This document shows positions 1-64,000 of a stretch of DNA of 64,000 bases, one piece after another. A program made the translations under genes and the position numbers. The notes under the pieces are model-generated. The model had not been told where the DNA came from. It worked only from the letters and a program-made list of their open reading frames with translations, and did not search any database. Position 1 is the first letter of the stretch. Each line of letters opens with the position of its first letter. Where the stretch lies: NCBI GenBank assembly GCA_038212625.1, contig JBBQUH010000005.1:31483-95482 (forward strand), in the 5' to 3' direction. This stretch comes from Gemmatimonadales bacterium (GTDB lineage Bacteria > Gemmatimonadota > Gemmatimonadetes > Gemmatimonadales > Gemmatimonadaceae).

Positions 1-1283
1 TAGTCCTGCGAGGTAACATCGCGGGCGAGGCCATTGGTGACGTACACGTCCTTCCGTCCATCGAGATCGAGATCCGCTATGAGCGCACTCCAGCTCCAGT
101 CGGTTTCGGCAACGCCGGCGAGATAACCCACGTCGCTGAACGTGCCGTCGCCGTTATTCCGCTGCAGCATGTTGCGCATCAACTGATGGTGGTAGTCGTT
201 CTGCACCTTGCGCTGATACACATCCCATCCTTCATACATCGCCGTCATCTTGATGCGCTGCTCGTCCTGCGGCATCATATCGGTAGTGTAGATGTCGGGC
301 CAGCCGTCATTATCCACGTCGGCGATATCCATCCCCATGGAGAAGTAGCTTACCACCGGCATCTCGCGGTCGAGTACTTCCTTGAACGTCCCGTCGTGGT
401 TGTTGAGGTACAGGTAGTCGCGTTCAAAGAAGTCGTTGGCCACGTAGAGGTCGGGCCAACCGTCGCGATCGACGTCGCCTACGCCAAGCCCTAGGCCAAA
501 GCCGATCTCCGCGCCCCAGAAGCCTGCGGCTTCGCTCACATCGGTGAAAGTGCCACCGTCGTTGCGATACAGTTTGTGCCCGCCGTACGGATCACGCTCG
601 GCGCGTGTGTTGCGCATACCGAAGCTGTTCACCGGGCGCGGGGAGTTGTTGATGACCACGAGATCGAGATCGCCATCCCGGTCGTAGTCTACGAACGCGG
701 CATGTGTGGAGTAGCCCTCATCCGCCACACCGTACGCTTTGGCCTGCTCCGTGAATGTGGGCACACCGTCGGCACCGGCTCCCTGATTGATCCAGAGCGC
801 GTTGGCGCGGGTGGCGGGTGCGCCCGGTCCCGCATGACTTACATAAATGTCAAGCCGTCCGTCACCGTTCACATCGGCCAGCGCGACGCCGGTGGTCCAT
901 GCTGCTTTGTCGTTGAAGCGCGCCTGCGCCGAGATATCGCGAAAGCGGAACTGCCCTTGATTCAAGTACAACGTGACACCGCCCTGATTGGCAGTCATCA
1001 CAACTTCAGGCAGGCTATCGCCATTCAGATCGCCGATCGCGACCCCACCGCCATTGTAAAAATTACGGTACAGGAAGACGTTCGCTTCCTGCGAGTCCAC
1101 CACGGTGTTTTCAAACCGGATGCCGGTAAAGTCACTGGGCATACGCGTAAACAGCGTGGTCCCAACTGGCGGTGCCATGCTGGAGCGCCGACTCGCGGTT
1201 CCATCCTGGCAGGCGCCGACCAACAACAACGGGGTAAGCAGGCCGATCGCAGATACGGCTCTGGCAGCGACTCTCGATATCAC
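1..1283 (-). CDS. VCBS/FG-GAP-repeat (ASPIC/UnbV, CRTAC1-like) lipoprotein, partial; runs off the left edge
   Basis: Not in ORF track (no stop in window). Hand translation from GTG at 1283: lipobox LLVGAC, NFYNGGGVAIGDLNGD, repeated DxD/NGDG motifs, ETDWSWSALIADLDLDGRKDVYVTNG; lies directly downstream of susD. Confidence 0.85.
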   Translation of the reverse strand, partial: MISRVAARAVSAIGLLTPLLLVGACQDGTASRRSSMAPPVGTTLFTRMPSDFTGIRFENTVVDSQEANVFLYRNFYNGGGVAIGDLNGDSLPEVVMTANQGGVTLYLNQGQFRFRDISAQARFNDKAAWTTGVALADVNGDGRLDIYVSHAGPGAPATRANALWINQGAGADGVPTFTEQAKAYGVADEGYSTHAAFVDYDRDGDLDLVVINNSPRPVNSFGMRNTRAERDPYGGHKLYRNDGGTFTDVSEAAGFWGAEIGFGLGLGVGDVDRDGWPDLYVANDFFERDYLYLNNHDGTFKEVLDREMPVVSYFSMGMDIADVDNDGWPDIYTTDMMPQDEQRIKMTAMYEGWDVYQRKVQNDYHHQLMRNMLQRNNGDGTFSDVGYLAGVAETDWSWSALIADLDLDGRKDVYVTNGLARDVTSQD

Positions 1284-1310
1284 AGCGCGAGTGAAAGGCT
1301 TCTACGAATG

Positions 1311-1345
1311 CCACGGCCTGCGTTCGGAGTGAACGCAGGCCGTGG
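1311..1345. repeat. Perfect 15-bp inverted repeat; intercistronic stem-loop between susD and the ASPIC gene
   Basis: CCACGGCCTGCGTTC-ggagt-GAACGCAGGCCGTGG; no U-tract on either side. Confidence 0.8.
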
Positions 1346-1378
1346 TGACCATCCGTACTACTGGAGACAGACTGTCGA

Positions 1379-2938
1379 TCAGTAGCCCGCGTTCTGCTTC
1401 AGCAGCGGGTTGGTTTCGATCTGGTTCTGCGGAATCGGCATCAGCACGCGGAAAGCGTCCGTAGTGGGCTTGAACAGGCGCGCACTCGTGTAAGTACCGG
1501 CACGGACCATGTCCTGACGCCGCTTGGCCTCCGCCACGAACTCGAACAGCCGCTCCCGGAAGATGGCCTCGCGCAGTTGCGTCTGGTTAATCGTGGTGAC
1601 AAGTGGCTTGGCCGGTGTGAACACCCGAGCACGAATAAGATTCACGATAGCGACCGCTTCGGCCGTCCGTCCCAGCTCGTTGAGCGCCTCGGCCTTGATC
1701 ATATGCATCTCCGCGAGGCGGAAATACACGAAATCATTGCCGTTCATACCGCCACCGCCGCGGTTGGGGTCGACCGTGTACTTGTAAATACGGGCGCCTT
1801 CGCCTTCGGTAGCCTGTGTGGGATCCCGAATTTCCGGCGTAAACACGAGTGGATTGCCGGCGCGATCCCTGATGGGGGCTCCGGTGAGTACGTCCACCTG
1901 CGGACCGGATAGGAACACCGACTTCCGCGCGTCGGCGTTATCGAACGCGTTGTACGTATCGGCAATCGTCGCGAACCCGTTCCACGGCGAATCACTGAAC
2001 GAGTTGTAATGCAGGCCACGCATCACGAATGTCAGGCCAAGACCGTCCTGCGCTGCGTGCCGCACCACGAACACATTCTCCGGCGAGATCTTGTTGTTGC
2101 CAGAGAAATTGGCGCGCCAGTTCGGGTTGAGCGTGTACTGCCCCGAGTTGAGCACACGATCGGCCGCCGTGACGGCCTCGTTCCACTTGGCCGGCCCCCG
2201 CTGAAGTCCGGCAGACGTTACCGTCCCCGTGAAGACCTGAGCGTTGAGGTACATGCTGGCAAGCACCGCGTCGACGCCGCCCTTGGTTATACGACCGAAG
2301 CCATTCGCCGGCCACTTGTCGGGAAGCGCCCCACGTGATTCGGTGAGTTCCTTTTCCACGAATGCAAAGATCTGCGCGCGTGTGGCCTGCTCCCGTGCTT
2401 CCACCTTGGTGTCCGTGACCAGCGGTACGCCGCCGAACATGTCCATGAGCAGGTAATAATAGAAACCGCGGAGCGCGCGCACCTCCGCCACGATAACCGG
2501 TTTGTTGGGCACTTCGGTGGTCTCAAGCGCCGTCAGCACCACGTTCGAGCGCGCCACGCCGGCGAAGAGGTCGTTCCACATACCGCTGATGTCCTCAAGA
2601 CCGGACCCGTTGTTCGGTTCCCACGTCTGACGGTAAATCTGCAGCCAGCGGCCGTTGTCGAACCAGTCGGTGCCACGCGTGGGCACGATGTTTTCGTCGG
2701 TGGACACCTGACTGATGTTGTAATAGCCCCACATGGTGGAACGGAGATTTGCGTACACCGACGCCACACCGCCGAGCACCTCGTCGCCGTTCTTGTAGAA
2801 GTTTGACGGCGTGATCGCGCTGGTGGGCGATTCGCTGAGGTCCGTACATCCATGTACCGTCAGGACGGCGGCCGGGATGAGGAAGGCGGCGCGCAAACGA
2901 TTGGCGCGGTATAGCTGGGAGAGTCGAGAATTTTTCAT
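1379..2938 (-). CDS. susD: RagB/SusD family outer-membrane nutrient-binding lipoprotein
   Basis: Lipobox TVHGC; LRGFYYYLLMDMFGGVP, RLAEMHMIKAEA, ERLFEFVAEAKRRQDMVR, PIPQNQIETNP motifs; follows susC. Confidence 0.93.
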   Translation of the reverse strand: MKNSRLSQLYRANRLRAAFLIPAAVLTVHGCTDLSESPTSAITPSNFYKNGDEVLGGVASVYANLRSTMWGYYNISQVSTDENIVPTRGTDWFDNGRWLQIYRQTWEPNNGSGLEDISGMWNDLFAGVARSNVVLTALETTEVPNKPVIVAEVRALRGFYYYLLMDMFGGVPLVTDTKVEAREQATRAQIFAFVEKELTESRGALPDKWPANGFGRITKGGVDAVLASMYLNAQVFTGTVTSAGLQRGPAKWNEAVTAADRVLNSGQYTLNPNWRANFSGNNKISPENVFVVRHAAQDGLGLTFVMRGLHYNSFSDSPWNGFATIADTYNAFDNADARKSVFLSGPQVDVLTGAPIRDRAGNPLVFTPEIRDPTQATEGEGARIYKYTVDPNRGGGGMNGNDFVYFRLAEMHMIKAEALNELGRTAEAVAIVNLIRARVFTPAKPLVTTINQTQLREAIFRERLFEFVAEAKRRQDMVRAGTYTSARLFKPTTDAFRVLMPIPQNQIETNPLLKQNAGY

Positions 2939-2967
2939 GATTGGTTGCGTGATCGGTTCAGAGTGAA

Positions 2968-5900
2968 TTAAAACTGAACGCGGAGTCCCGAGGTAAAGGT
3001 TCGGGCACGCGGGTAGGCGAGATAGTCAATGCCACGGGCAGCGAGGCCGGCGTCGACGAACACTTCCGGATCGAAACCGGTGTACGGCGTGAACAGCAGC
3101 AGGTTGTCGCCCGACAGATAGAGCCGGGCGTCACCGCCGCGACCCTGTGTGAACGGCAGCTTGAACGTGTAGCCCACCGTGACGTTCTGGAGCCGCAGGA
3201 ACGAGCCGTCTTCGATCCAGCGGTCGGAATAGATGGCCGGCTCCGAGAGTGCCTGCTTCGAGTCGAGCGCCGACTTCAGGAAGTTCCGGTCCTGCAGAAT
3301 GGCGCCAGTGTTCGCAAAGACGAGCGCGGTGTTGTTGAACACATCGCGGCCCATTTCGGCACGCATCAGGAAGCTGGCGTCGAAGCGCCCCTTCTTGAGG
3401 TTACTGCGCAGGCCGAGGCTGTAGGCCGGATTGGCATCGCCGATAATTACCGCGTCGTCACCACCGGGCGACAGGGTCGTCCCATCGAGCGCGCGGCTCG
3501 TTTCCTGACCGGACCCATCGCGGGTGACCTTGTACTTATTGAACAACTGGCGACCCTGCGCATCGAGGCCTACGAACTCGGGGCCAAAGAACGTGCCGAG
3601 CGGCTGCCCTGGGATGATGCGCTGCGCGAGCTGTCCCGACTGCCCCTGACCGCTGACGCCGCTGGTGGGGATGAACGAGCGACCGCCCAGATCTTGCACT
3701 TCGTTGCGCTCCACGGCCAGTACCAGGCCGGTGGACCACGTCGTGCTGCGGCTATCGAGAATGTTCGCATCGAGCGTGGCCTCAAAACCACGGTTCGTGA
3801 GGCTGCCGACATTCTCGAGACGCGTGGGCACCAGCGCCGGCTGCGGGACGGCCACCGTGAGCAGCAAGTCGTCCGTGGTCTTATTGTAGAACTCGAGGCT
3901 GCCGGTGATCCGGTTGTTTTTAATACCGTATTCTGCGGCGATATTGTAGCTCGTCGTCTGCTCCCACTTCAGATTCGGGTTGGCGTTACGCGTCGGCACG
4001 ACACCCGTGAACACGCCGTCGCCGAACGGATAGCGCGCGCCATCATTCGGCTCGAGCAGAATCAGCGATGCATACGGGGTCACCGCCTGGTTACCCACCA
4101 CGCCGTACCCGCCACGGAGTCGCAGATTCGAGAATCCCTTGCCCTGCATGAAGCCTTCGTCGCTGATCTTCCAGGCGCCGGACACGGCCGGGAACACCGA
4201 CCACTTGTTCCCTTCACCGAATTTCGTCGACCCGTCACGACGGATCGCGCCGGACAGGAAGTACTTATCCTTCAGGCTGTAGTTGGCGCGGCTGAAGAAC
4301 GAGACCAGGCGGCTCTGCTCGCGGAACGAGAAGGGCGGCACCTGAACGCCACCACCACCGCCGAGGTTGTTGAAGCTGAACGCGTCGGTGAGGAAGTTGC
4401 GACCTTCAGCGCCAAACTCGCCGTTGTCGAAGTCGGAGAACTCATAGCCACCCAACACTTCGAATTCCTGCGACCCCGAGATACGCGGCGCGAACGTGAG
4501 CAACGACTGCAGCGTGTTGTTCGACAGCTCACGGTTCACTTGACGCGCGCGGCCATTCCACTCGGCGCCCACGGGGCTCGCACGCGGTAGGTACGTCTTG
4601 CGCACACCACTCGAGCGGTCGGTACCGACATTGACCGAGCCCGTGAGGGACGGCAGGAAGCTATAGGACGCCTGGATATTACCCAGCGTTCGCGCGGTCG
4701 TGGCGACGTCTTCGATCTGCGTGGCCAAGGCCACCGGGTTCCGCACCGACTGCCGACCCGGGCCGATTTCGAAGAAGGTGGTGATCCCATCCGTTGTCGT
4801 GGTCACCGGGCGGGTGGGGTTGAACACCGCCATGTTGGCGAACACCCCGCCCTCGAAGCCACCTGTGTTTTCGAACGGCAGGTAGTCGTTATTTATTGAC
4901 GAGCTGGTCAGGTTCAGCGCGAGCCGCAGCTTGCCTTCCATCGCGAGATGATTGGCGTTGATGCGCCCCTGAAAACGACGGAACCCGTTCGCGAGCACGA
5001 CGCCCTGCTGATCCATGTAGTTCAGCGACGCGCGGTACTGCGTGGTGGAGTTACCACCAGAGAACGCGAGATTGTGGTTCACGGTGGCGCTGGCTTTCGT
5101 GAGCTCATTCTCCCAATCGGTGTTCGCCGTGCCGAGGCTCTGCAAGCGAGTGGCGTTCACCGTACCGGCCGTCACCTGCGATTGCACGTACGTGCGATAT
5201 TCGTCGCCGGTGAGGAAGTTGAGTGTGTTCGACGGGGTGGACATCGCCATGTACGTTTCGTATTCCACCGACGACACGCCCGCCGCGCCGCGCTTGGTTT
5301 CGATCAGCACCACGCCATTGGCGCCGCGGCTGCCGTAGATAGCCGTGGCCGAGGCGTCTTTGAGCACCGTGATGTTCGCGATGTCGCTCGGGTTGATCGT
5401 GTTGAGCGGGCTGCGGTTGAGCGACGCCGTGCCGCCGATGCCGATACCGGCGGCTTCGGTTGCATCATTCTGGATGGGTACACCGTCGATCACGTAGAGC
5501 GGTTCGTTGCTCGCGCTGATCGACGTACCTCCGCGGATGCGAACCTGCGCGCCGGCGCCGGGTTCACCATTATTGGTGATCACGTTCACGCCCGCTACGC
5601 GGCCCTGCAGCAGGCCGTTCACGTTGGGAATCACACCGACATTCGCATCATCGCCCTTCACCGTGGCCACGGAGCCAGTGATCGATTCGCGGCGCTGCGA
5701 ACCGTAACCGACCGTGACGATGGACGTGAGCGTCGCCGCCACCGGCGAAAGCGTCACATCGACGGTGGCTGTCTGGTTGGCGTTCACCGTGACCGCGACT
5801 TCCTTGGCCGTGTACCCGATGCGGGCCACGCGGATTCGCACCGCCCCCGACGGGACATCCTGGAGGAGAAAACCACCGTCTCCTCGGGTATACGTGCCGA

Positions 5901-6063
5901 GCGTGGACCCCACCAGCTGCACCGAGGCATTGGCGAGCACACCGGCGGACGCGGAATCCACCACGCGACCGGAAATTCTGCCCGTTGCTTGGGCACTGAC
6001 CTGACCCGCCGAAAGCAGCACACCAGCTGCTGCCGCGACGAACCAACGGACGCCTACCGCCAT
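2968..6063 (-). CDS. susC: SusC/RagA family TonB-linked outer-membrane transporter
   Basis: Signal peptide, carboxypeptidase-regulatory-like N-domain, KDASATAIYGSRGANGVVLIETKRG signature, NPNLKWEQT, C-terminal YPRARTFTSGLRVQF. Confidence 0.95.
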   Translation of the reverse strand: MAVGVRWFVAAAAGVLLSAGQVSAQATGRISGRVVDSASAGVLANASVQLVGSTLGTYTRGDGGFLLQDVPSGAVRIRVARIGYTAKEVAVTVNANQTATVDVTLSPVAATLTSIVTVGYGSQRRESITGSVATVKGDDANVGVIPNVNGLLQGRVAGVNVITNNGEPGAGAQVRIRGGTSISASNEPLYVIDGVPIQNDATEAAGIGIGGTASLNRSPLNTINPSDIANITVLKDASATAIYGSRGANGVVLIETKRGAAGVSSVEYETYMAMSTPSNTLNFLTGDEYRTYVQSQVTAGTVNATRLQSLGTANTDWENELTKASATVNHNLAFSGGNSTTQYRASLNYMDQQGVVLANGFRRFQGRINANHLAMEGKLRLALNLTSSSINNDYLPFENTGGFEGGVFANMAVFNPTRPVTTTTDGITTFFEIGPGRQSVRNPVALATQIEDVATTARTLGNIQASYSFLPSLTGSVNVGTDRSSGVRKTYLPRASPVGAEWNGRARQVNRELSNNTLQSLLTFAPRISGSQEFEVLGGYEFSDFDNGEFGAEGRNFLTDAFSFNNLGGGGGVQVPPFSFREQSRLVSFFSRANYSLKDKYFLSGAIRRDGSTKFGEGNKWSVFPAVSGAWKISDEGFMQGKGFSNLRLRGGYGVVGNQAVTPYASLILLEPNDGARYPFGDGVFTGVVPTRNANPNLKWEQTTSYNIAAEYGIKNNRITGSLEFYNKTTDDLLLTVAVPQPALVPTRLENVGSLTNRGFEATLDANILDSRSTTWSTGLVLAVERNEVQDLGGRSFIPTSGVSGQGQSGQLAQRIIPGQPLGTFFGPEFVGLDAQGRQLFNKYKVTRDGSGQETSRALDGTTLSPGGDDAVIIGDANPAYSLGLRSNLKKGRFDASFLMRAEMGRDVFNNTALVFANTGAILQDRNFLKSALDSKQALSEPAIYSDRWIEDGSFLRLQNVTVGYTFKLPFTQGRGGDARLYLSGDNLLLFTPYTGFDPEVFVDAGLAARGIDYLAYPRARTFTSGLRVQF

Positions 6064-6291
6064 AAATTATTGCCTCCGTAAAGGCTGGAATAAGGACCAT
6101 GCCATACGCGAAGTGCGGACCGCCGGCGCTGCCGGACGCCAACACGTTACTGGTGACGCGGGTACCACAGAGAGCGCGGGGAGAAACGCGTGCCTCGCCT
6201 CGTCGCCCAGGCGACCTGGGAAGACTGGTTCGGCGTACGATCGCGATTCGGGAGGGGTGAGTCGCGTTTTGGGCGGGATTAACTAAAGCCT

Positions 6292-6320
6292 ATGAAACAG
6301 TCGTATAGGCATACTGTCAA
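6292..6320 (-). promoter_or_regulatory. Putative sigma70 promoter for susC operon
   Basis: Minus strand TTGACA (6315-6320)-N17-TTTCAT (6292-6297) inside an AT-rich island. Confidence 0.5.
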
Positions 6321-6453
6321 GATTTATCTTATGTAAGAGCTCGCTAGCGCGTGCGCGGCCCCACGACGAGTTTGCGGCGTGGACCCATTCCGGCACGGTC
6401 CTTCCGTCGCGCGGTCCGCCCTCCCCACCGCACCCATTTCCCCGATTTCTCGA

Positions 6454-8829
6454 ATGAGCCTTACCGCATTTGCATTCGTGGCGCAGCTCGCCGCCGGCAG
6501 CAGTGCGTCGCCGGCGGTTCTGATTTTTCCAGAAATTGGAATGGATGATCCGGTCGCCTACGCTGGGTACGAGACTCGCTTTTACAGGGACGCCGACCGC
6601 AATACCCTCCAGATTTATTACGATCGGCGCCTGGGACGGCTTGTCCATCTCTGGGCCAATGGCGAAAACGAAAGCCTCGGTCTGTCCGCCCGCGACGATA
6701 CGGGCGCCCCCGTAACCCTCACCTGGCCCACGGGCGCCCTCCGGGTAGACCGCACCGGCCGTTGGTCGAGCGCCAGCTACACCGTGACGACCGATGCCCC
6801 GGCGGTCACCCTGGGACGCTTCGTGTTCGGCTCCATGCGCATCGAACGCGACGTACAATATGACGGCGCCCACCGTGCGCCCTTCACCGATCCGCCATAC
6901 GTCCTCCGGGAGTTCGCCGAACTCGCCAGCACGCTCGACGGCGCCGCCCCAGCGGCGCGCGCCGCTGCCCTGCAGCTCCTGAACGCCAGCACAGTCAAGC
7001 AGCTGCGGGGCCGCCTCTCCCCGCAATACCACGGACGCAACGGCGCATCGGGCACCGGGTCGGTCCGGCTGGTGCAGCCTGCGCTCGATGGCCTCGACTC
7101 CCTTGAGCTCATCATCACGCCCTCCGCACGAACCACCGTCACCCAAGCGGGTGCCTCCTCGGTGCGCCTCACACGCGCCGGCACTGAGCCGTTGGCAATG
7201 ACCATCACCATTCGCACCACCGGGCGGCCGCTCACACCGCTCTCCCGTACCGAGATCTTCACGGCCGACTTTCTCCGTTTCGCCGACGAAGTAAGTCGCG
7301 GCGCCGATACAACCCGCGCCCGCCGGATCGAACGCCAGATCCGAGGCGTCGAACTCCTGTCCTCGCGCGAAAAGCTGATGGCCGGTCTGCCCACCTACGC
7401 CACGTATTTCGGACGGGACATGCTCATGTCGGCGCTGATGATGCAGCCGATCTGGCATGAGCAGATGGCGGAATTCGTGATCGCCGCGGCGCTGCGTAAA
7501 CTGGCGCCGAACGGCCAAGTGAGTCACGAGGAAGCGATCGGCGGCCAAGCAATCCGCGAATCGGCGGCGGAATACGTGATGCTCCTGAACTCCGGCCAGC
7601 CCGAACGCGCCCTGACAGCGCTCCGTACGCGCCGCACCACGCGCGAGAACTATCACATGATCGACGACGAGTTCCAGTTGCCCATCATGATCGCCCGCTA
7701 CCTGGCCGATGCGCGCGTGAGCGCCAGCCGCAAGCGGACCTTTCTCACCGATACCATCGATGGTCAAGGCCCGCGCCTCGCGCGTATCCTCGCCGCCCTG
7801 CACGTGGTGGCCGAGCAGTCGGCCGGCTACGCAGACTCCCCTACCGCCGATCAGCTGATCCCGTTCGCGAAACGCGACAGCGTACGCTGGGCGTCATCCA
7901 GCTGGCGTGACAGCGGCGCCGGCTATGCGAACGGCCGCTATGCCATGGATGTAAACGCGATTTATGTGCCGCATGCGCTGCTAGCGCTGCAGCAGATTCT
8001 TTCACAGCTCGGCGCGCTGGGATGGACATCGGAAGCACTCATCCGCGAACTCCCGGCAGGCGCACCGTCCTCCACGCTGGCACGGTATGTCCGCGACAGC
8101 CTGGCGTTGCAGCGCGCCGTACGCACGTGGCAGGGTGCGCACCGGCATTTCACGGTGTCGCTCGATGGACCCGACGTCCGACGTCTGGTCACTGCCCGGG
8201 TGGCCGCGATGCCGCCGGTGGAGCGTGCGCTGTGGACAGAGCGATTAGCCCGCGGCGCAGGAGCCCCGGATAGCGCGCTGACGTTTCTTTCGGTGGCGCT
8301 TGATGCGAATACACAACCGCTGGCCGTCGTGAACACCGACCCTGCCACGCGGCTCTTCCTCGACGGGCTCACTGGGCAACGCGCCTCCGGCGACGAATCA
8401 CGCGCCGCGCGCGAGCGCGACGTCTCCACGTTCGTGCGCGATTATCCGGTGGGACTGTTCATCGACCGCATCGGCCCGGCCGTGGCGAATGATGCGTACG
8501 CACCGCCGGTGGTGTGGGAGCAATTCCTCGCCGATCCGTATCACGGACCACGCGTGGTGTGGGGCCGCGAGGTGAATCTCTTTCTGTTGGGCGTTGCGAG
8601 CGCACTGCGCGCGATGCCTACCAACTCGCCGGACGCTCGGTCACTACGTGACGCCGCCAACCGGGTACGCGAGGCCGTGACCCGCTCCGGATTCCATAGT
8701 GAGCTCTGGAGCTACGGGTTTCCCCAAGGTACGCCGTCCGCACAGCGTTATGGGAGCGGCGCCGATGTGCAACTCTGGAGTACCACGGATCTCGCCGTGC
8801 AGTACGTGTGGGCACGACTTCCGCAGTAA
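6454..8829 (+). CDS. Glycogen-debranching-like (alpha/alpha)6 glycoside hydrolase, possibly exported; family uncertain
   Basis: SSREKLMAG..YATYFGRD, WRDS and C-terminal QLWS motifs; precedes malQ. Start taken at ATG 6454 (ORF track opens at 6379). Confidence 0.6.
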   Translation: MSLTAFAFVAQLAAGSSASPAVLIFPEIGMDDPVAYAGYETRFYRDADRNTLQIYYDRRLGRLVHLWANGENESLGLSARDDTGAPVTLTWPTGALRVDRTGRWSSASYTVTTDAPAVTLGRFVFGSMRIERDVQYDGAHRAPFTDPPYVLREFAELASTLDGAAPAARAAALQLLNASTVKQLRGRLSPQYHGRNGASGTGSVRLVQPALDGLDSLELIITPSARTTVTQAGASSVRLTRAGTEPLAMTITIRTTGRPLTPLSRTEIFTADFLRFADEVSRGADTTRARRIERQIRGVELLSSREKLMAGLPTYATYFGRDMLMSALMMQPIWHEQMAEFVIAAALRKLAPNGQVSHEEAIGGQAIRESAAEYVMLLNSGQPERALTALRTRRTTRENYHMIDDEFQLPIMIARYLADARVSASRKRTFLTDTIDGQGPRLARILAALHVVAEQSAGYADSPTADQLIPFAKRDSVRWASSSWRDSGAGYANGRYAMDVNAIYVPHALLALQQILSQLGALGWTSEALIRELPAGAPSSTLARYVRDSLALQRAVRTWQGAHRHFTVSLDGPDVRRLVTARVAAMPPVERALWTERLARGAGAPDSALTFLSVALDANTQPLAVVNTDPATRLFLDGLTGQRASGDESRAARERDVSTFVRDYPVGLFIDRIGPAVANDAYAPPVVWEQFLADPYHGPRVVWGREVNLFLLGVASALRAMPTNSPDARSLRDAANRVREAVTRSGFHSELWSYGFPQGTPSAQRYGSGADVQLWSTTDLAVQYVWARLPQ

Positions 8830-8899
8830 TGCGGTGCGTATCCGCGACGTCCGATCTCCCATCGGTCGCCGCTTCATTCCCCCTCCGATCCTTTCGCGC

Positions 8900-10360
8900 A
8901 TGCAGTTCCCTCGCGCCGCCGGTCTTCTGCTGCACCCCACGTCGCTCCCCGGTCCCGGTGGTATCGGTGATCTGGGCCCCGACGCAATCCGCCTGGTGGA
9001 TTGGCTCGCGGAGACCGGCCTCACGATCTGGCAGGTGCTGCCGCTTGGCCCCACCGGGTACGGTGATTCGCCGTACCAGTGCTTCTCCGCCTTTGCCGGC
9101 AATCCGCTGCTTATTCACGTGCCCGGCTTCGAGAGTGAAGGGCCCGCGCATACCGTACACTTCGGCGCCTTGATTCCGCACAAGCAGGCTGCGCTCACAC
9201 GCTGGCTCGAATCCGTACCGCTCGACACGCGCATCGAGGCGTTCGTGAAAGAACATTCCGCGTGGCTGCCCGACTTTGCGCTGTTCATGGCGCTCAAGCA
9301 GGCCCACGATGGGGTCTCTTGGACTTCGTGGGAACCGGGCGCGGCCCAGCGCGACCCGTCGGCGCTGGCGATGTGGCGCGTGCGACTGCAACCGACAATT
9401 GCGCGGATCTACAAAGAACAGTTCATGTTCTTCACACAGTTCCGTACACTGCGCGCTGCGTGTGCGGATCGCGGCATTCAGGTCATGGGGGACGTGCCCA
9501 TCTACGTCGCGCACGATTCTGCCGATGTCTGGGCCAACCGGGAGTTGTATCTGCTCGAGGCCGACGGCACCCTGTGCGTGCAGGCCGGAGTACCACCCGA
9601 TTACTTCAGCGAGACCGGCCAACTGTGGGGCAATCCGCTGTATGATTGGCCGCGTATGGCGGCCACCGGGTACGCGTGGTGGATCGATCGGATGCGCGCC
9701 GCGTTCACGATGTTCGATCTCGTGCGCCTGGATCATTTCCGCGGATTCGAGGCCTATTGGGAAGTGCCGGGCAAGGACACCACCGCCGTCAGTGGCCGGT
9801 GGGTACAGGGGCCCGGTGCCGCGCTCTTCACGGCCATCACGAACGCGCTCGGCCCCATGCCCATCGTGGCGGAAAACCTCGGCATGATCACGCCGGCAGT
9901 GGAGACACTGCGCGAGCAATTCGGCTATCCGGGTATGAGCATCCTGCAGTTTGCCTTCGATGGCCAATCATCGGATTTTATCCCGCACAAGTACATCCGT
10001 GAGCGGGTGGTGTACACCGGCACGCACGATAATGACACCACGATGGGCTGGTGGAGTTCCACCGGCGAGGGCGATTCCACGCGGAGTGCCGAGACTGTCG
10101 CCGCCGAGAAGGCCTTCGCCATGCGCTACCTCGCCACGGATGGCCAGGCGATGCATTGGACACTGATACGCGCGGCACTGGCGAGTGTCGCCAACACCGT
10201 GCTCGTGCCCATGCAGGACGTGCTCGGTCTGGGAAGTGCCGCGCGTATGAACCTCCCCGGCCGACAGTCCGGCAACTGGGGGTTCCGTTTCTCGTGGGAC
10301 GACCTGACGCCTCACCTGACCACGCGCCTCCGGGAGCTGGTCGCCACTTACGAACGATGA
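8900..10360 (+). CDS. malQ: 4-alpha-glucanotransferase (amylomaltase, GH77)
   Basis: GLLLHPTSLP, GDSPYQCFSAFAGNP, RLDHFRG, AENLG, YTGTHDNDT; ATG at 8900. Confidence 0.95.
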   Translation: MQFPRAAGLLLHPTSLPGPGGIGDLGPDAIRLVDWLAETGLTIWQVLPLGPTGYGDSPYQCFSAFAGNPLLIHVPGFESEGPAHTVHFGALIPHKQAALTRWLESVPLDTRIEAFVKEHSAWLPDFALFMALKQAHDGVSWTSWEPGAAQRDPSALAMWRVRLQPTIARIYKEQFMFFTQFRTLRAACADRGIQVMGDVPIYVAHDSADVWANRELYLLEADGTLCVQAGVPPDYFSETGQLWGNPLYDWPRMAATGYAWWIDRMRAAFTMFDLVRLDHFRGFEAYWEVPGKDTTAVSGRWVQGPGAALFTAITNALGPMPIVAENLGMITPAVETLREQFGYPGMSILQFAFDGQSSDFIPHKYIRERVVYTGTHDNDTTMGWWSSTGEGDSTRSAETVAAEKAFAMRYLATDGQAMHWTLIRAALASVANTVLVPMQDVLGLGSAARMNLPGRQSGNWGFRFSWDDLTPHLTTRLRELVATYER

Positions 10361-11682
10361 GCCATCAGACCGCCCCACCGCCGCCGATGAATACTGTGGC
10401 CATCTGGAACATGAGTTTCGGATTCCTCGGCATCCAGTTCGGCTGGGCGCTACAGATGGCCAACATGAGCGCTATCTACGAATACCTGGGCGCGACGCCC
10501 GACCAGATCCCGCTGCTTTGGCTGGCCGCACCACTCACCGGATTGCTGGTGCAACCGATCATCGGTCACATCAGCGACCGCACGTGGTCGCCCCGCTTCG
10601 GCCGACGTCGACCGTTTTTCGTGATCGGCGCGGTACTCAGTTCACTGGCGCTGATCGCCATGCCGATGTCGAGCACGCTCTGGATGGCTGCCGGCCTGCT
10701 CTGGATTCTCGACGCCTCCATCAACATCTCCATGGAGCCGTTCCGCGCCTTTGTGGCCGACCTGCTCCCGCCCAGACAGCGCACGCGTGGGTTCGCCACG
10801 CAGAGTCTCTTCATCGGACTCGGCGCAGTGATCGCATCGGCGATGCCCTGGATGCTGACAAACTGGTTTGGTGTAGCGGCGAGTGCGCCTGGGACTATTC
10901 CGGCCACCGTGCGCTACTCGTTTTACGTAGGTGCTGCCGCATTCTTCGGCGCGGTGATGTATACCGTACTCACCACCAAGGAAAAGCCACCGGAAGACAT
11001 GGCCGCGTTCGAGCGTGAACGAGCCAGGAGCGCCGGTATCGCCGCGGGCGCACGGGAGATCCTCGCCGCCATCAAGACGATGCCGGAAACGATGAAGCAA
11101 CTCGCGCTCGTGCAGATCTGTACGTGGCTGGGGCTGTTCTGCATGTGGCTCTACTTCTCCACGGCGGTGGCGCGCGACATCTTCGGTGCGACAGACACCA
11201 GCTCCCCCTTGTATCAGCAAGGCGTAGAGTGGGCGGGGCTCTGTTTCGGGGCCTACTCCGCGGTGTGTTTTGTATTCTCGTTCTTTCTGCCGGGGATGGC
11301 CAAAACATTCGGCGCCAAGCGCACGCACTCGCTCTGTCTGCTGGCGGGTGCTGCCGGATTAGGCTCCGTGGCGGTGATCTCCAATCCCAATCTGCTTCTA
11401 CTGTCCATGGTGGGCGTTGGCATTGCATGGGCCAGTATTCTTTCCATCCCCTACGCGCTGCTCTCCACGTCGCTGCCTGCTGGTAAGACGGGCGTGTTCA
11501 TGGGCATCTTCAATTTCTTCATCGTGATTCCGGAGATCGTGGCCTCGCTGGGCTTCGGGTGGGTGATGAACACATTGCTCGACAACAACCGGATGGCCGC
11601 AGTGGTGGCAGGTGGTGTCTTCATGGCCCTCGCGGCGTTACTGGTATTGCGCGTGAACGTACCGCGCGAGGAGGCCGTGTAA
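10357..11682 (+). CDS. MFS sugar transporter (maltose/sucrose, SLC45-like)
   Basis: IWNMSFGFLGIQFGW, QPIIGHISDRTW..RRRPFF, about 12 TM helices; ATGA overlap with malQ stop. Confidence 0.9.
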   Translation: MSHQTAPPPPMNTVAIWNMSFGFLGIQFGWALQMANMSAIYEYLGATPDQIPLLWLAAPLTGLLVQPIIGHISDRTWSPRFGRRRPFFVIGAVLSSLALIAMPMSSTLWMAAGLLWILDASINISMEPFRAFVADLLPPRQRTRGFATQSLFIGLGAVIASAMPWMLTNWFGVAASAPGTIPATVRYSFYVGAAAFFGAVMYTVLTTKEKPPEDMAAFERERARSAGIAAGAREILAAIKTMPETMKQLALVQICTWLGLFCMWLYFSTAVARDIFGATDTSSPLYQQGVEWAGLCFGAYSAVCFVFSFFLPGMAKTFGAKRTHSLCLLAGAAGLGSVAVISNPNLLLLSMVGVGIAWASILSIPYALLSTSLPAGKTGVFMGIFNFFIVIPEIVASLGFGWVMNTLLDNNRMAAVVAGGVFMALAALLVLRVNVPREEAV

Positions 11683-13529
11683 TGGGCGGGTTGTCCAGAC
11701 TGTGTATCGCGGCCACGCTGCTTCCGTTCGTCAGTCGGGCGCAGGCCCCGGTGATCGAGAAGGTCGAGCCTCCCAACTGGTGGGCCAACCACTCCATCAA
11801 TCCGGTGCGTGTGCTCATTCGCGGGCAGCATCTCACGGGCGCGCGCTTGGAATGCCCTCGGCTCACGTGTGGGCGCGTGCGGGTGAATCCCGCCGGCACG
11901 TATGCTTTCGTGGACGTCACAATTGCCGCGCGCACCGCTCCGGGCTCGTATCCGCTGCGCCTGCGCACCGCCGAGGGCGAAGCGTCGGCCCCGTTCGCGA
12001 TTACCGCCGCACTGCCCACGCTCGGGCGCTTTCAGGGATTCAGTGCCGACGATGTGCTGTACCTGTTGATGCCCGATCGCTTTGCCAATGGCGACACGAC
12101 CAACGACCGGCCCAGCAAGTCGCCCGACATTCTTGATCGGACCAAGGGTCGCTATTACCACGGCGGTGATCTCGCGGGAGTGCGTGAGAGATTGCCGTAT
12201 CTCAAGTCGCTGGGCATCACGGCGATCTGGCTCAATCCGCTCTACGACAATAACGACGGATTGGACCTCAAGGAGACGTACAGCGGGCAGCCCACCACGG
12301 GCTATCACGGCTACGGCGCGACGGATCTGTACGCAGTCGACGAACACCTGGGCACACTCAGCGAGTTCACGCAACTGGTGGATGACGCACACCGACAGGG
12401 CATCAAAATCATCCTCGATATGGTGGCGAATCACACCGGCCCGTATCACCCGTGGGTGAAGAACCCGCCCAATTCCACGTGGTTTCACGGCTCGGAAGCC
12501 GAACACCCCAACAATACGTGGCAGACCTGGACGCTCGCGAGCCAGTACGCCACACCGGCCATGCAACAGGCCACGCTCGACGGCTGGTTCATCAACCTGC
12601 TGCCCGATTTCAACCAGAACGATCCGGACGTCGCCCAGTATCTCATCCAGAACACACTGTGGTGGGTGGGTATGAGCGGCATGGATGGCATCCGTCAGGA
12701 TACGTGGCCCTACGTGCCCCGTGCGTTCTGGCGCGACTGGATGGCCGCGATCAAGCGGCAATATCCCGTACTCACGGTGGTGGGCGAGGTGCTCGATGGC
12801 GATCCCGCGATGATCGCCTTCTTTGAGGGGACGCATGCGGCGCACGATGGTATCCGCACGGGCGTAGACAAGATGTTCGACTTTCCGTTGCACTACGCCA
12901 TCCGCGATGCGTTTGCGAAGGGGCAGTCGGTACGCGCGGTTGCCCAAATGTTGATGCGTGATCATCTCTACGACGATCCGAACAGCTTGGTCACACTGCT
13001 TGGCCTACACGATGTCTCGCGTTTCATGGGTGAAACCGGTGCAACGGCCGATGGCCTCAAACTCGGCTTCACCTTCCTCTTCACCACCCGCGGCGCGCCG
13101 CTGGTGTACTACGGCGATGAAATTGCGCTTGCCGGCGGTCACGACCCGGACAACCGGCGCGATTTTCCCGGTGGCTGGCGCGAGGATACGCGGAACGCCT
13201 TCGCGGCCAGCGGCCGCACGCCACAAGAGCAGTCGGTGTTCGCACACATCCAAATGCTGCTGTCCGCGCGGGCCGCACAGCGCGACCTACGTCGTGGTCC
13301 GATGCGACAACTCCTCGTGACCGACCAGCAGTTCGTGTATCAGCGCGGCGCTCACACGGTGCTGATCAACAATGACACGATCGCGGCAGAGGTGCAGGTG
13401 CCAGCCGTGGTTGCCGGCACCGATGCGCTGGCAACCTGCGGGGCGCCGCGCGTGGCCAATGGTCGCTCGGCGGTCACTATCCCCGCCCGGAGCAGTTGCC
13501 TCTTTGTGGTATCGTCCGCCACGCCGTAA
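11682..13529 (+). CDS. GH13 alpha-amylase / cyclomaltodextrinase-neopullulanase (SusA-like), exported
   Basis: Signal peptide, IEKVEPPNWW N-domain, YLKSLGITAIW, YHGY, DMVANH, DGIRQD / VGEV / LHD catalytic regions; TAATG overlap. Confidence 0.92.
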   Translation: MGGLSRLCIAATLLPFVSRAQAPVIEKVEPPNWWANHSINPVRVLIRGQHLTGARLECPRLTCGRVRVNPAGTYAFVDVTIAARTAPGSYPLRLRTAEGEASAPFAITAALPTLGRFQGFSADDVLYLLMPDRFANGDTTNDRPSKSPDILDRTKGRYYHGGDLAGVRERLPYLKSLGITAIWLNPLYDNNDGLDLKETYSGQPTTGYHGYGATDLYAVDEHLGTLSEFTQLVDDAHRQGIKIILDMVANHTGPYHPWVKNPPNSTWFHGSEAEHPNNTWQTWTLASQYATPAMQQATLDGWFINLLPDFNQNDPDVAQYLIQNTLWWVGMSGMDGIRQDTWPYVPRAFWRDWMAAIKRQYPVLTVVGEVLDGDPAMIAFFEGTHAAHDGIRTGVDKMFDFPLHYAIRDAFAKGQSVRAVAQMLMRDHLYDDPNSLVTLLGLHDVSRFMGETGATADGLKLGFTFLFTTRGAPLVYYGDEIALAGGHDPDNRRDFPGGWREDTRNAFAASGRTPQEQSVFAHIQMLLSARAAQRDLRRGPMRQLLVTDQQFVYQRGAHTVLINNDTIAAEVQVPAVVAGTDALATCGAPRVANGRSAVTIPARSSCLFVVSSATP

Positions 13530-13535
13530 AGGCGC

Positions 13536-13826
13536 TCAGGCGGTGGGGTGGTGTGGCACATCCACCTCACCGTCGGGTGGCGGCTCGTACGCGTAGGTCA
13601 TCACCATCGCCACGATCCACCCCAGAATCGTCCAGCCAAGCAGGAGGTTGATCGCGGTGATCGTCCAGCGGCGGCGGCTGCGCCGCGTCCAGGCCAACAT
13701 CGTGGGCAGCCCATAGAGCAGCACCAAGACCACGATCATGACCCCACCCTTGGGGAGGCCGCCGCCGGTATACCGGGCCGGCGCCTCGGTCAGTTGGGGT
13801 GCCGCGCGCAACAGAAGCGAGAACAT
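13536..13826 (-). CDS. Superinfection immunity protein (T4 Imm-like small membrane protein)
   Basis: LYGLPTMLAWTRR...ITAINLLLGWTILGWIVAMV matches the Y.LP...A..R...I...NL.LGWT..GW pattern; start uncertain. Confidence 0.75.
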   Translation of the reverse strand: MFSLLLRAAPQLTEAPARYTGGGLPKGGVMIVVLVLLYGLPTMLAWTRRSRRRWTITAINLLLGWTILGWIVAMVMTYAYEPPPDGEVDVPHHPTA

Positions 13827-13923
13827 CCCGTAATATATTGGCGGGACCGCCGGGAACCTGCGGGCCGTGACATTCGCGCCAGCTCGCGCCATCATTCCTG
13901 CTTCCTCCCATTAACCAGCCGCC

Positions 13924-14640
13924 ATGTCCGCAGCTCGTCGCGATTTCCTCAAGCACGCCGGACTCGGCGCGGCCGCACTGGCCGGACTCCCCTCCGCGCT
14001 ACACGCCGCCGCCCGCACGTCGGTCGCTACTCCTGAATTTTCATCGGTCGACTGGCAGCAGGGTGTCGAACAGCCGCAGCCTCAGGCCGTTGACACGACG
14101 TGGACGGAGAAGCTCACCGGCAAGTACAAGGCGGTCTTCGACGTGCCGGAGATTCACGGTGGCACCGGGGTGTGGCGCGGGGGGCTCTGGCTCAATCACT
14201 ACCGCGACGTACTCAAGGCCCAGCCCAGCGATCTGAACTCGGTGATCGTGATCCGCCATGCGGCAATCCCGTTGATCATGTCTCAGGCGTACTGGGAAAC
14301 GTACGATGTGGCAAAGGCCAACAAAGTGGTGCACCCGATGACCGACAAGAAAACGCAGCGCAATCCGGTGCTCATGACCCCGACCGAAGACGGTCTCACG
14401 GGCATGCTCGCGGGCCTCACGCTCGACAAGCAAATGGAGCGCGGCGCGATCGTGCTGGCGTGCGGTATGGCGTTCAGTTCAGTGATCCGCACCGTGCGAG
14501 CGAAAGACAAACTGTCAGCCGCCGACGCGCGCACGAAGGCGATGAGCATGGTGCATCCGGGCGTGATCATGCAGCCAAATGGCATCTTCGGCGTGACGCT
14601 GGCCCAGCACCACGGCTGCGTGTTCGTGGCGGCTAGTTGA
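13924..14640 (+). CDS. Tat-exported protein of unknown function (possibly DsrE-like fold)
   Basis: ARRDFLKHAG twin-arginine signal; KAVFDVPE, VIRHAA, LACGMA, HHGCVFV. Confidence 0.65.
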   Translation: MSAARRDFLKHAGLGAAALAGLPSALHAAARTSVATPEFSSVDWQQGVEQPQPQAVDTTWTEKLTGKYKAVFDVPEIHGGTGVWRGGLWLNHYRDVLKAQPSDLNSVIVIRHAAIPLIMSQAYWETYDVAKANKVVHPMTDKKTQRNPVLMTPTEDGLTGMLAGLTLDKQMERGAIVLACGMAFSSVIRTVRAKDKLSAADARTKAMSMVHPGVIMQPNGIFGVTLAQHHGCVFVAAS

Positions 14641-14775
14641 GAGCTAAGAGCTCAGAGCTCAGAGCTCAGAGCTACAGCTGTTTCGCTCTTAGCTCTTAGC
14701 TCTTAGCTCTTAGCTCTTAGCTCTTAGCTCTTAGCTCTTAGCTCTTAGCTCTTAGCTCTTAGCTCTTAGCTCCTA
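14638..14775. repeat. Inverted heptamer tandem array 1
   Basis: 5 x T(G/A/C)AGAGC (14638-14672), central palindrome ACAGCTGT (14674-14681), 12 perfect GCTCTTA (14685-14768) plus GCTCCTA; spans stop codon to stop codon of two convergent genes. Confidence 0.97.
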
Positions 14776-16152
14776 AACCGCATCCGACAGGCTGGAGAAC
14801 GTAAAATCCCTTACCTTGATTGGCGGCATATACGTCGCGCCGCCGGCGCTCAGATTTTCTGTGGCGTTGATCCGGATGGATTCGCCCATTGCTTCCAGAT
14901 TGTTCAGAAAGAAAATGGGCGACTCGTTGAACCGGAAATTCTTGATCGGGCGCGTGACTTTGCCGTTCTCGATCAGAAAGGTGCCATCGCGAGTGAGTCC
15001 GGTATACAGAATCGTTCGTGGGTCCACACCGCGGATATACCAGAAGCGCGTGACCAGAATCCCGCGTTCGGTGCCTTTGATCATGTCGGCGAGACTGGTC
15101 GTGCCGCCGAGCATGCGGAGCGCGCCGCGTCCGCCCGAGCGCGTGGGCTGGACGCCTTGTTTTTGCGCCCAGAATCGGTCGTAGTTGAGGTTCTTCACCA
15201 TGCCGTTTTCAATCCACGTGACCTTCTCCAACGGCATCCCGTCGCCGTCGTAGCCACCGTTGGTGCTGGCGGAGTCGGCGGGATCGCTGAGGAGCGTCAC
15301 GCGCTCATCGACTACCTTGAGCCCGAGCTTGTTGCCGCCGCCGGGCTTGGAGAAAAATGACCGGCCTTCGTCGGCCTGACGCGCCTGCATGGAGTTGGCG
15401 ATCAGCTGCACCAGGTTTCCAACGGCGGTTGGCTCGAGGATCGTGGTGTAGCGGCCCGGCTCGATGGCGACCGGGTTTCGCGACGCCTTCGCCTTCTCCA
15501 CTGCGGTGGCCGCCACGCGCTGCGGATCGAGTTCGCTGAATGCGTTGCCGTCGGTGCAGGCCCACCCCGAGCCCGTACCATCGGGCGAGCGTACGGTCGC
15601 GGTCATCGTCACCGACGAGCTCGAATCGTACGCGAACAGTCCCTTCGAATTCGCCAACGCCGACGCGCCGGCGCGGCATTCGATGAAACCGGTGGCAATC
15701 AGCTCGTTGGCACGCGCGAGTTCGGCCACGATCGTCGCCGCCGCCGCACGTTCGGCCGGATCGGGGAGCGAAATAATCCGTTCGCGCGCGGCCGCATAGG
15801 TCTGCGGCCCGAGTTCCGGCATCCGCTCCGGATTGGGCGGTACCAGCTTGGCGATTTCGAACGCCTGACGCGCCGCCGCCGCCAGCGACGCCTCATCGAG
15901 GCGATTGGTGTTCACACTGGCCGCACGATTCCCGGAGTACGCCGTGATCGTGACCTGTGTGTCCTGGTTTTCGCCCGACGTGGTGACCTGATTCAGCGCG
16001 AAACGCGTGTCCGCGCGCGCACTGCTGTTGATCGACACGCGCGTTTCTTCGGCTGGAGAATTCCGCAGCGCGCGCTGCGCGATCTCCTGCGCCTCGGCGC
16101 GGGTCAGAATCCCCGCCGGTGCGTAGAGGGAACGAGGCCCGAGGTCGCTCAT
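14773..16152 (-). CDS. TldD/PmbA family protein (TldE-like, non-catalytic subunit)
   Basis: TRFALNQVTT, IEPGRYTTILEP, GILVTRFWYIR, TGLTRDGTFLIENG..NFRFNES; no HExxxH seen. Confidence 0.88.
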   Translation of the reverse strand: MSDLGPRSLYAPAGILTRAEAQEIAQRALRNSPAEETRVSINSSARADTRFALNQVTTSGENQDTQVTITAYSGNRAASVNTNRLDEASLAAAARQAFEIAKLVPPNPERMPELGPQTYAAARERIISLPDPAERAAAATIVAELARANELIATGFIECRAGASALANSKGLFAYDSSSSVTMTATVRSPDGTGSGWACTDGNAFSELDPQRVAATAVEKAKASRNPVAIEPGRYTTILEPTAVGNLVQLIANSMQARQADEGRSFFSKPGGGNKLGLKVVDERVTLLSDPADSASTNGGYDGDGMPLEKVTWIENGMVKNLNYDRFWAQKQGVQPTRSGGRGALRMLGGTTSLADMIKGTERGILVTRFWYIRGVDPRTILYTGLTRDGTFLIENGKVTRPIKNFRFNESPIFFLNNLEAMGESIRINATENLSAGGATYMPPIKVRDFTFSSLSDAV

Positions 16153-17780
16153 GCCCGCCTCCCGGTGTTGATAATGTTGGTCTGCTGAAACAGCGACGGC
16201 ACGCAGCCGTGGCTTACCGAATTGGACTGGCCGGGCTGCCCCTTGGCGTCACCGAAGGCCCCGCCCAACTGATAACTGGACGGACCGCCGATCGCCTTGA
16301 GCGACTTCCAGAAATCCGGCGTGCGGAACTGATAGGCCACATCCTTGAGCTGGCCGACGATCTTGCCGCCCTTCACCTCGTAAAACACCTGACCGGCGAA
16401 CTGGCCGTTGTAGCGCTGCTGATCGATCGAGAACGAGCCGTCGCCGACAATGGCGATGCCCTTGTCCATCGAGCTGACCATGCTCTCCCACGTATTCGTG
16501 TTGTTGCCCGGCACCATACTCACGTTAGGCATCCGCTGGAACTGCACGTCCGCCCAACTCTGCGCATACGAGCAGCCGTAAGATCGCACCGGCTTGCCCA
16601 CGCGCTGGTAGTAGTCGGCCATGAGGGTGGCCTGCTCGCGCGTGGTCTGATAGTCCACGAAGACGCCATCTTTAATGATATCGAACTTCACCGGCTTGAC
16701 CGCTTCGTCGTCCCAACCGATGGCGCCCAGCGACCCCGGCTGCTCACGGTCACCCACTACGTTCAGCAGCTCCGACCCGATGCGCAGCTTGCCCAACACC
16801 TGCTCGGGGGGCGCGATAAAGCTGGTGCCGGCATAGTTCGCCTCAAAGCCCAGCGCGCGATCGAGTTCGGTGGGGTGTGCAATCACTTCGTGCACGGTGA
16901 GCCACAAGTTCGACGGATGGAGCAGCAGATCATATCGACCCGGCTCCACCGGCTTGGCACTCAATTTCTGCACCGCCTGCTCCGCCCACTGCGGCGCGCG
17001 TTCGGCGAGCTTGCTGTTGATCACATGCTCGTAGCCCAAGCCCATCGGCGCCACTTCGTTGCTCTGCACCGACTGGAAGTCGGAGAAGTCCGCCGACACC
17101 GCCGTCACCGACATACTCGGCGATGTACGATAGATCGTTTGCACGATGTACGAGCCGTCGCTGGTCATGAGCGACTTCTCTTCGCGCAGAAAGAACATGC
17201 TGGAGGTCACGTTGCGGATGCCTTTCACCGCGAGCGCCGCCTCATTGGCCGCCAGCAACAGCGCGACCTTGTCGGTGATGGCCACATTGAACGGATCGGT
17301 GGTAATCGGGCTCTTCCACTCGCCGATCTGGTTGCCCGGCGTGGGAGCCAGCTGCACCGGGCGGATCTGGCTCGCGCGATTGGCGCGGGCCTGCCCCAGT
17401 GCGGCGCGCGCCGCATTGGTGACGGAGTCGCGATCAAGGCGGCTGGTGGCCGCGAAGCCCCACGCGCCGTCTACCAACGTGCGGACACCGAGTCCGAAGG
17501 TGTCGGTATCACTGACCCCCTGCACGATGCGGTCGCGCGTATTCACGTTTTGTTGGCGGCGCGCGCTGACGCGCACGTCGGCGTAGGAGGCCCCACCCGA
17601 CGTGGCGGCGTCGAGCGCCACCTGCATCAACGCCTTGACGGCGGGATCGTCGATGGCCGGGACGTCACCCAGATGGGGTGAGATCAGGATGGACTCGGCA
17701 GACATCGGGCGGGTGGCAACCAACGTACCGGCGGCCACCGCAGCGCTTGCCTTGAGGAAGTCTCGGCGTGAGCGTGTCAT
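16149..17780 (-). CDS. tldD: TldD-like metalloprotease with Tat signal peptide
   Basis: SRRDFLK signal from ATG 17780; HEVIAH metal motif; QRMPNVS; C-terminal SHGC. Confidence 0.88.
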   Translation of the reverse strand: MTRSRRDFLKASAAVAAGTLVATRPMSAESILISPHLGDVPAIDDPAVKALMQVALDAATSGGASYADVRVSARRQQNVNTRDRIVQGVSDTDTFGLGVRTLVDGAWGFAATSRLDRDSVTNAARAALGQARANRASQIRPVQLAPTPGNQIGEWKSPITTDPFNVAITDKVALLLAANEAALAVKGIRNVTSSMFFLREEKSLMTSDGSYIVQTIYRTSPSMSVTAVSADFSDFQSVQSNEVAPMGLGYEHVINSKLAERAPQWAEQAVQKLSAKPVEPGRYDLLLHPSNLWLTVHEVIAHPTELDRALGFEANYAGTSFIAPPEQVLGKLRIGSELLNVVGDREQPGSLGAIGWDDEAVKPVKFDIIKDGVFVDYQTTREQATLMADYYQRVGKPVRSYGCSYAQSWADVQFQRMPNVSMVPGNNTNTWESMVSSMDKGIAIVGDGSFSIDQQRYNGQFAGQVFYEVKGGKIVGQLKDVAYQFRTPDFWKSLKAIGGPSSYQLGGAFGDAKGQPGQSNSVSHGCVPSLFQQTNIINTGRRA

Positions 17781-17909
17781 GAGCGGGACTGAAGCGGAGA
17801 GGGGAACACTTTGCGTGTTCGGGAGGCATACTAACGTACGCCGACGCGCGGGCTCCTGTTGAGGGGTCGCCGCGCCCGGTCGAGGGATGGACGACCACAC
17901 GGAGCGGCC

Positions 17910-18344
17910 ATGCGTCGGAGACAAGACCGGATCACCCGTTGGAGCAGAGGTTGGGGCAGGAGGATATTCCCGCGACTCGCAGCCACCGCCAGCGTGGCGT
18001 GGTTCGTGGCGCTGGGAGGCTGTGGCAGCGACAACGGGACCGCCCCCCTGGGAGAGCCCTTCCTCTCCGGTCAGGTGACCTCGGTGGTGCCGTCAGGCAG
18101 CGCGGTGATCGTGCTGGTGGAACAGCGTCCGGGCGTCGTGGACGCCGGCGAGAAAGCGCTGGTCCGGGTTGACGACGTCACGGTCGTCCGCCTGCTCAAC
18201 GATCAGCCCGGCACCTATCGGTCGGTCAGCACCGGTCAGTGGGTCCGGGTGTGGTTCGAGGGTGCGGTCTCGGAGTCGTACCCTGTGCAGGGGCTCGCGG
18301 CGCGGGTCGTGATCGATTCACTTGGTGTTGGGCTTCGTCCGTAG
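17910..18344 (+). CDS. DUF3221/YobA-like lipoprotein
   Basis: Lipobox LGGC; GQWVRVWFEGAVSESYPVQG motif; GGAG upstream of ATG 17910. Confidence 0.65.
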   Translation: MRRRQDRITRWSRGWGRRIFPRLAATASVAWFVALGGCGSDNGTAPLGEPFLSGQVTSVVPSGSAVIVLVEQRPGVVDAGEKALVRVDDVTVVRLLNDQPGTYRSVSTGQWVRVWFEGAVSESYPVQGLAARVVIDSLGVGLRP

Positions 18345-18372
18345 TTCGTTCCTCTCTCTGCTTCCTTCCGCC

Positions 18373-19848
18373 ATGTCCCGCCCCCTCTCGCTGGTCGGCG
18401 TCCTTGCCGCCGCCCTCGTCGCCACCCCCCTCGTGTCGGCGCCGCTTCCCGCGCAGCCGCGCTTCAGCGCCCCAGGCGCGCCCACGTCCCTCACGCCGGA
18501 GCAGAAAGTGGCGCGGGCGATTTATCAGGAGCTCGTGGAGATCAACACGGTCGATTCCGTGGGCTCCGTGACCAAAGCTGCTGTCGCGATGGCGGCGCGA
18601 TTCCGCGCGGCCGGATTCGCCGAGTCGGACATTCACCTGGTGGGGCCGGCAAGCGCGCCTGAAAAACAGAATCTCGTGGTCCGCTATCGGGGACGGGGAC
18701 GCGGCAAGCCGATTCTGCTGCTCGCCCACCTCGACGTGGTCGCGGCACTGCGCGCGGATTGGCCGCGCGATCCGTTCGTACTCGTGGAGGAAAACGGTTA
18801 TTTCTTCGGCCGCGGAACGGCCGACGACAAGCCGATGGCCGCGATGCTGGTCGCCAACGTCCTGCGGTACAAGCAGGAAGGGTGGATCCCAGAGCGGGAT
18901 CTGATCGTGGCGCTCACCGCCGACGAAGAAGGGGGCGGCGCCAACGGCGTGGGCTGGCTCATCGCCAACCGCCGCGACCTCATCGATGCCGAGTACGCGA
19001 TCAACGAAGGCGGCGGCGGCACGTTGCAGGACGACAAGCCGCTGTTCCACTCCATTCAGGCGGCCGAGAAGCTCCCCACCAATTTCACGCTGACGGTCCG
19101 CAACACCGGCGGCCACTCGAGTGTCCCCCGCAAGGACAACGCGATTTATCAGTTGGCTAACGCCCTTTCGCGCATCGAGCGGCATGTATTTCCCGTGGCG
19201 CTCAACGACGTCTCGCGTCCCTTCTTCGAGCAGACGGCCAAGGTCGAGATGCCGTCATTGGCCGCGTCGATGCGCGCGATTGTGGCCAACCCCACCGACA
19301 CCGCCGCTGCCCGTGGGATCTCCACCGATCCGCGCTACGCGTCGATGCTGCGCACCAGCTGCGTCGCCACGCGCCTCGCGGCTGGACACGCCGACAACGC
19401 GTTGCCGCAGACGGCCACGGCCAACGTCAACTGCCGGATCGTACCCACCTCGAGCACGGAGGAAGTACTCGCGGTGCTACAGCGGGTGACGGCCGATTCG
19501 CTCGTGGTGGTGACGCTGAATGCCAGCTCGCAGAAGGAGAAGGGTGCCGCACCGCTGGCCATCAACCCGGCGCTGCTCGCGGCAACCACCGCGCTCACCA
19601 AGCAAATGTTCAATGGCGTACCGGTCATTCCCACCATGAGCACGGGCGCGACCGACGGGCGCTTCCTGCGCGCCGCCGGTATCGCCACGTACGGGGTGAG
19701 CGGAATTTTTTCTGCACCGGGCGAAACCAACGCACACGGGCGCGACGAGAAGCTGCGGGTGAAGTCGTTCTACGATGGACTCGACTTCCTGTATCAGCTC
19801 GTCAAGCAGGTGGCCGGACCAGTCACCGGGGCCAAGCCGATCTCCTGA
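18373..19848 (+). CDS. M20/M25/M40 family metallopeptidase, exported
   Basis: Signal peptide, LLAHLDVV, GRGTADDK, ADEE, STGATDG, NAHGRDE. Confidence 0.9.
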   Translation: MSRPLSLVGVLAAALVATPLVSAPLPAQPRFSAPGAPTSLTPEQKVARAIYQELVEINTVDSVGSVTKAAVAMAARFRAAGFAESDIHLVGPASAPEKQNLVVRYRGRGRGKPILLLAHLDVVAALRADWPRDPFVLVEENGYFFGRGTADDKPMAAMLVANVLRYKQEGWIPERDLIVALTADEEGGGANGVGWLIANRRDLIDAEYAINEGGGGTLQDDKPLFHSIQAAEKLPTNFTLTVRNTGGHSSVPRKDNAIYQLANALSRIERHVFPVALNDVSRPFFEQTAKVEMPSLAASMRAIVANPTDTAAARGISTDPRYASMLRTSCVATRLAAGHADNALPQTATANVNCRIVPTSSTEEVLAVLQRVTADSLVVVTLNASSQKEKGAAPLAINPALLAATTALTKQMFNGVPVIPTMSTGATDGRFLRAAGIATYGVSGIFSAPGETNAHGRDEKLRVKSFYDGLDFLYQLVKQVAGPVTGAKPIS

Positions 19849-20451
19849 CTACGACTTCATCCCGGGTTCACTATCGATCACGGCGCGTGCGATGTCTACC
19901 ATGCGCACTGAACGATCTTGGCTGCTTCGCTGCATGATGCGGTACGCTTCCTGCTCGCTGCTGCCGGTACGGCGCATGAGCAGCCCTTTCGCACGCTCGA
20001 TGAGCTTCCGCGCCTCGAGCTGCTCCTTGGCCTCCGCCGCCTCGCGACGGGCGGTGAGGAGTTCACGAGCGCGCAGCACCGCCATTCGCAGCGTGGCATC
20101 GAGCGTGGCGGGGGGCGTCGGCTTGGGGAGGAGCGCCACGGCGGTGCTCCGCAGCACGTCGGCCATAGAAAGGGTGAGCGACAGATCGCCGGTCACCAGC
20201 ACCACTGCGGTGCCCGGCAGCGCCAGCGCGATCTCTTCCGCCGCCTGCACACCGCTGGCCCCGGGCATATGCATGTCGAGCAGGACGGCATCGGGCGTGA
20301 ACTGCTGCGCCTTTTCAATGGCCTCGGTCCCGGACTCGACTTCGGCAACCACCATGTGACCCAGCACGCCGAGCAGGTCCACGAGGGTAGACCGCTCGAG
20401 GGCGTTGTCTTCGGCCACCAAAACGCGAATGGTGGAGGGCATGTCAGTCAT
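19849..20451 (-). CDS. ANTAR-domain response regulator (REC-ANTAR)
   Basis: VLVAED, LLDMHMP, LLPKP; C-terminal RKLIERAKGLLM...EQEAYRIMQRSSQDR. Confidence 0.9.
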   Translation of the reverse strand: MTDMPSTIRVLVAEDNALERSTLVDLLGVLGHMVVAEVESGTEAIEKAQQFTPDAVLLDMHMPGASGVQAAEEIALALPGTAVVLVTGDLSLTLSMADVLRSTAVALLPKPTPPATLDATLRMAVLRARELLTARREAAEAKEQLEARKLIERAKGLLMRRTGSSEQEAYRIMQRSSQDRSVRMVDIARAVIDSEPGMKS

Positions 20452-20456
20452 AAGCT

Positions 20457-22379
20457 TCACTCGTTGGAAGAGGCGGACGCAACGCGTCTCGCAATGTGAT
20501 CCTGCAATTCTACTACGCGCAACGGTTTTCCGAGGACGAAGTCCGCACCGCTCGTGTTTTCACTGCCCGCCACCGGCTCCCACCCGGAGATCACCCCCAC
20601 GCGGACCTCGGGCGTCTGTTCCCGACAATATCGCACGAGGTCCCACCCATCGCCGTCCGGTAGTCCGACATCGGTGAGCAGCAGGGTGTATGGTTCGCTC
20701 GGCGGCTGCGCGATCCGCTCCCGGGCCTCGGCGCAAGTGCCCACGGCGTCCACCGTGTGACCCGCACCCTGTAGAATCCGACGCAGCAACTCCCGTCCGC
20801 CCTCGTCGTCCTCGACCACCAGAATATGTTGCGGCGCCGCGTTGTCCGTGGCCGATGCTGGTACCGACGTCGACTCGTCGAGCGGCACGGTATCATGCGG
20901 AAATCGCAAGGTGACTTCCGTGCCGTCCCCGGGCATCGCACGAATGATGGCCGATCCTCGGTGCCGCCGCGCGATGCCATACACCTCAGCCAACCCAAGC
21001 CCAGCGCCCCGCGCCCCTTTCGTGGTAAAAAAGGGCTCGAACGCGCGCTCCCGCACCTCGTCGCTCATGCCGACCCCGGTATCGCGCACTGCCACACAGG
21101 CGTCGCCCTCGTCCACGAACGCACGCATCGTGAGCGTGCCGCCAGCAGGCATCGCGTCCACCGCATTCTGTACCAGATGGCGCAGCGCTTCCCGGATTTC
21201 CCCTGGGAGCCCGCGCGTCCGCACGGGTTCGTCCAGCGCGCGCAGCACGTGCACGATACCGCGCGCACCCGATCGTGTGAGACGCGTGGGCTCGGTGAGA
21301 TCGAGCACTTCAGCCGCCAGGACCGTCAGGTCGAGCGCCTCATCGCCGCCCGCGTGCACCGGCTCTTGTCGGATGAACCGCCCCACCCGCGATGCCAGGG
21401 CGGCACCCGTTTCCACCGCTTGCTGGATACGGGCGGCGTAGTCGCGCACGGCATCGGGCGACTCCGCATGATGCCGCAACAGGTACGCGGCCGACATGAT
21501 CGGGTTGAGCACGTTGTTCACCTCGTGCATGACGCCAGCCGCCAGCTGCCCCACCGCCGCGAAACGCCGACCGCGATCGGCCGCCTCGTACGAAGCCATC
21601 AGCGCCTGCGCGTCGGTAATATCCCGGTCCAGCAGTACCGCCCCACTGAGCATTCCCGCCGCGTCATAGATGGGGGCACTAAATGACTCCACGACCCGTC
21701 GTCTGCCGAGTCGCTGCACGTCGAGCCGTTCCCGCGTGACCGTGGCGCCAGAGAGCGCCTGTAAGCCCGGCGAGTCGAGAAAGGCCTGCGGACGCGCGGA
21801 CGCCGAATGCTGTGGCGCATCGCGCTGCCAGAGTTCGCGGAGCGTGGTTGGCTGGACCGGCGCATGCTCCGCTTGCGCGGCCCGATTCTGCCGCACGATC
21901 TGCCCGGTGACGTCTACGATCCGCAGCGAGGCGGGCGTCAGGTCGAGCAAGGCCTCCAGTTCGTGGGCTCGGGGCTGCGGGATGTCGCGCGGTGCGGACA
22001 CCGGACTCGCGTCGAGCACCGTGATCAGCAGCAACTCAGCGCCCACGGCCGCTGTACGAACCTCCCTTTGCGCTCCGGCGGCCCCACAGGGCACCGTCTG
22101 CGCGTGGGGGAGCGCGTCGGCAGCTGTCGCCTCGAGCAGCGAGACGGCCGTAGCACCCAGGGGCGACAACACCCGGTGCCACGACTGCGACGCGAGCGGC
22201 GCCTGATCATCGACCATCCACAACGCCCGCGCCTGCGTGTTTGCGGCACGAAGCGTCCCGTCGCGGTGGAAAAGCGCCGCCGCGTAAGGGAGAGCCTCGA
22301 TCAGCGCCGCCAATTCGCTGCCACCTGGCAACGGCTCCGACTTTGTAGAATTCGAGTTGCTGCGCGTGATGTCCGACAT
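20457..22379 (-). CDS. Hybrid sensor histidine kinase (PAS-like, HisKA, HATPase, REC)
   Basis: GVMHEVNN H-box, NAVDAM, DTGVGM, FFTTK..GAGLGL, C-terminal REC (ILVVEDD, LLTDVGLP); start uncertain. Confidence 0.9.
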   Translation of the reverse strand: MSDITRSNSNSTKSEPLPGGSELAALIEALPYAAALFHRDGTLRAANTQARALWMVDDQAPLASQSWHRVLSPLGATAVSLLEATAADALPHAQTVPCGAAGAQREVRTAAVGAELLLITVLDASPVSAPRDIPQPRAHELEALLDLTPASLRIVDVTGQIVRQNRAAQAEHAPVQPTTLRELWQRDAPQHSASARPQAFLDSPGLQALSGATVTRERLDVQRLGRRRVVESFSAPIYDAAGMLSGAVLLDRDITDAQALMASYEAADRGRRFAAVGQLAAGVMHEVNNVLNPIMSAAYLLRHHAESPDAVRDYAARIQQAVETGAALASRVGRFIRQEPVHAGGDEALDLTVLAAEVLDLTEPTRLTRSGARGIVHVLRALDEPVRTRGLPGEIREALRHLVQNAVDAMPAGGTLTMRAFVDEGDACVAVRDTGVGMSDEVRERAFEPFFTTKGARGAGLGLAEVYGIARRHRGSAIIRAMPGDGTEVTLRFPHDTVPLDESTSVPASATDNAAPQHILVVEDDEGGRELLRRILQGAGHTVDAVGTCAEARERIAQPPSEPYTLLLTDVGLPDGDGWDLVRYCREQTPEVRVGVISGWEPVAGSENTSGADFVLGKPLRVVELQDHIARRVASASSNE

Positions 22380-22470
22380 CCGTTCGGTCGTAGAGCACTG
22401 GGCACACCACCAAGTCACCGCATCGTCACTGGTTCGGTTGCTTCCGTCCACTCTCTGTTACGTTTTGTCC

Positions 22471-22476
22471 TATAAT
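22471..22476 (+). promoter_or_regulatory. Perfect -10 hexamer upstream of nhaP
   Basis: TATAAT about 58 bp before the nhaP ATG; no canonical -35 found. Confidence 0.45.
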
Positions 22477-22533
22477 GTTAACCTGATTCGGTCGTTTCGA
22501 CCAAACGAACATCCCGGTTTTTCCGAGCACGCG

Positions 22534-23838
22534 ATGACCCCCTTCGAACTCTTGGCGGCGCTCACCACGGTGACCGCCGCCTTCGCCTACGTGAACTACC
22601 GCTGGCTCCGCTTGCCCACCACGATCGGTCTGATGACGATCGCGCTGGTGGGCTCGCTCCTGCTCCTCGGCCTCGGACGCTCGGGCGTGCTGGATCTGGC
22701 GCCGCTGGTCACGTTTGTGAATGCGGTCGACTTCGACGCCACACTGCTCAATGGCATTCTCGGGGCCCTGCTCTTTGCGGGCGCGCTCCACGTCGACCTC
22801 GCCCAGCTCCGGGCCCAGCAGCTGCTGATCGGCCTTCTGAGCACGCTCGGCGTCGCGACCTCCACGCTATTGGTAGGTGGCGGCGTGTTCCTGATCACGG
22901 ACGCCATCAACGCGCCGCTGCCGCTGATCTGGTGCCTGGTGTTCGGCGCGCTGATTTCGCCGACCGACCCGATCGCGGTGGGCGCGATCCTGCGCACGCT
23001 GGGCGTGCCCAAGGATCTCGAAGCCACGATCACCGGCGAGTCGCTGTTCAACGACGGCGTGGGGGTGGTGATCTTCATCGTGCTGCTGGGTATCGCCGTC
23101 GGCGGAGGCACGTTCTCGATGGGGCACGTGGCGGAGCTGTTCGCGGTGGAAGCGATTGGTGGCTGTTTGTTTGGGGCTGCCGCTGGCTGGATCACCAATC
23201 GTTTGCTCGCACGCGTAGATGACTACCACGTGGAAATCCTGCTGACGCTGGCGTTGACCACCGGCGGCTACGTCCTCGCCAACACACTGCACCTCTCGGG
23301 GGCACTGGCGATGGTGGTGGCGGGTTTGATGGTTGGCAGTACGGGGCGCACGCAGGCAATGTCACTCCGTACGCAGGCTCGGCTCGATGACTTTTGGGAA
23401 CTCATCGACGAGTTCCTCAATGCCATCCTCTTTGTGGTGATCGGGATCGAAGTCGTCATCGTGGAGTTTACGAGCATGTCAGGGCTGCTCGGCGCCATTG
23501 CGATTCCGCTGGTCCTGCTTGCCCGCTGGATCAGCGTGAGCATTCCGCTCACGGTGCTCGCCCGGTGGCGCCCGATACCAGTTGGCGCCCGCCCGATCCT
23601 CACGTGGAGCGGCCTGCGCGGGGGGATCAGCGTGGCCCTCGCTCTGTCTCTGCCACTCTCGCCCTATCGCAATACCCTGGTCACGATGACCTACGTGGTG
23701 GTGTGCTTTTCAATTCTGGTGCAGGGACTCACGGTACAGCGCGTGGTTGGCAGGATCCTCGGTACCGGCAGCGGATCGAGCCGAGCCCCGGCTCATCCAG
23801 CGCCGGTGGGGAAAGCGAAAGGGACGCTGACCGCCTAG
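22534..23838 (+). CDS. nhaP: Na+/H+ antiporter, CPA1 (NhaP) family
   Basis: FGALISPTDPIAV, ITGESLFNDG, GLRGGISVALAL; multiple TM helices. Confidence 0.9.
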   Translation: MTPFELLAALTTVTAAFAYVNYRWLRLPTTIGLMTIALVGSLLLLGLGRSGVLDLAPLVTFVNAVDFDATLLNGILGALLFAGALHVDLAQLRAQQLLIGLLSTLGVATSTLLVGGGVFLITDAINAPLPLIWCLVFGALISPTDPIAVGAILRTLGVPKDLEATITGESLFNDGVGVVIFIVLLGIAVGGGTFSMGHVAELFAVEAIGGCLFGAAAGWITNRLLARVDDYHVEILLTLALTTGGYVLANTLHLSGALAMVVAGLMVGSTGRTQAMSLRTQARLDDFWELIDEFLNAILFVVIGIEVVIVEFTSMSGLLGAIAIPLVLLARWISVSIPLTVLARWRPIPVGARPILTWSGLRGGISVALALSLPLSPYRNTLVTMTYVVVCFSILVQGLTVQRVVGRILGTGSGSSRAPAHPAPVGKAKGTLTA

Positions 23839-23847
23839 TTTGGGGTG

Positions 23848-23958
23848 ATGCCGACTCCTTTTCGTACCACGCTGTGGCGCGTCCTGCTGGTTCAGGCGGT
23901 GACGCTGGCGCTGCTCTGGCTCCTGCAGTCTCGCTATACCGCCGACTTCCTCCGCTGA
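23848..23958 (+). CDS. 36-aa single-pass membrane protein preceding the sodium:solute symporter
   Basis: Below ORF-track cutoff. MPTPFRTTLWRVLLVQAVTLALLWLLQSRYTADFLR*; fills the gap between nhaP and the symporter, ending 6 bp before its ATG. Confidence 0.65.
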   Translation: MPTPFRTTLWRVLLVQAVTLALLWLLQSRYTADFLR

Positions 23959-23964
23959 GCCGCG

Positions 23965-25653
23965 ATGCATTGGATCAACTGGGCCATCGTTGCCACCTAT
24001 CTCACGGTGGTGGTCGTGGATGGACTGCGGCGTACGCGCGGCACGACGAATATCGAAGGGTACTTTCTCGCCAATCGCGGTCTTCCGTGGTGGGCGGTAG
24101 GGCTGAGCGTGATGGCCACGCAGCTTTCAGCCGTCACGCTGATCGGCACCACGGGGCAAGGGGCCACCGACGGCCTGCGCTTCGTGCAGTTCTACTTCGG
24201 CCTGCCGATTGCGATGGTGATCCTCGGGGTCACCATTGTACCCTTCCTGCACGGCGCGAAGGTTTTTACGGCGTACGAATTTCTCGAGAAGCGGTTTGAC
24301 GCGAAGACCCGTTCGCTCACCAGTTTTCTTTTTCTTCTGTCGCGCGGGATGTCCTGCGGCACCATCATCGCCGCCCCCAGTGTGGTGCTCTCGGCGATCT
24401 TCGGCTGGGACCTCACCGTCTGCGTGGCGCTGATCGGGATTCCCACCGTGATCTATACGGTGCTCGGTGGCGTGCAGGCCGTCACGTGGGCCGACGTGAA
24501 ACAAATGTTCATCATCGTCTTCGCTCTCAGTGCGATCGTGGTGGTGCTCATTCTCCGCATGCCGGTGCCGCTCGATGATGCGTTCCGCATTGCCGGCGCT
24601 ACGGGCCGTATGCAAGTGTTCGACTTCTCATTCGATTTGTCGAAGACGTACACGTTCTGGTCAGGCATTCTCGGCGGGACGTTCTTGATGCTGTCGTACT
24701 TCGGCACGGACCAGAGTCAGGTGCAACGCTACCTCTCGGCGAAGTCGATCGATGAGGCGCGGAGCTCGCTGCTGATGAGCGCGTTCTGGAAGATCCCGCT
24801 GCAGGCGCTGATCCTGATCATCGGTGTGCTGGTGTTCCTGTTCTTCCTGTTTACGCCGGCCCCGATGCTTTACAACCCGGAGCACGACGCGAAGGTGCAG
24901 CGCGCCGAGCCCGTAGCGTACGCCGAGCTGCAATCCCGTTATGGCGCCTCGATCGCTACACGCGAGGCGGCGGCACGCGACGCTTCGGCCGCGCAGCGCG
25001 CCGGCGACCGCGCGACCGCGCAGACCGCCCTGCTGTCCTTCCGCGGCGCCGACTCTACGGTGAACGCGGTGCGCACCGAAGCACTCGCTGCGGCGGCGCG
25101 GGTCACCGGTGAATCCTCGCGCGACGTGAACTACATCATTCCGCGGTTTGTGCTCGATCACCTGCCACTCGGCTTTGCCGGCGTCTTCCTGGCCGCCGTG
25201 CTCGCGGCGGCGATGTCGAGTATCGCCGCCGAACTGAATTCGCTGTCCACCGCTACGGTGATCGACTTCTACCAGCGCTGGTTCAAGCCTGACGCCAGCG
25301 ACGCGCACTATCTCACGGTGTCGAAAACGGCAACGGCGATCTGGGGGGTATTCGCCTGCGTGGTGGCGACCTACGCCGCTACGCTGGGCTCGCTCATCGA
25401 AGTGGTGAACCGGTTCGGATCGTTTTTCTATGGTTCGATCCTTGGGGTTTTCATGCTCGCCATGATTCCACGCACACGCGCACCCGGCGCGTTTGTGGGC
25501 CTGCTGGCTGGAATGGCCACGGTGGCGGCGGTCTCGATTCTTGCGCCGAGTGTGAGCTTCCTTTGGCACAACGTGATCGGCGCCATGGCCGTGGTCGTCG
25601 TGGGTTCCCTGCTCAGCCTTGGCGGTCCGACGACGGCGCCCGTGCGCCGGTAG
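23965..25653 (+). CDS. Sodium:solute symporter (SSS/SLC5) family transporter
   Basis: YFLANR.LPWWAVGLSVMATQLSA, YEFLEKRF, GTDQSQVQRYL, AAAMSS. Confidence 0.93.
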   Translation: MHWINWAIVATYLTVVVVDGLRRTRGTTNIEGYFLANRGLPWWAVGLSVMATQLSAVTLIGTTGQGATDGLRFVQFYFGLPIAMVILGVTIVPFLHGAKVFTAYEFLEKRFDAKTRSLTSFLFLLSRGMSCGTIIAAPSVVLSAIFGWDLTVCVALIGIPTVIYTVLGGVQAVTWADVKQMFIIVFALSAIVVVLILRMPVPLDDAFRIAGATGRMQVFDFSFDLSKTYTFWSGILGGTFLMLSYFGTDQSQVQRYLSAKSIDEARSSLLMSAFWKIPLQALILIIGVLVFLFFLFTPAPMLYNPEHDAKVQRAEPVAYAELQSRYGASIATREAAARDASAAQRAGDRATAQTALLSFRGADSTVNAVRTEALAAAARVTGESSRDVNYIIPRFVLDHLPLGFAGVFLAAVLAAAMSSIAAELNSLSTATVIDFYQRWFKPDASDAHYLTVSKTATAIWGVFACVVATYAATLGSLIEVVNRFGSFFYGSILGVFMLAMIPRTRAPGAFVGLLAGMATVAAVSILAPSVSFLWHNVIGAMAVVVVGSLLSLGGPTTAPVRR

Positions 25654-25655
25654 CA

Positions 25656-28355
25656 CTACCTTTTCGGCGGTACCACCGGCGCCGGCGCGTTGATCAGATT
25701 GGCGAGAATGCGTGCCGCCCCCGGTACGCCGTTCGGTAATTGACGGAAGAGCGCTAACGTGACGTACACGTAGCGTCCCTTGCCCACCGGTGCCACCAGC
25801 AGCGCGCCTTGCTGTTCCGGCTCATCCGGATCGTTCATCGCCAGCAGCGACGTATACCGTTTGTCAATCACACTCGGCATGTACGTGGCACGCTCCTGCA
25901 CCCAATCTGCCCAGTCGGGAGCACCGATTCGGTTGGGAGTGGTGAGCAGTGGATGCGTGGGCTGCAGCACCTTCACCGGCGCATTCTCCATGGTCACGCG
26001 CGCCGCACGCGGCGCCCACTGCAGCGGATACGGCGTCACCTTGAAGTTGTTCATGTTCTGCGCACCATACTGCACCACCAGCGTCCCGCCGTTATTGGCG
26101 TACTGCAATAGGCGCGGGTTCTGTCGAACCAGCTCATCACTCGACTCGTACGCACGCGGCCCAAGCACAATGGCCGTGAAGCGCGAGAGATTCGTGGTGC
26201 CGAGCATCGCCGGTTCGATCGGCTCCACCGCGATATTGAGCTGCTTGAGAGCCTCGAGGCCGAGGTCTCCCGACCCCTTCACGTAGCCCACGAGCGCGTG
26301 CGTTGGAATCTTCACGTTTACCGCCGACAGATACATGCCCGACACGCCGTACAGCCGCTGCGTGGTGATGTGGTCGTACGCGAATGTGTAGTAGCCCGAG
26401 GTGCTTATCGAACCCTCGTGCAGCGCCATCGCGCCCAGTTGATGTCGCCCGGGGGCCAGCGTGCCGCGAAGTCGGAACACCACCGTAGCGCGCCCTCCAG
26501 GCCCCAACGTCCGCGTGCGTTCGACGGAGTCAGCCACCAGCCCCTTGGGAAGAAGCAGCTGCACGATCACCCGCGCCTCCTCAGGATACGCCGACTGAAT
26601 CGCCACACGAAGCTCGCGATCTACCGGCACGCCAGCCCGGATGTACTCTACGACATTCTCGAGGCCAATCGTTATTCCGGGGACCACTGCCACGGGAACC
26701 TGCTGATCACCTTTGATCGGGTCGGCGAAACGATTCACGACCGGTACGGTCACCGTAACCGGCACACCCGCAATGGTCAGATCGGCATAGGCCAACACGG
26801 CGGTGCGATTCTCTCGCTCTTGTTCATCCCGCGAGTCAACCGCCGCGCGGAACCAGTCGTTTCCATCACGACCGTTCACGCGCCACCAGGTCCACGTAGG
26901 CTCGTCCGCCACGGCGAATCGTGTTGCCACCACGGCACTATCCGGCGCCACCGACGCCCCGACAACCGCCGCCGCCAAGACCGCCGTGTCCGCCGTGCGA
27001 CGCGCGTATGCCGCGGCCACGGTCACGTCACTGATACCGCGATTGTACACCGTCATGGTCACGGGCAGTGAATCATCGACCGCGTTCTTTACCGGGTCGC
27101 GAAGCGGGAACGTCGCACGCGGCGCGGTGGCTTCCACGGCAACCCCCGCCGCTAACACCAACGCTCGCTCGGCGCGCGAGATCGACAACGTCAGCGCATC
27201 GTACAAAGGCGCCGAGGCGACGCGTGTGCCGGGCGGTATCCGACGCATGCGCGGGGGTATGCCGTCTCTTAAAACCAGGAGGGCGGGCGGCTCTTGCCCC
27301 AACGAGTCACGCACACGACGCAGTTGGCTTACCACGCGCGCCAGCGGTGCCACGATCGGCGACGGATCCTGCGCACGATAGGATGCACGCGCCTGCGCCA
27401 CGGCCGCCAAGGCTGAATCGAGCACGGGCTGCATCGCGACCGGCGTCGCCGCGCGCAGCGGTACCCATGTGGTGTCTACGCCGTCGAACAGATCGCGTTC
27501 CATGCGCACATCGGATGGCCCGACACGCGATGCTTCGCGCGACAGATAGCCCCAGATTGCCCCTTTGCGCTGCAGCACGCCAAAACCCTGCGACTTGTGT
27601 TGCGACCGACTCTCCGCCGCGATCTCGTAGTAGCTCCGCCCCAGCAGCGCGTCGTACTCCCCTGTGTTCATGCGTAACGTGGCGCTGTCCGGCAGCTGTC
27701 GCGCGCTGCGGTAGAACTTCTGCGGCGTCCATGGCAGACCGAATCCCGCCACCGGGAATCGCACCGTATCACCGGCCAACTCGTAGGCCTCACGTGCCAG
27801 CATCCCCGACACCTGATGATGTCCGTGGCCGTCACGCGGTGTTCCGCTGAAGAAGCCCACCATGACATGAGGACGGAAGGCGCGAACCACGCGGATCACA
27901 TCGCCAAGAATCGAATCCTTGGGCCAGTGCAGATACGTCTCCTCGGCGTTCTTGCTGAATCCGAAGTCGTACGCACGTGTGAAGTACTGCCGCCCGCCAT
28001 CGATGCGGCGGGCCGAGAGGAGTTCCTGCGTGCGAATCGCACCGAGTGCTTCGCCTAATTCGTTGCCGATGAGATTCTGCCCACCGTCGCCGCGTGTCAG
28101 CGAGAGATAGGCGGTCTCCACATGGCGCCCGCGGGCGAGCCACGCGATGATCGGTGTGTCTTCGTCGTCGGGGTGCGCAGCAATCGTGAGGACACGCCCA
28201 GTGGTCCCGATGCCCGCCAAGGCAGATCCGAGCGCTGCCGCCCCACGCTCCGGTGTCACGCCCTGCGCCCGTAACACCGTGCCTCCAGCGAGAAGCGCCG
28301 CGGCGAAAGCCGCGGCGCTCGTCATCCAGAGGGATCGGCGCGGACGCACCGTCAC
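25656..28355 (-). CDS. PIG-L/LmbE family deacetylase, exported, with NEW3-like and C-terminal domains
   Basis: IAAHPDDED, SLTRGDGGQN, RTQEL, HGHH, SQHKSQGFG; GTG 28355 overlaps sucA stop (GTGA). Confidence 0.88.
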   Translation of the reverse strand: MTVRPRRSLWMTSAAAFAAALLAGGTVLRAQGVTPERGAAALGSALAGIGTTGRVLTIAAHPDDEDTPIIAWLARGRHVETAYLSLTRGDGGQNLIGNELGEALGAIRTQELLSARRIDGGRQYFTRAYDFGFSKNAEETYLHWPKDSILGDVIRVVRAFRPHVMVGFFSGTPRDGHGHHQVSGMLAREAYELAGDTVRFPVAGFGLPWTPQKFYRSARQLPDSATLRMNTGEYDALLGRSYYEIAAESRSQHKSQGFGVLQRKGAIWGYLSREASRVGPSDVRMERDLFDGVDTTWVPLRAATPVAMQPVLDSALAAVAQARASYRAQDPSPIVAPLARVVSQLRRVRDSLGQEPPALLVLRDGIPPRMRRIPPGTRVASAPLYDALTLSISRAERALVLAAGVAVEATAPRATFPLRDPVKNAVDDSLPVTMTVYNRGISDVTVAAAYARRTADTAVLAAAVVGASVAPDSAVVATRFAVADEPTWTWWRVNGRDGNDWFRAAVDSRDEQERENRTAVLAYADLTIAGVPVTVTVPVVNRFADPIKGDQQVPVAVVPGITIGLENVVEYIRAGVPVDRELRVAIQSAYPEEARVIVQLLLPKGLVADSVERTRTLGPGGRATVVFRLRGTLAPGRHQLGAMALHEGSISTSGYYTFAYDHITTQRLYGVSGMYLSAVNVKIPTHALVGYVKGSGDLGLEALKQLNIAVEPIEPAMLGTTNLSRFTAIVLGPRAYESSDELVRQNPRLLQYANNGGTLVVQYGAQNMNNFKVTPYPLQWAPRAARVTMENAPVKVLQPTHPLLTTPNRIGAPDWADWVQERATYMPSVIDKRYTSLLAMNDPDEPEQQGALLVAPVGKGRYVYVTLALFRQLPNGVPGAARILANLINAPAPVVPPKR

Positions 28356-31126
28356 TGCGCCACCTTGGCGAGCGATCGCTCTTCCGGCACTTCGCCGGTG
28401 TCCATCACGACGGTGATGATGCGGGCCTGCTCCGCCTGATGCGCATCGGCATACCCTTCTGCGGGACTGGCCCGCTCGGGACGCCCCACATACCGCACGC
28501 CCACGGCCGCTCCGGCCGAAGCGCGCAAACGCGGCTGCACATAGGTCCACGCGCCCTGATTGCGCGGCTCTTCCTGCGCCCACACCACCTGCTCGATGGC
28601 CGGATAGAGGTCCATGATGCGCACGATATCCTCATGCGGCCACGGATACAGCTCCTCCACCCGCACCAGCGCCACCTGCGGATTCCGCGTGGCCGACAGT
28701 GCCATGTCGTAGTACAGCTTGCCCGTACAGAACACGATGCGCCGTACCTCGTCGCGATGCTGCGACGCGAGCGGATCGTCGATCACCGACTGGAAACCAC
28801 CCTGCGACAGCTCCCCGAGGTGCGATGCCGCCTGCGGCAGACGGAGCAGCGACTTGGGTTGCATACACACCAACGGTCGACGATTCGCGCGCAGCGCCTG
28901 ACGGCGCAGCAGATGGAAATACTGCGCCGGTGTGCTGCAATAGGCCACCGTCATGTTGCCCTCGGCACACAGTTGCAAAAACCGCTCAAGCCGTGCGCTC
29001 GAATGTTCGGGGCCCTGTCCCTCGTAGCCGTGCGGAAGCAGCAGCACGACGCCGCTGTCCTGACCCCACTTGGCGCGATCGGCTGCAATGAATTGATCGA
29101 TGATCGGTTGCGCCACATTGACGAAGTCGCCGAATTGCGCTTCCCACAGGGTGAGCGTATCCGTGGCCACCGTACTGAAGCCATATTCGAACGCGAGCAC
29201 GGCCGTTTCGGACAGCGCCGAGTTGTAGATCTCGAACGCCCCCTTCGCGCCGGGCAGGTGAGCCAGCGGTGCGTACTTCCGCCCCGTGTTGGTGTCGCTG
29301 AGCACTGCGTGCCGATGTGAGAACGTGCCGCGTTCGGCGTCCTGACCCGTGAGACGGATCGACATCCCGTCAAGCAGCAACGAACCGAACGCCAGCGCCT
29401 CAGCGTGTCCCCACTCGATACCGCCCTGCTCACCCATCGCCTCGCGTCGACGCTCGAGCTGCTTGGCGAGACGCGGGTTGGGCGAGAAATCCGCCGGCCA
29501 GCTCAAGAGCGCGTCATTAACGAATTGCAGACGTTCCGCAGGCAGCGCCGTGATCAACACCTTCGGCGCCGGCGTCGGCTCGGCCGGCCACGGCGCATGC
29601 TTCTCGCTGCTCAGGAGCGATTCCTTGAACCGTGCATGAATTGCGGTGTAGTTGGCGGTCACCTGCTGTTCCATCGCCGTGGCCTCGTCAGGCGAGAGCA
29701 CGCCTTCTTTCGCCAGCCGCGCGGCCCACACCTGCGGCACCGTGGGGTGCTGGCGGATGAGGGTGTAGCGCGCCGGCTGTGTGTACAGCGGCTCGTCGCC
29801 TTCGTTGTGGCCGTGCCGGCGATAGCCGACCAGATCAATCAGCACGTCCTTCTTGAACGTGGCGCGATACGCGCATGCCAGACGCACCGCCGTTATGCAG
29901 GCCTGCGCATCGTCAGCGTTGACGTGGATGATCGGGATCTCATACCCTTTCGCGAGATCGGACGAGTAGTGCGTGGAGCGGGCGTCGGAAGGATCAGTGG
30001 TGAACCCCACTTGGTTGTTGACGATGATGTGAATCGTCCCGCCGGTCCGGTGCGCATTAAGCCGGGAGAGGTTGAGCGTCTCAGCCACAATGCCTTCACC
30101 GGGGAACGCCGCATCACCGTGAATAGCCACGGGCACCACGGCGAGTTCATCGCGCTCCCCCGTTACGCCACCTACGCGCTGCAATGCGCGCACCACGCCC
30201 TCGATCACCGGATTGACCACTTCGAGGTGCGACGGGTTCGGCACCAGTCGCAATTTTACCGACGCGCCGTCCACGTTGCGCGAGCCGACATACCCCATGT
30301 GATACTTCACGTCGCCGGTCGCGTTTTCATCCGCGTGATCGTGACGTCCCTCGAACTCGGCGAACAGCGTTTCGTACGGCTTGCCCATCACGTTGGTGAG
30401 CACATTGAGACGGCCGCGATGTGCCATGCCGATCACAATCTCCTTCGCGCCCGAGCGACCGGACTCGCTGATCACTTCATCAAGCATCGGGATGAGCGTA
30501 TCGGTGCCCTCCACCGAGAAGCGCTTGTAGCCTTGATACACCCGACCGAGGAAGCGCTCGAGCCCGTCCACCTCATTGAGGCGGTGCAGCACCTGCTTCT
30601 TCTCCTCCGGCGTGAGTGCCCGCGTGATCAAGCCATCACGAAACGCGGTGCGAAACCATTCGCGCTCGTCGTCGGCCTCAAGGTGCCACACCTCGTACCC
30701 GATACGCCCTGCATAGATCTTGCGCTTGCGCGCGATGACGTCGGCTGCGGTGGCGAAGCGATCGTCGCCGAGCACGGCACCGGGAATCGCCTGCAGGTCG
30801 GCCTCGGTGATGCCGTGGAACTCGAGACTCAGATCGTCGGCACCGGGCGGCGGCGCGCCGAGCGGATCCAGCTGCACCGCGTAATGGCCGTAGTTGCGGA
30901 TCGCCTGTTGAAGGGACGCGGCCGCCGCAACCTTCTTCAGGAAGGCCACGTCCATTGCGGGGGCGCCCGCTGCGGTGGGCGACGCCGGGGACGCACCGAA
31001 CAGTGACTCCGCCATGCGGAAGTACTGCCGCCACGTCTCGTCGACGCTCGCGGGATCCTGACGATAACGCTCGAACTGCTCGGCAAAAATGCCGTCGTTG
31101 AAAACGCTGGTGATGGCTGCGGTCAT
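28352..31126 (-). CDS. sucA: 2-oxoglutarate dehydrogenase E1 component
   Basis: KRFSVEG, GMAHRGRLN, GDVKYH, NPSHLE, HGDAAFPGEG, RRHGHNE, WEAQFGDF, HSSARLERFLQ; start ATG 31126. Confidence 0.96.
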   Translation of the reverse strand: MTAAITSVFNDGIFAEQFERYRQDPASVDETWRQYFRMAESLFGASPASPTAAGAPAMDVAFLKKVAAAASLQQAIRNYGHYAVQLDPLGAPPPGADDLSLEFHGITEADLQAIPGAVLGDDRFATAADVIARKRKIYAGRIGYEVWHLEADDEREWFRTAFRDGLITRALTPEEKKQVLHRLNEVDGLERFLGRVYQGYKRFSVEGTDTLIPMLDEVISESGRSGAKEIVIGMAHRGRLNVLTNVMGKPYETLFAEFEGRHDHADENATGDVKYHMGYVGSRNVDGASVKLRLVPNPSHLEVVNPVIEGVVRALQRVGGVTGERDELAVVPVAIHGDAAFPGEGIVAETLNLSRLNAHRTGGTIHIIVNNQVGFTTDPSDARSTHYSSDLAKGYEIPIIHVNADDAQACITAVRLACAYRATFKKDVLIDLVGYRRHGHNEGDEPLYTQPARYTLIRQHPTVPQVWAARLAKEGVLSPDEATAMEQQVTANYTAIHARFKESLLSSEKHAPWPAEPTPAPKVLITALPAERLQFVNDALLSWPADFSPNPRLAKQLERRREAMGEQGGIEWGHAEALAFGSLLLDGMSIRLTGQDAERGTFSHRHAVLSDTNTGRKYAPLAHLPGAKGAFEIYNSALSETAVLAFEYGFSTVATDTLTLWEAQFGDFVNVAQPIIDQFIAADRAKWGQDSGVVLLLPHGYEGQGPEHSSARLERFLQLCAEGNMTVAYCSTPAQYFHLLRRQALRANRRPLVCMQPKSLLRLPQAASHLGELSQGGFQSVIDDPLASQHRDEVRRIVFCTGKLYYDMALSATRNPQVALVRVEELYPWPHEDIVRIMDLYPAIEQVVWAQEEPRNQGAWTYVQPRLRASAGAAVGVRYVGRPERASPAEGYADAHQAEQARIITVVMDTGEVPEERSLAKVAQ

Positions 31127-31199
31127 ACCCAGTGAATCTAGCGTGGTACAGCGCAAGGGACAGGCGCAACACGGCGCCGACGACGTGTTCCGCAGGTGC

Positions 31200-32465
31200 T
31201 CAGGAGATGGCGGGGAGCACCAGCGTGAAATTTGAGCCGTCGCCAGGGCGCGACACCACTTCAATGCGCCCGCCAAGCAGCGTGGCCAGGCGTCGGGAAA
31301 TGTAGAGGCCGAGCCCCGTGCCACGGTGGCGCCGTGCGGGGACATCCTCAAGTTGCGAGAACGGTCGGAAGAGGCGCTGCAGATTGGAGGCCTCGATACC
31401 GATCCCGGAGTCGCGCACCGCGACGCGCACGGTGGCCCGTCCATCAGGCCCCGGGGAACCACGGGAGACACGCACGGTCACCCCACCCACTTCGGTGAAC
31501 TTGACGGCATTCTGGCAGAGGTTGAGCAGGATCTGCCGCACCTTGGCCTCATCCGTGTGCAGCGCCGGGAGCCCGGGCTCGAGGTCGATGGCGAAGTCAA
31601 TGCCCTTCTCTCGCGCCAGCGGGTCCATGAACGGCAGCAGGGAGTCGATCAACTCTTCTATCCGCACCGGCGCCATGCGGGCGGTGAGGCGATCGGCCTC
31701 GAGCGAGGCATAGGTGAGGATGTCCTCGATGAGCGCCCCCAAATGCCGTCCCACGGTACGCAGGCGCATGATCACGTCTTGCTGCTGCGGGGTCAGCGGC
31801 CCGAGAATCTGATCCTCCAAGAGCTCCCCGTACCCCTCGAGCGCGGCTAGCGGCGTGCGCAGTTCGTGCGACAACGTCGCCAGCAGGCTCGTCTTGGCGG
31901 CATCCGCCGACTGCGTTTCTTCGAGCAGCCGCGCCTTCCAGAGCGCCAGCGCCGCGAGATCCGCCATCACACTGAGCCGCTCTTCGTCGGCGTCGTCAAA
32001 GGGCGGATGCCCTTGATCGCGAGCGATCGAGAGGACGCCCAGCAGCTGCTGGTTGGCCACCAGCGGCAGGAGGAGAATCGGGCCGAATCCGAGCCGTGGC
32101 AGGAGTTCCGCAAAAAACGGTGAGCTCTCCCTGGGCGACCGGATAGCGATCGTGCGCCGCTCCTCGGCGACCCGTCCGGTCAGCGTGCCCGCCAACGGAA
32201 AGCGTGTTCCGCGCAGCTCGCCCGTTTTCCCGAAGACGGCAATATACACGCCGGTATCCGCATGCAATTCGGCCACTGCCGCGCCACTTGCGCGACCGCG
32301 CACCGTGGAAAGACGACAGAGCGTTTCAAGGACCTTCTGCGAATTCGTCTCCGCCGCCAGCGCGCGCGCCACTTGACGAATGCTGCCCAGCTCCTCGGTC
32401 CGCCGATAGTCGGAGAAGAGGAGATCGTCGGTGGGGGCGAGCGGGTAGTCGGCGGCGTCGGTCAT
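31200..32465 (-). CDS. GAF-domain sensor histidine kinase
   Basis: GAF region, [33 protein letters not shown]. Confidence 0.9.
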
Positions 32466-32502
32466 GTGGGAACACTGCCACATCGCCGACCGCTTGGCGA
32501 GC

Positions 32503-32658
<156 letters not shown>

Positions 32659-32661
<3 letters not shown>

Positions 32662-32826
32662 GAGCTAAGAGCTAAGAGCTAAGAGCTAAAAGTTAAGAGC
32701 TAAGAGCTAAGAGCCAAGAGCTAAGTGCTAAGTGCTAAGTGCTCTCAGCTCTCAGCTTTGAGCTCTGAGCTCTGAGCTCTTCGCTCTTAGCTCTGAGCTC
32801 TGAGCTCTTAGCTCTTAGCTCTTCGC
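32659..32826. repeat. Inverted heptamer tandem array 2
   Basis: 12 TAAGAGC-like units (32659-32742) followed in the same 7-bp register by 12 GCTCTTA-like units (32741-32824); between convergent DUF2256 and anti-sigma genes. Confidence 0.97.
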
Positions 32827-33543
32827 CACCCCCACCACGCGCTCGCGCCCGCTCACCACTGCCCCGCCCGGTGCTTCCACGGTCAGCACGAACATGATGG
32901 CCTCGCCGACGGGTAGGCGGGCGGCGAACGGGATCACCACCTCGGTGGCGCCGGCGGGGATGTCGAACACTCCGCCATCCACGGGATACCGACTATCGCG
33001 CGCCTTGTCGAAGATCCAGAGCTGATACTGTGAGCGCTTCGCGTCGTTGGGCGCGAGTCCCACCACCCGCATGACCCCGCGTTGCGCCGCGGCACTCCAC
33101 ACCACGTCACCGCCGATCATGGGTGACACGTCGTCCGTGGACGAGGTCCAGGCCAGCTTGAGAAGCGCGCGATCGTTCTGCAGCAGTGAGTCGCGGAGCG
33201 CACCCGCCGAGCGTGCGGGGACTTGCGGTGTCGCTGCGAGGGGAGCGGGAGGCGACGTCTCGCGCGCGCGGCGCCCCGGTGTCCCCACCCACAGCCCGAG
33301 CACTGCCGCGGCGGCGAGCCAGCCACTCCACAGTCGCCACGACGCATCAGGTGGGCGCCGTCGTGCCGTCGCCAGTGACGCGTCGGCGCGTAGCAACCGT
33401 TCACCGGCGGCGGCGATTTGCGCCGCGAGCGCTGCGGGTAGCGCACCGTGCTCCGGATCGGCGGTCGACGACGATAGCGCCGCCGTGAGTTCTCCCACCA
33501 GCAACTCGTGACCGGTCGGGGTGGCTCGATCTGGTGCCTTCAT
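32815..33543 (-). CDS. Anti-sigma factor, RskA family
   Basis: Single TM (WLAAAAVLGLWVG), then YQLWI..PVDGGVF...FVLTVEAPGG; ATGA-coupled to the ECF sigma. Confidence 0.85.
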   Translation of the reverse strand: MKAPDRATPTGHELLVGELTAALSSSTADPEHGALPAALAAQIAAAGERLLRADASLATARRRPPDASWRLWSGWLAAAAVLGLWVGTPGRRARETSPPAPLAATPQVPARSAGALRDSLLQNDRALLKLAWTSSTDDVSPMIGGDVVWSAAAQRGVMRVVGLAPNDAKRSQYQLWIFDKARDSRYPVDGGVFDIPAGATEVVIPFAARLPVGEAIMFVLTVEAPGGAVVSGRERVVGVAKS

Positions 33544-34202
33544 CCGTCCTGCTCCTCCGACAACCGTGGTGTCGCCTGCAACAGCGTCGCCCGCGCCCGC
33601 TGCAGACCGCGACGAATATGTGACTTGACCGTACCCAGCGGCGTGCCGGTGGCCTCTGCGATTTCCTCGTGAGTATGCCCATGCAGCAGCGACAATTCCA
33701 ACATGGTGCGCTGCGCCGCGGGCAACGCCTGCACCGCGGCGCGCGCACGGACGACCCGATCGGCCTGATCGAGATCAGGCTCCTGCTCGTCGATCACATC
33801 GTAGTCGTCGGGCAACGGCTCGTACGTGATCCCGCGTTGACTCCGCCGCAGCCGATCGATGAGCCGGCGCCTGGCTACCATCGCCACCCAACCCGCTTCC
33901 GTGGCACGCGCACCGTCAAACCGCGCCGCACTCCTCCAGAGGTCAACGAAGATCTCCTGCGCGGCATCCTCGGCGTCATGGCCATCGGGCACCCAGCGAC
34001 GCACCAGCGACCACACGAGCGCTCCGTAGCGCGCCACACACTCCCGGACCGCCGACTCGTCACCGGCCGCAATCCGCGGCAGGAGAGGGACGGGTACGAG
34101 AGTCACGGACACCGCCTTTGCAGACGACGCCACGCGCGCGCGGTCCGGCGGGACCAACGCGAGATGCGCACGCACAGCGCCATGGGCGTCATTCGAAGTC
34201 AT
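33540..34202 (-). CDS. ECF RNA polymerase sigma factor (SigK-like)
   Basis: GDESAVRECVARYG, DAEDAAQEIFVDLW, region 4 THEEIAEATGTPLGTVKSHIRRGL. Confidence 0.92.
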   Translation of the reverse strand: MTSNDAHGAVRAHLALVPPDRARVASSAKAVSVTLVPVPLLPRIAAGDESAVRECVARYGALVWSLVRRWVPDGHDAEDAAQEIFVDLWRSAARFDGARATEAGWVAMVARRRLIDRLRRSQRGITYEPLPDDYDVIDEQEPDLDQADRVVRARAAVQALPAAQRTMLELSLLHGHTHEEIAEATGTPLGTVKSHIRRGLQRARATLLQATPRLSEEQDG

Positions 34203-34259
34203 GTCCAGGCGTGTGAGAGCAGGGTGAAGCAGAAGGGAGCGGACGTGTGCAGAGAGGCG

Positions 34260-34285
34260 TTCGTCGCCCGCGGATTACTGGATGC
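34260..34285 (-). promoter_or_regulatory. ECF (SigK-like) promoter for the sigma/anti-sigma operon
   Basis: Minus strand GCATCC (34280-34285)-N15-ACGAA (34260-34264). Confidence 0.75.
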
Positions 34286-34344
34286 ACGGCCATCACGACA
34301 CCGACCGGCGGCGGCGCGTGCCCCCTTGTAACACGTCGCCTGAT

Positions 34345-34370
34345 GCATCCAGTCACCCCGAGTCCACGAA
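34345..34370 (+). promoter_or_regulatory. ECF (SigK-like) promoter for the fasciclin gene
   Basis: Plus strand GCATCC (34345-34350)-N15-ACGAA (34366-34370), identical to the divergent copy. Confidence 0.75.
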
Positions 34371-34418
34371 CCCTCACGCATCGCTGCCGGATCCCACCCT
34401 TCTTTGACGAGAGCACTC

Positions 34419-35240
34419 ATGCACCGTACCGTCTTCTCCCTCGCGCTCGGCACCACCCTGCTAGGCGCCACCAGCATCCCGAACACGCTCGAAGCGCAGC
34501 ATCCGCCCCGGGCTTCGGCGACACTACCCGCTATTCCACAGCTCGCCAAAACGGCGGGTCAGTTCACCACGCTGCTCGCAGCCGTGGACGCCGCCGGCCT
34601 CACCGAAACCTTACTCGGCCGCGGCCCCTTCACGCTCTTCGCGCCCACCGACGACGCCTTCAAGCGCCTGCCCGCCGGTACGGTGACGGAGTTGCTGAAG
34701 CCGGAAAATCGTGAGAAGCTGCGCGCGATTCTGACGTATCACGTGGTGGCGGGGCGCGTCACGGCGGCTCAGGCCCGTACGGTGCGAACTGCCGAGACGG
34801 TCGCGGGGCAGCCACTGCGGATTAGTCAAACCAACGGTGACCTGCGCATCAATGATGCGACCGTGCGACTCGCCGATATCCCGGCGAGCAACGGCGTCGT
34901 GCACGTCATCGACCGAGTGCTGCTGCCCAAAGAATCGCAGAGCAGCAACGGCCCGGCGTCCGGAAGTTCCGCCGTAGCCGTCGTAGACTACGCCATAGAC
35001 CGCGGCGCGCCCCTCTACAACAACGGCACCCCGGAGGCGACGGTCGCCATTTACGAGGTGGCGATCACTGCCCTGCTCACGCTGGACCGCGAAAGCCTGC
35101 CGGCGGGCACCCAGCGCCGACTGCTCGCCGCGCTGCGGGAGTCGCGGGCCACTGCGCGTGATCGTGCACTGGCGCTTCGCCGCGCGCTCGACGAGGCGCG
35201 ACAGTCACTTTCGGGACCGATGAACGTCAGCGCGCGCTAA
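34419..35240 (+). CDS. Fasciclin (FAS1) domain protein with extra C-terminal helical domain, exported
   Basis: Signal peptide; FTTLLAAV, GPFTLFAPTDDAF, ILTYHVV, ASNGVVHVIDRVLLP. Confidence 0.93.
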   Translation: MHRTVFSLALGTTLLGATSIPNTLEAQHPPRASATLPAIPQLAKTAGQFTTLLAAVDAAGLTETLLGRGPFTLFAPTDDAFKRLPAGTVTELLKPENREKLRAILTYHVVAGRVTAAQARTVRTAETVAGQPLRISQTNGDLRINDATVRLADIPASNGVVHVIDRVLLPKESQSSNGPASGSSAVAVVDYAIDRGAPLYNNGTPEATVAIYEVAITALLTLDRESLPAGTQRRLLAALRESRATARDRALALRRALDEARQSLSGPMNVSAR

Positions 35241-35294
35241 ACAACCTTACCACCACCACCTCACCACCGCCGGCCGTCAAACGCCGCCGTACGA

Positions 35295-37403
35295 CTAGAA
35301 GTCCACCCCCGCCGTGACGAACACCGCGCGTGCCGGCAGCACGAAGTACCGCACGCGCCCCGATCCCGACACCGTGCCACTGCCGAACTTGAGCGTGTTG
35401 CCCAGGTTCGCCCCACGGATCGTGATCGTGGTGCGGCCCACCGCCACACGGGCCGAGGCATCGAGGGTGTAGTAGTCGGGGAGCACACGGTCCGGGCTGC
35501 TGGTGTTGTCGAGGAACGCCCGCGACTGATACCGCCCCTCGACACTCATCATGAGGCGCGACGTCGGCATGACCTCCACACGATGCGACGTCAGCAGGCG
35601 CGGCGTGAGCAACGGTTCCACATTCTGTCGCACGACCGGCGTGCCACGCGAAGAATCCGTGAACTCCTTGATTCGATTGGTGCTCCACGTGGCGTTACCT
35701 GCCAGCATCACGCGGCTGATGCCCCGATACGCCCCTTCCAGCTCCAGCCCGCGGCGATAACTGCTGCCCACATTCCGTCGCAGGATGGATCCCGAGGCCG
35801 TCGGTGCGCCGATCCGCGCGATGTCGTTGCGGAAATCCATGCTGTACACATTCGCCGCCATATCGAACGTGGATCGCGCGAGACGCAGTCCGAGTTCCGC
35901 GTTGCCAAGGCGCTCCGGCTTGACCCGCGAGAAATCGCCGAAGTCCGCCACATTGCCGCTGTTGAGGTCGTCCTCGCCGCCGAACAGATCGTTCCGCGCC
36001 GGCTCGCGACTGGTGGCGCCGTAACTCGCATACGCCGACGCACCCGTGCCCAGCGTGTACGTCACACCGGCCTTGGGATTGAAGAATGCCCAGTCGACGC
36101 TCCGCCCCTCGATTCCGGCGTTCACGTCGGGGGCGTAGCGGAAGCGGGCTATACGCCCCTGCATATCCGCAAACCAGCGGGCGCGACCCACGTCGACCGA
36201 GACCTTGGTGAACACGCTCGCATCCTGCTTGTGCCCCGTGTTGTCGTACAGTTCCGTGTCGGGCTGCAGGTAGCCGCGGTGCGCCCGTTGGTAGGTGTTG
36301 GCGTTGATCCCCGTGTGCCACTGCATCGCGCCGCGCTCCACGTTGTAGGCGCTGGTCACGCCGTACCACGTATGGGCGAGGTTGAACCGATAGCGATCGG
36401 GGAGGTCGAAGAAGTCGTAGTTCCCGCTCGCCGAGTTGCGGTACACGGTGGTGTTGAACGAGCCGCCATTGGTCATGGCGCGCGAGTAGGCCAGCGCCAC
36501 CATCTGCTGCCCGAACTTGTCGCGCTCGTCGGGCTGCAGCGGATTGAACCGCCGGTTCAAGGCGAGTTCCGCGCGCGTCGCACCTGTGTACGACAGCGTG
36601 TCCGCCAGCACACCGACCAGCGCGGTCAGCTTGAGCGTGTTCTGCGTGCCAAACCAGCCAGCGCCGATAAACGCGGAGCGACCCATCACGCCGCTATGAT
36701 CACGGTACCCGTTGGTGCGGAGCGCACTGACGCGGCCGTACACCGCCAGCTTGCTCTCGGTGAGCCCGGAATTGAAGGCCGCACTCACGCGTTGCGCACC
36801 GAAGGATCCCAGCTGCACCTGCACGTCCCCGCTCTGCCCGGCGCGTGCGATGGGCGTCGTTTCGAAGTTGATGCTCCCCGCATACGAAGCCGTGCCGGCC
36901 GTGCTCGTGCCCACCCCGCGCTGCACCTGCACCGACTGCACGTTGGACATCAGATCGGCGAAGTTGGCAAAATAGAGGACCTGATCCTCCATGTCGTTGA
37001 GCGGCACACCGTCAATGGTGATGTTGATGCGCGTCTGATCGAGCCCACGCAGGCGCAGATAGCTGTACCCCCACTGGGTGCCGGTTTCCGTATGGGCCAC
37101 CAAGGACGGCGCGGCATTCTGCAGCAACATCGGCACATCCTGCCCGAAGTGCCGCTGCGTAATGGCGGCGCGTCCGATCGTCGTTTGCGAAATCGGAGCG
37201 GATTCGTCGGCGCGAATGGCGCGGACCAGCACCCCCTCCACGCGTCGCGCCGAGTCGGCGCGAGCGCCGGAGTCTGGCCGCGTGGGTCGCTGGGCGACCA
37301 GCGGCGAGGCGGCAAGCATGGGAAGGACCAGTGCGGCGGACACCATGGCGGCGACAAGCGGTCGCCGCACGCGCCCTGGGCGCGTGCTGTAGCTGTTCAT
37401 CAT
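35295..37403 (-). CDS. TonB-dependent receptor, probably thiamine uptake
   Basis: Signal peptide, plug motif LRLRGLDQTRINITIDGVPLND, VQRGVGTS, C-terminal VTAGVDF; directly under a TPP riboswitch. Confidence 0.9.
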   Translation of the reverse strand: MMNSYSTRPGRVRRPLVAAMVSAALVLPMLAASPLVAQRPTRPDSGARADSARRVEGVLVRAIRADESAPISQTTIGRAAITQRHFGQDVPMLLQNAAPSLVAHTETGTQWGYSYLRLRGLDQTRINITIDGVPLNDMEDQVLYFANFADLMSNVQSVQVQRGVGTSTAGTASYAGSINFETTPIARAGQSGDVQVQLGSFGAQRVSAAFNSGLTESKLAVYGRVSALRTNGYRDHSGVMGRSAFIGAGWFGTQNTLKLTALVGVLADTLSYTGATRAELALNRRFNPLQPDERDKFGQQMVALAYSRAMTNGGSFNTTVYRNSASGNYDFFDLPDRYRFNLAHTWYGVTSAYNVERGAMQWHTGINANTYQRAHRGYLQPDTELYDNTGHKQDASVFTKVSVDVGRARWFADMQGRIARFRYAPDVNAGIEGRSVDWAFFNPKAGVTYTLGTGASAYASYGATSREPARNDLFGGEDDLNSGNVADFGDFSRVKPERLGNAELGLRLARSTFDMAANVYSMDFRNDIARIGAPTASGSILRRNVGSSYRRGLELEGAYRGISRVMLAGNATWSTNRIKEFTDSSRGTPVVRQNVEPLLTPRLLTSHRVEVMPTSRLMMSVEGRYQSRAFLDNTSSPDRVLPDYYTLDASARVAVGRTTITIRGANLGNTLKFGSGTVSGSGRVRYFVLPARAVFVTAGVDF

Positions 37404-37407
37404 CTTG

Positions 37408-37490
37408 GACTCCCTACGCCGGCATTACCCGGATCAGGTTCGGCGGGACTCTCTCAGCCCGTGCGCACTGGCGGCACGGGCACCCCGGTC
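37408..37490 (-). ncRNA. TPP (THI-box) riboswitch
   Basis: Minus strand GACCGGGGUGCCCGUGC...GCACGGGCUGAGAGAGUCCCGCCGAACCUGAUCCGGGUAAUGCCGGCGUAGGGAGUC; all hallmark segments present; SD GGGAG lies in the 3' P1 region, suggesting translational control. Confidence 0.96.
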
Positions 37491-37522
37491 ATGTGCGCGT
37501 ATGCTAATTAGCTTCCCCCGCT

Positions 37523-38149
37523 ATGACCACCCTGTGTGCCTGGCTCACTGCGCACGGCAGCTCCTGTCCCGAGCTGTTCGGCTTCATCACCGGCGTTCTG
37601 AACGTCTGGCTGGTGACTCGGCAAAGCATCTGGAGCTGGCCGCTGGGGGTGCTCAATGCGGGCTTCTACACGGTGGTCTTCGCGCGCACCGGTCTCTACT
37701 CCGACACCGGCCTGCAAGTGGTGTATCTGCTGCTCTCTCTGTACGGCTGGTGGCATTGGCAGCGCGGGGCCGCCACAATAAACGCCACGGTAAACGCTCC
37801 TTCAGCGCTGCCCGTCACCCGAACATCACAGCGTCTCGCACTCACGCTCCTCGCGACCGCGATCGCCGCGTGGCTGCTCCTCGCCACGATCACCGCGCGC
37901 ATTCCAGGCGCGGCGCTGCCAGCGCTCGATGCGGCACTCGTTGCCACCAGCCTCGTGGCACAATGGATGATGACGCGCAAACTTCTCGAACACTGGTTCC
38001 TCTGGATTGCTGTCGACATCATCTACATCGGCCTGTTCATCAATCGTGGTCTGCCACTGACCGCCGTGTTGTACACCGTCTTTTTGGCGCTCGCCGCGTG
38101 GGGCGCCGTGCAATGGCAACGCTCGTTCACGGAGAGAGTGCACGCATGA
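37523..38149 (+). CDS. pnuC: PnuC family vitamin transporter
   Basis: ELFGFITG..NVWL..RQSIWSWPLG, LQVVY..LSLYGWW.W, AQWMMTRKLLEHW.LWIAVD. Confidence 0.9.
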   Translation: MTTLCAWLTAHGSSCPELFGFITGVLNVWLVTRQSIWSWPLGVLNAGFYTVVFARTGLYSDTGLQVVYLLLSLYGWWHWQRGAATINATVNAPSALPVTRTSQRLALTLLATAIAAWLLLATITARIPGAALPALDAALVATSLVAQWMMTRKLLEHWFLWIAVDIIYIGLFINRGLPLTAVLYTVFLALAAWGAVQWQRSFTERVHA

Positions 38150-38709
38150 CCAACGAATCCCTCACCGTCACGCCAAACCCGCTCACGCGGATCGTGCTCA
38201 CCGGCTCGGAATCCGTCGGTAAGACGACGCTGGCGGTGCAGCTGGCCGCGCACTACGGCGTGCAGGCCGTCCCCGAGTTTGTACGCGACTATGCAGCAAC
38301 ACTGAATCGCGCACTCGACTTCCGCGATCACGGTCCGATTGCGCACGGCCAGATGGCGCTCGAGGATACCTGCATCGGACGCGCAACGACCCGTGGCCAT
38401 CCGCTGCTGCTCCACGACACCGACCTCGTGAGTACCGTGGTGTACTGCCATCACTACTTTGGTCGATGCCCGGCATTCATCGAAGAGGCCGCCACAGCGC
38501 GACGTGCTCTCCACTATCTGGTATTGGATATCGACGTCCCCTGGGTGCCGGATGGTGTCCGCGACCGCGAGGAACGTCGTGCTGAGGTCCAGCAGCTCTT
38601 CGTCGACACCTTAGGGCGACTTGGTGCGTTGTTCACCGTGGTGCGCGGCGACTGGGACACCCGCCGCACCAACGCACAACGTATCATTGACGCCGTACGC
38701 AGTACGTGA
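38146..38709 (+). CDS. NadR-like ribosylnicotinamide kinase (AAA_28) domain protein
   Basis: Walker A GSESVGKTT, VPEFVRDY, LLHDTD, DVPWVPDGVR; ATGA overlap with pnuC. Confidence 0.85.
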   Translation: MTNESLTVTPNPLTRIVLTGSESVGKTTLAVQLAAHYGVQAVPEFVRDYAATLNRALDFRDHGPIAHGQMALEDTCIGRATTRGHPLLLHDTDLVSTVVYCHHYFGRCPAFIEEAATARRALHYLVLDIDVPWVPDGVRDREERRAEVQQLFVDTLGRLGALFTVVRGDWDTRRTNAQRIIDAVRST

Positions 38710-38734
38710 TCAGATCACTCCCTCCGAGCCGTTT

Positions 38735-39175
38735 ATGACGAAGCCCACGCAGTCGTTCGCCAATCACGCGCAGTACATGCCGGCCTTTCACTTCTTTGCC
38801 AGCCCGCTGGCCATGATCTTCGTGCTGTGGAGCATCGCACGGCTCATCGCCACCCCTGGGGCCGACACGGCCTACATGCTCGTTGGTGCACTCGCGCTGT
38901 TCGGCGTCGGCACCGTGTCCCGACTGTCACCCATTCGCGCGCAGGATCGGCTCATCCGTCTTGAAGAGCAGCTACGCTATGCACGGCTGCTCCCCGCCGA
39001 TCTTGCAGCGCGCGCCGATGCCGCGTTCGTACCGCGCCACTACATCGCGCTGCGCTTTGCCGGCGATCAGGAACTCGCGGGACTGGTGCAGCAGGTCATT
39101 GCCAACCCCGCACTGACCGGCAAGGAGATCAAGAGCAAGATCACCGCCTGGCGTGCGGACAATTTCCGCGTCTGA
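38735..39175 (+). CDS. Small membrane protein (DUF6526-like)
   Basis: QSFANH..Y.P.FHF, two TM helices, AQDRLIRLEEQLRY, ALRFA.D.EL, IK.KI..WRAD.FRV. Confidence 0.55.
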   Translation: MTKPTQSFANHAQYMPAFHFFASPLAMIFVLWSIARLIATPGADTAYMLVGALALFGVGTVSRLSPIRAQDRLIRLEEQLRYARLLPADLAARADAAFVPRHYIALRFAGDQELAGLVQQVIANPALTGKEIKSKITAWRADNFRV

Positions 39176-39182
39176 CCGCCTC

Positions 39183-39208
39183 GGGTCACCGGGTCTTCGC
39201 GGTGACCC
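39183..39208. terminator. GC-rich hairpin between convergent genes; possible terminator
   Basis: GGGTCACCG-ggtcttcg-CGGTGACCC; no U-tract. Confidence 0.35.
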
Positions 39209-39240
39209 CGCGGCTCTGCCACCGGTCGACCGCCAGCCAC

Positions 39241-40485
39241 CTACTCCAAGCGTGACAGCAGCAGTTCCACAGGCAGCCCACCGTTGGCGGTCCGCAGCAC
39301 CGGGTCGAAATCGAGCTGCGTCTGCGCAGCCAGCGCCCGCTCAGGCACCAGGAGCCCCAGCTGCCAATCCGCGCCGCCAGCGAGTATGACGTCGCCCAAG
39401 CGGGCATACAGCGACCGCAGGTCGGAGCCGTCGCTGATGCGCAGGCCATACGGCGGGTTGGTCAGCACCAGCCCCGCCTCGCCAATGTCATCGAGTACCG
39501 TCTCCGACAACGGCCCCTGCTGGATGACCAAATCGCTCAGCACCCCGGCTCGCTCCGCGTTGGCGATCGCCGCGGCACAGGCACCCTTGTCGCGATCACG
39601 CAGCACGATCGGAATCCCGGCCGCCGGCAGCGCGACCGCACGCGCCGCCTCCCGCACGGCGGCGTGCATTCCGATGTTGGCTTTCGGCCACCGCTCCATC
39701 GCGAAATCGCGTTGCAACCCCGGTGCCATGCGTCGCACGCGGAGCGCCGCTTCGATGCCGATTGTTCCTGAGCCGCAAAACGGATCCACCAACGGCACCT
39801 CGCCGTTCCAGTCGCACGCGACCAGCATCGCGGCCGCCAGTGTTTCGCGCAGCGGCGCCTTGGCAATGGCCTGACGCCACCCCCGACGATGGAGCAGCGC
39901 GCCAGAACTGTCGGCGCTGATGGTGCACTGATCGTGATCGAAGCGCACCACGATCAGCTGCGTCGTGCTGTCGTCATCGTCCTCATCGTCCCGCGCGCGA
40001 CCCAGTACTTCCGACTGCTTGATGCTCTTCGTGATACCACGGCCCACTCGCTCGGCCACGGCGTCCGAGTGATACAGCCGCGACTTGCGACACGTGACAC
40101 GCAACCGCACCGCGGCCCCCGGTGCCAGCACCTGATGCCATGGCACCCGCGCCGCAAACTTTTCGAGCGCTGCGAAGTCGCGGGCCTCAAAGTGCGCCAG
40201 CCGCACCAGCACACGACTCGCACAGCGCGACCACAGGTTGACCGTAAAGAGCTGTTCGGGCGTGGCGTCGAAGGCCACGCCGGCCGGACTCACCTCGCGT
40301 GGTGTAATGCCCAGCGCTTCACACTCGGCGGCCACCAGCGGTGCCACACCGGGTGCCGTCACGGCGAACGCATCGAAGTGCGTGAAGACAGGAGCGGCCG
40401 GGCGTACCACAGGGGTACGGCCCGGCCGAGGCGGCCGAACGGGCCGCTGCGGAATGAAATTGTCTGGTTTACGCGGCTTGGGCAT
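39241..40485 (-). CDS. THUMP-domain class I SAM-dependent RNA methyltransferase (RlmL/RlmKL-like)
   Basis: LHRRGWR....APLRETLAAAML, VDPFCGSGTIGIEAA, LTNPPYG.R; start ATG 40485. Confidence 0.9.
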   Translation of the reverse strand: MPKPRKPDNFIPQRPVRPPRPGRTPVVRPAAPVFTHFDAFAVTAPGVAPLVAAECEALGITPREVSPAGVAFDATPEQLFTVNLWSRCASRVLVRLAHFEARDFAALEKFAARVPWHQVLAPGAAVRLRVTCRKSRLYHSDAVAERVGRGITKSIKQSEVLGRARDDEDDDDSTTQLIVVRFDHDQCTISADSSGALLHRRGWRQAIAKAPLRETLAAAMLVACDWNGEVPLVDPFCGSGTIGIEAALRVRRMAPGLQRDFAMERWPKANIGMHAAVREAARAVALPAAGIPIVLRDRDKGACAAAIANAERAGVLSDLVIQQGPLSETVLDDIGEAGLVLTNPPYGLRISDGSDLRSLYARLGDVILAGGADWQLGLLVPERALAAQTQLDFDPVLRTANGGLPVELLLSRLE

Positions 40486-43312
40486 CAATCGTACGATGTC
40501 GACGCACAGCATAGGGCGCACGCGCACCACGGGCAAGCAGGAGCGACCAGAACTCCTCGGCTTCGAGCGGCGGCGCGAACAAGTATCCCTGCCCAAGCTC
40601 GCAACCGAGCTCCAACAGATGACTGCGCTGCGCTTCCGTTTCAATACCTTCCGCCACGGTGATCATCCGCAACGTCTCCCCGAGTGCAACGATCGCACGA
40701 GCCAGCACCGGACCATCGCCTCCTTTATCGATGAGATCAACAAACGCTTTGTCAATCTTCAAGATGTCGACCGGATAGCGCTGGAGATAGCTCAACGACG
40801 AATAACCCGTGCCGAAATCGTCGATGGCGAGCGAGACGCCAAGGGCCTTGAGCGCCGTGAGCCGATCCATCGACACGGCGGTATTCTCCATGAGCATGCT
40901 TTCGGTGATCTCCAGCACGAGTTGGCCGGGATCCAATCCTGTTTCCGCCAGCGCCTGACGCACCTCGTCAACGATCGCCGCTTCCTGCAATTGGCGCCCC
41001 GAGAGATTGACCGTGATCCGCACCGGTAACCCCCGCTCCTTGGTCCAGCGCACCGCTTCAAGGCAGGCGCGCCGCAGCACCCAGCGACCGATTGCCACGA
41101 TGAGCCCCGTTTCTTCGGCAATGGGGATGAAAACCCCAGGCGGCACCGTACCCCGGTCGCGACACATCCAGCGCACGAGGGCCTCCGCTCCGATGATCTC
41201 TCCCGTTGCCAGTTCCACGATCGGCTGGTAGCAGAGAAAGAATTCTTCGTGCTCGATGGCGCGTCGCAGGTCGGCCTCGACGACGAGCCGGTCGAGTGCC
41301 GCCCGATGCATCGCGGGCTCGAACCATACGTGCTGCCCCTTGCCGCGATTCTTGGCAACATACATGGCAACGTCGGCGTTGCGCACGAGTACGTCCGACG
41401 TCTCGCCATGCTCGCTGCGCGCAATACCGATGCTCGCGTTCACGAACACCTCCTTCCCCTGCAGCTTGAAGGGCCGCGACATTGCCGCGCCGATCCGTTC
41501 GGCGATCTCGTGCACATCGGCCGCTCTTTCCGCCTCTTCCACCAACACGGCGAATTCGTCGCCGCCAAGCCGGGCAATCAGGTCACCCTCGCGCACACAG
41601 GACGACAATCGACGCGACGCTTCGACCAGCAGCCGATCGCCGGCCGCGTGCCCAAGTGAATCGTTGACGGTTTTGAAGTTATCCAGATCGAGAAACAACA
41701 CGGCCACCGTTTCTCCGTTCCGCTGAGTGCGCACGAGGGCGTGCCCCACCTGATACAGGAAGAGCGACCGATTGGCGAGATCGGTGAGCGGATCGTGAAA
41801 CGCTTGATGCATGTACTGCTGCCGGAGGACGCTCTGCTCGGATACGTCGCGCGTGTTGAGCACCAGCCCGCGAATGACTGGCTCCTGCAGCAGGTTGGTG
41901 CCGACATTATCCGCGGTCATCCAGCGGCCGTCAGCGTGGGCGATTCGCCATTCCCGCTTGAGCGCGCCGGCAGCGGCCGGCACGCCGCCCGTCACCCGGA
42001 CGGATCGGGCCAACTCGCGCAGGAACTCGCACGCATGCTCCACGTCGCCAGGATGCAGGAGCGCCGAAATGTTTGTGCCCAGCAGCTTTGCCGGGTCATG
42101 GCCGAAGACGGACGCCATCGACGGACTCACGTAGCAGATCGTGCCGTCGGTATCGAGCACCATGATCACGTCACTGGCGTGCTGCACGAGCGCCTGAAAC
42201 CGCGCCTCGTTGTTGCGGGTCGCGGACTCCGTCAACGCGCGTACCGCCTCGCGAGTACCCGTGAGTTGCCGCAGAAACGCGAGTATCGTGAGCACCGCGG
42301 CTCCGAGCACCAACCCCAGCAGCGGCTGCGTGCCCTGTTCAAACGCCAGCAGCAGCAGCAGACCAAAGCCCGGCAGCACGGCCACATAGGGAATGAGGTT
42401 GACGCCAAACGTTTCCCGCTGCGACCGCGACCGCACTTGGCGGCTCATGGCGCTCGTGCAGGTAAGCCACGCCGCCGCGCCCACGCAGGCCGTACTCATC
42501 GGAGTAGCCGCCGCCAACCACACGGGTGCACTCTCACCGCGCAACACCATGACAAAGCGGGTCACCGTCGCCACGAATGGCACGAGTACCGAGAGCGCGA
42601 TCAGCAGCAGCACGTCCCCGCGCGACTTGAGCAACGTGCGCTTCCACAACACCGACGCCACAAGTATCAGCACCAGCGCAACAATAGCGTCAATGTGCAT
42701 GGCCACGAACGCGCTCATCGAACCAATCGCGCCGTAACGGCTGGCGACGGACACGTCAAACCACAACACCAGCAGCCCGCCAACCGCCACGGTGAACGCA
42801 TCCAGCCATAATGTGCGCCGGTCGGCCGTGGTGCGGGGGGCCGTCGGAAGCGCCAGGAAGCCCGCCAGCAACAGTGCCGCAAACACGTGCGGCGCCCCAA
42901 GGCGCACCGCCTGCGCGGCACCGGGCGATGGTATCAACACGAGCCACTGCGCGAACAACGGGGCCCCGGCCTGCACTACCATCGCCACCGCGACCACGCG
43001 CCAGAATTTGCGCGTCCCCTGATCGAGGGCGTATTCAGCGGCGGCGCGGCGCGCGAGTACCGCGACGGCCGTTGCGAGAAGGGCCGCCGGCAGCAGGCGC
43101 ACTATGCCGGACGCCGACACCCCGGGGCTGCCGAGCGCCATCCATCCGCTCGTGAGCAGCACCACGGCGCTGAACAGGAGCTGCACTACCCGATCCCGGC
43201 CGTCCCCGAACACCAGCACAGCAACCGCCGGAATGCTCTGCAGGGAGCGGCGGCGGCCAGGTGTCAGGAACGGACCCGATCGACGCGGAGGCGCGTCGGC
43301 GGGAGTGGGCAT
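40469..43312 (-). CDS. Membrane-anchored PAS-GGDEF-EAL diguanylate cyclase/phosphodiesterase
   Basis: About 8-9 N-terminal TM helices, PAS, HDPLTDLANR, RLGGDEF, YQPIV, EALVRW, DDFGTGYSSL. Confidence 0.93.
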   Translation of the reverse strand: MPTPADAPPRRSGPFLTPGRRRSLQSIPAVAVLVFGDGRDRVVQLLFSAVVLLTSGWMALGSPGVSASGIVRLLPAALLATAVAVLARRAAAEYALDQGTRKFWRVVAVAMVVQAGAPLFAQWLVLIPSPGAAQAVRLGAPHVFAALLLAGFLALPTAPRTTADRRTLWLDAFTVAVGGLLVLWFDVSVASRYGAIGSMSAFVAMHIDAIVALVLILVASVLWKRTLLKSRGDVLLLIALSVLVPFVATVTRFVMVLRGESAPVWLAAATPMSTACVGAAAWLTCTSAMSRQVRSRSQRETFGVNLIPYVAVLPGFGLLLLLAFEQGTQPLLGLVLGAAVLTILAFLRQLTGTREAVRALTESATRNNEARFQALVQHASDVIMVLDTDGTICYVSPSMASVFGHDPAKLLGTNISALLHPGDVEHACEFLRELARSVRVTGGVPAAAGALKREWRIAHADGRWMTADNVGTNLLQEPVIRGLVLNTRDVSEQSVLRQQYMHQAFHDPLTDLANRSLFLYQVGHALVRTQRNGETVAVLFLDLDNFKTVNDSLGHAAGDRLLVEASRRLSSCVREGDLIARLGGDEFAVLVEEAERAADVHEIAERIGAAMSRPFKLQGKEVFVNASIGIARSEHGETSDVLVRNADVAMYVAKNRGKGQHVWFEPAMHRAALDRLVVEADLRRAIEHEEFFLCYQPIVELATGEIIGAEALVRWMCRDRGTVPPGVFIPIAEETGLIVAIGRWVLRRACLEAVRWTKERGLPVRITVNLSGRQLQEAAIVDEVRQALAETGLDPGQLVLEITESMLMENTAVSMDRLTALKALGVSLAIDDFGTGYSSLSYLQRYPVDILKIDKAFVDLIDKGGDGPVLARAIVALGETLRMITVAEGIETEAQRSHLLELGCELGQGYLFAPPLEAEEFWSLLLARGARAPYAVRRHRTIDAQAA

Positions 43313-43331
43313 GGGAGGCGGGTCGAGGGGT

Positions 43332-43958
43332 TTACCTGGGCGTCGCGGGCCCCCGTTTCCAGAACAGCCGGAACGCGAGGAGCGACGCAACGATCGCTCC
43401 ATAGATGATCGGCTCCTCGACGTCCTTCTTGACTCCCCACCAGAAATGCACACACGCGGCGATGGCCGATACGTACACCAAGCGATGCAACTGATTCCAT
43501 CTCACCCCGCCTATCTTACGGATCGCCCCTTTGGTAGACGTCAATGCCAGCGGAATCATGAGCACGAAGGCGAGCATACCCACTGTGATATACAAGTGCT
43601 CGAGAATGTCCTTGATGATTTCGTTCCAATCAAAGAACCAGTCGAGCACGATGTACACGCTGAGATGAGCGAACGCCCAAAAAAAGGCCGCCAATCCCAG
43701 AAATTTCCGCTGCGCGACCAGCCAGCCCCAACCGGTGAGCCGCATGAGTGGCGTCACGGCGAGCGACGCCGCCAGCAGGCGCAGCGCCCACTCACCGGAT
43801 CCCTTCTCCAGTTTTTCGATAGGCTCCGCGCCTAGCTGATCGAGCAGGAGCTGGGCGATGAGTACGACCGCCGGCAGCAGCACGAGCAACCAGAGGGCAG
43901 GACGAATACCGCGCCGAACGAGGGGTTCGGCGCGGGTGAGGAAAGACGCTGTGGTCAT
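43332..43958 (-). CDS. msrQ: Methionine sulfoxide reductase heme-binding subunit MsrQ
   Basis: GEWALRLL..SLAVTP, LGLAAFFW...HL, WNQLHRLVY; follows msrP. Confidence 0.92.
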   Translation of the reverse strand: MTTASFLTRAEPLVRRGIRPALWLLVLLPAVVLIAQLLLDQLGAEPIEKLEKGSGEWALRLLAASLAVTPLMRLTGWGWLVAQRKFLGLAAFFWAFAHLSVYIVLDWFFDWNEIIKDILEHLYITVGMLAFVLMIPLALTSTKGAIRKIGGVRWNQLHRLVYVSAIAACVHFWWGVKKDVEEPIIYGAIVASLLAFRLFWKRGPATPR

Positions 43959-43965
43959 AGCAGGG

Positions 43966-44883
43966 TCAGTAATACCGACGGAGATCCATGCCGGTATACA
44001 TGGACGCCACCTGCGCCGCGTACCCGTTGAACGGCAGGGTGTTGATCTTCAGGAATTGGCCGATGCGACGCTCTTTGGCCTGACTCCAGCGGGGGTGATC
44101 CACGGACGGGTTCACGTTGGCAAAAAAGCCGTATTCGCTGGGTACGGCATCGTTCCATGTGGTGTTCGGCATTTTGTCGGTGAAGCGCAGCTTGACGATG
44201 GCCTTCACACCCTTGAAGCCGTACTTCCATGGCACCACCAGACGCAGCGGCGCGCCGTTCTGGTTAGGGAGCGGCTTTCCGTACATCCCGGTCGCGAACA
44301 GCGTCAGCGGGTTCATCGCTTCATCCAGGCGCAGCGCCTCCTTGTACGGCCATGGAAGCGCCGCGCGCTTCTGGCCGGGCATGCGCTTCGGATCATACAA
44401 CGTGGTCATCTCGAGGAACTTGGCCCCCGGAAGTGGCTCGCAGCGGGCGATGATGTCCTTGAGCATCACCCCTTGCCACGGGATCACCATCGACCACGCT
44501 TCCACGCAGCGGTGCCGATACGTCCGGTCCTGGACCGGCAGCTTCCCCACCAATTCGTCGAACGAGAATGGGCGCGGCGTTTTGACCAGCCCGTCCACGT
44601 TCACGGTCCACGGCATCGGCTGGAAATCCTTGGACTGTTCTTTGGGATCGTCCTTGCTGGTCCCGAATTCGTAGTAGTTGTTATAGCTGGTGGCGTCTTC
44701 TTCGCTGGTCAGCTTGTCGTCCTGCGACTGGCCCGTGGCGCTGAGTGCGCGGAGAGCATCGGGCGTGAGCACACTACCCAGCGCCAGCGCCCCGGCCGTC
44801 CCTACGAACGCCCGCCGGTTGAGATACACGGATTCCGGGGTAATCTCGGAAGACTTGATGTCGTCGGGACGGCGAATCAGCAT
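43966..44883 (-). CDS. msrP: Methionine sulfoxide reductase catalytic subunit MsrP (molybdoenzyme)
   Basis: SEITPE.VYLNRR, YNNYYEFG, RHRCVEAWSMVIPW, QNGAPLRLVVPWKYGFK, HPRWSQ. Confidence 0.96.
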   Translation of the reverse strand: MLIRRPDDIKSSEITPESVYLNRRAFVGTAGALALGSVLTPDALRALSATGQSQDDKLTSEEDATSYNNYYEFGTSKDDPKEQSKDFQPMPWTVNVDGLVKTPRPFSFDELVGKLPVQDRTYRHRCVEAWSMVIPWQGVMLKDIIARCEPLPGAKFLEMTTLYDPKRMPGQKRAALPWPYKEALRLDEAMNPLTLFATGMYGKPLPNQNGAPLRLVVPWKYGFKGVKAIVKLRFTDKMPNTTWNDAVPSEYGFFANVNPSVDHPRWSQAKERRIGQFLKINTLPFNGYAAQVASMYTGMDLRRYY

Positions 44884-45064
44884 AGGACCACGGATGAGTG
44901 GGAGGTGAGGCTACTCCGTATTCTAGCCTCTGGATGGAAAAACGGTTCCCACCTGGAACCTGCGACGTGGGAAATAGGCGGCCGCGCCGTTTCTCACGTC
45001 GCTGATGTTGACGACGTCGGTGGCGGCGCTTGACCCACCGCCTGAGGCAACATTGCATTCGCGT

Positions 45065-45556
45065 ATGCCTGACGCCACCCCGCTCCCCCTGCCCACCGCG
45101 GATGCCGCCCATCCGCTGCCGCCCGCCCTGGCCCGCGTCCTGCGGCAGTTTCGCCTGCTCGAGCGCGACGACAAGATGCAGGCGCTCCTTGGCTGGTCGA
45201 AGAAGCTGGAACCGCTTCCCGAGCATCTGGCCGGCCTGGACCGCGCCGCCTACACGGTGCCGGAGTGCCAAACACGGGTGGATCTGTTCGCCGAACAGCA
45301 TCCCGATGGCACCCTGCACTTTTACGCCGACGTCAATGCCCGACAGTCGCCCACCATCGCGGCGGTGCTGGCGATTACCTTTGCGGCGGTCAACAATCAA
45401 CCACCGGCCGTCACGCTGGCGCTTCCTGCCGACGTTGTGCGCCTGCTCATGCAGGACATCGGACTCGGCGCGCGCGAGTCGGGGCTGTCGGCCATGATCG
45501 CCCGTCTCAAACGACACGCGACCGAACTCGTGGTCGATCCCTCCTCCTCCTCCTGA
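45065..45556 (+). CDS. sufE: SufE family Fe-S metabolism sulfur-acceptor protein
   Basis: VPECQTRV active-Cys region, LHFYAD, R..GL.AM. Confidence 0.8.
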   Translation: MPDATPLPLPTADAAHPLPPALARVLRQFRLLERDDKMQALLGWSKKLEPLPEHLAGLDRAAYTVPECQTRVDLFAEQHPDGTLHFYADVNARQSPTIAAVLAITFAAVNNQPPAVTLALPADVVRLLMQDIGLGARESGLSAMIARLKRHATELVVDPSSSS

Positions 45557-45565
45557 CCCCACGCA

Positions 45566-45799
45566 ATGCCGATTACACTCACGATTCGCAAAAACGGTTC
45601 CATCGGGATCACGGCCGAAGACGCCGCCCAGATTCAGCTGATCGACCATACCGGCGCCATCATTCCGCCCCGTGCGGAAGGCCGCCCGATGTCCCTGTGT
45701 CGCTGCGGCGCCTCGAAGGTGAAGCCGTTCTGCGATGGCTCGCACAAGGAACTGGGCTTCCTCGATCCTGCCGACCCGATGGACGCGCCCACCGCGTGA
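45566..45799 (+). CDS. CDGSH iron-sulfur domain protein
   Basis: LCRCGASKVKPFCDGSH. Confidence 0.93.
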   Translation: MPITLTIRKNGSIGITAEDAAQIQLIDHTGAIIPPRAEGRPMSLCRCGASKVKPFCDGSHKELGFLDPADPMDAPTA

Positions 45800-46608
45800 T
45801 CAGCTCGCTGCGCAGCGCATGGGCGTGGACGGCCGTCGGACTCTCGGTCCTCCTCGGCACGCCCATCGTCGCGTTGATTTGGCTGTTCACGGCCCCCTTC
45901 GATCCGGGACGCTACGCCACAGGGCGCGCGTTCCGGATCGTAGCGGTCATTGCCCTGCGCCTGACCGGCACATGGAAGTTCAGGGTGCGCGGCACCCTCG
46001 CCGACCCGCGGCGTCCGTACGTCGTGGTGGCCAACCATGAGTCGTACGCCGACATCTTCCTGATCAGCTGTTTCCCATGGGAGATGAAATGGCTGAGCAA
46101 AGATGCGATGTTCAAGCTGCCGTTCATGGGCTGGATGATGCAGATGGCCGGCGACATCAAGCTCGTACGCGGCAAGCGAGAGTCCGCGATCGACGCCATC
46201 GCCCAGTGCCGCGATCGACTGAGTAAAAAAGTGTCGATCATGATCTTCCCCGAAGGCACCCGTTCGCGCGAGTGGGAGATGCTCCCCTTCAAGGACGGCG
46301 CCTTCCGCCTGGCGATCGAAGCCGGCGCGCCGATCTTGCCAATCGCGGTTGCCGGCACGCGGCACGCGATGGCCAAAGGGTCGTTTCACTTCCTCCCGGC
46401 CCGTGCCATCGCGCAGGCGCTGGAGCCGATCGACACCTCCACGATGACGCTGCGCGACGTACAACGGCTCAAGCAACTCACGCGCGAACGGATCGAAGCG
46501 GGGCGTCGCGCCCTTGCGGCCGAGCTGGGAATCGCGGTGCCGGCACCAGCGGCTCCAATAGCCGCTGCGGCGGCAACCAACGCAGACCGCGTGTCCCCCG
46601 TCGCGTAA
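45796..46608 (+). CDS. plsC: Lysophospholipid acyltransferase (PlsC-like)
   Basis: NHESYAD, FPEGTRS, PFKDGAF; GTGA overlap with the CDGSH gene. Confidence 0.9.
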   Translation: MISSLRSAWAWTAVGLSVLLGTPIVALIWLFTAPFDPGRYATGRAFRIVAVIALRLTGTWKFRVRGTLADPRRPYVVVANHESYADIFLISCFPWEMKWLSKDAMFKLPFMGWMMQMAGDIKLVRGKRESAIDAIAQCRDRLSKKVSIMIFPEGTRSREWEMLPFKDGAFRLAIEAGAPILPIAVAGTRHAMAKGSFHFLPARAIAQALEPIDTSTMTLRDVQRLKQLTRERIEAGRRALAAELGIAVPAPAAPIAAAAATNADRVSPVA

Positions 46609-46622
46609 CGCGACGCCCGCAC

Positions 46623-47666
46623 ATGACGCCGCCGACAGCCCGGACCGCGCCCGTGAATGAAGCGGCGCTCGAAGCGTCCCTCTCGGCACCCGACGAGGCC
46701 GTGGCCGCAGCACTACGCGACCTGCCGGGTGACGTGATGATTCTCGGGGCGGGCGGAAAGATGGGTCCCTCCCTGGCACACATGGCGCGCCGCGCACTCG
46801 ATAGCTCCCCAAGTGTGTCGCGCCGTGTGTTCGCCGTCTCGCGATTCTCCGATTCGTCCGTCGCTACGTCGCTGGAGCAGGCGGGCATCACGGTGCTGCG
46901 AGCGGATCTCGCCGATCCCACCGCAGTGGCCAGCCTTCCAGATGCCGCCAATGTGCTGTGGTTGGCGGGACAGAAATTTGGTACCACCGGCGATCCGGTT
47001 GGCACGTGGACGCAAAATGTCGTGGCGTCGGTACACGCTGCGGAGCGCTATGCGGGATCGCGTATCGTGTGTTTCTCGACGGGGAACGTGTACGGGCCGC
47101 GCGCTGTGGCCGACGGCGGCTCGCGCGAAAAGGACACGCTGGTTCCCGATGGGGAATACGCCGCGTCATGTATCGGTCGCGAACGGGTCTTCGAGAGTGT
47201 GGCGCGACGCACGGCGTCTCCACTGTTGCTGTACCGGTTGTTCTACGCGTGCGATTTGCGGTACGGCGTGGTGACGGAAATTGCGGGCAAAGTGCTCCGC
47301 GGTGAACCGGTATCGCTTAACACTGGATACGTCAACATGATCTGGCAAGGCGACGCGAATCGCCTGGCGCTGCGGGCGCTTTCCGTCGCCAAGACGCCGG
47401 CGGCGGCGCTCAATGTCACCGGCGCGATCGTCGCGGTGCGCGAGATTGCGGAACGCGTAGGATATGCGGCGGGGATTCGGCCGGTTTTCGAGGGCACGGA
47501 GGGTCCGGAGGCGTTGCTCGCCAACACCGACTCACTGCAGGCGTGTTTGCCGTTCGCTCCGCTGCCGCTCGATACGCTCTGCGCTTGGGCGGTCTCGTGG
47601 ATCCGCGGCAACGGTCGCCTGTTGAACAAGCCCACCAAGTTCGAGGTGCGCGATGGAAAATTCTGA
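46623..47666 (+). CDS. NAD-dependent epimerase/dehydratase family protein
   Basis: LGAGGKMG, AVSRFS, AGQKFGT, FSTGNVY, YAASC.GRER. Confidence 0.85.
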   Translation: MTPPTARTAPVNEAALEASLSAPDEAVAAALRDLPGDVMILGAGGKMGPSLAHMARRALDSSPSVSRRVFAVSRFSDSSVATSLEQAGITVLRADLADPTAVASLPDAANVLWLAGQKFGTTGDPVGTWTQNVVASVHAAERYAGSRIVCFSTGNVYGPRAVADGGSREKDTLVPDGEYAASCIGRERVFESVARRTASPLLLYRLFYACDLRYGVVTEIAGKVLRGEPVSLNTGYVNMIWQGDANRLALRALSVAKTPAAALNVTGAIVAVREIAERVGYAAGIRPVFEGTEGPEALLANTDSLQACLPFAPLPLDTLCAWAVSWIRGNGRLLNKPTKFEVRDGKF

Positions 47667-48732
47667 GACGGCCACAGGATTCAATGTGCGCGCGCACCTG
47701 CAGGCGGGGGTGGTGATTCCGGCGCATCCGCTCGCGCTGACACCGCTGCGCACCATGGACGAGCGGCATCAGCGGGCGCTCACTCGGTATTATGTGGCGG
47801 CCGGCGCCGGTGGCATGGCGGTGGGGGTTCACACCACGGGATTTCCCATTCACGACGCGAAGAACGGGCTCTTTCGCCCCGTGCTGGAACTGGCGGCCGA
47901 GACGGCCACCGCTGCACTCGGCGCCTCGCCGCGTGACTTCGTGCGCGTGGCGGGCCTGCTCGGCAATACGCACCAAGCCGTGCTCGAGGCGCAAATCGCC
48001 CGCGCGCTGGGCTATCATTGCGGGCTCTTGTCGCTGGGCGCGTGGCGCGACGCCACCGACCAGGCGATCCTCGCTCACTGTTCGCGTGTGGCCGACACAA
48101 TTCCGCTCTTCGGCTTCTATTTGCAGCCAGCGGTGGGCGGGCGGCGGTTGTCGTACACGTTCTGGCGGGAATTCGCGGAGATCCAGAACGTGGTGGCGAT
48201 CAAGGTGGCGCCGTTCGATCGCTACGCGACCCTCGACGTGGTGCGCGCCCTCGCCGATGCGGGCCGTGATGACATCGCGCTGTATACGGGCAACGATGAT
48301 GCGATCGTCCCCGACCTGCTCACGGATATCCCGGTGACGAGCGGTGGCCGCGCCTATACGCGTCACTTCGTGGGTGGACTGCTGGGCCAATGGGCGGTCT
48401 GGACGTCGCGTGCCGTGGAGCTACTACAGGAGATTCACGCCTGGCGCGCGTCGGGCGTCGAGACCATCCCCCGTGCGTGGCTCACACGCGGCGCGGCACT
48501 GACCATGGCCAACGCCACGATCTTTGATGCGGCGCACGCGTACCAGGGATGCCTGCCTGGCATTCTCGAAGTGCTGCGCCTGCAGGGCCTGGTGCGCGGT
48601 ACGTGGACGTTCGACATCCACGAACAATTGTCAGTGGGTCAGGGCGAAGCCATCGCTCGGCTTTCGGCGGCCAATCCGGAGTTCGTGGACGACGACTTCG
48701 TGGCCGAGCGGCTCGACGACTGGCTGCGCTGA
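47653..48732 (+). CDS. Dihydrodipicolinate synthase-like aldolase family protein
   Basis: VIPAHPLAL, AVGVHTT, FYLQPAVGG, AIKVAPF (Schiff-base Lys), LYTGNDD. Confidence 0.82.
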   Translation: MENSETATGFNVRAHLQAGVVIPAHPLALTPLRTMDERHQRALTRYYVAAGAGGMAVGVHTTGFPIHDAKNGLFRPVLELAAETATAALGASPRDFVRVAGLLGNTHQAVLEAQIARALGYHCGLLSLGAWRDATDQAILAHCSRVADTIPLFGFYLQPAVGGRRLSYTFWREFAEIQNVVAIKVAPFDRYATLDVVRALADAGRDDIALYTGNDDAIVPDLLTDIPVTSGGRAYTRHFVGGLLGQWAVWTSRAVELLQEIHAWRASGVETIPRAWLTRGAALTMANATIFDAAHAYQGCLPGILEVLRLQGLVRGTWTFDIHEQLSVGQGEAIARLSAANPEFVDDDFVAERLDDWLR

Positions 48733-48818
48733 ACCGGCGGCACCCGCCCAGTTTCCGGGTAAATCTGTGGTACAGCTCTTCGCAGTTTGGTACAGCCCCG
48801 CAGCACGGCAGTTCGCGG

Positions 48819-49310
48819 TCAGGCGAGCAGCTTGGCGTGCCAGCTATCAGCGGCGGGCCGTTCGAAGCCGTGGCGCCAGTCGCCCGCGTTGATCACGGTG
48901 GTGTCGAAGACCGGCGAGTGCGCGGCTATTTCCCCAGCGCGCGCCGCTGCACGGAACGATGGGCGATCGCCCGACGACACCGTGCCTGCGCCGTCGCGCC
49001 AGAACACCACGCTGCCGCCTACCAGCGATGTCCCGACCGTCGCTTCCACATCGCGGAGTGCATGGAAGAGCCCGTCGATCGAACACCCGGAAGCCCCCGT
49101 AGCCGCCTCATCCACCCCGATGGCGAGAAACCGATCGTCGCGCCAGTCCCGCGCACACCGTAGCGGCACGCCGTGGGCGCGCCACCCGGCCAGATGCGCG
49201 TCCACGGTGGCCAACAGCGTATCGCGGGCGGCCCCGGTCACCGGGGCCGCCGCGCCGAACACCCACACACGCGCCGCGTCTGGCAGCGTCGAAAAATCGA
49301 CATGTGGCAT
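48819..49310 (-). CDS. Conserved hypothetical protein (W.AHG / ASGCSID motifs)
   Basis: LP..ARVWVF, WRAHG.PL, GVDE...GASGCSID. Confidence 0.7.
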   Translation of the reverse strand: MPHVDFSTLPDAARVWVFGAAAPVTGAARDTLLATVDAHLAGWRAHGVPLRCARDWRDDRFLAIGVDEAATGASGCSIDGLFHALRDVEATVGTSLVGGSVVFWRDGAGTVSSGDRPSFRAAARAGEIAAHSPVFDTTVINAGDWRHGFERPAADSWHAKLLA

Positions 49311-49322
49311 CGTCGATCCCCC

Positions 49323-50279
49323 TTACTTCACAGCGCCGGGCAACTGCAGCATCGGCATCGCGCCGCCGGTCACCTGCGGCATCTGCCCATTCCAGCGCTT
49401 CGCCATCTCATACTGCACCAGACTGCCCGTGATGCTGCGCGAGAGCAGTTCGTTGGCCTTGGCTTGCGCTTCCGCTTCCGTCAAAATTGCTTTTGCACGA
49501 CCCGCCGCCTTGATGCTGTCACCCTGCGCCTGGAACGTGTTCTTCTGCAGCTCGTTCTGCGCCGTCAGCGCCTGCTGTTGCATCACATTCTTGAGCGAGA
49601 TCGCGTCCATCACCGCCTTGGGCGCACGAAACTCATTGAGTGTGAACTGCTTCACCTCGATGCCGTACGGATCGAGACGCTTCTGCAGCATCGCCTGAGT
49701 GCGCGTCACCGCCTCCGCCTTTTTGGGGCCGAGAATGGCCGCAATTTCCTCGTTGCCGACGACTTCCTGCAGCGACTGCCGGATCGCCTGCTTGATAAAG
49801 CCATGCGAGATCGTCTTCACATCCGTGCGGAACGTTTGATACAACTCCGGCACCTTGCCCGGCAGCAACTCAAAGGACATCGACACATCCAGCGATAAGG
49901 GCTGCCCTTCGACCGAGTTCACGTTGATCTCGTCATTGGTCGGCGATCCCTCATTCGACTCCCGCGTGAGCACGAGCGTTTGCATGAACGTGGGGTATTC
50001 CTGAATCGCCGTCATGATGGGATTGCGCAGATGGAAGCCCGGGCCCAGCGGCGCCGGATCCACGCCACCGCCGCCACGACGGATCACGATGCCCACGTGC
50101 CCCGGTTCGATATAGGCAACGCTTGGGCGCACCACGAGGACCAGCCCGATCAGCACCACAAACGCGATCGCGAGTTTCTTGATCAGACCGGCACCATCCC
50201 CGCCACCCGGCATACTCGTGAGTGGATTACGCATGGAGCCGCGCAAACCGGCCAGTGTTTCGTCAAGCGATGTAGCCAT
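49323..50279 (-). CDS. SPFH/band 7/prohibitin family membrane protein
   Basis: N-terminal TM, IEPGHVGIV, GFHLRNP, coiled-coil AEAQAKANELL, KRWNGQMP. Confidence 0.9.
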   Translation of the reverse strand: MATSLDETLAGLRGSMRNPLTSMPGGGDGAGLIKKLAIAFVVLIGLVLVVRPSVAYIEPGHVGIVIRRGGGGVDPAPLGPGFHLRNPIMTAIQEYPTFMQTLVLTRESNEGSPTNDEINVNSVEGQPLSLDVSMSFELLPGKVPELYQTFRTDVKTISHGFIKQAIRQSLQEVVGNEEIAAILGPKKAEAVTRTQAMLQKRLDPYGIEVKQFTLNEFRAPKAVMDAISLKNVMQQQALTAQNELQKNTFQAQGDSIKAAGRAKAILTEAEAQAKANELLSRSITGSLVQYEMAKRWNGQMPQVTGGAMPMLQLPGAVK

Positions 50280-50523
50280 GGACTGCCTCCTTATAACAAT
50301 GCGGACACAGCGGCTCGCCAGTCGGCAAGCGCACGAGATCCCCGTCGCGTTGTAACCCGTGGATGGGGCACGTCAGATCGGCCTCACGGTCGATCCGTTT
50401 CCGGTTCGCAGTTTGTCGAAACCGCCGGCCGAGTGGCGTGATGCCCAGCGCCGTGACGACAAGAGCGCTCGCCACCGCCAACAAGGCGATGAAGATGACG
50501 CTCTCGAGAAGGATGACGTTCAT
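50263..50523 (-). CDS. Small membrane protein with putative Zn-ribbon
   Basis: N-terminal TM helix; CPIHG...CPHCY. Confidence 0.65.
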   Translation of the reverse strand: MNVILLESVIFIALLAVASALVVTALGITPLGRRFRQTANRKRIDREADLTCPIHGLQRDGDLVRLPTGEPLCPHCYKEAVHGYIA

Positions 50524-50596
50524 AGATTACTGAATACTACGAGGTGGACCGCGCGAAGTGTCACTGACGGCCAATCGGTGCCCCACCCGGACCCCC

Positions 50597-51970
50597 CTAG
50601 CGCCCCAACTCGAAGCGCAGCATCCCCTCGAGATCGGGGAGCCGCCAGACAAACCCCGCCGCTTGGAGCGCGCGCGGCGCCACGCGCTGGCTCGCGAGCA
50701 CCGTCAGGTTTGCCATTTCCTCGCCGAGGAGCAGGCGAAGCGCAAACGCCGGGACCGAGGCAAACGCCGGTCGTGAGAGCACGTCGGCGAGGATACGGGT
50801 GAAGGTCGCGTTGGTCACGGCTTCAGGCGCCACCAGATTCACCGGGCCGCGGACCTCGTCACGCATCAGGCACCAGTGGATGGCCCCGATCTCGTCATCG
50901 AGCGCAATCGGGCTCACCCACTGCGCCCCGGGGCCCAACGTGCCGCCCGCGCCTACGCGGAACAGCGGCGCCTGCGTACCCAGCGCGCCACCGGCCGCCC
51001 CCTGTACGATGCCTGTGCGCAGGTGCACCACCCGAATGCCGGCCTTCTCGGCCGGCGCGGTGGCGCCTTCCCACGCCTTGCACACGTCGGCCAGGTAGTC
51101 GTCACCCGGCGCGCTTCGCTCGTCGAGCAGCTCGTCGCCTCGGCTGCCGTAGATGCCGATGGCCGACCCACTCAACAACACGCGCGGCTTACGATCGAGC
51201 TGCGCGAGCGTGTGCGCCAACAAGGAGGTACCCTCCACCCGGCTGGTCTTGAGCGCGGCGCGATGCTCGGCATTCCACCGTTCGGCAATCGACGCGCCGG
51301 CCAGATGGATGACCGCGTCCACCCCCTCGAGCGCTCGCGGATCGAGCTGTCCGCGATCGGGGCTCCACTGCACATCCACCACGCCCGGGCGCGGAGCGCC
51401 GCGACCGATGCGTACCACGTCATGCCCACCCGTGGACAGAAAGGCGGCCAGCTGCGTGCCGATGAAGCCCGTCGCGCCGGTGATTGCAATGCGCAACCGC
51501 GGACGATCGGCGAACTCGGCGTGCCGGGCGAGGTCGCCCGCCATCAGGGAGTGCCGATAGGCAAACACCCGGGCCAGCGTGTCGGCGGAGTAGCCGCCGG
51601 CGACGGCCTGCCCAAGCGCCCCCAGCGGGAGCGCATACTCGATGTGATCGTCGAGCACACTGGCGCCGGGGCCATCGGCGCGGAAGGCATGCGTGTGCAC
51701 CCAATGGGCGAACGGCCCGCTCACCATCACGTCACGGAACTGCGCATTGGCGATGTAGTCCTGATGCTTCAGACGCCACGTGGTCGGAATGGGGCCCGCG
51801 TGCACCTGGAGCACGACCTTGGCGCCGTCCCGGATTCCCCCGGTCTGTTCCAGAACTTTGGGCTTGTCCCACGGCGGCGAAAGCCGTTCAAAGGCACCCG
51901 GACGCTCGTGCCACCCGAACAGCGTCTCCACAGGCACCGGCACCCGGATGGTCTTGCGAAATTCCTGCAT
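50597..51970 (-). CDS. TIGR01777 family NAD-dependent oxidoreductase fused to an SRPBCC/cyclase domain
   Basis: F.WHERPGAF.RL.PPW, GPF..W.H.H; then ITGATGFIG, VIHLAGA, LRTGIV. Confidence 0.9.
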   Translation of the reverse strand: MQEFRKTIRVPVPVETLFGWHERPGAFERLSPPWDKPKVLEQTGGIRDGAKVVLQVHAGPIPTTWRLKHQDYIANAQFRDVMVSGPFAHWVHTHAFRADGPGASVLDDHIEYALPLGALGQAVAGGYSADTLARVFAYRHSLMAGDLARHAEFADRPRLRIAITGATGFIGTQLAAFLSTGGHDVVRIGRGAPRPGVVDVQWSPDRGQLDPRALEGVDAVIHLAGASIAERWNAEHRAALKTSRVEGTSLLAHTLAQLDRKPRVLLSGSAIGIYGSRGDELLDERSAPGDDYLADVCKAWEGATAPAEKAGIRVVHLRTGIVQGAAGGALGTQAPLFRVGAGGTLGPGAQWVSPIALDDEIGAIHWCLMRDEVRGPVNLVAPEAVTNATFTRILADVLSRPAFASVPAFALRLLLGEEMANLTVLASQRVAPRALQAAGFVWRLPDLEGMLRFELGR

Positions 51971-52069
51971 GCTGCTGCCTCACTCCGAATCGAGAACCCG
52001 CGCCGCTCTGCTACAGGGCAACGGTCGCCCACGGCCGCCGGTTCCGCGGGCGCGAGCGAGCGGGACTGC

Positions 52070-52663
52070 TTACATCGTGGCGCTGAACATGATGTGCGCC
52101 TTTGGTGTGCCCGGCAGCATCAGCCACGGCTTGGTATCCGACGGCGTCGTGGAGAGACCGGTGCTTTGCGCGGTCGCGAACGGGATATACACCACAAAGA
52201 GCGCACGACCACCGGTAACCGTGCCGGTCGCCATGTTGAAGGCGTTGCTGGCGCCGAAAATCTGGTAAAGCGACGCAGGCGCAACGGGCATGATGAGCTT
52301 GCCCGACTTTACTTCGGCGAAACGCACCGTATCCACCTGCGTTCCCTTCACCCCTTCCGCACGAAGCGACCGGCCACGCGCCATGAACGGATCCATCGAG
52401 ATGTGATAACAGGACACATGGAACTGCTCCTCCGCCGGGTCATCAGCGAGGCACAACATCCCGTTTTTGACCGGACGCAATTCCTCGAGCTTGCCGGGCA
52501 CCTTATAGCCCAGCACGCCCGCGCCGTCGCGCATCTCCTTGGGGAGCGCCTGCACCGCCGCCGCGATCTGCTCGGCGGCCGGCGGCGGCGTTTGCGCCAC
52601 CATCGCGGATGGCACGAGAAGCAACGCGGAGGACGCGACCAATCGAATCGTGGAACGGAGCAT
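52070..52663 (-). CDS. Secreted hypothetical protein
   Basis: Signal peptide MLRSTIRLVASSALLLVPSAMVAQ; CLADDP, SCYH, WLMLPGTPKAHIM. Confidence 0.65.
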   Translation of the reverse strand: MLRSTIRLVASSALLLVPSAMVAQTPPPAAEQIAAAVQALPKEMRDGAGVLGYKVPGKLEELRPVKNGMLCLADDPAEEQFHVSCYHISMDPFMARGRSLRAEGVKGTQVDTVRFAEVKSGKLIMPVAPASLYQIFGASNAFNMATGTVTGGRALFVVYIPFATAQSTGLSTTPSDTKPWLMLPGTPKAHIMFSATM

Positions 52664-52717
52664 GAAGAGATCCCCAGAAGAAGGCGAGTCATCGCATGTG
52701 GTGGCAGGCGATTGGTG

Positions 52718-53419
52718 ATGCCATATTCTACGGCACCTATGGCATCCTCCACAAATACTGCAGCCCCCTCCGACGCGCTGGCGCTCTTCGCGCGCAAGCT
52801 CGCGCACGATCTGAACAATTTCTCCACGGTGGTCCGTACGTACAGCGAACTTCTGCTGGCGGACCTGCCACCGGAGAGTCGCTACCGGCCGGACGTGGAG
52901 GAAATCCATCGGGCATCAGACGCGATGGTGCAGTATCTCCAGCGCGTCACGCGCTTCGCGCGGGTGGGTGCGATGCGGCGGGTGCCGGTCGACGTCATGG
53001 CTGGCGTCGTCGACGCGGTGGAGACGCTGCGGACCGAGGCCCCCGAGCGCGCGGTACGCGTGGAGGGCAGCACGATCACCCCATTGGCCGCCGACGTGCT
53101 CTGGTGGCGTGACGTTCTCGTGGAGTTGCTCCGCAACGCGCATGAGGCGTCGCCTGCCGGCGATACGCTGGTGGTGCAGGTGGCCGTAGTGGAGGGGGCG
53201 CTCGAACTGTCGGTGCAGGACTCCGGACCGGGCCTCCCGGCCGAGCTATTTAACAGCGTGACCGCGCCCTTTGTAACGTCCAAGCATGGCGTCCGCGGGG
53301 CAGGACTCGGGCTGGCGCTGGTCAGCGCCTTCGTCGGGTCGCTGCAGGGCTCACTCACGTTCTCCCACGGTACGACCGGCCACACCGTCACGTTGCGGCT
53401 CCCCCTCAGCACCGAGTGA
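52718..53419 (+). CDS. Short histidine kinase lacking an input domain
   Basis: LAHDLNN H-box, ELLRNA, DSGPG, FVTSK..GAGLGL; only the 3' part of ORF 50876..53419 looks real. Confidence 0.8.
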   Translation: MPYSTAPMASSTNTAAPSDALALFARKLAHDLNNFSTVVRTYSELLLADLPPESRYRPDVEEIHRASDAMVQYLQRVTRFARVGAMRRVPVDVMAGVVDAVETLRTEAPERAVRVEGSTITPLAADVLWWRDVLVELLRNAHEASPAGDTLVVQVAVVEGALELSVQDSGPGLPAELFNSVTAPFVTSKHGVRGAGLGLALVSAFVGSLQGSLTFSHGTTGHTVTLRLPLSTE

Positions 53420-53448
53420 GCCGCGACGCCCGCACCACGTCCGCGCCG

Positions 53449-54564
53449 TCAGACGTGCGCGGGCGTGGTGTGGGCGGTCTTCGTGGCGTTGAGGAGCGCG
53501 TCCGCCACGCGATCGAGTGGTAAAATGTCCACTGCCGCTCCAAGTTTCACCGCTTCCCGCGGCATGCCGTACACCACGCAGGTGTCTTCATTTTGTGCTA
53601 CGGTGTACGCGCCCGCTTCACGCATGGCGAGCATTCCTTTGGCGCCGTCGGCGCCCATGCCGGTGAGAATGGCCCCGACCGCATTCCGGCCGGCGCTGCG
53701 CGCGACGCTTTGGAACAGCACATCGACGGCAGGGCGCTGATGATGCACCTTGGGGCCGTCCTTCACCCTGGCGACCCAGCGTGCGCCGCTCGCCTGCAGC
53801 ACCAGATGCTTGCCGCCAGGCGCGACGAGTGCCAAGCCGGGAACCACAAAGTCGCCGTCTTTGGCTTCCTGCACACGCATGGCGCACACCTGATCCAGGC
53901 GCTTCGCAAACGAGAGGGTAAAGTGCTCGGGCATGTGCTGCACAATCACCGTGCCGGGGCAGTCTACGGGGAAGCGGCGCAGCACGTGCTCGAGCGCCTG
54001 CGTACCGCCGGTCGATGCGCCCAACGCGATGATCTTGTTGGTGGCATTGAAGGTGGCAATGGCGGGTCGGGACGGCGCGCCGTCGACTGGCTCGATGCGT
54101 TTCGCAACCCGTGCGTGCGCTGCTGTTCGCACGGCACGCACGAGTTCTTCCGCGACCTCCCCCGCCGCGAGCGAGGATCCGGGCTTGGCGATGACCTCCA
54201 CCGCGCCCAGGGCGAGGGCGCGGAGCGCGGTCTCGCTGTTTTGCGGTGTCAGGGAACTCACCACCACCACCGGCAGGGGGAAGTGGCGCATGAGCTTGGA
54301 GAGAAACGACAAGCCATCCATGCGAGGCATTTCGATATCGAGCGTAATCACGTCCGGTCGCAGCTGGGCGATTTTCTCGCGTGCCACATACGGATCGGTG
54401 GCGGTTCCCACCACCTCAATATCGTCATGATGCGACAGTGCTTCGGACAGGATCCGGCGCACGAGCGCCGAGTCGTCTACGATGAGCACGCGTGTCACGC
54501 CCGGCTTGCGCAGCGAGCCGGCGGATGGGCCAACGGCCTGCGTCGTACTCAGCGCGAACGTCAC
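53449..54564 (-). CDS. cheB: Chemotaxis response regulator protein-glutamate methylesterase
   Basis: REC (VLIVDDS, TLDIEMP) plus GASTGG, QHMP, RPAVDVLF, LTGMGADGA. Confidence 0.96.
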   Translation of the reverse strand: MTFALSTTQAVGPSAGSLRKPGVTRVLIVDDSALVRRILSEALSHHDDIEVVGTATDPYVAREKIAQLRPDVITLDIEMPRMDGLSFLSKLMRHFPLPVVVVSSLTPQNSETALRALALGAVEVIAKPGSSLAAGEVAEELVRAVRTAAHARVAKRIEPVDGAPSRPAIATFNATNKIIALGASTGGTQALEHVLRRFPVDCPGTVIVQHMPEHFTLSFAKRLDQVCAMRVQEAKDGDFVVPGLALVAPGGKHLVLQASGARWVARVKDGPKVHHQRPAVDVLFQSVARSAGRNAVGAILTGMGADGAKGMLAMREAGAYTVAQNEDTCVVYGMPREAVKLGAAVDILPLDRVADALLNATKTAHTTPAHV

Positions 54565-55046
54565 GCGCCCGTCACCGCAAGCATTGCCTCGGCGTCGCCG
54601 AAAACAAACAGCGCTACACGGGCGCGGCCGTCTTCCACACCGAACTCGGTGCACGCCTGTGCCGCGTCGTGTTCGCGTGAAACCGCCGTGGCATCCTCGT
54701 GCACCTTGGGTGCACTCAAATGGAAAACCGCCTCCTGCCCCGCAATTACGGGCAGCACGTTGCCACAGATGACATTGGCCAGCTCGCCCAAGGCATCGCG
54801 CTGCAACTGCGGCTGTTTACCCTCGTGCTCTCCGAGCATGTTACTCGCAGCGAGCGGAAGAATCGACGTAGAGACTTCGAGCACCAGTCGGCCGTTGAAG
54901 GGCCCGCGGAAGTCGACCGACACCGCAAGACCGAGCGGCGCAGCGGTCTGCTCATCCGTCAACTGGTGCTCGGGAAAGAGCAATGCGAGCTCCTCAAAAG
55001 TCGCCGTCGTCGCTCGCGACAGGGACTGCACCATAGTACTCGGCAT
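54561..55046 (-). CDS. cheX: CheX/CheC-family chemotaxis phosphatase
   Basis: V.F.GPFNG.L.L, DALGELANVICGN (E-x2-N motif), FHLSAP. Confidence 0.8.
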   Translation of the reverse strand: MPSTMVQSLSRATTATFEELALLFPEHQLTDEQTAAPLGLAVSVDFRGPFNGRLVLEVSTSILPLAASNMLGEHEGKQPQLQRDALGELANVICGNVLPVIAGQEAVFHLSAPKVHEDATAVSREHDAAQACTEFGVEDGRARVALFVFGDAEAMLAVTGA

Positions 55047-55422
55047 CGTTCACTCCGGTGATTCGCAGGATGGTGTCACGCAGGGTTTCCGGCGCGAACG
55101 GCTTGCGGACGATCGCTGCGCCCAGTTCATGCAGCGCGGCCAGACGGGTTTCACTGCCTTCCGTGGAGACCACGATAACCGGCAGGTTTTCAGTTTCCGG
55201 TGCCGCGCGCAGACGCCGGAGCATCTCCTCGCCATTCATCACCGGCATGTTGATGTCCAGCAGCAGCAGGTCTACCCAGTGCTCCTGGAGTGCGAACAGC
55301 CCTTCTTCACCGTTAGCGGCCTCGAGGACCGTACCCAGCGGAAGGCCGCTCATCTTGAGGGTGCGAACGACCATCTGCCGCATGACGGCACTGTCGTCGA
55401 CCACGAGAACGTTAAAGGCCAT
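54994..55422 (-). CDS. CheY-like single-domain response regulator
   Basis: VLVVDDS, LLDINMPVMNG, VVSTE, RKPF. Confidence 0.9.
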   Translation of the reverse strand: MAFNVLVVDDSAVMRQMVVRTLKMSGLPLGTVLEAANGEEGLFALQEHWVDLLLLDINMPVMNGEEMLRRLRAAPETENLPVIVVSTEGSETRLAALHELGAAIVRKPFAPETLRDTILRITGVNDAEYYGAVPVASDDGDF

Positions 55423-55440
55423 AGGTCGGATTCCTGCGAG

Positions 55441-55956
55441 TCAGAGCTTGCTTTCGGCGCCGTTGATCTTGAGTGTGACCTCGCCACTGGCCACATCTAT
55501 CCACATCGTCCGGGACGTCTGCACGCCGCCGGTGTCATGCGCGTGCACGAGCACGCCGTTCTTCCACAGCAGTTTGCGGAGGGCGATCATGTTGCGTTTG
55601 CCGATCTGGAAGCGATCATCTTCTTCGCTTTGACCCGCGTGCGCTCCACCCGCCACCTTCACCTGCATGCGTTCTTTCTTGGCGCCCAACTTGTAGCATT
55701 CCTTGAAGAGCAGCGGCACGCCGCTGTCCACAAACATCGCTGGCTTATCCTGCATCTTGGCCAGATCAATCGTGCCCGTTGGCAGCATCACGTGCAGCAT
55801 GCCAGCCACCGAGGCCACCGGATCGTAGATCACGATGCCCAGGCAGCTGCCCAAGGCGTACGTAATCAGACGCTCGCCGGTGGTGGAGGAAACTTTGAGG
55901 TCGGCAACGCCAACCACGCGATCGGCGGCGCGCGCCGCAGCGAGGGTCGTAGCCAC
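55441..55956 (-). CDS. cheD: Chemoreceptor glutamine deamidase
   Basis: LGSCLG, GMLHVMLP, KVAGGA, IGKRN. Confidence 0.93.
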   Translation of the reverse strand: MATTLAAARAADRVVGVADLKVSSTTGERLITYALGSCLGIVIYDPVASVAGMLHVMLPTGTIDLAKMQDKPAMFVDSGVPLLFKECYKLGAKKERMQVKVAGGAHAGQSEEDDRFQIGKRNMIALRKLLWKNGVLVHAHDTGGVQTSRTMWIDVASGEVTLKINGAESKL

Positions 55957-55957
55957 G

Positions 55958-56797
55958 TTACTTCACGTAGACTGCAGGCTGCACATACCGAAACCGGTGT
56001 GTCAGTCCCGTCAGGCTCTCCGAATGTCCGACGAACAGGTGGCCGCCGGGACGCAGCAGCGCCCAGTACCGCTCCACCAGTTCCTGCTGGGTAGCCTTAT
56101 CGAAGTAGATCATGACATTGCGACAGAGAATGGCATCGAACGGTCCCTGCATCGGCCACCGTTCCATCAGATTCAGCTTAGCGAAGTGCACCAGCGAGCG
56201 GAGCGACGGCCCCGCTTCGTACACGACTCGCCCCTGAGCGTCCTGACCTTTCGCCCAGTACTTCTGCAACCATTGGTTCGGTACATCGCTCATGGTGTCA
56301 GCGGGGTACGCGGCAGTCTTGGCCGTCGTCAGCACCCGATGACTCAGGTCGGTGGCCAGAATCTTGACGTCTCGCTTCGCGCCCTCGCCGAACGCGTCGC
56401 GCGCCAACATCGCCAACGTGTAGGGCTCCTCCCCGCTCGAACACCCGGCGCTCCAGATGCGCACCGGGCCACGGAGTTCCGGAAAAATTCTCTCGCGCAA
56501 AAAGTCGAAGTGCGTCGCTTCCCGCAAGAAACTGGTTTTATTCGTGGTGAGAGCGTCGATCATCTCGGCGAACTCCTTCCGGCCAGGCTCCTTCTCGACA
56601 AACTCGAGATATGCGTCGAAATCCGCAAAGTTGAGCTTACGGAGTCGCTTGGCAAGCCGCGCCCGCACCAACCCTTCCTTGCCCTCGCGCATCCGGATGC
56701 CAGCATGCTCATGGAGCACGCGAGTGATCCGCGCGAACTGTGCAGCGGTCAGTTCGCATTCAGAAAGCAGTGTATTGGGCACAGTACGAACAGTCAT
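55958..56797 (-). CDS. cheR: Chemotaxis protein-glutamate methyltransferase
   Basis: TTNKTSFLRE, WSAGCSSGEEPYT, ILATD, CRNVMIYFD. Confidence 0.96.
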   Translation of the reverse strand: MTVRTVPNTLLSECELTAAQFARITRVLHEHAGIRMREGKEGLVRARLAKRLRKLNFADFDAYLEFVEKEPGRKEFAEMIDALTTNKTSFLREATHFDFLRERIFPELRGPVRIWSAGCSSGEEPYTLAMLARDAFGEGAKRDVKILATDLSHRVLTTAKTAAYPADTMSDVPNQWLQKYWAKGQDAQGRVVYEAGPSLRSLVHFAKLNLMERWPMQGPFDAILCRNVMIYFDKATQQELVERYWALLRPGGHLFVGHSESLTGLTHRFRYVQPAVYVK

Positions 56798-56828
56798 GAC
56801 CTGGAGCCGATGAGAGGATGTGACCGAA

Positions 56829-57329
56829 TCAGACCACGTGCGACTGCGCGACTTCGAGCGCATCGATTTCGCTCGTCACCAGCACCTTGTCGATATCGAT
56901 CAGCAGCTTCACGCGGCCACCGGTCTTGGCGATTCCGAGCAGGAACTCCGTGTGAATGCCGTTCCCAAAGCTGGGCGCATCCTCAATGTCGCTCTCGGCC
57001 ACCGCCACGACTTCGCTCACGCGATCGACCACAATACCGGTCTGAATGCCGCATAGCTGAACCACGATGATACAGCTGTCCTGCGTATCGTCGTCAGCCA
57101 TACCGAACTTGCGACGGAGGTCGGTAATCGGGATCACCTTGCCACGCAGATTGATCACGCCACGCACGAACTCCGGCATCCGGGGCACACGGGTGATGGG
57201 CTGCATGCCGATGATCTCGCTGACCTTGAGGATCTCCAACCCGTACTCCTCACCCGCAAGGAAGAACGTGAGGTACTTGCCGGCACGATTGGATGAGGCG
57301 GTGGTGCTGCTGTCTGTCTGCGTGCTCAT
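56829..57329 (-). CDS. cheW: Chemotaxis scaffold protein
   Basis: YLTFFL..EEYG, GVINLRGKVIPI, GIVVDRVSEV. Confidence 0.95.
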   Translation of the reverse strand: MSTQTDSSTTASSNRAGKYLTFFLAGEEYGLEILKVSEIIGMQPITRVPRMPEFVRGVINLRGKVIPITDLRRKFGMADDDTQDSCIIVVQLCGIQTGIVVDRVSEVVAVAESDIEDAPSFGNGIHTEFLLGIAKTGGRVKLLIDIDKVLVTSEIDALEVAQSHVV

Positions 57330-57385
57330 GGCTCGCTCGATGGTAAAGGGTGGATCCCGGCGACACGTCGTCCCCGTTCGGAGAG

Positions 57386-57413
57386 GTATCGGCGCCTGGG
57401 CGCCGGAGCTTCA
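57386..57413 (-). promoter_or_regulatory. Putative sigma28 (FliA) promoter upstream of cheW
   Basis: Minus strand TGAAG-N15-GCCGATAC. Confidence 0.65.
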
Positions 57414-57458
57414 GTGCAACGTTGGTTCGGCACACGCGCTACTGCGGATCTGGCCGCC

Positions 57459-59714
57459 TCACGCCGCAATTTCTCGTCGCTCGCTGCGCACCGGCACGGT
57501 GTCGAGCGACTGCACGAGTTCGACGGTCTCCGTCACGTCCAGAATGAGGCCTACGCGACCGTCGCCGAGAATGGCACCTCCGCTGACGCCTGGCACTTTG
57601 CCGAGGCCATCGCCCAGCGTCTTGGCCACCACTTGCTGCTGGCCAAGGAGCTCATCCACGAGCAGCGCGGTCCGTTTGTGGCCATCGCCAACGATCATCA
57701 GCAGGCCGTCGAGGGGGGACTGCACCGCATCCGGTACGTGGAACAGCCGATGCAGGCGGAGAATCGGCAGCAACTCGCCACGGAGCAGGACAATCTCACC
57801 CTTGCCGACCACCGTGGAGAGCATGGCCGGTTCCGGGCGGAAGCTCATGTGAATGTGCGTCAGCGGCACGATGAAGCGCTCCTCGCCGACCCGTACGAGC
57901 ATACCGTCGGTGACCGCCAGTGTCAGCGGAAGGCGGATGGCGAACGTGGTGCCCTTGCCGGGTGCCGACGTGATTTCGATGCGTCCACGGATCGACTCCA
58001 GGTTCCGCCGTACCACGTCCATGCCGACGCCGCGTCCTGAGATGTCCGTCAGCTTCTCGGCCGTGGAGAACCCGGGCGCGAAGATCAGGTTGAATACGTC
58101 AGAATCCGACATCCCCTTGTCCGTCTCAATCAGCCCTTTCTCAATCGCCTTCTGTACGATCTTTTCCCGGTGCAATCCTCGGCCATCGTCGATCAATTCC
58201 ACCACCACATTGCCTGATGCATGGTAGGCGCGCAGTCGCACAATGCCGGTGCGGGTCTTCCCGTTCGCTTCGCGCTCGTGTGGCGGCTCCACCCCGTGGT
58301 CGACGGCATTGCGCACCATGTGCACCAGCGGATCGCCCATGACGTCGACCATATTCCGATCGAGCTCGACGTCGTCTCCCTCGGTGACCAGTTGTACAAC
58401 TTTCCCGGCTTTCACGGCGGTGTCACGCACCACGCGGGCAAGTTTCTGGAACGTTGCCCGGAGCGGCACCATACGCATCGACATGCTCAGATCCTGCAAC
58501 TCGCGTACGATCTTTCCGGCGTGCGTCACTTTGCGCAGGAGTTCATGCTGCTTGCCAGTGCCGAATACGTCGTCGCCGGCGATCATGGACTGTGCGATGA
58601 CCAACTCGCCCACCATATCGATCAGGCGATCGAGACGATCGGTTCGAACGCGAATCGTTGCGTCGCTGGAGGCATCGCCGCGAGCCTTCGCGGCATTCGC
58701 GCTTCCGCTGGCGGCGGCCGATGGCGCGGGACTGGCGGCGGCGTTTTCCAGCGTGACCAGCGTCGGCAGCGGAAAGATCTCATCAGGTGAGACGTTTCCG
58801 GACGCTTCGGACGAGGCGGCACGCTGCGCCGTGTAGTCAACGCGGATCTCCACACCGTCTGCATCACGTGCCGGATCGTACGCGGCGAGGGCATCGAGCA
58901 GCTCATGGTAGCCCGCAGGCAGCGGGAGCTGGCCGTTGCCATACAGTGCCGTCTCCACGACCGCGAGCAGTTCCTTGAGCATGTCGGCGGAGCGGAGCGA
59001 CAAATCGGCACATCCCTGCGTGTACCGAATCTCTTTGTCGCGCACACGACTCAACAGCGATTCCGCTTCGTGGGCGAACGCGGCGACGCGGGGGAGCCCG
59101 AGGAACGCCGAGGTTCCCTTGACCGTGTGGAAGGCGCGAAAGACCGTATTGATCGCTTCTTCTTCGGTCGGGTTCTCTTCGAGCTGCAGGAGCGCCGCTT
59201 CCGAATTCACGATGCATTCGCGGCTCTCCGTGATGAAGTCGGGGAGCAGATCGCGGTCCGCATCGTCCGGCAGTTGCTCGATCCCCAGGTCGTGCTGCTC
59301 CGACGTCTTCAGGGCGGTGGCCACGGGCGGGAGCGCCACCTCGGGTGCCTTGCCGGCACCCTGGGGGGCAATGGCGGCCACGACGGTCGGCACGGCGACC
59401 GCGCTGACCGGAGTTATTGCGCGCATGCCGCTGGATGGTGTGCTGGCGTCAGTGGCGCGCATGGCGTCGCTGATCGCCTGGCCCACCTCGCCGATGGAAG
59501 CTGCTGCGTCCGGGGTGGACCCGTTGACGATCGTTCCCAGCACTCGTGCGGCGCGCGCGACGAAGGGCTGAGCACGGAGCGGCACGCGATTCTCGAAGGC
59601 CATATCGGTCAGCGCATCACGCAGCGTGGCCAGATCGGTGGTATCCGTCACCTCCAGCTGCATCAGCAGCGTGGCGGCATCATCAAGGGTCAGTGGGGAC
59701 ACGGGCTCTGCCAT
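57459..59714 (-). CDS. cheA: Chemotaxis histidine kinase
   Basis: Hpt FRAFHTVKG, RVRTDRLDRL..MVGELVI, HMVRNAVDHG, FAPGFSTA, GRGVGMDVV, PLTLA, CheW domain. Confidence 0.96.
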   Translation of the reverse strand: MAEPVSPLTLDDAATLLMQLEVTDTTDLATLRDALTDMAFENRVPLRAQPFVARAARVLGTIVNGSTPDAAASIGEVGQAISDAMRATDASTPSSGMRAITPVSAVAVPTVVAAIAPQGAGKAPEVALPPVATALKTSEQHDLGIEQLPDDADRDLLPDFITESRECIVNSEAALLQLEENPTEEEAINTVFRAFHTVKGTSAFLGLPRVAAFAHEAESLLSRVRDKEIRYTQGCADLSLRSADMLKELLAVVETALYGNGQLPLPAGYHELLDALAAYDPARDADGVEIRVDYTAQRAASSEASGNVSPDEIFPLPTLVTLENAAASPAPSAAASGSANAAKARGDASSDATIRVRTDRLDRLIDMVGELVIAQSMIAGDDVFGTGKQHELLRKVTHAGKIVRELQDLSMSMRMVPLRATFQKLARVVRDTAVKAGKVVQLVTEGDDVELDRNMVDVMGDPLVHMVRNAVDHGVEPPHEREANGKTRTGIVRLRAYHASGNVVVELIDDGRGLHREKIVQKAIEKGLIETDKGMSDSDVFNLIFAPGFSTAEKLTDISGRGVGMDVVRRNLESIRGRIEITSAPGKGTTFAIRLPLTLAVTDGMLVRVGEERFIVPLTHIHMSFRPEPAMLSTVVGKGEIVLLRGELLPILRLHRLFHVPDAVQSPLDGLLMIVGDGHKRTALLVDELLGQQQVVAKTLGDGLGKVPGVSGGAILGDGRVGLILDVTETVELVQSLDTVPVRSERREIAA

Positions 59715-59775
59715 CTAGAGGTCTTCACCAGAATTGCATTCTCGACGCTCGGGCGAACGTCGTAGCTTTTTGCGA

Positions 59776-59803
59776 GTATCGGTCGCTGGGCGCCATAGGT
59801 TGA
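59776..59803 (-). promoter_or_regulatory. Putative sigma28 (FliA) promoter upstream of cheA
   Basis: Minus strand TCAAC-N15-ACCGATAC. Confidence 0.6.
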
Positions 59804-59891
59804 GTCGGGCGCGCCATGGTGCGGTGTCACACGTCGAACGGCCCGTACCTGGAAGGCACGGGCCGTTCGTGAACCACCGCGTCCCGGGGGG

Positions 59892-60578
59892 TTACGCAGC
59901 GGAGACGCGAACCGCCGTAAAGATTTCGTCGGCGACCGCCTGACGTCCTTCGGCGTTTTTTGTCGTCGCATTCGGATCGAACGTTGCTTCATCCACCGTA
60001 TTCGCCGAATCTTTCAGAGTGTGCGTCGAGTTGACATTATGATCGAAGAGTTGCGCCACTTCGAGAAGCCGCTGTTCCATGTCCACGAGTACCGACGACG
60101 CATGCGCCAGCTGCTGTGACGTGATATCCTGAAACTGCAGGGCGCCCATCATCAGGAACAGCTCGTCGCGCAGGGAGCCGCGCAGTTCGCCGGCTTTTGT
60201 GCGATCGGGGACTTCCGCCTGATCGATCGTGTCGAGTTCATCCACCATCTGCGTGGCGCGATCGCAGGCGTCCATGATGTTGATCGCCGCGTCTTCGGTA
60301 GCGCTGTTCACCTGACGGATCTTCTCGTGCGTGGTCTGCAGCCGCTCCATCGCTGTGGTTTGCAGGGCCGCGCGACTGTCCCGCAAGCGGGCAAGCACGT
60401 TTTGAATCTGCGTGTTGGCCTGTTCAAGAATATTTGGCAAGTCGGCAAGGGAGATCATAGGGTGGGGAGGCGTGGCTCGCACGTCCCGCACATCATGCAA
60501 ACCATGCAACTCGTTGTCCACGAGGCGGAGGGCCGCCTCGGACTCGTACAATACTTCCTGCGCACGGGGACTGGTCAT
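59892..60578 (-). CDS. CheZ-like chemotaxis phosphatase
   Basis: ATEDAA.NIMD, ALQFQDITSQQL (D-x3-Q motif), C-terminal QAVADEIF; follows cheY. Confidence 0.75.
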   Translation of the reverse strand: MTSPRAQEVLYESEAALRLVDNELHGLHDVRDVRATPPHPMISLADLPNILEQANTQIQNVLARLRDSRAALQTTAMERLQTTHEKIRQVNSATEDAAINIMDACDRATQMVDELDTIDQAEVPDRTKAGELRGSLRDELFLMMGALQFQDITSQQLAHASSVLVDMEQRLLEVAQLFDHNVNSTHTLKDSANTVDEATFDPNATTKNAEGRQAVADEIFTAVRVSAA

Positions 60579-60589
60579 GGCATGAGTCC

Positions 60590-60961
60590 TCAGGCCGCCG
60601 CAGCCGGCAGGAGCGCATCAATCTTTTCCTTGAGCACCTGCGGCGTAAACGGCTTGACGATGTAGTTGTTCACGCCGGCCTCCATGGCCGTCAGGATGTC
60701 CTCCTTGACTGAGCGCGCTGTCACCATGAGTACCGGAACATGCGCCCCGTCGGGACGTGTCCGCAGCACCTTGGTGAACTCGGTGCCGCTCATGTTGGGC
60801 ATGTTCCAATCGGTGATCACAAACTTCACCGAACTGTCAAACTTCGCCAACGCTTCCTGGCCATCACCGGCTTCGACGGTGTCGGTGAAGCCGATCCGCT
60901 GCAGCGAATTGATCACGATGCGCCGCATGGTCGCGGAGTCGTCCACCACGAGGAACTTCAT
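60590..60961 (-). CDS. cheY: Chemotaxis response regulator
   Basis: KFLVVDDSATMRRI, ITDWNMPNMSG, MVT, YIVKPFTP. Confidence 0.93.
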   Translation of the reverse strand: MKFLVVDDSATMRRIVINSLQRIGFTDTVEAGDGQEALAKFDSSVKFVITDWNMPNMSGTEFTKVLRTRPDGAHVPVLMVTARSVKEDILTAMEAGVNNYIVKPFTPQVLKEKIDALLPAAAA

Positions 60962-61004
60962 ACCGCCGTCTCCTTGGGGATGCCGGTGTTAGGGGAGCCG
61001 AGGC

Positions 61005-61292
61005 TCAGAGATCGCCGCGCTGCAGAATGCGGCGCGCGACCTGATCCACGACATCGAGGGTGTTGTATGCTCCGGTGAGCACCTTGTTGCGGAGCTCCGC
61101 CACGCGCTCGGGGTCGACGGACGCCTTCTGCTCGGTGCTGAGCCGGCGGCCGGCGTCCGATATCTGGACGGAATCCGACTTGACCGGCTTTACGCTCGGG
61201 GACTGCGTGACCTCCTGAGCCGGACGCTGAACGGCAGGGGTGCTCGTCGGCGTTGGGCGCAGGGGTTCAAAAAAACTTCCGTTGATCTTCAT
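61005..61292 (-). CDS. flgM: Anti-sigma28 factor
   Basis: DSVQISDAGRRL, ERVAELRNKVLTGAY; strong SD GAGGAGG. Confidence 0.85.
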   Translation of the reverse strand: MKINGSFFEPLRPTPTSTPAVQRPAQEVTQSPSVKPVKSDSVQISDAGRRLSTEQKASVDPERVAELRNKVLTGAYNTLDVVDQVARRILQRGDL

Positions 61293-61318
61293 AAGGTTTC
61301 CTCCTCCTCATATTAGGA

Positions 61319-61346
61319 CTATCGGCACCTCGACCGCACAACTTGA
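61319..61346 (-). promoter_or_regulatory. Putative sigma28 (FliA) promoter upstream of flgM
   Basis: Minus strand TCAAG-N15-GCCGATAG, close to TAAA-N15-GCCGATAA. Confidence 0.75.
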
Positions 61347-61390
61347 GCCCTTGTAGGCGGCCGTCCTGCAGGTTTTCGGGGATAACCTGC

Positions 61391-61648
61391 TTAGCGCAAC
61401 AGGTTGAGGTGCTGATTCCCCGGTTCCACGGGCGGAACCGGGGGTGTGACATAGGCCTGATGCCCCGCGCGCGGCAACGGTCCGCCATCTACGGCAAGAA
61501 TCGTTTGCTGCGCCTGCAGACCCAGTCGAGCGACCCGATCGTCCTCAACAACCGGCTCACCAGCTTCCTCCGCGGCCTCCTGCTCCAGCTCCGCCATCTT
61601 GTCACGGAGCAGGGCATCGAAGGCCCCCGCCGTTGCATCGTACATCAC
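61391..61648 (-). CDS. Small acidic hypothetical protein in the flagellar operon
   Basis: 85-aa ORF starting 2 bp after the upstream gene stop; LLRDKMAELEQEAAEE. Confidence 0.55.
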   Translation of the reverse strand: MMYDATAGAFDALLRDKMAELEQEAAEEAGEPVVEDDRVARLGLQAQQTILAVDGGPLPRAGHQAYVTPPVPPVEPGNQHLNLLR

Positions 61649-61650
61649 GG

Positions 61651-62124
61651 TTAGCGGAACCGGTCCACGGAATGCGCGGTCGGCATTGATGCATAGCCCA
61701 ACCCCGCACTGCTGGCCCGCTGCACGGCGTCCAGTTCCGTGCGGAGCTCATCGGCGCGCCGCGCCACGCGGGCCGCTAATTCCATGGTGACCCGTTGGGA
61801 CGACGACAGGGCCGCGCAGACCGAGGCGATCAGTGCATCGGCGTCGTCCACGGCACGCTCGGTCGCCGCGAACAGCGCGCTGTCAGCCGTGGGGCGCTCG
61901 TGCTTCAGGTTTACCAGATGTTCGGCCAGATCCTGGAGCATCTCATCCCGCTGCTCGAGCAGGCTGAATAGGCGGTCGTCATCGGTGCCGACGGCGACCG
62001 TCGCCTCACGCGCGAGCGCGTCGGCGCTCGCGCAGATCGCGAGGGCGTCGCGGGCCGCGATTTCCCGGGCGTCGGGCGACCGGCGACCAAAACGTGGCAG
62101 GCGAAACGTGGAAAGTGCGCTCAT
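61651..62124 (-). CDS. Helical protein, FliT-like by position
   Basis: Follows fliD-fliS; LLEQRDEMLQDL segment resembles FliT helices. Confidence 0.45.
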   Translation of the reverse strand: MSALSTFRLPRFGRRSPDAREIAARDALAICASADALAREATVAVGTDDDRLFSLLEQRDEMLQDLAEHLVNLKHERPTADSALFAATERAVDDADALIASVCAALSSSQRVTMELAARVARRADELRTELDAVQRASSAGLGYASMPTAHSVDRFR

Positions 62125-62138
62125 GGAGGATTCCTGGC

Positions 62139-62537
62139 TTAAGCCGTCTTGCGACGGGCAGCACCGACCTGCTCAGCCGCGCCAACGAACCCATCCCGCA
62201 GCGAGGCGGCGATCTTGACCAGCTTACGCAGGGTGACGAGGTCGCCACGGGCGCCGATGTCCACCAGCTCCACGAGCATGAACTGGTAGAGATCGGCCAA
62301 TTGGTTCGCCAACGCGCCGCCCTTGTCGAAATCGAGGGTTCCTAAGAGCTCGTTGACCAAACCGCGCGCCCGTCGGAGCGATGTGACGCGAAGCTCGATG
62401 TCCTTTCGCTCCATCGCAATACGAGCCCGCTCGAGATTGACCACCAGCTGCTCAAAAACGATGACCACAAGTCGCTCGGGAGATGCCGAATGGATCTCCA
62501 TTTCACGGTACGACGAGGACTGACTGGCGTAAGACAT
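62139..62537 (-). CDS. fliS: Flagellar export chaperone
   Basis: Y...I.SASPERLVV, ELLGTLDFDKGG.LANQLADLYQFM. Confidence 0.93.
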   Translation of the reverse strand: MSYASQSSSYREMEIHSASPERLVVIVFEQLVVNLERARIAMERKDIELRVTSLRRARGLVNELLGTLDFDKGGALANQLADLYQFMLVELVDIGARGDLVTLRKLVKIAASLRDGFVGAAEQVGAARRKTA

Positions 62538-62597
62538 CGGGGGATTGGCTAAGGTCGGAACGAGGTGGGCTACCCTTCTTCCTGTGAGTATCGACCG

Positions 62598-64000
62598 CTA
62601 CCGCTGCGACTGAAGCCCAGTGACGCTGGCCAGCAATGTGCCACTTTGGGACTGCAGCCGGCTCAGGGCGTCTTCCATGCGCGTGAAGTCCGCGACGAGT
62701 CGCTCGCGCCTCTCCACGAGCTTGTTCCTGGCCGCCGTCTCGCGCAGCCGCAACGTGACCGTACTGTTGTCGATACTGGCCACCTGCGCACTGATCGTTC
62801 CCACCCCAAAACGCGTGGCGTTGTCGGTGGCCGTTACGAACGCCGTTCCCACGCCACCGAACCCGAAGAGTGCCTCGATTTCTGCCGGCTTCTCGTTCAG
62901 TGCCTTTTCGAACTTGGTGACGTCGAACGTCAGCTTACCGTTCCGGTCCAGCGCCAATCCCGTGACCGCGAGTGACGAGTAGCTCTCGTTGGCCTCCACC
63001 TTGGTTCGCAGCGCGGTGTTGAACGAGTCGATCACGCTGCGCAACGACGAATTGGCACTGAGTGGGCTGTCCGCCGCGCGCTGCAGATCAAAGAAGGTGC
63101 GGATTTCGTTGAACGTGTCCACCAACTTCTTCACGGCCGCCGTACTGCCCTTCACATCGCGATCGATGGACACATCGATACTCGACCCAGGCTCCGCGTT
63201 CGTCAGAGACAGCGTGACGCCGTTGATGGCATCCGTGATGGTGTTGGAGGGTCGGGTGACTTCGCGACCATCCACGCGGATCACGGCGTCGCGTCCCACT
63301 TGCAACTCGCGGCTACGTCCTGTCGTTGACACGCTGCTCGACCCGAGGGTACCCGTCGATCCATCGGCGCGGGTAATCGCCAGGGAAAAGGACAGGCGCG
63401 AGGCACCACCGGTGCCATCGGTGAGCCGGATGCGTCCGTCGGCTCCCAAACCAGCCGTTGCCGACCGCGCGCCACTGCCGAAGCCCGACGTCGCATCGTT
63501 CAGACGATCGAGGAGCGACTGCACGGTGTCACCCGGCTCGACGACCAATCCGATCATGACAGCCGTGCCATCGCCGCGGAGGCCGCGGATATTGATGGCG
63601 TCGCCCACGGCCAGCGCGGCCGACGTCCCATCCACCTGCAGCCCGGACAGCGACGTGCCCGCAGTCGCGGTGTTCCCGTCGACGTCGGTGTACACGGGGG
63701 ACTGCACCGTCTGCCGTACGCGGCCCGGTGATCCGGCGGCAAAACCCAGTGCGTCGATCACGTCCTGCGATCCCGCATCGTTTTCGTCGGCCGAAACGTT
63801 GCCACCCACCAGGAGCCGGTAGCGTATCTCGTCGCCATACGCCTCTTCCTCAACGGACGCCGAGCCACCGGCTGCGTTGATCTTCGCGGCGATCGAGGAA
63901 AGCGAGTCGGTGGCCAGGTCGGCCGTGATCAGCACGTCGCCAACGCGAATCGAGGCAGGAGATGGACTCACCGCCATGCCCATCGCCGCGGCAGCCGTTG
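62598..64000 (-). CDS. fliD: Flagellar filament cap protein, partial; N-terminus beyond the right edge
   Basis: DAVIRVDG..VTRPSNTITDAINGVTLSL, C-terminal L...FTRMEDALSRLQSQS; upstream of fliS. Confidence 0.92.
   Translation of the reverse strand, partial: TAAAAMGMAVSPSPASIRVGDVLITADLATDSLSSIAAKINAAGGSASVEEEAYGDEIRYRLLVGGNVSADENDAGSQDVIDALGFAAGSPGRVRQTVQSPVYTDVDGNTATAGTSLSGLQVDGTSAALAVGDAINIRGLRGDGTAVMIGLVVEPGDTVQSLLDRLNDATSGFGSGARSATAGLGADGRIRLTDGTGGASRLSFSLAITRADGSTGTLGSSSVSTTGRSRELQVGRDAVIRVDGREVTRPSNTITDAINGVTLSLTNAEPGSSIDVSIDRDVKGSTAAVKKLVDTFNEIRTFFDLQRAADSPLSANSSLRSVIDSFNTALRTKVEANESYSSLAVTGLALDRNGKLTFDVTKFEKALNEKPAEIEALFGFGGVGTAFVTATDNATRFGVGTISAQVASIDNSTVTLRLRETAARNKLVERRERLVADFTRMEDALSRLQSQSGTLLASVTGLQSQR

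Follow-up and report, generated by a model that had tools for sequence, protein, structure and literature searches.

Tandem heptamers and the small proteins encoded in 23S rRNA intervening sequences (IVS) have both been known for about 30 years, without an accepted function or origin for either. ORF-bearing IVS of Coxiella burnetii and Leptospira encode S23p/PF05635 proteins, and their terminal inverted repeats form a long stem around the PF05635 gene; in the published Coxiella S23p-IVS, tandem heptamers (GACAGAT) of strain-variable copy number lie next to the ORF (PMC4990558). These IVS are inserted in helix 25/45 of 23S rRNA and are excised by RNase III. STRR heptamers are reported from cyanobacteria (Mazel 1990), and heptamers are the commonest class of long simple-sequence repeats in many bacteria (Mrazek 2007, as summarised in PMC4679880). 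Named STRR units of heterocystous cyanobacteria are CCCCAGT, TTGGTCA and CAACAGT. Such repeats are dispersed and intergenic, with lineage-specific units of patchy phylogenetic distribution that often contain a stop codon and change copy number in 7-nt steps, and TAACTGA repeats are found in Beggiatoaceae, Cyanobacteria and Bacteroidetes (PMC4679880). REP/BIME/REPIN elements, with their RAYT transposases, are abundant extragenic palindromes at the 3' ends of genes, between convergent or co-directional genes and rarely between divergent ones, transcribed as hairpins that protect mRNA 3' ends, with a few gene-bearing loci against many gene-less copies. Bidirectional Rho-independent terminators place a strong hairpin between convergent stop codons, and MITEs (for example Correia, or IS630/Tc1-derived) are small gene-less hairpin-forming repeats present in tens of copies, often near gene ends.

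In a 64,000-nt stretch of a Gemmatimonadales genome (hereafter the window), the 138-bp gap between two convergent genes at 14638-14775 was found to consist entirely of a 7-bp repeat arranged as a hairpin (array 1). The left arm (F; 14638-14672, +) comprises five units, TGAGAGC, TAAGAGC and three TCAGAGC, read in the sense of the upstream gene. It is followed by a 12-nt centre, TACAGCTGTTTC (14673-14684), containing the palindrome ACAGCTGT (14674-14681), and by the right arm (R; 14685-14775, -), which comprises 12 perfect GCTCTTA units (14685-14768) and one GCTCCTA (14769-14775) and reads TAGGAGC (TAAGAGC)12 on the minus strand. The plus-strand gene (13924-14640) encodes a 238-aa protein with an RRDFLK motif and a weak TAT_signal hit, and its TGA stop (14638-14640) is the first three bases of the array. 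The minus-strand gene (14773-16152) encodes a 459-aa PmbA/TldD-family (TldE-like) protein with PmbA_TldD_1st/2nd/3rd domains, and its TAG stop (14773-14775, CTA on the plus strand) is the last three bases of the array. Tandem repeat analysis with TRF gave 4.9 copies at 96% identity and 12.6 copies at 100% identity with a score of 176. The 14-mer TAAGAGCTAAGAGC, allowing up to one mismatch, occurs 25 times in the window against 0.02 expected from shuffled sequences. The arms are 88-91% complementary in about eight sliding registers, and the predicted RNA folds have energies of -77.3 kcal/mol (z -5.9) on the plus strand and -77.0 kcal/mol (z -4.2) on the minus strand.

To exclude an assembly artefact, we examined Logan contigs from three independent metagenome assemblies, which reproduce both junctions. 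Contigs from SRR19962010 and SRR5468153 end in GCGGTT followed by TAG, GAGC and three TAAGAGC units, and one from SRR15443080 ends in GCTAGT followed by TGAGAGC, TAAGAGC, TCAGAGC and TCAGAG, with the same variant order. The repeat structure reported in the preliminary description is confirmed, including its extent from stop codon to stop codon and its unequal arms (5 versus 13 units). Its statement that a 7-nt period places stop codons in all three frames is also correct, and this holds on both strands (TAA in one arm, TAG in the other). However, its claim of a single 7-bp register holds only loosely, as tiling from 14638 reads the second arm as TCTTAGC and 138 is not a multiple of 7.

Array 1 is not unique. 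The 4.09-Mb genome (G000) contains at least 56 loci with about 721 units, and this unit is nearly exclusive among its period-7 arrays. We counted 238 exact 28-mers in G000 against 0 in 40 relatives. All 35 two-armed loci run F to R, reading TAAGAGC inward from both sides. The preliminary description had proposed enrichment in convergent gaps and anchoring at stop codons as a test, which came out positive. Of 46 loci, 21 lie in convergent gaps (46% against a 15.4% background, p = 1.1e-6, a lower bound because small genes were missed; gene calls came from our own rough codon model), 22 in same-strand gaps and 3 in divergent gaps. Offsets of 0, 7, 14 and -7 relative to stop codons dominate and none lies 13-200 nt upstream. 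In addition, 23 proteins end in array-encoded KS* or LRAKS* tails, and arrays overwrite C-terminal codons; at a FabF-like gene the tail is replaced rather than truncated, and most congeners have a 20-40 nt gap without a hairpin at that site. On the other hand, about 20 loci have one arm only and arms are often very unequal, so that a perfect hairpin is not strictly maintained, and about three single arms (C10, C29 and C74) break the orientation rule. The centres differ between loci and resemble units used by other species of the genus. Variants within arrays are polar, and the arms are not mirrored; mirror symmetry, which would have been evidence for hairpin-templated correction, was not seen.

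Congeners lack the TAAGAGC unit but have hairpins at the orthologous gap. Orthologues of the Tat-signal gene in 10 congeners align to the native C-terminus, and those of the TldE-like gene end at the same residue (SSLSDAV*). The gap holds a hairpin in 9 of 10 congeners retrieved and in the sister species G017, including ordinary GC-rich terminators and other long hairpins. In G017 it holds (TAGGGAT)4 and (CCCTAAC)12. G017 has its own dispersed family, (TAGGGAT)n, which obeys the same polarity and stop anchoring, and its arms sometimes flank, and extend, textbook bidirectional terminators.

The same repeat arms also enclose a small gene. Four split loci of G000 have arms 0.5-1.5 kb apart, and their inserts are unique and unrelated, so that a composite transposon was rejected: one is a PF05635 gene, one an IS630-type transposase with its own ends, one an AAA ATPase gene, and one has no recognisable ORF. 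The PF05635 gene (E 3.5e-19; 1e-32 with our own HMM) lies between F15 and R14 on C58, a layout of (TAAGAGC)14, PF05635 ORF and (GCTCTTA)15 that is exactly that of the Coxiella IVS. PF05635 is present in 25 of 26 congeners, and the unit around a PF05635 gene matches the dispersed unit of the same genome in G000 and in five congeners (G017, G012, G021, G020 and G009). However, only 1 of about 56 loci carries the gene, the second PF05635 copy of G000 has different (14-mer) flanks, and a tree of PF05635 proteins shows no clustering by arm unit. The gene could thus be a passenger that prefers hairpin loops, as the IS630 copy on C19 shows is possible. Duplex energies computed for the cassette flanks were implausibly large, and only the sequences were used.

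Compared with ORF-bearing IVS, array 1 shares the long stem of terminal inverted repeats and the tandem heptamers, but has a 12-nt centre without an ORF, lies between protein-coding genes instead of in 23S rRNA, has far longer arms of pure heptamers and belongs to a family of about 56 dispersed copies. No RNase III gene was detectable in G000 with two Pfam models (PF14622 and PF00636) and a motif scan, or in any of 26 genomes of the genus with PF00636. Array 1 resembles STRR-type repeats in its head-to-tail units and many dispersed intergenic loci, but its unit is none of the named ones and its host is a 64.6% GC non-cyanobacterial lineage with best collinear matches to Gemmatimonadales MAGs. 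Moreover, its arrays are inverted pairs of strict polarity flush with stop codons, whereas TAACTGA repeats in the Beggiatoaceae genome studied are direct repeats mostly just upstream of start codons, and a link to a PF05635 cassette is not described there (PMC4679880). It shares with REP elements the extragenic 3'-end position, rarely in divergent gaps, but has no conserved 20-40 nt palindromic core, its arms being heptamer arrays of variable number, and the associated gene encodes a four-helix-bundle protein rather than a transposase; no Y1 transposase (RAYT; PF01797) was found in G000, an assembly 94% complete, while controls were positive in 6 genomes. It occupies the position of a bidirectional terminator, yet the stem is flanked by coding sequence without T or A runs, is AU-richer with a mismatch every 7 nt, and is many times longer than needed. 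In contrast to MITEs, it has expandable arrays instead of fixed terminal repeats, and no conserved interior, target-site duplication or matching transposase. A literature search for TAAGAGC/GCTCTTA returned nothing relevant, and Rfam gave only sub-threshold matches to eukaryotic miRNA-precursor hairpins.

Based on these data, we propose with moderate confidence that array 1 is a gene-less member of a species-specific family of heptamer-armed hairpins, (TAAGAGC)n - short variable centre - (GCTCTTA)m, occupying the DNA directly behind gene ends, and a gene-less relative of the PF05635 cassettes. The analysis itself establishes the number of loci, the strict polarity (the purine-rich TAAGAGC arm comes first in the direction of transcription, so that convergent transcripts see the same structure), the flushness with stop codons, which arrays often supply or overwrite, the independent change of copy number in the arms with the newest homogeneous TAAGAGC runs outermost, and the sharing of units between PF05635 cassettes and dispersed hairpins. 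In the absence of RNA data, it is inferred that the element is transcribed as the 3' UTR of both genes, that it folds into a stem of about -77 kcal/mol, and that this stem would block 3'-exonucleases and/or stop or insulate convergent transcription, as REP/BIME hairpins and bidirectional terminators do. The lack of a U-tract means that it is not a canonical intrinsic terminator; a fold-energy survey of all convergent gaps was uninformative, being dominated by long GC-rich gaps and missed genes, and showed only that canonical terminators also exist in this genome. In this view, arrays grow and shrink by replication slippage, purifying selection on the coding sequence sets their outer boundary at the stop codon, and a lineage without RNase III can tolerate very long perfect RNA stems. 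The PF05635 cassette is the obvious candidate for the autonomous or partner copy.

The interpretation offered in the preliminary description is thus supported in part. A long hairpin in the 3' untranslated region of both genes is supported, recent slippage fits the long perfect runs and non-mirrored arms, and the comparison to STRR repeats without assignment to a named element is fair; its suggested role as a bidirectional terminator or in 3'-end protection remains inferred. The suggestion of an RNase III substrate is not supported, and the absence of detectable RNase III genes makes it unlikely. It did not recognise the species-specific family with unit turnover across the genus, the strict polarity, the overwriting of C-terminal codons or the enclosed PF05635 gene.

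A more far-reaching hypothesis, which is not excluded but which we regard as doubtful, is that heptamer-armed hairpins and the PF05635 gene form one previously unrecognised kind of self-propagating element. The gene-bearing cassette, the same thing as the classic ORF-bearing IVS, would be the autonomous form, its protein would recognise the 7-nt arrays in RNA or single-stranded DNA and seed, homogenise or protect them, and the dozens of gene-less hairpins would be non-autonomous offspring co-opted as 3'-end structures. Unit replacement between sister species would then be turnover of the element's specificity, and loss of RNase III would let the stems grow very long. This would explain both STRR-type repeats and the function of IVS proteins.

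Alternatively, the arrays may be neutral or selfish satellites produced by polymerase slippage, with no role in RNA metabolism and no real connection with PF05635, persisting where they do no harm and flush with stop codons only because selection on coding sequence stops expansion. This possibility, which we consider unlikely, is consistent with the abundance of heptamers among long simple-sequence repeats (PMC4679880), the unequal and non-mirrored arms, the quick turnover of units between species and the tolerance of array-encoded tails by some proteins. Moreover, (TAAGAGC)n occurs as plain direct arrays in many phyla: a scan of a genome collection, made without a control heptamer, gave more than 111 stretches, about half of them in Acidobacteriota. 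These are single direct arrays, often mixed with sibling units (TAAAAGC, TAAGGGC, TAACAGC), and are not sense-anchored (15/87), so that one universal (TAAGAGC)n element across phyla was rejected. However, slippage alone cannot place one unit at about 56 dispersed loci, nor explain the 35/35 polarity or the recurrence of the same rules with a different unit in G017. It adds units but does not delete the unique spacer between stop codon and array, yet no arm starts 13-200 nt after a stop, and the match between cassette and dispersed units in six genomes is unlikely by chance.

A less likely alternative is that the heptamers are phased binding sites on double- or single-stranded DNA, for example for the pentameric PF05635 protein or a nucleoid or replication factor, marking the ends of transcription units, with the RNA hairpin incidental. 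Single arms exist, every unit contains the palindrome AGCT, and the polarity could equally reflect a strand-specific DNA process such as transcription-replication conflict or R-loops behind the stop codon. However, no direct evidence supports this, a 7-bp period is out of phase with the DNA helix, two-armed loci predominate (35 of 56), and the positional equivalence with terminator hairpins in congeners points to RNA. Mobilisation in trans by a classical transposase targeting stop-codon-like TA sites, as for REPINs or MITEs, is improbable. The REP/BIME-like distribution, the hairpin form, units beginning with TA and the IS630-family DDE_3 transposase between two arms on C19 are compatible with it, but no Y1 transposase was found, single arms are anchored at stop codons without a partner, and the IS630 copy is single, has its own different terminal repeats and looks like a secondary insertion. 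Templated synthesis by a telomerase-like or retron/DRT-like reverse transcriptase that copies a 7-nt RNA template repeatedly, with the product integrated behind genes and PF05635 as an accessory factor like Avd of diversity-generating retroelements, to which PF05635 proteins are described as homologous, would fit the perfect long runs and species-specific units but is very unlikely, as no RVT_1 reverse transcriptase was found in the four heptamer-rich genomes (G000, G017, G012 and G014) while six heptamer-poor congeners have one, and mixed A/C/G variants within arrays look like slippage plus point mutation.

Several species-specific units within one genus, strict rules of polarity and stop anchoring, orthologous positions at which gain, loss and replacement can be followed, and one gene-bearing cassette per unit as the candidate source make this genus a clean natural experiment. 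If the arrays act as terminators or mRNA stabilisers, they are a fast-evolving, copy-number-tunable layer of 3'-end control, and if the PF05635 link is causal, it would define a new class of mobile or self-homogenising element. The arrays also rewrite protein C-termini (23 proteins here), break short-read assemblies (about 10 contig ends here) and confuse gene callers at stop codons.

A second member of the family, array 2 (32659-32824), lies in the same window. It begins at the TAG stop (32659-32661) of a DUF2256 gene (32503-32661, +; 52 aa; PF10013, E 1.2e-21) with TAGGAGC and TAAGAGC, and comprises about 12 F-type units, including TAAGTGC and other variants, followed by about 12 R-type units; the array overlaps the last codons (AKS*) of the convergent minus-strand gene at 32815-33543.

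Window positions 14638-14775 consist of the units TGAGAGC, TAAGAGC and three successive TCAGAGC, followed by TACAGCTGTTTC and then by (GCTCTTA)12 GCTCCTA. TRF scored the two halves as period-7 arrays of 4.9 copies (96%) and 12.6 copies (100%, score 176). On the left the array is flanked by a 238-aa ORF with an RRDFLK twin-arginine (Tat) signal, whose TGA stop is the first triplet of the array, and on the right by a 459-aa PmbA/TldD-family ORF on the minus strand (the TldE-like gene), whose TAG stop is the last triplet. Between the amylase-family gene and the Tat gene lies a small minus-strand gene of 119 aa (13536-13895), which carries an Imm_superinfect (PF14373) annotation in an independent assembly. 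The 14-mer TAAGAGCTAAGAGC, with up to 1 mismatch allowed, occurs 25 times in the window against 0.02 expected. The short arm pairs with the long arm at 88-91% complementarity in about eight sliding registers, and both transcripts are predicted to fold at about -77 kcal/mol (z = -5.9 and -4.2). Furthermore, contigs from three unrelated sequencing runs carry the identical proteins and run into the same first units, including the G-A-C-C variant order on the Tat side and a synonymous difference in one strain, indicating that the array is real and shared by several strains. The preliminary description, which had the gap filled from stop codon to stop codon by inverted heptamer arms, is correct in all essentials.

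The window (contig C5, 31483-95482) belongs to a 4.09-Mb assembly of 150 contigs and 64.6% GC, here called G000, in which almost every period-7 array uses this unit. Collinear nucleotide matches of 67-74% suggest that G000 is a Gemmatimonadota lineage. We counted 56 loci, 91 arms and 721 units, with A as the second base in 536 units, C in 141, G in 35 and T in 9. About ten loci lie at or within a few hundred bases of contig ends (C3, C15, C36, C39, C51, C53, C60, C74, C76, C82, C123 and C127), and Logan contigs stop after 3-4 units, so that the repeat fragments short-read assemblies and may hide further cassettes, and the count is a lower bound. All 35 two-armed loci have the order (TAAGAGC)n then (GCTCTTA)m, an arrangement that is its own reverse complement, so that a transcript entering from either side meets the purine-rich arm first; the opposite order never occurs.

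To place the loci relative to genes, we built a rough codon-model gene caller, which predicted 2822 genes. Of 46 classifiable loci, 21 are in convergent gaps (background 15.4%, binomial p = 1.1e-6), 22 are between co-directional genes and 3 are in divergent gaps. Because the caller misses small genes, for example the DUF2256 gene that ends in TAG just before the second array of the window, the convergent count is also a lower bound. Each arm was then read in its TAAGAGC sense. In 53 of 88 non-edge arms, the stop of the upstream gene lies between -12 and +21 of the first unit, with offsets dominated by 7 (13 arms), 14 (10), 0 (9) and -7 (5), while no arm has a gene end 13-200 nt upstream; about five further arms abut real genes that the caller missed. 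At offset 0 or -7, the outermost unit usually keeps the native stop (TGAGAGC, TAGGAGC). At offsets 7 and 14, the array itself encodes the last residues, so that the repeat rewrites the C-termini of 23 proteins, of which 13 end in KS and 10 in LRAKS; in the window, this concerns the minus-strand gene 32815-33543. On contig C58 (113-5106), two tandem paralogous genes of about 815 aa both end in LRAKS and are each followed by an array, meaning that either the duplication included the array start or both genes acquired it. On the far side of the arrays, next to a downstream start codon, 0-90 nt of ordinary spacer usually remains. The centres are short and not conserved, and the arms are not mirror images of one another. 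Long pure TAAGAGC runs lie outermost, whereas TCAGAGC variants are enriched in the innermost three positions, pointing to independent slippage in each arm with the youngest units on the gene side.

The exact 28-mer occurs 238 times in G000 and never in 24 congeners or 16 genomes of the same order, and looser patterns found only 2-9 hits in three congeners, mostly the C/G variants. The Tat/TldE gene pair is syntenic in ten congeners (genomes of the genus are numbered G000-G024 and G041), and both proteins align to their native C-termini, showing that the array truncated nothing. In nine of these ten congeners the gap holds a hairpin of unrelated, lineage-specific sequence, and in one it is only 13 nt long. 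Some of the hairpins are plain GC-rich terminator stems (G013, G004), others are 100-360 nt stems built from other short units, and one (G005) contains a short relative of the G000 unit. In congener G017, examined separately, the same gap holds (TAGGGAT)4 ... (CCCTAAC)12, starting one base after the TldE stop. G017 has its own genome-wide family of this unit, with 136 pattern hits against 15 in G012, 9 in G014 and 0 in G000. Across 20 sampled G017 loci, all seven two-armed loci again have the same forward-then-reverse order of arms, and ORFs that stay open for about 300 codons (to the edge of the flank analysed) end at offsets 0/7/14 or a few bases before the first unit. In two of these loci the arms flank a textbook bidirectional terminator, A5-GCCCCCGCGAGCA...TGCTCGCGGGGGC-T4. 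Read on the other strand, for example at C1:92374-92455, the G017 unit is (CCCTAAC)n / (GGGTTAG)n, which looks telomere-like and is able to form G-quadruplexes; as the G000 unit has no G-runs, G-quadruplex potential is not a general property of these families. In G013, which uses 14- and 12-mers, a large nested inverted structure, (ACGCGTTGGCAACT)x3.7 ... (CCCGCGTCAGCG)x8.5 ... (GCGTAGTTGCCAAC)x4.3, was found on contig C37 at about 68,400-68,700, with a predicted fold of about -222 kcal/mol. At a second G000 locus, behind a FabF-like gene, most congeners have only a 20-40 nt gap without a hairpin, and the orthologues end in LV[LF][KR]xx(x), so that the LRAKS tail of G000 replaces a native tail of similar length. 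These data indicate that hairpins of this kind are gained, lost and replaced quickly at gene ends throughout the genus, each species using its own unit.

Four G000 loci have arms 0.5-1.5 kb apart, and their inserts are unrelated. One insert is a gene for a PF05635 "23S rRNA intervening-sequence protein" (E = 3.5e-19; nearest solved structure 2gsc). In the sense of this gene, the layout is the stop of one neighbour, (TAAGAGC)14, a 5' UTR of about 140 nt, the ORF whose TAG stop is the first unit of (TAGCTCT)15, and the stop of the other neighbour; these arms are among the longest and purest in the genome. In a second locus (C19:14252-15398), a single-copy IS630-family transposase (DDE_3 plus HTH domains) with its own terminal repeats sits exactly between an arm of 8 forward units and an arm of 7 reverse units. 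The remaining two pairs of long arms, with 18 forward and 15 reverse units (C86:9102-9787) and 17 forward and 15 reverse units (C60:364-1695), enclose, respectively, 686 bp with no recognisable ORF or PF05635 remnant, and an AAA_16 ATPase gene with a MarR-like C-terminus.

We examined PF05635 genes across the genus. PF05635 occurs in 25 of 26 genomes, at 1-9 copies each, and in the loci examined the gene is typically bracketed by inverted short-period arrays. The bracket unit equals the unit of the dispersed gene-less hairpins of the same genome in G000 (TAAGAGC), in G017 (TAGGGAT / CCCTAA), in G012 (GAGTAGG / CTCCCTA, which is its TAGGGAG family), in G021 (TGAAAGC / GAGAGCT), in G020 (CTGCGGTC, as in its TldE-gap hairpin) and in G009 (CAGTTCC, likewise). 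Eight species carry an orthologous copy next to a conserved GTPase gene, putatively ychF as judged from its N-terminal motif alone. Each of these copies has different arms, indicating that the arms turn over in place while the gene is inherited vertically. Some arms are layered, with different units in concentric shells (G005, G014), and the centres of G000 arrays (TACTGCTGT, ACAGCTGT) resemble units used elsewhere in the genus, which is consistent with older layers lying inside. Only two PF05635 copies exist in the G000 assembly. The second (C7:92675-93073) is flanked not by TAAGAGC arms but by two direct copies of a self-complementary block of about 120 nt built from 14-mers (CCCGAGTTACCGGT-like), a second cassette architecture that is also seen in G006 and G020. 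The published Coxiella IVS, the type example of an S23p/PF05635-bearing element, has a 28-bp terminal stem, two or three strain-variable GACAGAT heptamers before the ORF, and RNase III cleavage at the first repeat (PMC4990558). Thus, the array at 14638-14775 is best described as a gene-less relative of these cassettes.

As to what drives the family, the flush boundary at stop codons is best explained by arrays spreading until selection on coding sequence halts them, with slight intrusion where C-termini tolerate it; however, the step that removes the unique spacer is not explained by slippage alone. A simple co-descent in which the PF05635 protein specifies the unit is not supported, since PF05635 proteins do not cluster by arm unit, although these proteins are very divergent. 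The IS630-type transposase on C19 is single, has its own ends and looks like a secondary insertion into the centre of a pre-existing array. Other classical mobilisers are absent, as no Y1/RAYT transposase was found in G000 and no reverse transcriptase in any of the four heptamer-rich genomes.

The preliminary description had further read the element as a long 3'-UTR hairpin serving both transcripts, possibly as an RNase III substrate, and as reminiscent of STRR heptamers. This interpretation is partly supported, as the element belongs to a 3'-UTR hairpin family that is anchored at stop codons and enriched in convergent gaps, but it is probably not an RNase III substrate. Searches with PF14622 and for an ERLEFLGD-type signature motif found no RNase III gene in G000, and PF00636 gave 0 hits in 26 of 26 genomes of the genus (16 of them at least 90% complete), while the controls were positive in 8 standard bacteria. 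A bacterial genus without RNase III would be unusual in itself, and we infer that its absence may be what lets such long perfect RNA stems persist.

While the distribution, polarity and stop-codon anchoring of the arrays are read directly from the sequences, transcription of the element and any function in RNA metabolism are inferred from its position and structure alone. The element sits where congeners have terminators, and both transcripts are predicted to fold it strongly. By analogy with REP/BIME hairpins, it should block 3' exonucleases and may stop or insulate convergent transcription, although it lacks U-tracts and canonical terminators exist elsewhere in the genome. The strict purine-first polarity shows that the direction of transcription matters, either for function or for the mutational process; examples would be avoiding an exposed C-rich stretch behind the ribosome, or R-loop-prone purine-rich RNA. 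Heptamer STRR-type repeats and IVS-type hairpin cassettes are already known; what is new here is a form of these that behaves like REP/BIME elements without RAYT.

Outside the genus, (TAAGAGC)4 occurs in more than 111 stretches of the genome collection, a count made without a control heptamer to gauge its excess over chance. About half of these stretches are in Acidobacteriota and several are in Gemmatimonadales, and others are in Vibrio, Paenibacillus, Bacteroidota, cyanobacteria and other groups. They are single direct arrays that are not sense-anchored. Many are mosaics with sibling heptamers that share the GCTAA core (TAAAAGC, TAAGGGC, TAACAGC), and very long TAAGAGC arrays of 46-47 units occur in unrelated bacteria, on the chromosome of Paenibacillus sp. 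MBLB4367 (locus L086) and at a further locus of the collection, L104.

Follow-up and report, generated by a model that had tools for sequence, protein, structure and literature searches.

We know of no explanation for the origin or function of the dispersed heptamer repeats of bacteria, which have been noted since 1990. The cyanobacterial STRR, said to have been described by Mazel in 1990, reportedly consist of one heptamer that is tandemly amplified at many intergenic loci of a lineage, and heptamers are likewise reported, in work attributed to Mrazek and the year 2007, to be over-represented among the long simple-sequence repeats of bacteria. The STRR are defined as direct arrays, and inverted pairing, a conserved center and abutment on stop codons form no part of that definition. 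REP, REPIN and BIME sequences are short extragenic palindromes that occur in high copy at gene ends, form RNA hairpins and are mobilized by RAYT.

In Xanthomonas, each genome carries about 180-185 dispersed intergenic (GGGAATC)n arrays of variable unit number, with 70-75 convergent (inverted) pairs that have stem-loop potential (Rehm et al. 2015, PMC4692102). These arrays show a strong bias to adjoin or overlap the stop codon of the upstream ORF, they are neither conserved between related species nor connected to known transposable elements, and compared with controls they are more often places where transcripts begin or end (PMC4692102). The TAACTGA direct repeats of Beggiatoaceae, Cyanobacteria and Bacteroidetes occupy about 170 intergenic sites and are patchily distributed across phyla; they mostly occur in 2-6 copies just upstream of start codons, with one inverted case only, no spreading mechanism is known for them, and a role in translational regulation has been proposed (MacGregor 2015, PMC4679880).

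Here we analyzed a window of 64,000 nucleotides from a soil-type Gemmatimonadales bacterium (assembly GCA_038212625.1, contig JBBQUH010000005.1, positions 31,483 to 95,482 of the forward strand), in which an inverted heptamer array lies at 32659-32826, and we surveyed the whole draft genome for its relatives, hereafter the TAAGAGC family. An earlier interpretation made from the letters of the window (the sequence-only reading) had seen in the array its best candidate for an undescribed element. This claim does not survive comparison with the literature, as dispersed convergent heptamer pairs at stop codons have already been published for Xanthomonas (PMC4692102); the TAAGAGC family is a new case, in another phylum, of a published class of heptamer repeats. 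With (GGGAATC)n it has in common that the heptamer pairs are dispersed, variable in number, inverted, located at stop codons and unconserved between species. It differs in that the TAAGAGC unit cannot form a G-quadruplex, in that pairing is the rule (39 pairs against 10 internal solo arrays), and in an ORF spacer that is essentially zero, compared with an average of 28 nt in Xanthomonas. A conserved center, GC-skewed flanks and a sister copy that bears a PF05635 gene are seen in the TAAGAGC family and are unreported for Xanthomonas; together with the near-obligate pairing and the zero spacer, these are the family's own traits.

The remaining systems resemble the family in single respects. It is like the STRR in the amplification of one heptamer at intergenic sites and unlike them in its inverted pairing, its center and its abutment on stop codons, while GCTCTTA, like TAACTGA, is a single heptamer that is found across phyla. 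REP and BIME sequences offer a plausible analogy for how a TAAGAGC element might act, that is, as a 3' hairpin that stabilizes mRNA; however, a REP is a fixed palindrome of 20-40 bp, whereas the TAAGAGC element is made of variable-number tandem heptamers, and no Y1 transposase is present in its genome.

The array between the DUF2256 and anti-sigma genes

The array at 32659-32826 is composed of 12 TAAGAGC-like units followed by 12 GCTCTTA-like units in a single 7-nt register. The 12 TAAGAGC-type units of the left arm (32659..32742, plus strand) read, in order, TAGGAGC, three times TAAGAGC, TAAAAGT, three times TAAGAGC, CAAGAGC and three times TAAGTGC. The right arm (32741..32824, plus strand), delimited from the sequence, Tandem Repeats Finder and pairing, holds 12 GCTCTNA-type units; in the register used by the sequence-only reading it runs from 32743 to 32826, the GCTCTNA reading being a phase two bases earlier. 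Its units follow in the order TCTCAGC twice, TTTGAGC, TCTGAGC twice, TCTTCGC, TCTTAGC, TCTGAGC twice, TCTTAGC twice and TCTTCGC. The GC at 32741-32742 is common to both arms and there is no loop. Tandem Repeats Finder returns two period-7 arrays, at 32662-32743 and 32741-32822, with 11.7 copies each and a match of 89-90%. The 12+12 inverted units in unbroken register that had been claimed were thus reproduced from the sequence and with this program, and every one of the variant-unit runs that had been listed was found.

When a two-unit probe was matched to the window with at most 2 mismatches, 36 matches were obtained against 0.10 expected, and these are confined to two sites, the array under study and a sister array at 14638..14775 (plus strand; also detected by Tandem Repeats Finder), which is the second array that had been placed 18 kb away. 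The sister copy has about 5 left units, the center AGCTACAGCTGTTTC and about 13 right units; it is bordered by a gene for a Tat-signal protein, whose TGA stop lies in unit 1, and by a convergent PmbA/TldD-family gene. No Rfam family was found at the gathering threshold in window positions 14000-34000. A CRISPR array was ruled out, the units being contiguous and spacers absent. Arrays also stand at matching sites in independent assemblies, namely a metagenome contig from JGI and Logan contigs drawn from four SRA runs, and an assembly artefact is therefore ruled out. The array at 32659-32826 is real and lies far beyond chance.

The two genes that border the array are convergent, and the array spans the distance from the DUF2256 stop to the last anti-sigma codons. 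The DUF2256 gene (32464..32661, plus strand, 65 aa; Pfam PF10013, E 1.7e-21) ends with a TAG at 32659-32661 that is the first triplet of unit 1 (TAGGAGC). The anti-sigma-K (RskA-like) gene (32815..33543, minus strand; RskA_C, PF10099) encodes a C-terminus A-K-S-stop, of which the K, the S and the TAA are supplied by the outermost two right-arm units. The overlap of the array with both coding ends, as claimed before, was recovered from the ORFs. In G041, a same-genus species but a distant relative with 58% protein identity, a 40-nt non-repeat spacer separates the convergent anti-sigma and DUF2256 genes at the orthologous site; both C-termini are longer, the anti-sigma protein ending in LAKSGG and DUF2256 in RCRMGKGTAASA. 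This is an empty orthologous site, although in a relative at that distance; a clean filled-versus-empty pair between close strains was not found. The element appears to have replaced, at 32659-32826, a spacer of about 40 nt plus the last few codons of both convergent genes.

The hairpin potential that had been claimed is borne out by pairing and by folding. Pairing is best about a dyad axis between 32741 and 32742, where the 83 opposed positions comprise 66 Watson-Crick pairs, 3 G-T pairs and 14 mismatches, and the registers slipped by 7 nt are nearly as good, with 61-62 Watson-Crick pairs. The predicted RNA fold of the array reaches -116.9 kcal/mol (z -8.7) on the plus strand and -119.5 kcal/mol (z -9.6) on the minus strand. 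The array would be transcribed as the common 3' end of the DUF2256 and anti-sigma mRNAs, and its transcript would fold into an imperfect hairpin of about 80 bp. By analogy and on the strength of the predicted folds, this hairpin would most likely serve as a 3' barrier, a transcript-end structure or an RNase III site. We regard any such role as a side effect of a repeat that is selfish or neutral, and not as the work of a selected terminator.

A dispersed family with one polarity

The draft genome surveyed (4.09 Mb in 150 contigs, 64.6% G+C, 94% complete) contains 56 TAAGAGC-type arrays at about 52 loci, and the family accounts for 91 of the 97 period-7 tandem repeats of the genome. A dispersed family of palindromic microsatellites, which the sequence-only reading had postulated from two loci, is therefore present, and the contrary case that it had considered, of only two copies in existence, does not hold with about 52 loci. 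The loci comprise 35 pairs with a short center, 4 pairs whose arms are separated by 0.5-1.5 kb of unrelated sequence, 10 internal solo arms and 3 arms truncated at contig ends, and arms range in size from 3 to 19 tandem heptamers. All 39 pairs are ordered (TAAGAGC)n-center-(GCTCTTA)m; the reverse order, which is equally palindromic, occurs in none. Short-read assemblies are broken by these arrays: several contigs of the draft genome terminate inside them, as do six of the six Logan contigs examined.

In the AGCT-anchored phase, the consensus center is AGCT-TAC-NGCN-GTA-GCT, that is, two degenerate units flanking a tetranucleotide that is not self-complementary, and the two orientations of the copies can therefore be told apart. 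One center, TTACTGCTGTA, is found twice, at C12:36626 and C22:24620, and once more as the exact reverse complement, at C22:26419; TTACYGC-type and TACAGC variants of the center are frequent, and the center gap measures 13-14 nt at 15 of the 35 loci. Arm units were compared with an AGCT-anchored unit parser, in which a single unit position is strongly variable (A/C/G in the left arm, T/G/C in the right arm). In both arms the C and G variants are concentrated in the innermost three units, and the outer units are nearly pure. The single polarity combined with related centers that occur in either orientation, and a shared gradient of unit variants from the inner to the outer units, argue that the copies share a common founder and make an independent origin at each site unlikely. 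The elements would have been copied, as the shared centers and polarity suggest.

The reading that we prefer, with a probability of roughly 55%, is that of a founder-derived palindromic heptamer element, driven by slippage, that acts incidentally as a 3' RNA hairpin. Such an element consists of a short conserved center and two tandem-heptamer arms, TAAGAGC on the left and GCTCTTA on the right, and the arms gain, lose and duplicate units independently and fast, as replication slippage predicts. Slippage is aided by the near-equal pairing of all registers that are shifted by 7 nt. The elements fill whole intergenic gaps and supply stop codons to the adjoining ORFs.

Gene contexts were obtained with a crude GC3-based caller, which assigns 86% of the genome as coding, so that the percentages given here are approximate, and ten loci were read by eye from their translations. 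Convergent contexts make up 19 of the 48 classifiable loci (40%), compared with 18.5% genome-wide. On 50 of the 78 array sides that face an ORF, the ORF ends on an in-phase stop of the array, with offsets of 0, 7, 14 and 21 nt into the array in 15, 16, 14 and 5 cases, and a further 15 ORFs terminate 1-11 nt short of it. ORFs enter the arrays in the three frames about equally, and the arrays offer stops in every frame. Because the spacer between ORF and array is essentially zero, ORFs stop at whichever TAA, TAG or TGA of the array comes first in their frame. The stop-codon anchoring that had been claimed is thus only apparent, all frames being used about equally: the arrays abut ORFs, and their stop usage is a consequence.

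Paired arrays are found 4-40 nt upstream of start codons too, in tandem and divergent contexts. One pair (C13:57704) lies between argC and argB, 10 nt before the argB start, another (C8:92456) lies upstream of atpA, and a third lies 9 nt upstream of a RecO-like ORF, by a call made by eye; the divergent pair C22:33681 is 4 and 32 nt from two start codons, and C64:2187 has one or both arms facing a gene start. These loci bear on a different origin, in which each arm is a separate (TAAGAGC)n tail, grown outward from the stop of the gene beside it, so that the palindrome at convergent genes is incidental. Uniform polarity would follow automatically from two such independent tails, and so would arms that are independent of each other, with negatively correlated lengths (see below); moreover, the ten internal solo arrays sit at the 3' ends of genes, and stops do lie within arrays. 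However, tails of this kind leave unexplained the pairs with arms facing gene starts (C8:92456, C13:57704, C64:2187 and the divergent C22:33681), and the centers are common to several loci, exact reverse complements included, where locus-specific remnants of spacers would be expected. The tandem and divergent paired loci exclude that each arm is a mere tail from its own stop codon, and we consider a gene-end origin of the palindromes quite improbable.

Arm turnover, proposed hairpin selection and skewed flanks

Matched or compensatory changes between the arms, which a structural reading of the array calls for, were not observed: mirrored units are complementary in 85 of 181 cases, compared with a proportion of 0.485 ± 0.027 in shuffled arms (P 0.74), and an offset of one unit between the arms still gives no excess complementarity (P 0.19). 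The lengths of left and right arms are negatively correlated (Spearman -0.43, P 0.01), and strongly unequal arms are common, often with 4 units against 15; given this negative correlation, the symmetric 12+12 array is an exception in its family. The existence of solo arms and of strongly asymmetric arms shows that the hairpin is not required for persistence.

To this variation within the genome can be added that between strains. The JGI contig Ga0105045_10001694 is 98.28% identical to window positions 19666-32687 over 13 kb. At the array site it reads TAAGAGC twice, TCAGAGC three times, the center TGACTGC TCACTGC and then right-arm units, so that 5 left units plus a 14-nt center stand where the genome under study has 12 left units and no loop; the DUF2256 stop is TAA in the contig and TAG in the genome under study. 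The center of the contig reads GAC-TGCT-CAC, and this TGCT-anchored unit, single in the 98.3%-identical strain, is triplicated in the genome under study, which fits the duplication of a mutated unit and agrees with the earlier proposal that runs of variants arise by local duplication. In a Logan contig (L150) that encodes an identical anti-sigma protein, the order of units in the array is different; in the Logan contigs from the four SRA runs the flanking proteins are identical and every contig stops inside the array. The arrays are absent from all 40 related genomes searched, one of which gave a few weak matches; for scale, 2-oxoglutarate dehydrogenase is 84-85% identical to that of same-genus genomes and 63% to that of a Gemmatimonadaceae MAG. 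By these sequence comparisons, the heptamer family appears to be lineage-specific and to change fast between near-identical strains.

These observations weigh on the proposal that the arrays are selected bidirectional terminators or mRNA-stabilizing hairpins, similar to REP or BIME and needed by convergent genes. The share of convergent gaps is indeed about twice the genome-wide figure (40% against 18.5%), hairpins of high stability are predicted for either strand, and the heptamer arrays of Xanthomonas tend to be places where transcripts start or stop (PMC4692102). Nevertheless, the 32 paired loci include not one with TTTT in the 15 nt behind the right arm or with AAAA ahead of the left, and this absence of a U-tract rules out an intrinsic terminator. 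Selection on the hairpin also sits poorly with the lack of compensatory change and with arms of 4 against 15 units, with the occurrence of solo arms, with hypervariability between 98%-identical strains, with the absence of arrays from the related genomes searched and the empty orthologous site, and with arrays located directly upstream of start codons. We therefore regard a selected terminator or stabilizer as unlikely.

Known classes of mobile element were examined as well. The Y1/RAYT transposase domain PF01797 is absent from the 94%-complete genome, while control genomes give matches, and the reverse transcriptase domain PF00078 is absent from it too; no GTAG or CGTC head or tag is visible in the arrays of the family. 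REP/REPIN elements were ruled out on the lack of PF01797 and of such a head and on the variable-number heptamers of the arms. Target-site duplications were not detected, the longest direct repeat in the flanks averaging 2.91 nt within a locus and 2.85 nt across loci, and a canonical MITE was ruled out since there are neither such duplications nor ends matching an IS. A single IS was seen at an array (C19); this IS630-family element has inserted at a TA within a unit, and its ends are unrelated. The search for a co-occurring gene that had been suggested thus gave neither RAYT nor RT in the genome, and PF05635 may be a candidate.

As an alternative, a phased protein-binding array or dense AGCT (AluI-type) sites for methylation or decoy had been put forward, in keeping with an AGCT or GCT every 7 bp and with the fact that three units make two helical turns. 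There is, however, no avoidance of AGCT outside the arrays (O/E 0.92), where 11,046 sites lie, and the arrays hold 756 of the approximately 11,800 sites (~6%), so that the methylation or decoy idea finds no support; the number of units is, in addition, unconstrained and differs between strains. We see very little chance that either form of this explanation is correct.

A further property of the family concerns the DNA on either side. At the array under study, the 40 nt inside the DUF2256 coding end (32619..32658, plus strand) contain 19 G and 5 C, and the mirror flank (32827..32866, plus strand), G-rich on the anti-sigma sense strand, contains 25 C and 7 G in 40 nt. Across the family, the last 20 nt toward the array are 45.5% G and 15.9% C, compared with 34% G and 32% C for all gene 3' ends (P 6e-32), and a run of GGGG is present in 53% of flanks, compared with 14% in the background. 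The G>C skew is 0 at -50 nt and climbs to +0.62 in the final 10 nt. Over about 40 nt it is +0.42 where the gene runs toward the array (n=54) and +0.48 where it runs away (n=13), with a background of 0.00; since it is the same in both gene orientations, the skew follows the element's polarity, not the coding strand. The flanks were rejected as degenerate older heptamers, because they keep lag-3 (coding) periodicity and have none at lag 7. Complementarity between the flanks of a locus is not above the cross-locus level (0.334 vs 0.318, P 0.30), and on this test a palindrome that extends into the flanks, or insertion at a hairpin already in place, was also rejected. The skew may come from a preference for certain targets or from mutation or selection acting locally; it is not predicted by the founder-plus-slippage model and counts against it.

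PF05635 genes between inverted arrays

PF05635 is the family of the 23S-rRNA intervening-sequence proteins and of Avd, the reverse-transcriptase cofactor of diversity-generating retroelements, and to our knowledge Avd is its sole characterized member. The genome holds two PF05635 genes, and only one is inside a TAAGAGC array, at C58:5090-5785, where 16 left units are followed by the gene and then by 15 right units. The array at 32659-32826, unlike this copy, encloses no gene and no loop. The C58 element is comparable to the ORF-bearing intervening sequences of 23S rRNA, as both have a PF05635 gene within long inverted repeats that would form an RNase III-type stem; it differs from them in that it lies outside an rRNA gene and that its stem is made of tandem heptamers, and most TAAGAGC copies, including that at 32659-32826, are without a gene. 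The inserts of the other split pairs are an IS630-family element, an AT-rich island that carries an AAA_16/MarR-like ORF, and 681 bp without an ORF. A shared cargo was rejected, all of the inserts being unique and mutually unrelated, and the centers of the arrays may simply be insertion hot spots.

Such an association recurs outside this genome: over 32 other genomes, most PF05635 genes lie between inverted arrays of this kind. PF05635 genes are present in 29 of 31 same-genus genomes that lack this heptamer, often at contig ends; this counts against our preferred reading, as does the second PF05635 gene of the genome under study, outside any TAAGAGC array. About half of the 19 same-genus copies for which both flanks were fetched lie between locus-specific inverted repeats, built of tandem units of 6-8 nt or 13-22 nt. 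In six other array-bearing genomes, approximately 20 of 29 PF05635 loci lie between inverted period-7 or period-8 arrays, within about 150 nt, and the unit differs at each copy. One PF05635 locus (L170) is flanked by the TAAGAGC unit itself. At another (L180) the order is GCTCTTA-PF05635 gene-TAAGAGC, and this opposite polarity agrees with that of the gene-less arrays of its genome (L059). Exact (GCTCTTA)3 was found in more than 117 stretches; the species genomes that contain them belong to many phyla, predominantly Acidobacteriota but also Gemmatimonadales MAGs, Cyanobacteria, Bacteroidota, Omnitrophota, Planctomycetota, gamma-proteobacteria and Paenibacillus. Sibling units such as GCTTTTA and GCTGTTA often accompany GCTCTTA, and several of these genomes hold dozens of arrays, some with the opposite arm order. 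A literature search on PF05635 returned no paper that ties it to such repeats, and one for strings of heptamer dimers returned a single, unrelated mouse paper.

The genes captured between arms, together with the flanks, could also be accommodated by templated repeat addition, in which a telomerase-like or Avd-assisted polymerase would extend G-rich 3' ends at breaks with (TAAGAGC)n before the ends are joined. Such a process predicts strict polarity, arm lengths that are independent, and solo arms, as well as captured foreign DNA (the IS630-family element, the AAA_16 ATPase island and the PF05635 gene) and G-rich, primer-like flanks in either gene orientation, and PF05635 is the Avd family. Yet the reverse-transcriptase domain is absent from the genome, conserved centers are unexpected from random end-joining, and variant units near the center with pure units near the flanks are not predicted. 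Templated addition is, in our judgment, highly unlikely.

For the founder-derived element that we favor, the PF05635 genes between inverted arrays hint at a gene-bearing parent. The gene-less hairpins may derive from cassettes in which inverted arrays enclose a PF05635 gene (23S-rRNA-IVS/Avd-like, encoding a four-helix bundle). It is a tentative suggestion, which we hold to be possible but would not presume, that inverted heptamer or octamer arrays with PF05635 genes form a widespread undescribed element of several phyla and that the gene-less TAAGAGC hairpins are its non-autonomous derivatives. If this were true, the approximately 50 gene-less hairpins would be to the PF05635 element what MITEs are to insertion sequences, and each copy of the PF05635 element would have its own unit sequence. 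The element would then spread and reshape its surroundings, the G-rich, C-poor flanks included, and would need no known transposase to do so.

For dispersed heptamer repeats in general, this genome is an unusually clean case, with a single family, strict polarity, a conserved center and a turnover that can be measured between near-identical strains. Its arrays supply the stop codons of dozens of genes, and others stand a few bases from start codons. These loci are suited to test whether such arrays terminate or process transcripts, in what way long near-perfect palindromes are tolerated, and whether PF05635 is involved.

The sister array and the flanks of the arrays

The sister array in the window (14638-14775) is asymmetric, with approximately 5 + 13 heptamer units around the centre AGCTACAGCTGTTTC. 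Two stop codons fall within its terminal units: TGA for the upstream ORF and TAG for the convergent PmbA/TldD-family ORF. In the ~40 nt adjoining every TAAGAGC array a strong G>C skew toward the array was observed, as exemplified by the two flanks (window 32619-32658 and 32827-32866) of the array lying between the convergent DUF2256 and anti-sigma genes (window 32659-32826). At all array flanks this skew is independent of the orientation of the neighbouring gene, and GGGG runs are present in 53% of the array flanks versus 14% of controls.

Interrupted arrays, other repeats and hairpins

Elsewhere in the same draft genome, at C19:14195-15448, an array is split by an IS630-family transposase gene (DDE_3 and HTH domains); the insertion point is a TA within a heptamer unit, and the ends of the element, TTACTCTGGCCAC... 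and ...GGCCGTATTAA, bear no relation to the heptamer. At C60:218-1974, the left and right arms enclose an AT-rich island of ~1.5 kb encoding a 427-aa AAA_16 ATPase with a weakly MarR-like C-terminus; this island looks like foreign DNA, either inserted into the array centre or captured there.

At C7:7391-7420, a TAAGAGC element has its left arm in direct contact with a short array built of another heptamer, (GCGCAGA)n. Terminator-type G/C-rich hairpins were also seen, one within an array centre (C64:2214-2287, GGGGGGTGGAGAG...CTTTCCTCCCCCC) and one immediately adjoining a left arm (C55:16361-16390, CCCCCCCGAGTGCCTCGGGGGGGGG).

PF05635 genes and heptamer arrays

At C58:5090-5785, 16 TAAGAGC units are followed by a gene of the PF05635 family (23S-rRNA-IVS / Avd-like; product of ~121 aa) and then by 15 GCTCTTA units. 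The paralogous gene upstream, at C58:2553-2708, bears a gene-less array. In other genomes (loci L130-L149 and L157-L186), PF05635 genes typically have inverted arrays on both sides, built of a heptamer that is copy-specific, for example GGGCTGT x17...CAGCCCG, GGGGATC...CCCCGAT or GATAATG x20...TTATCCA x24. Many of these loci lie at contig ends, which suggests that these arrays break assemblies.
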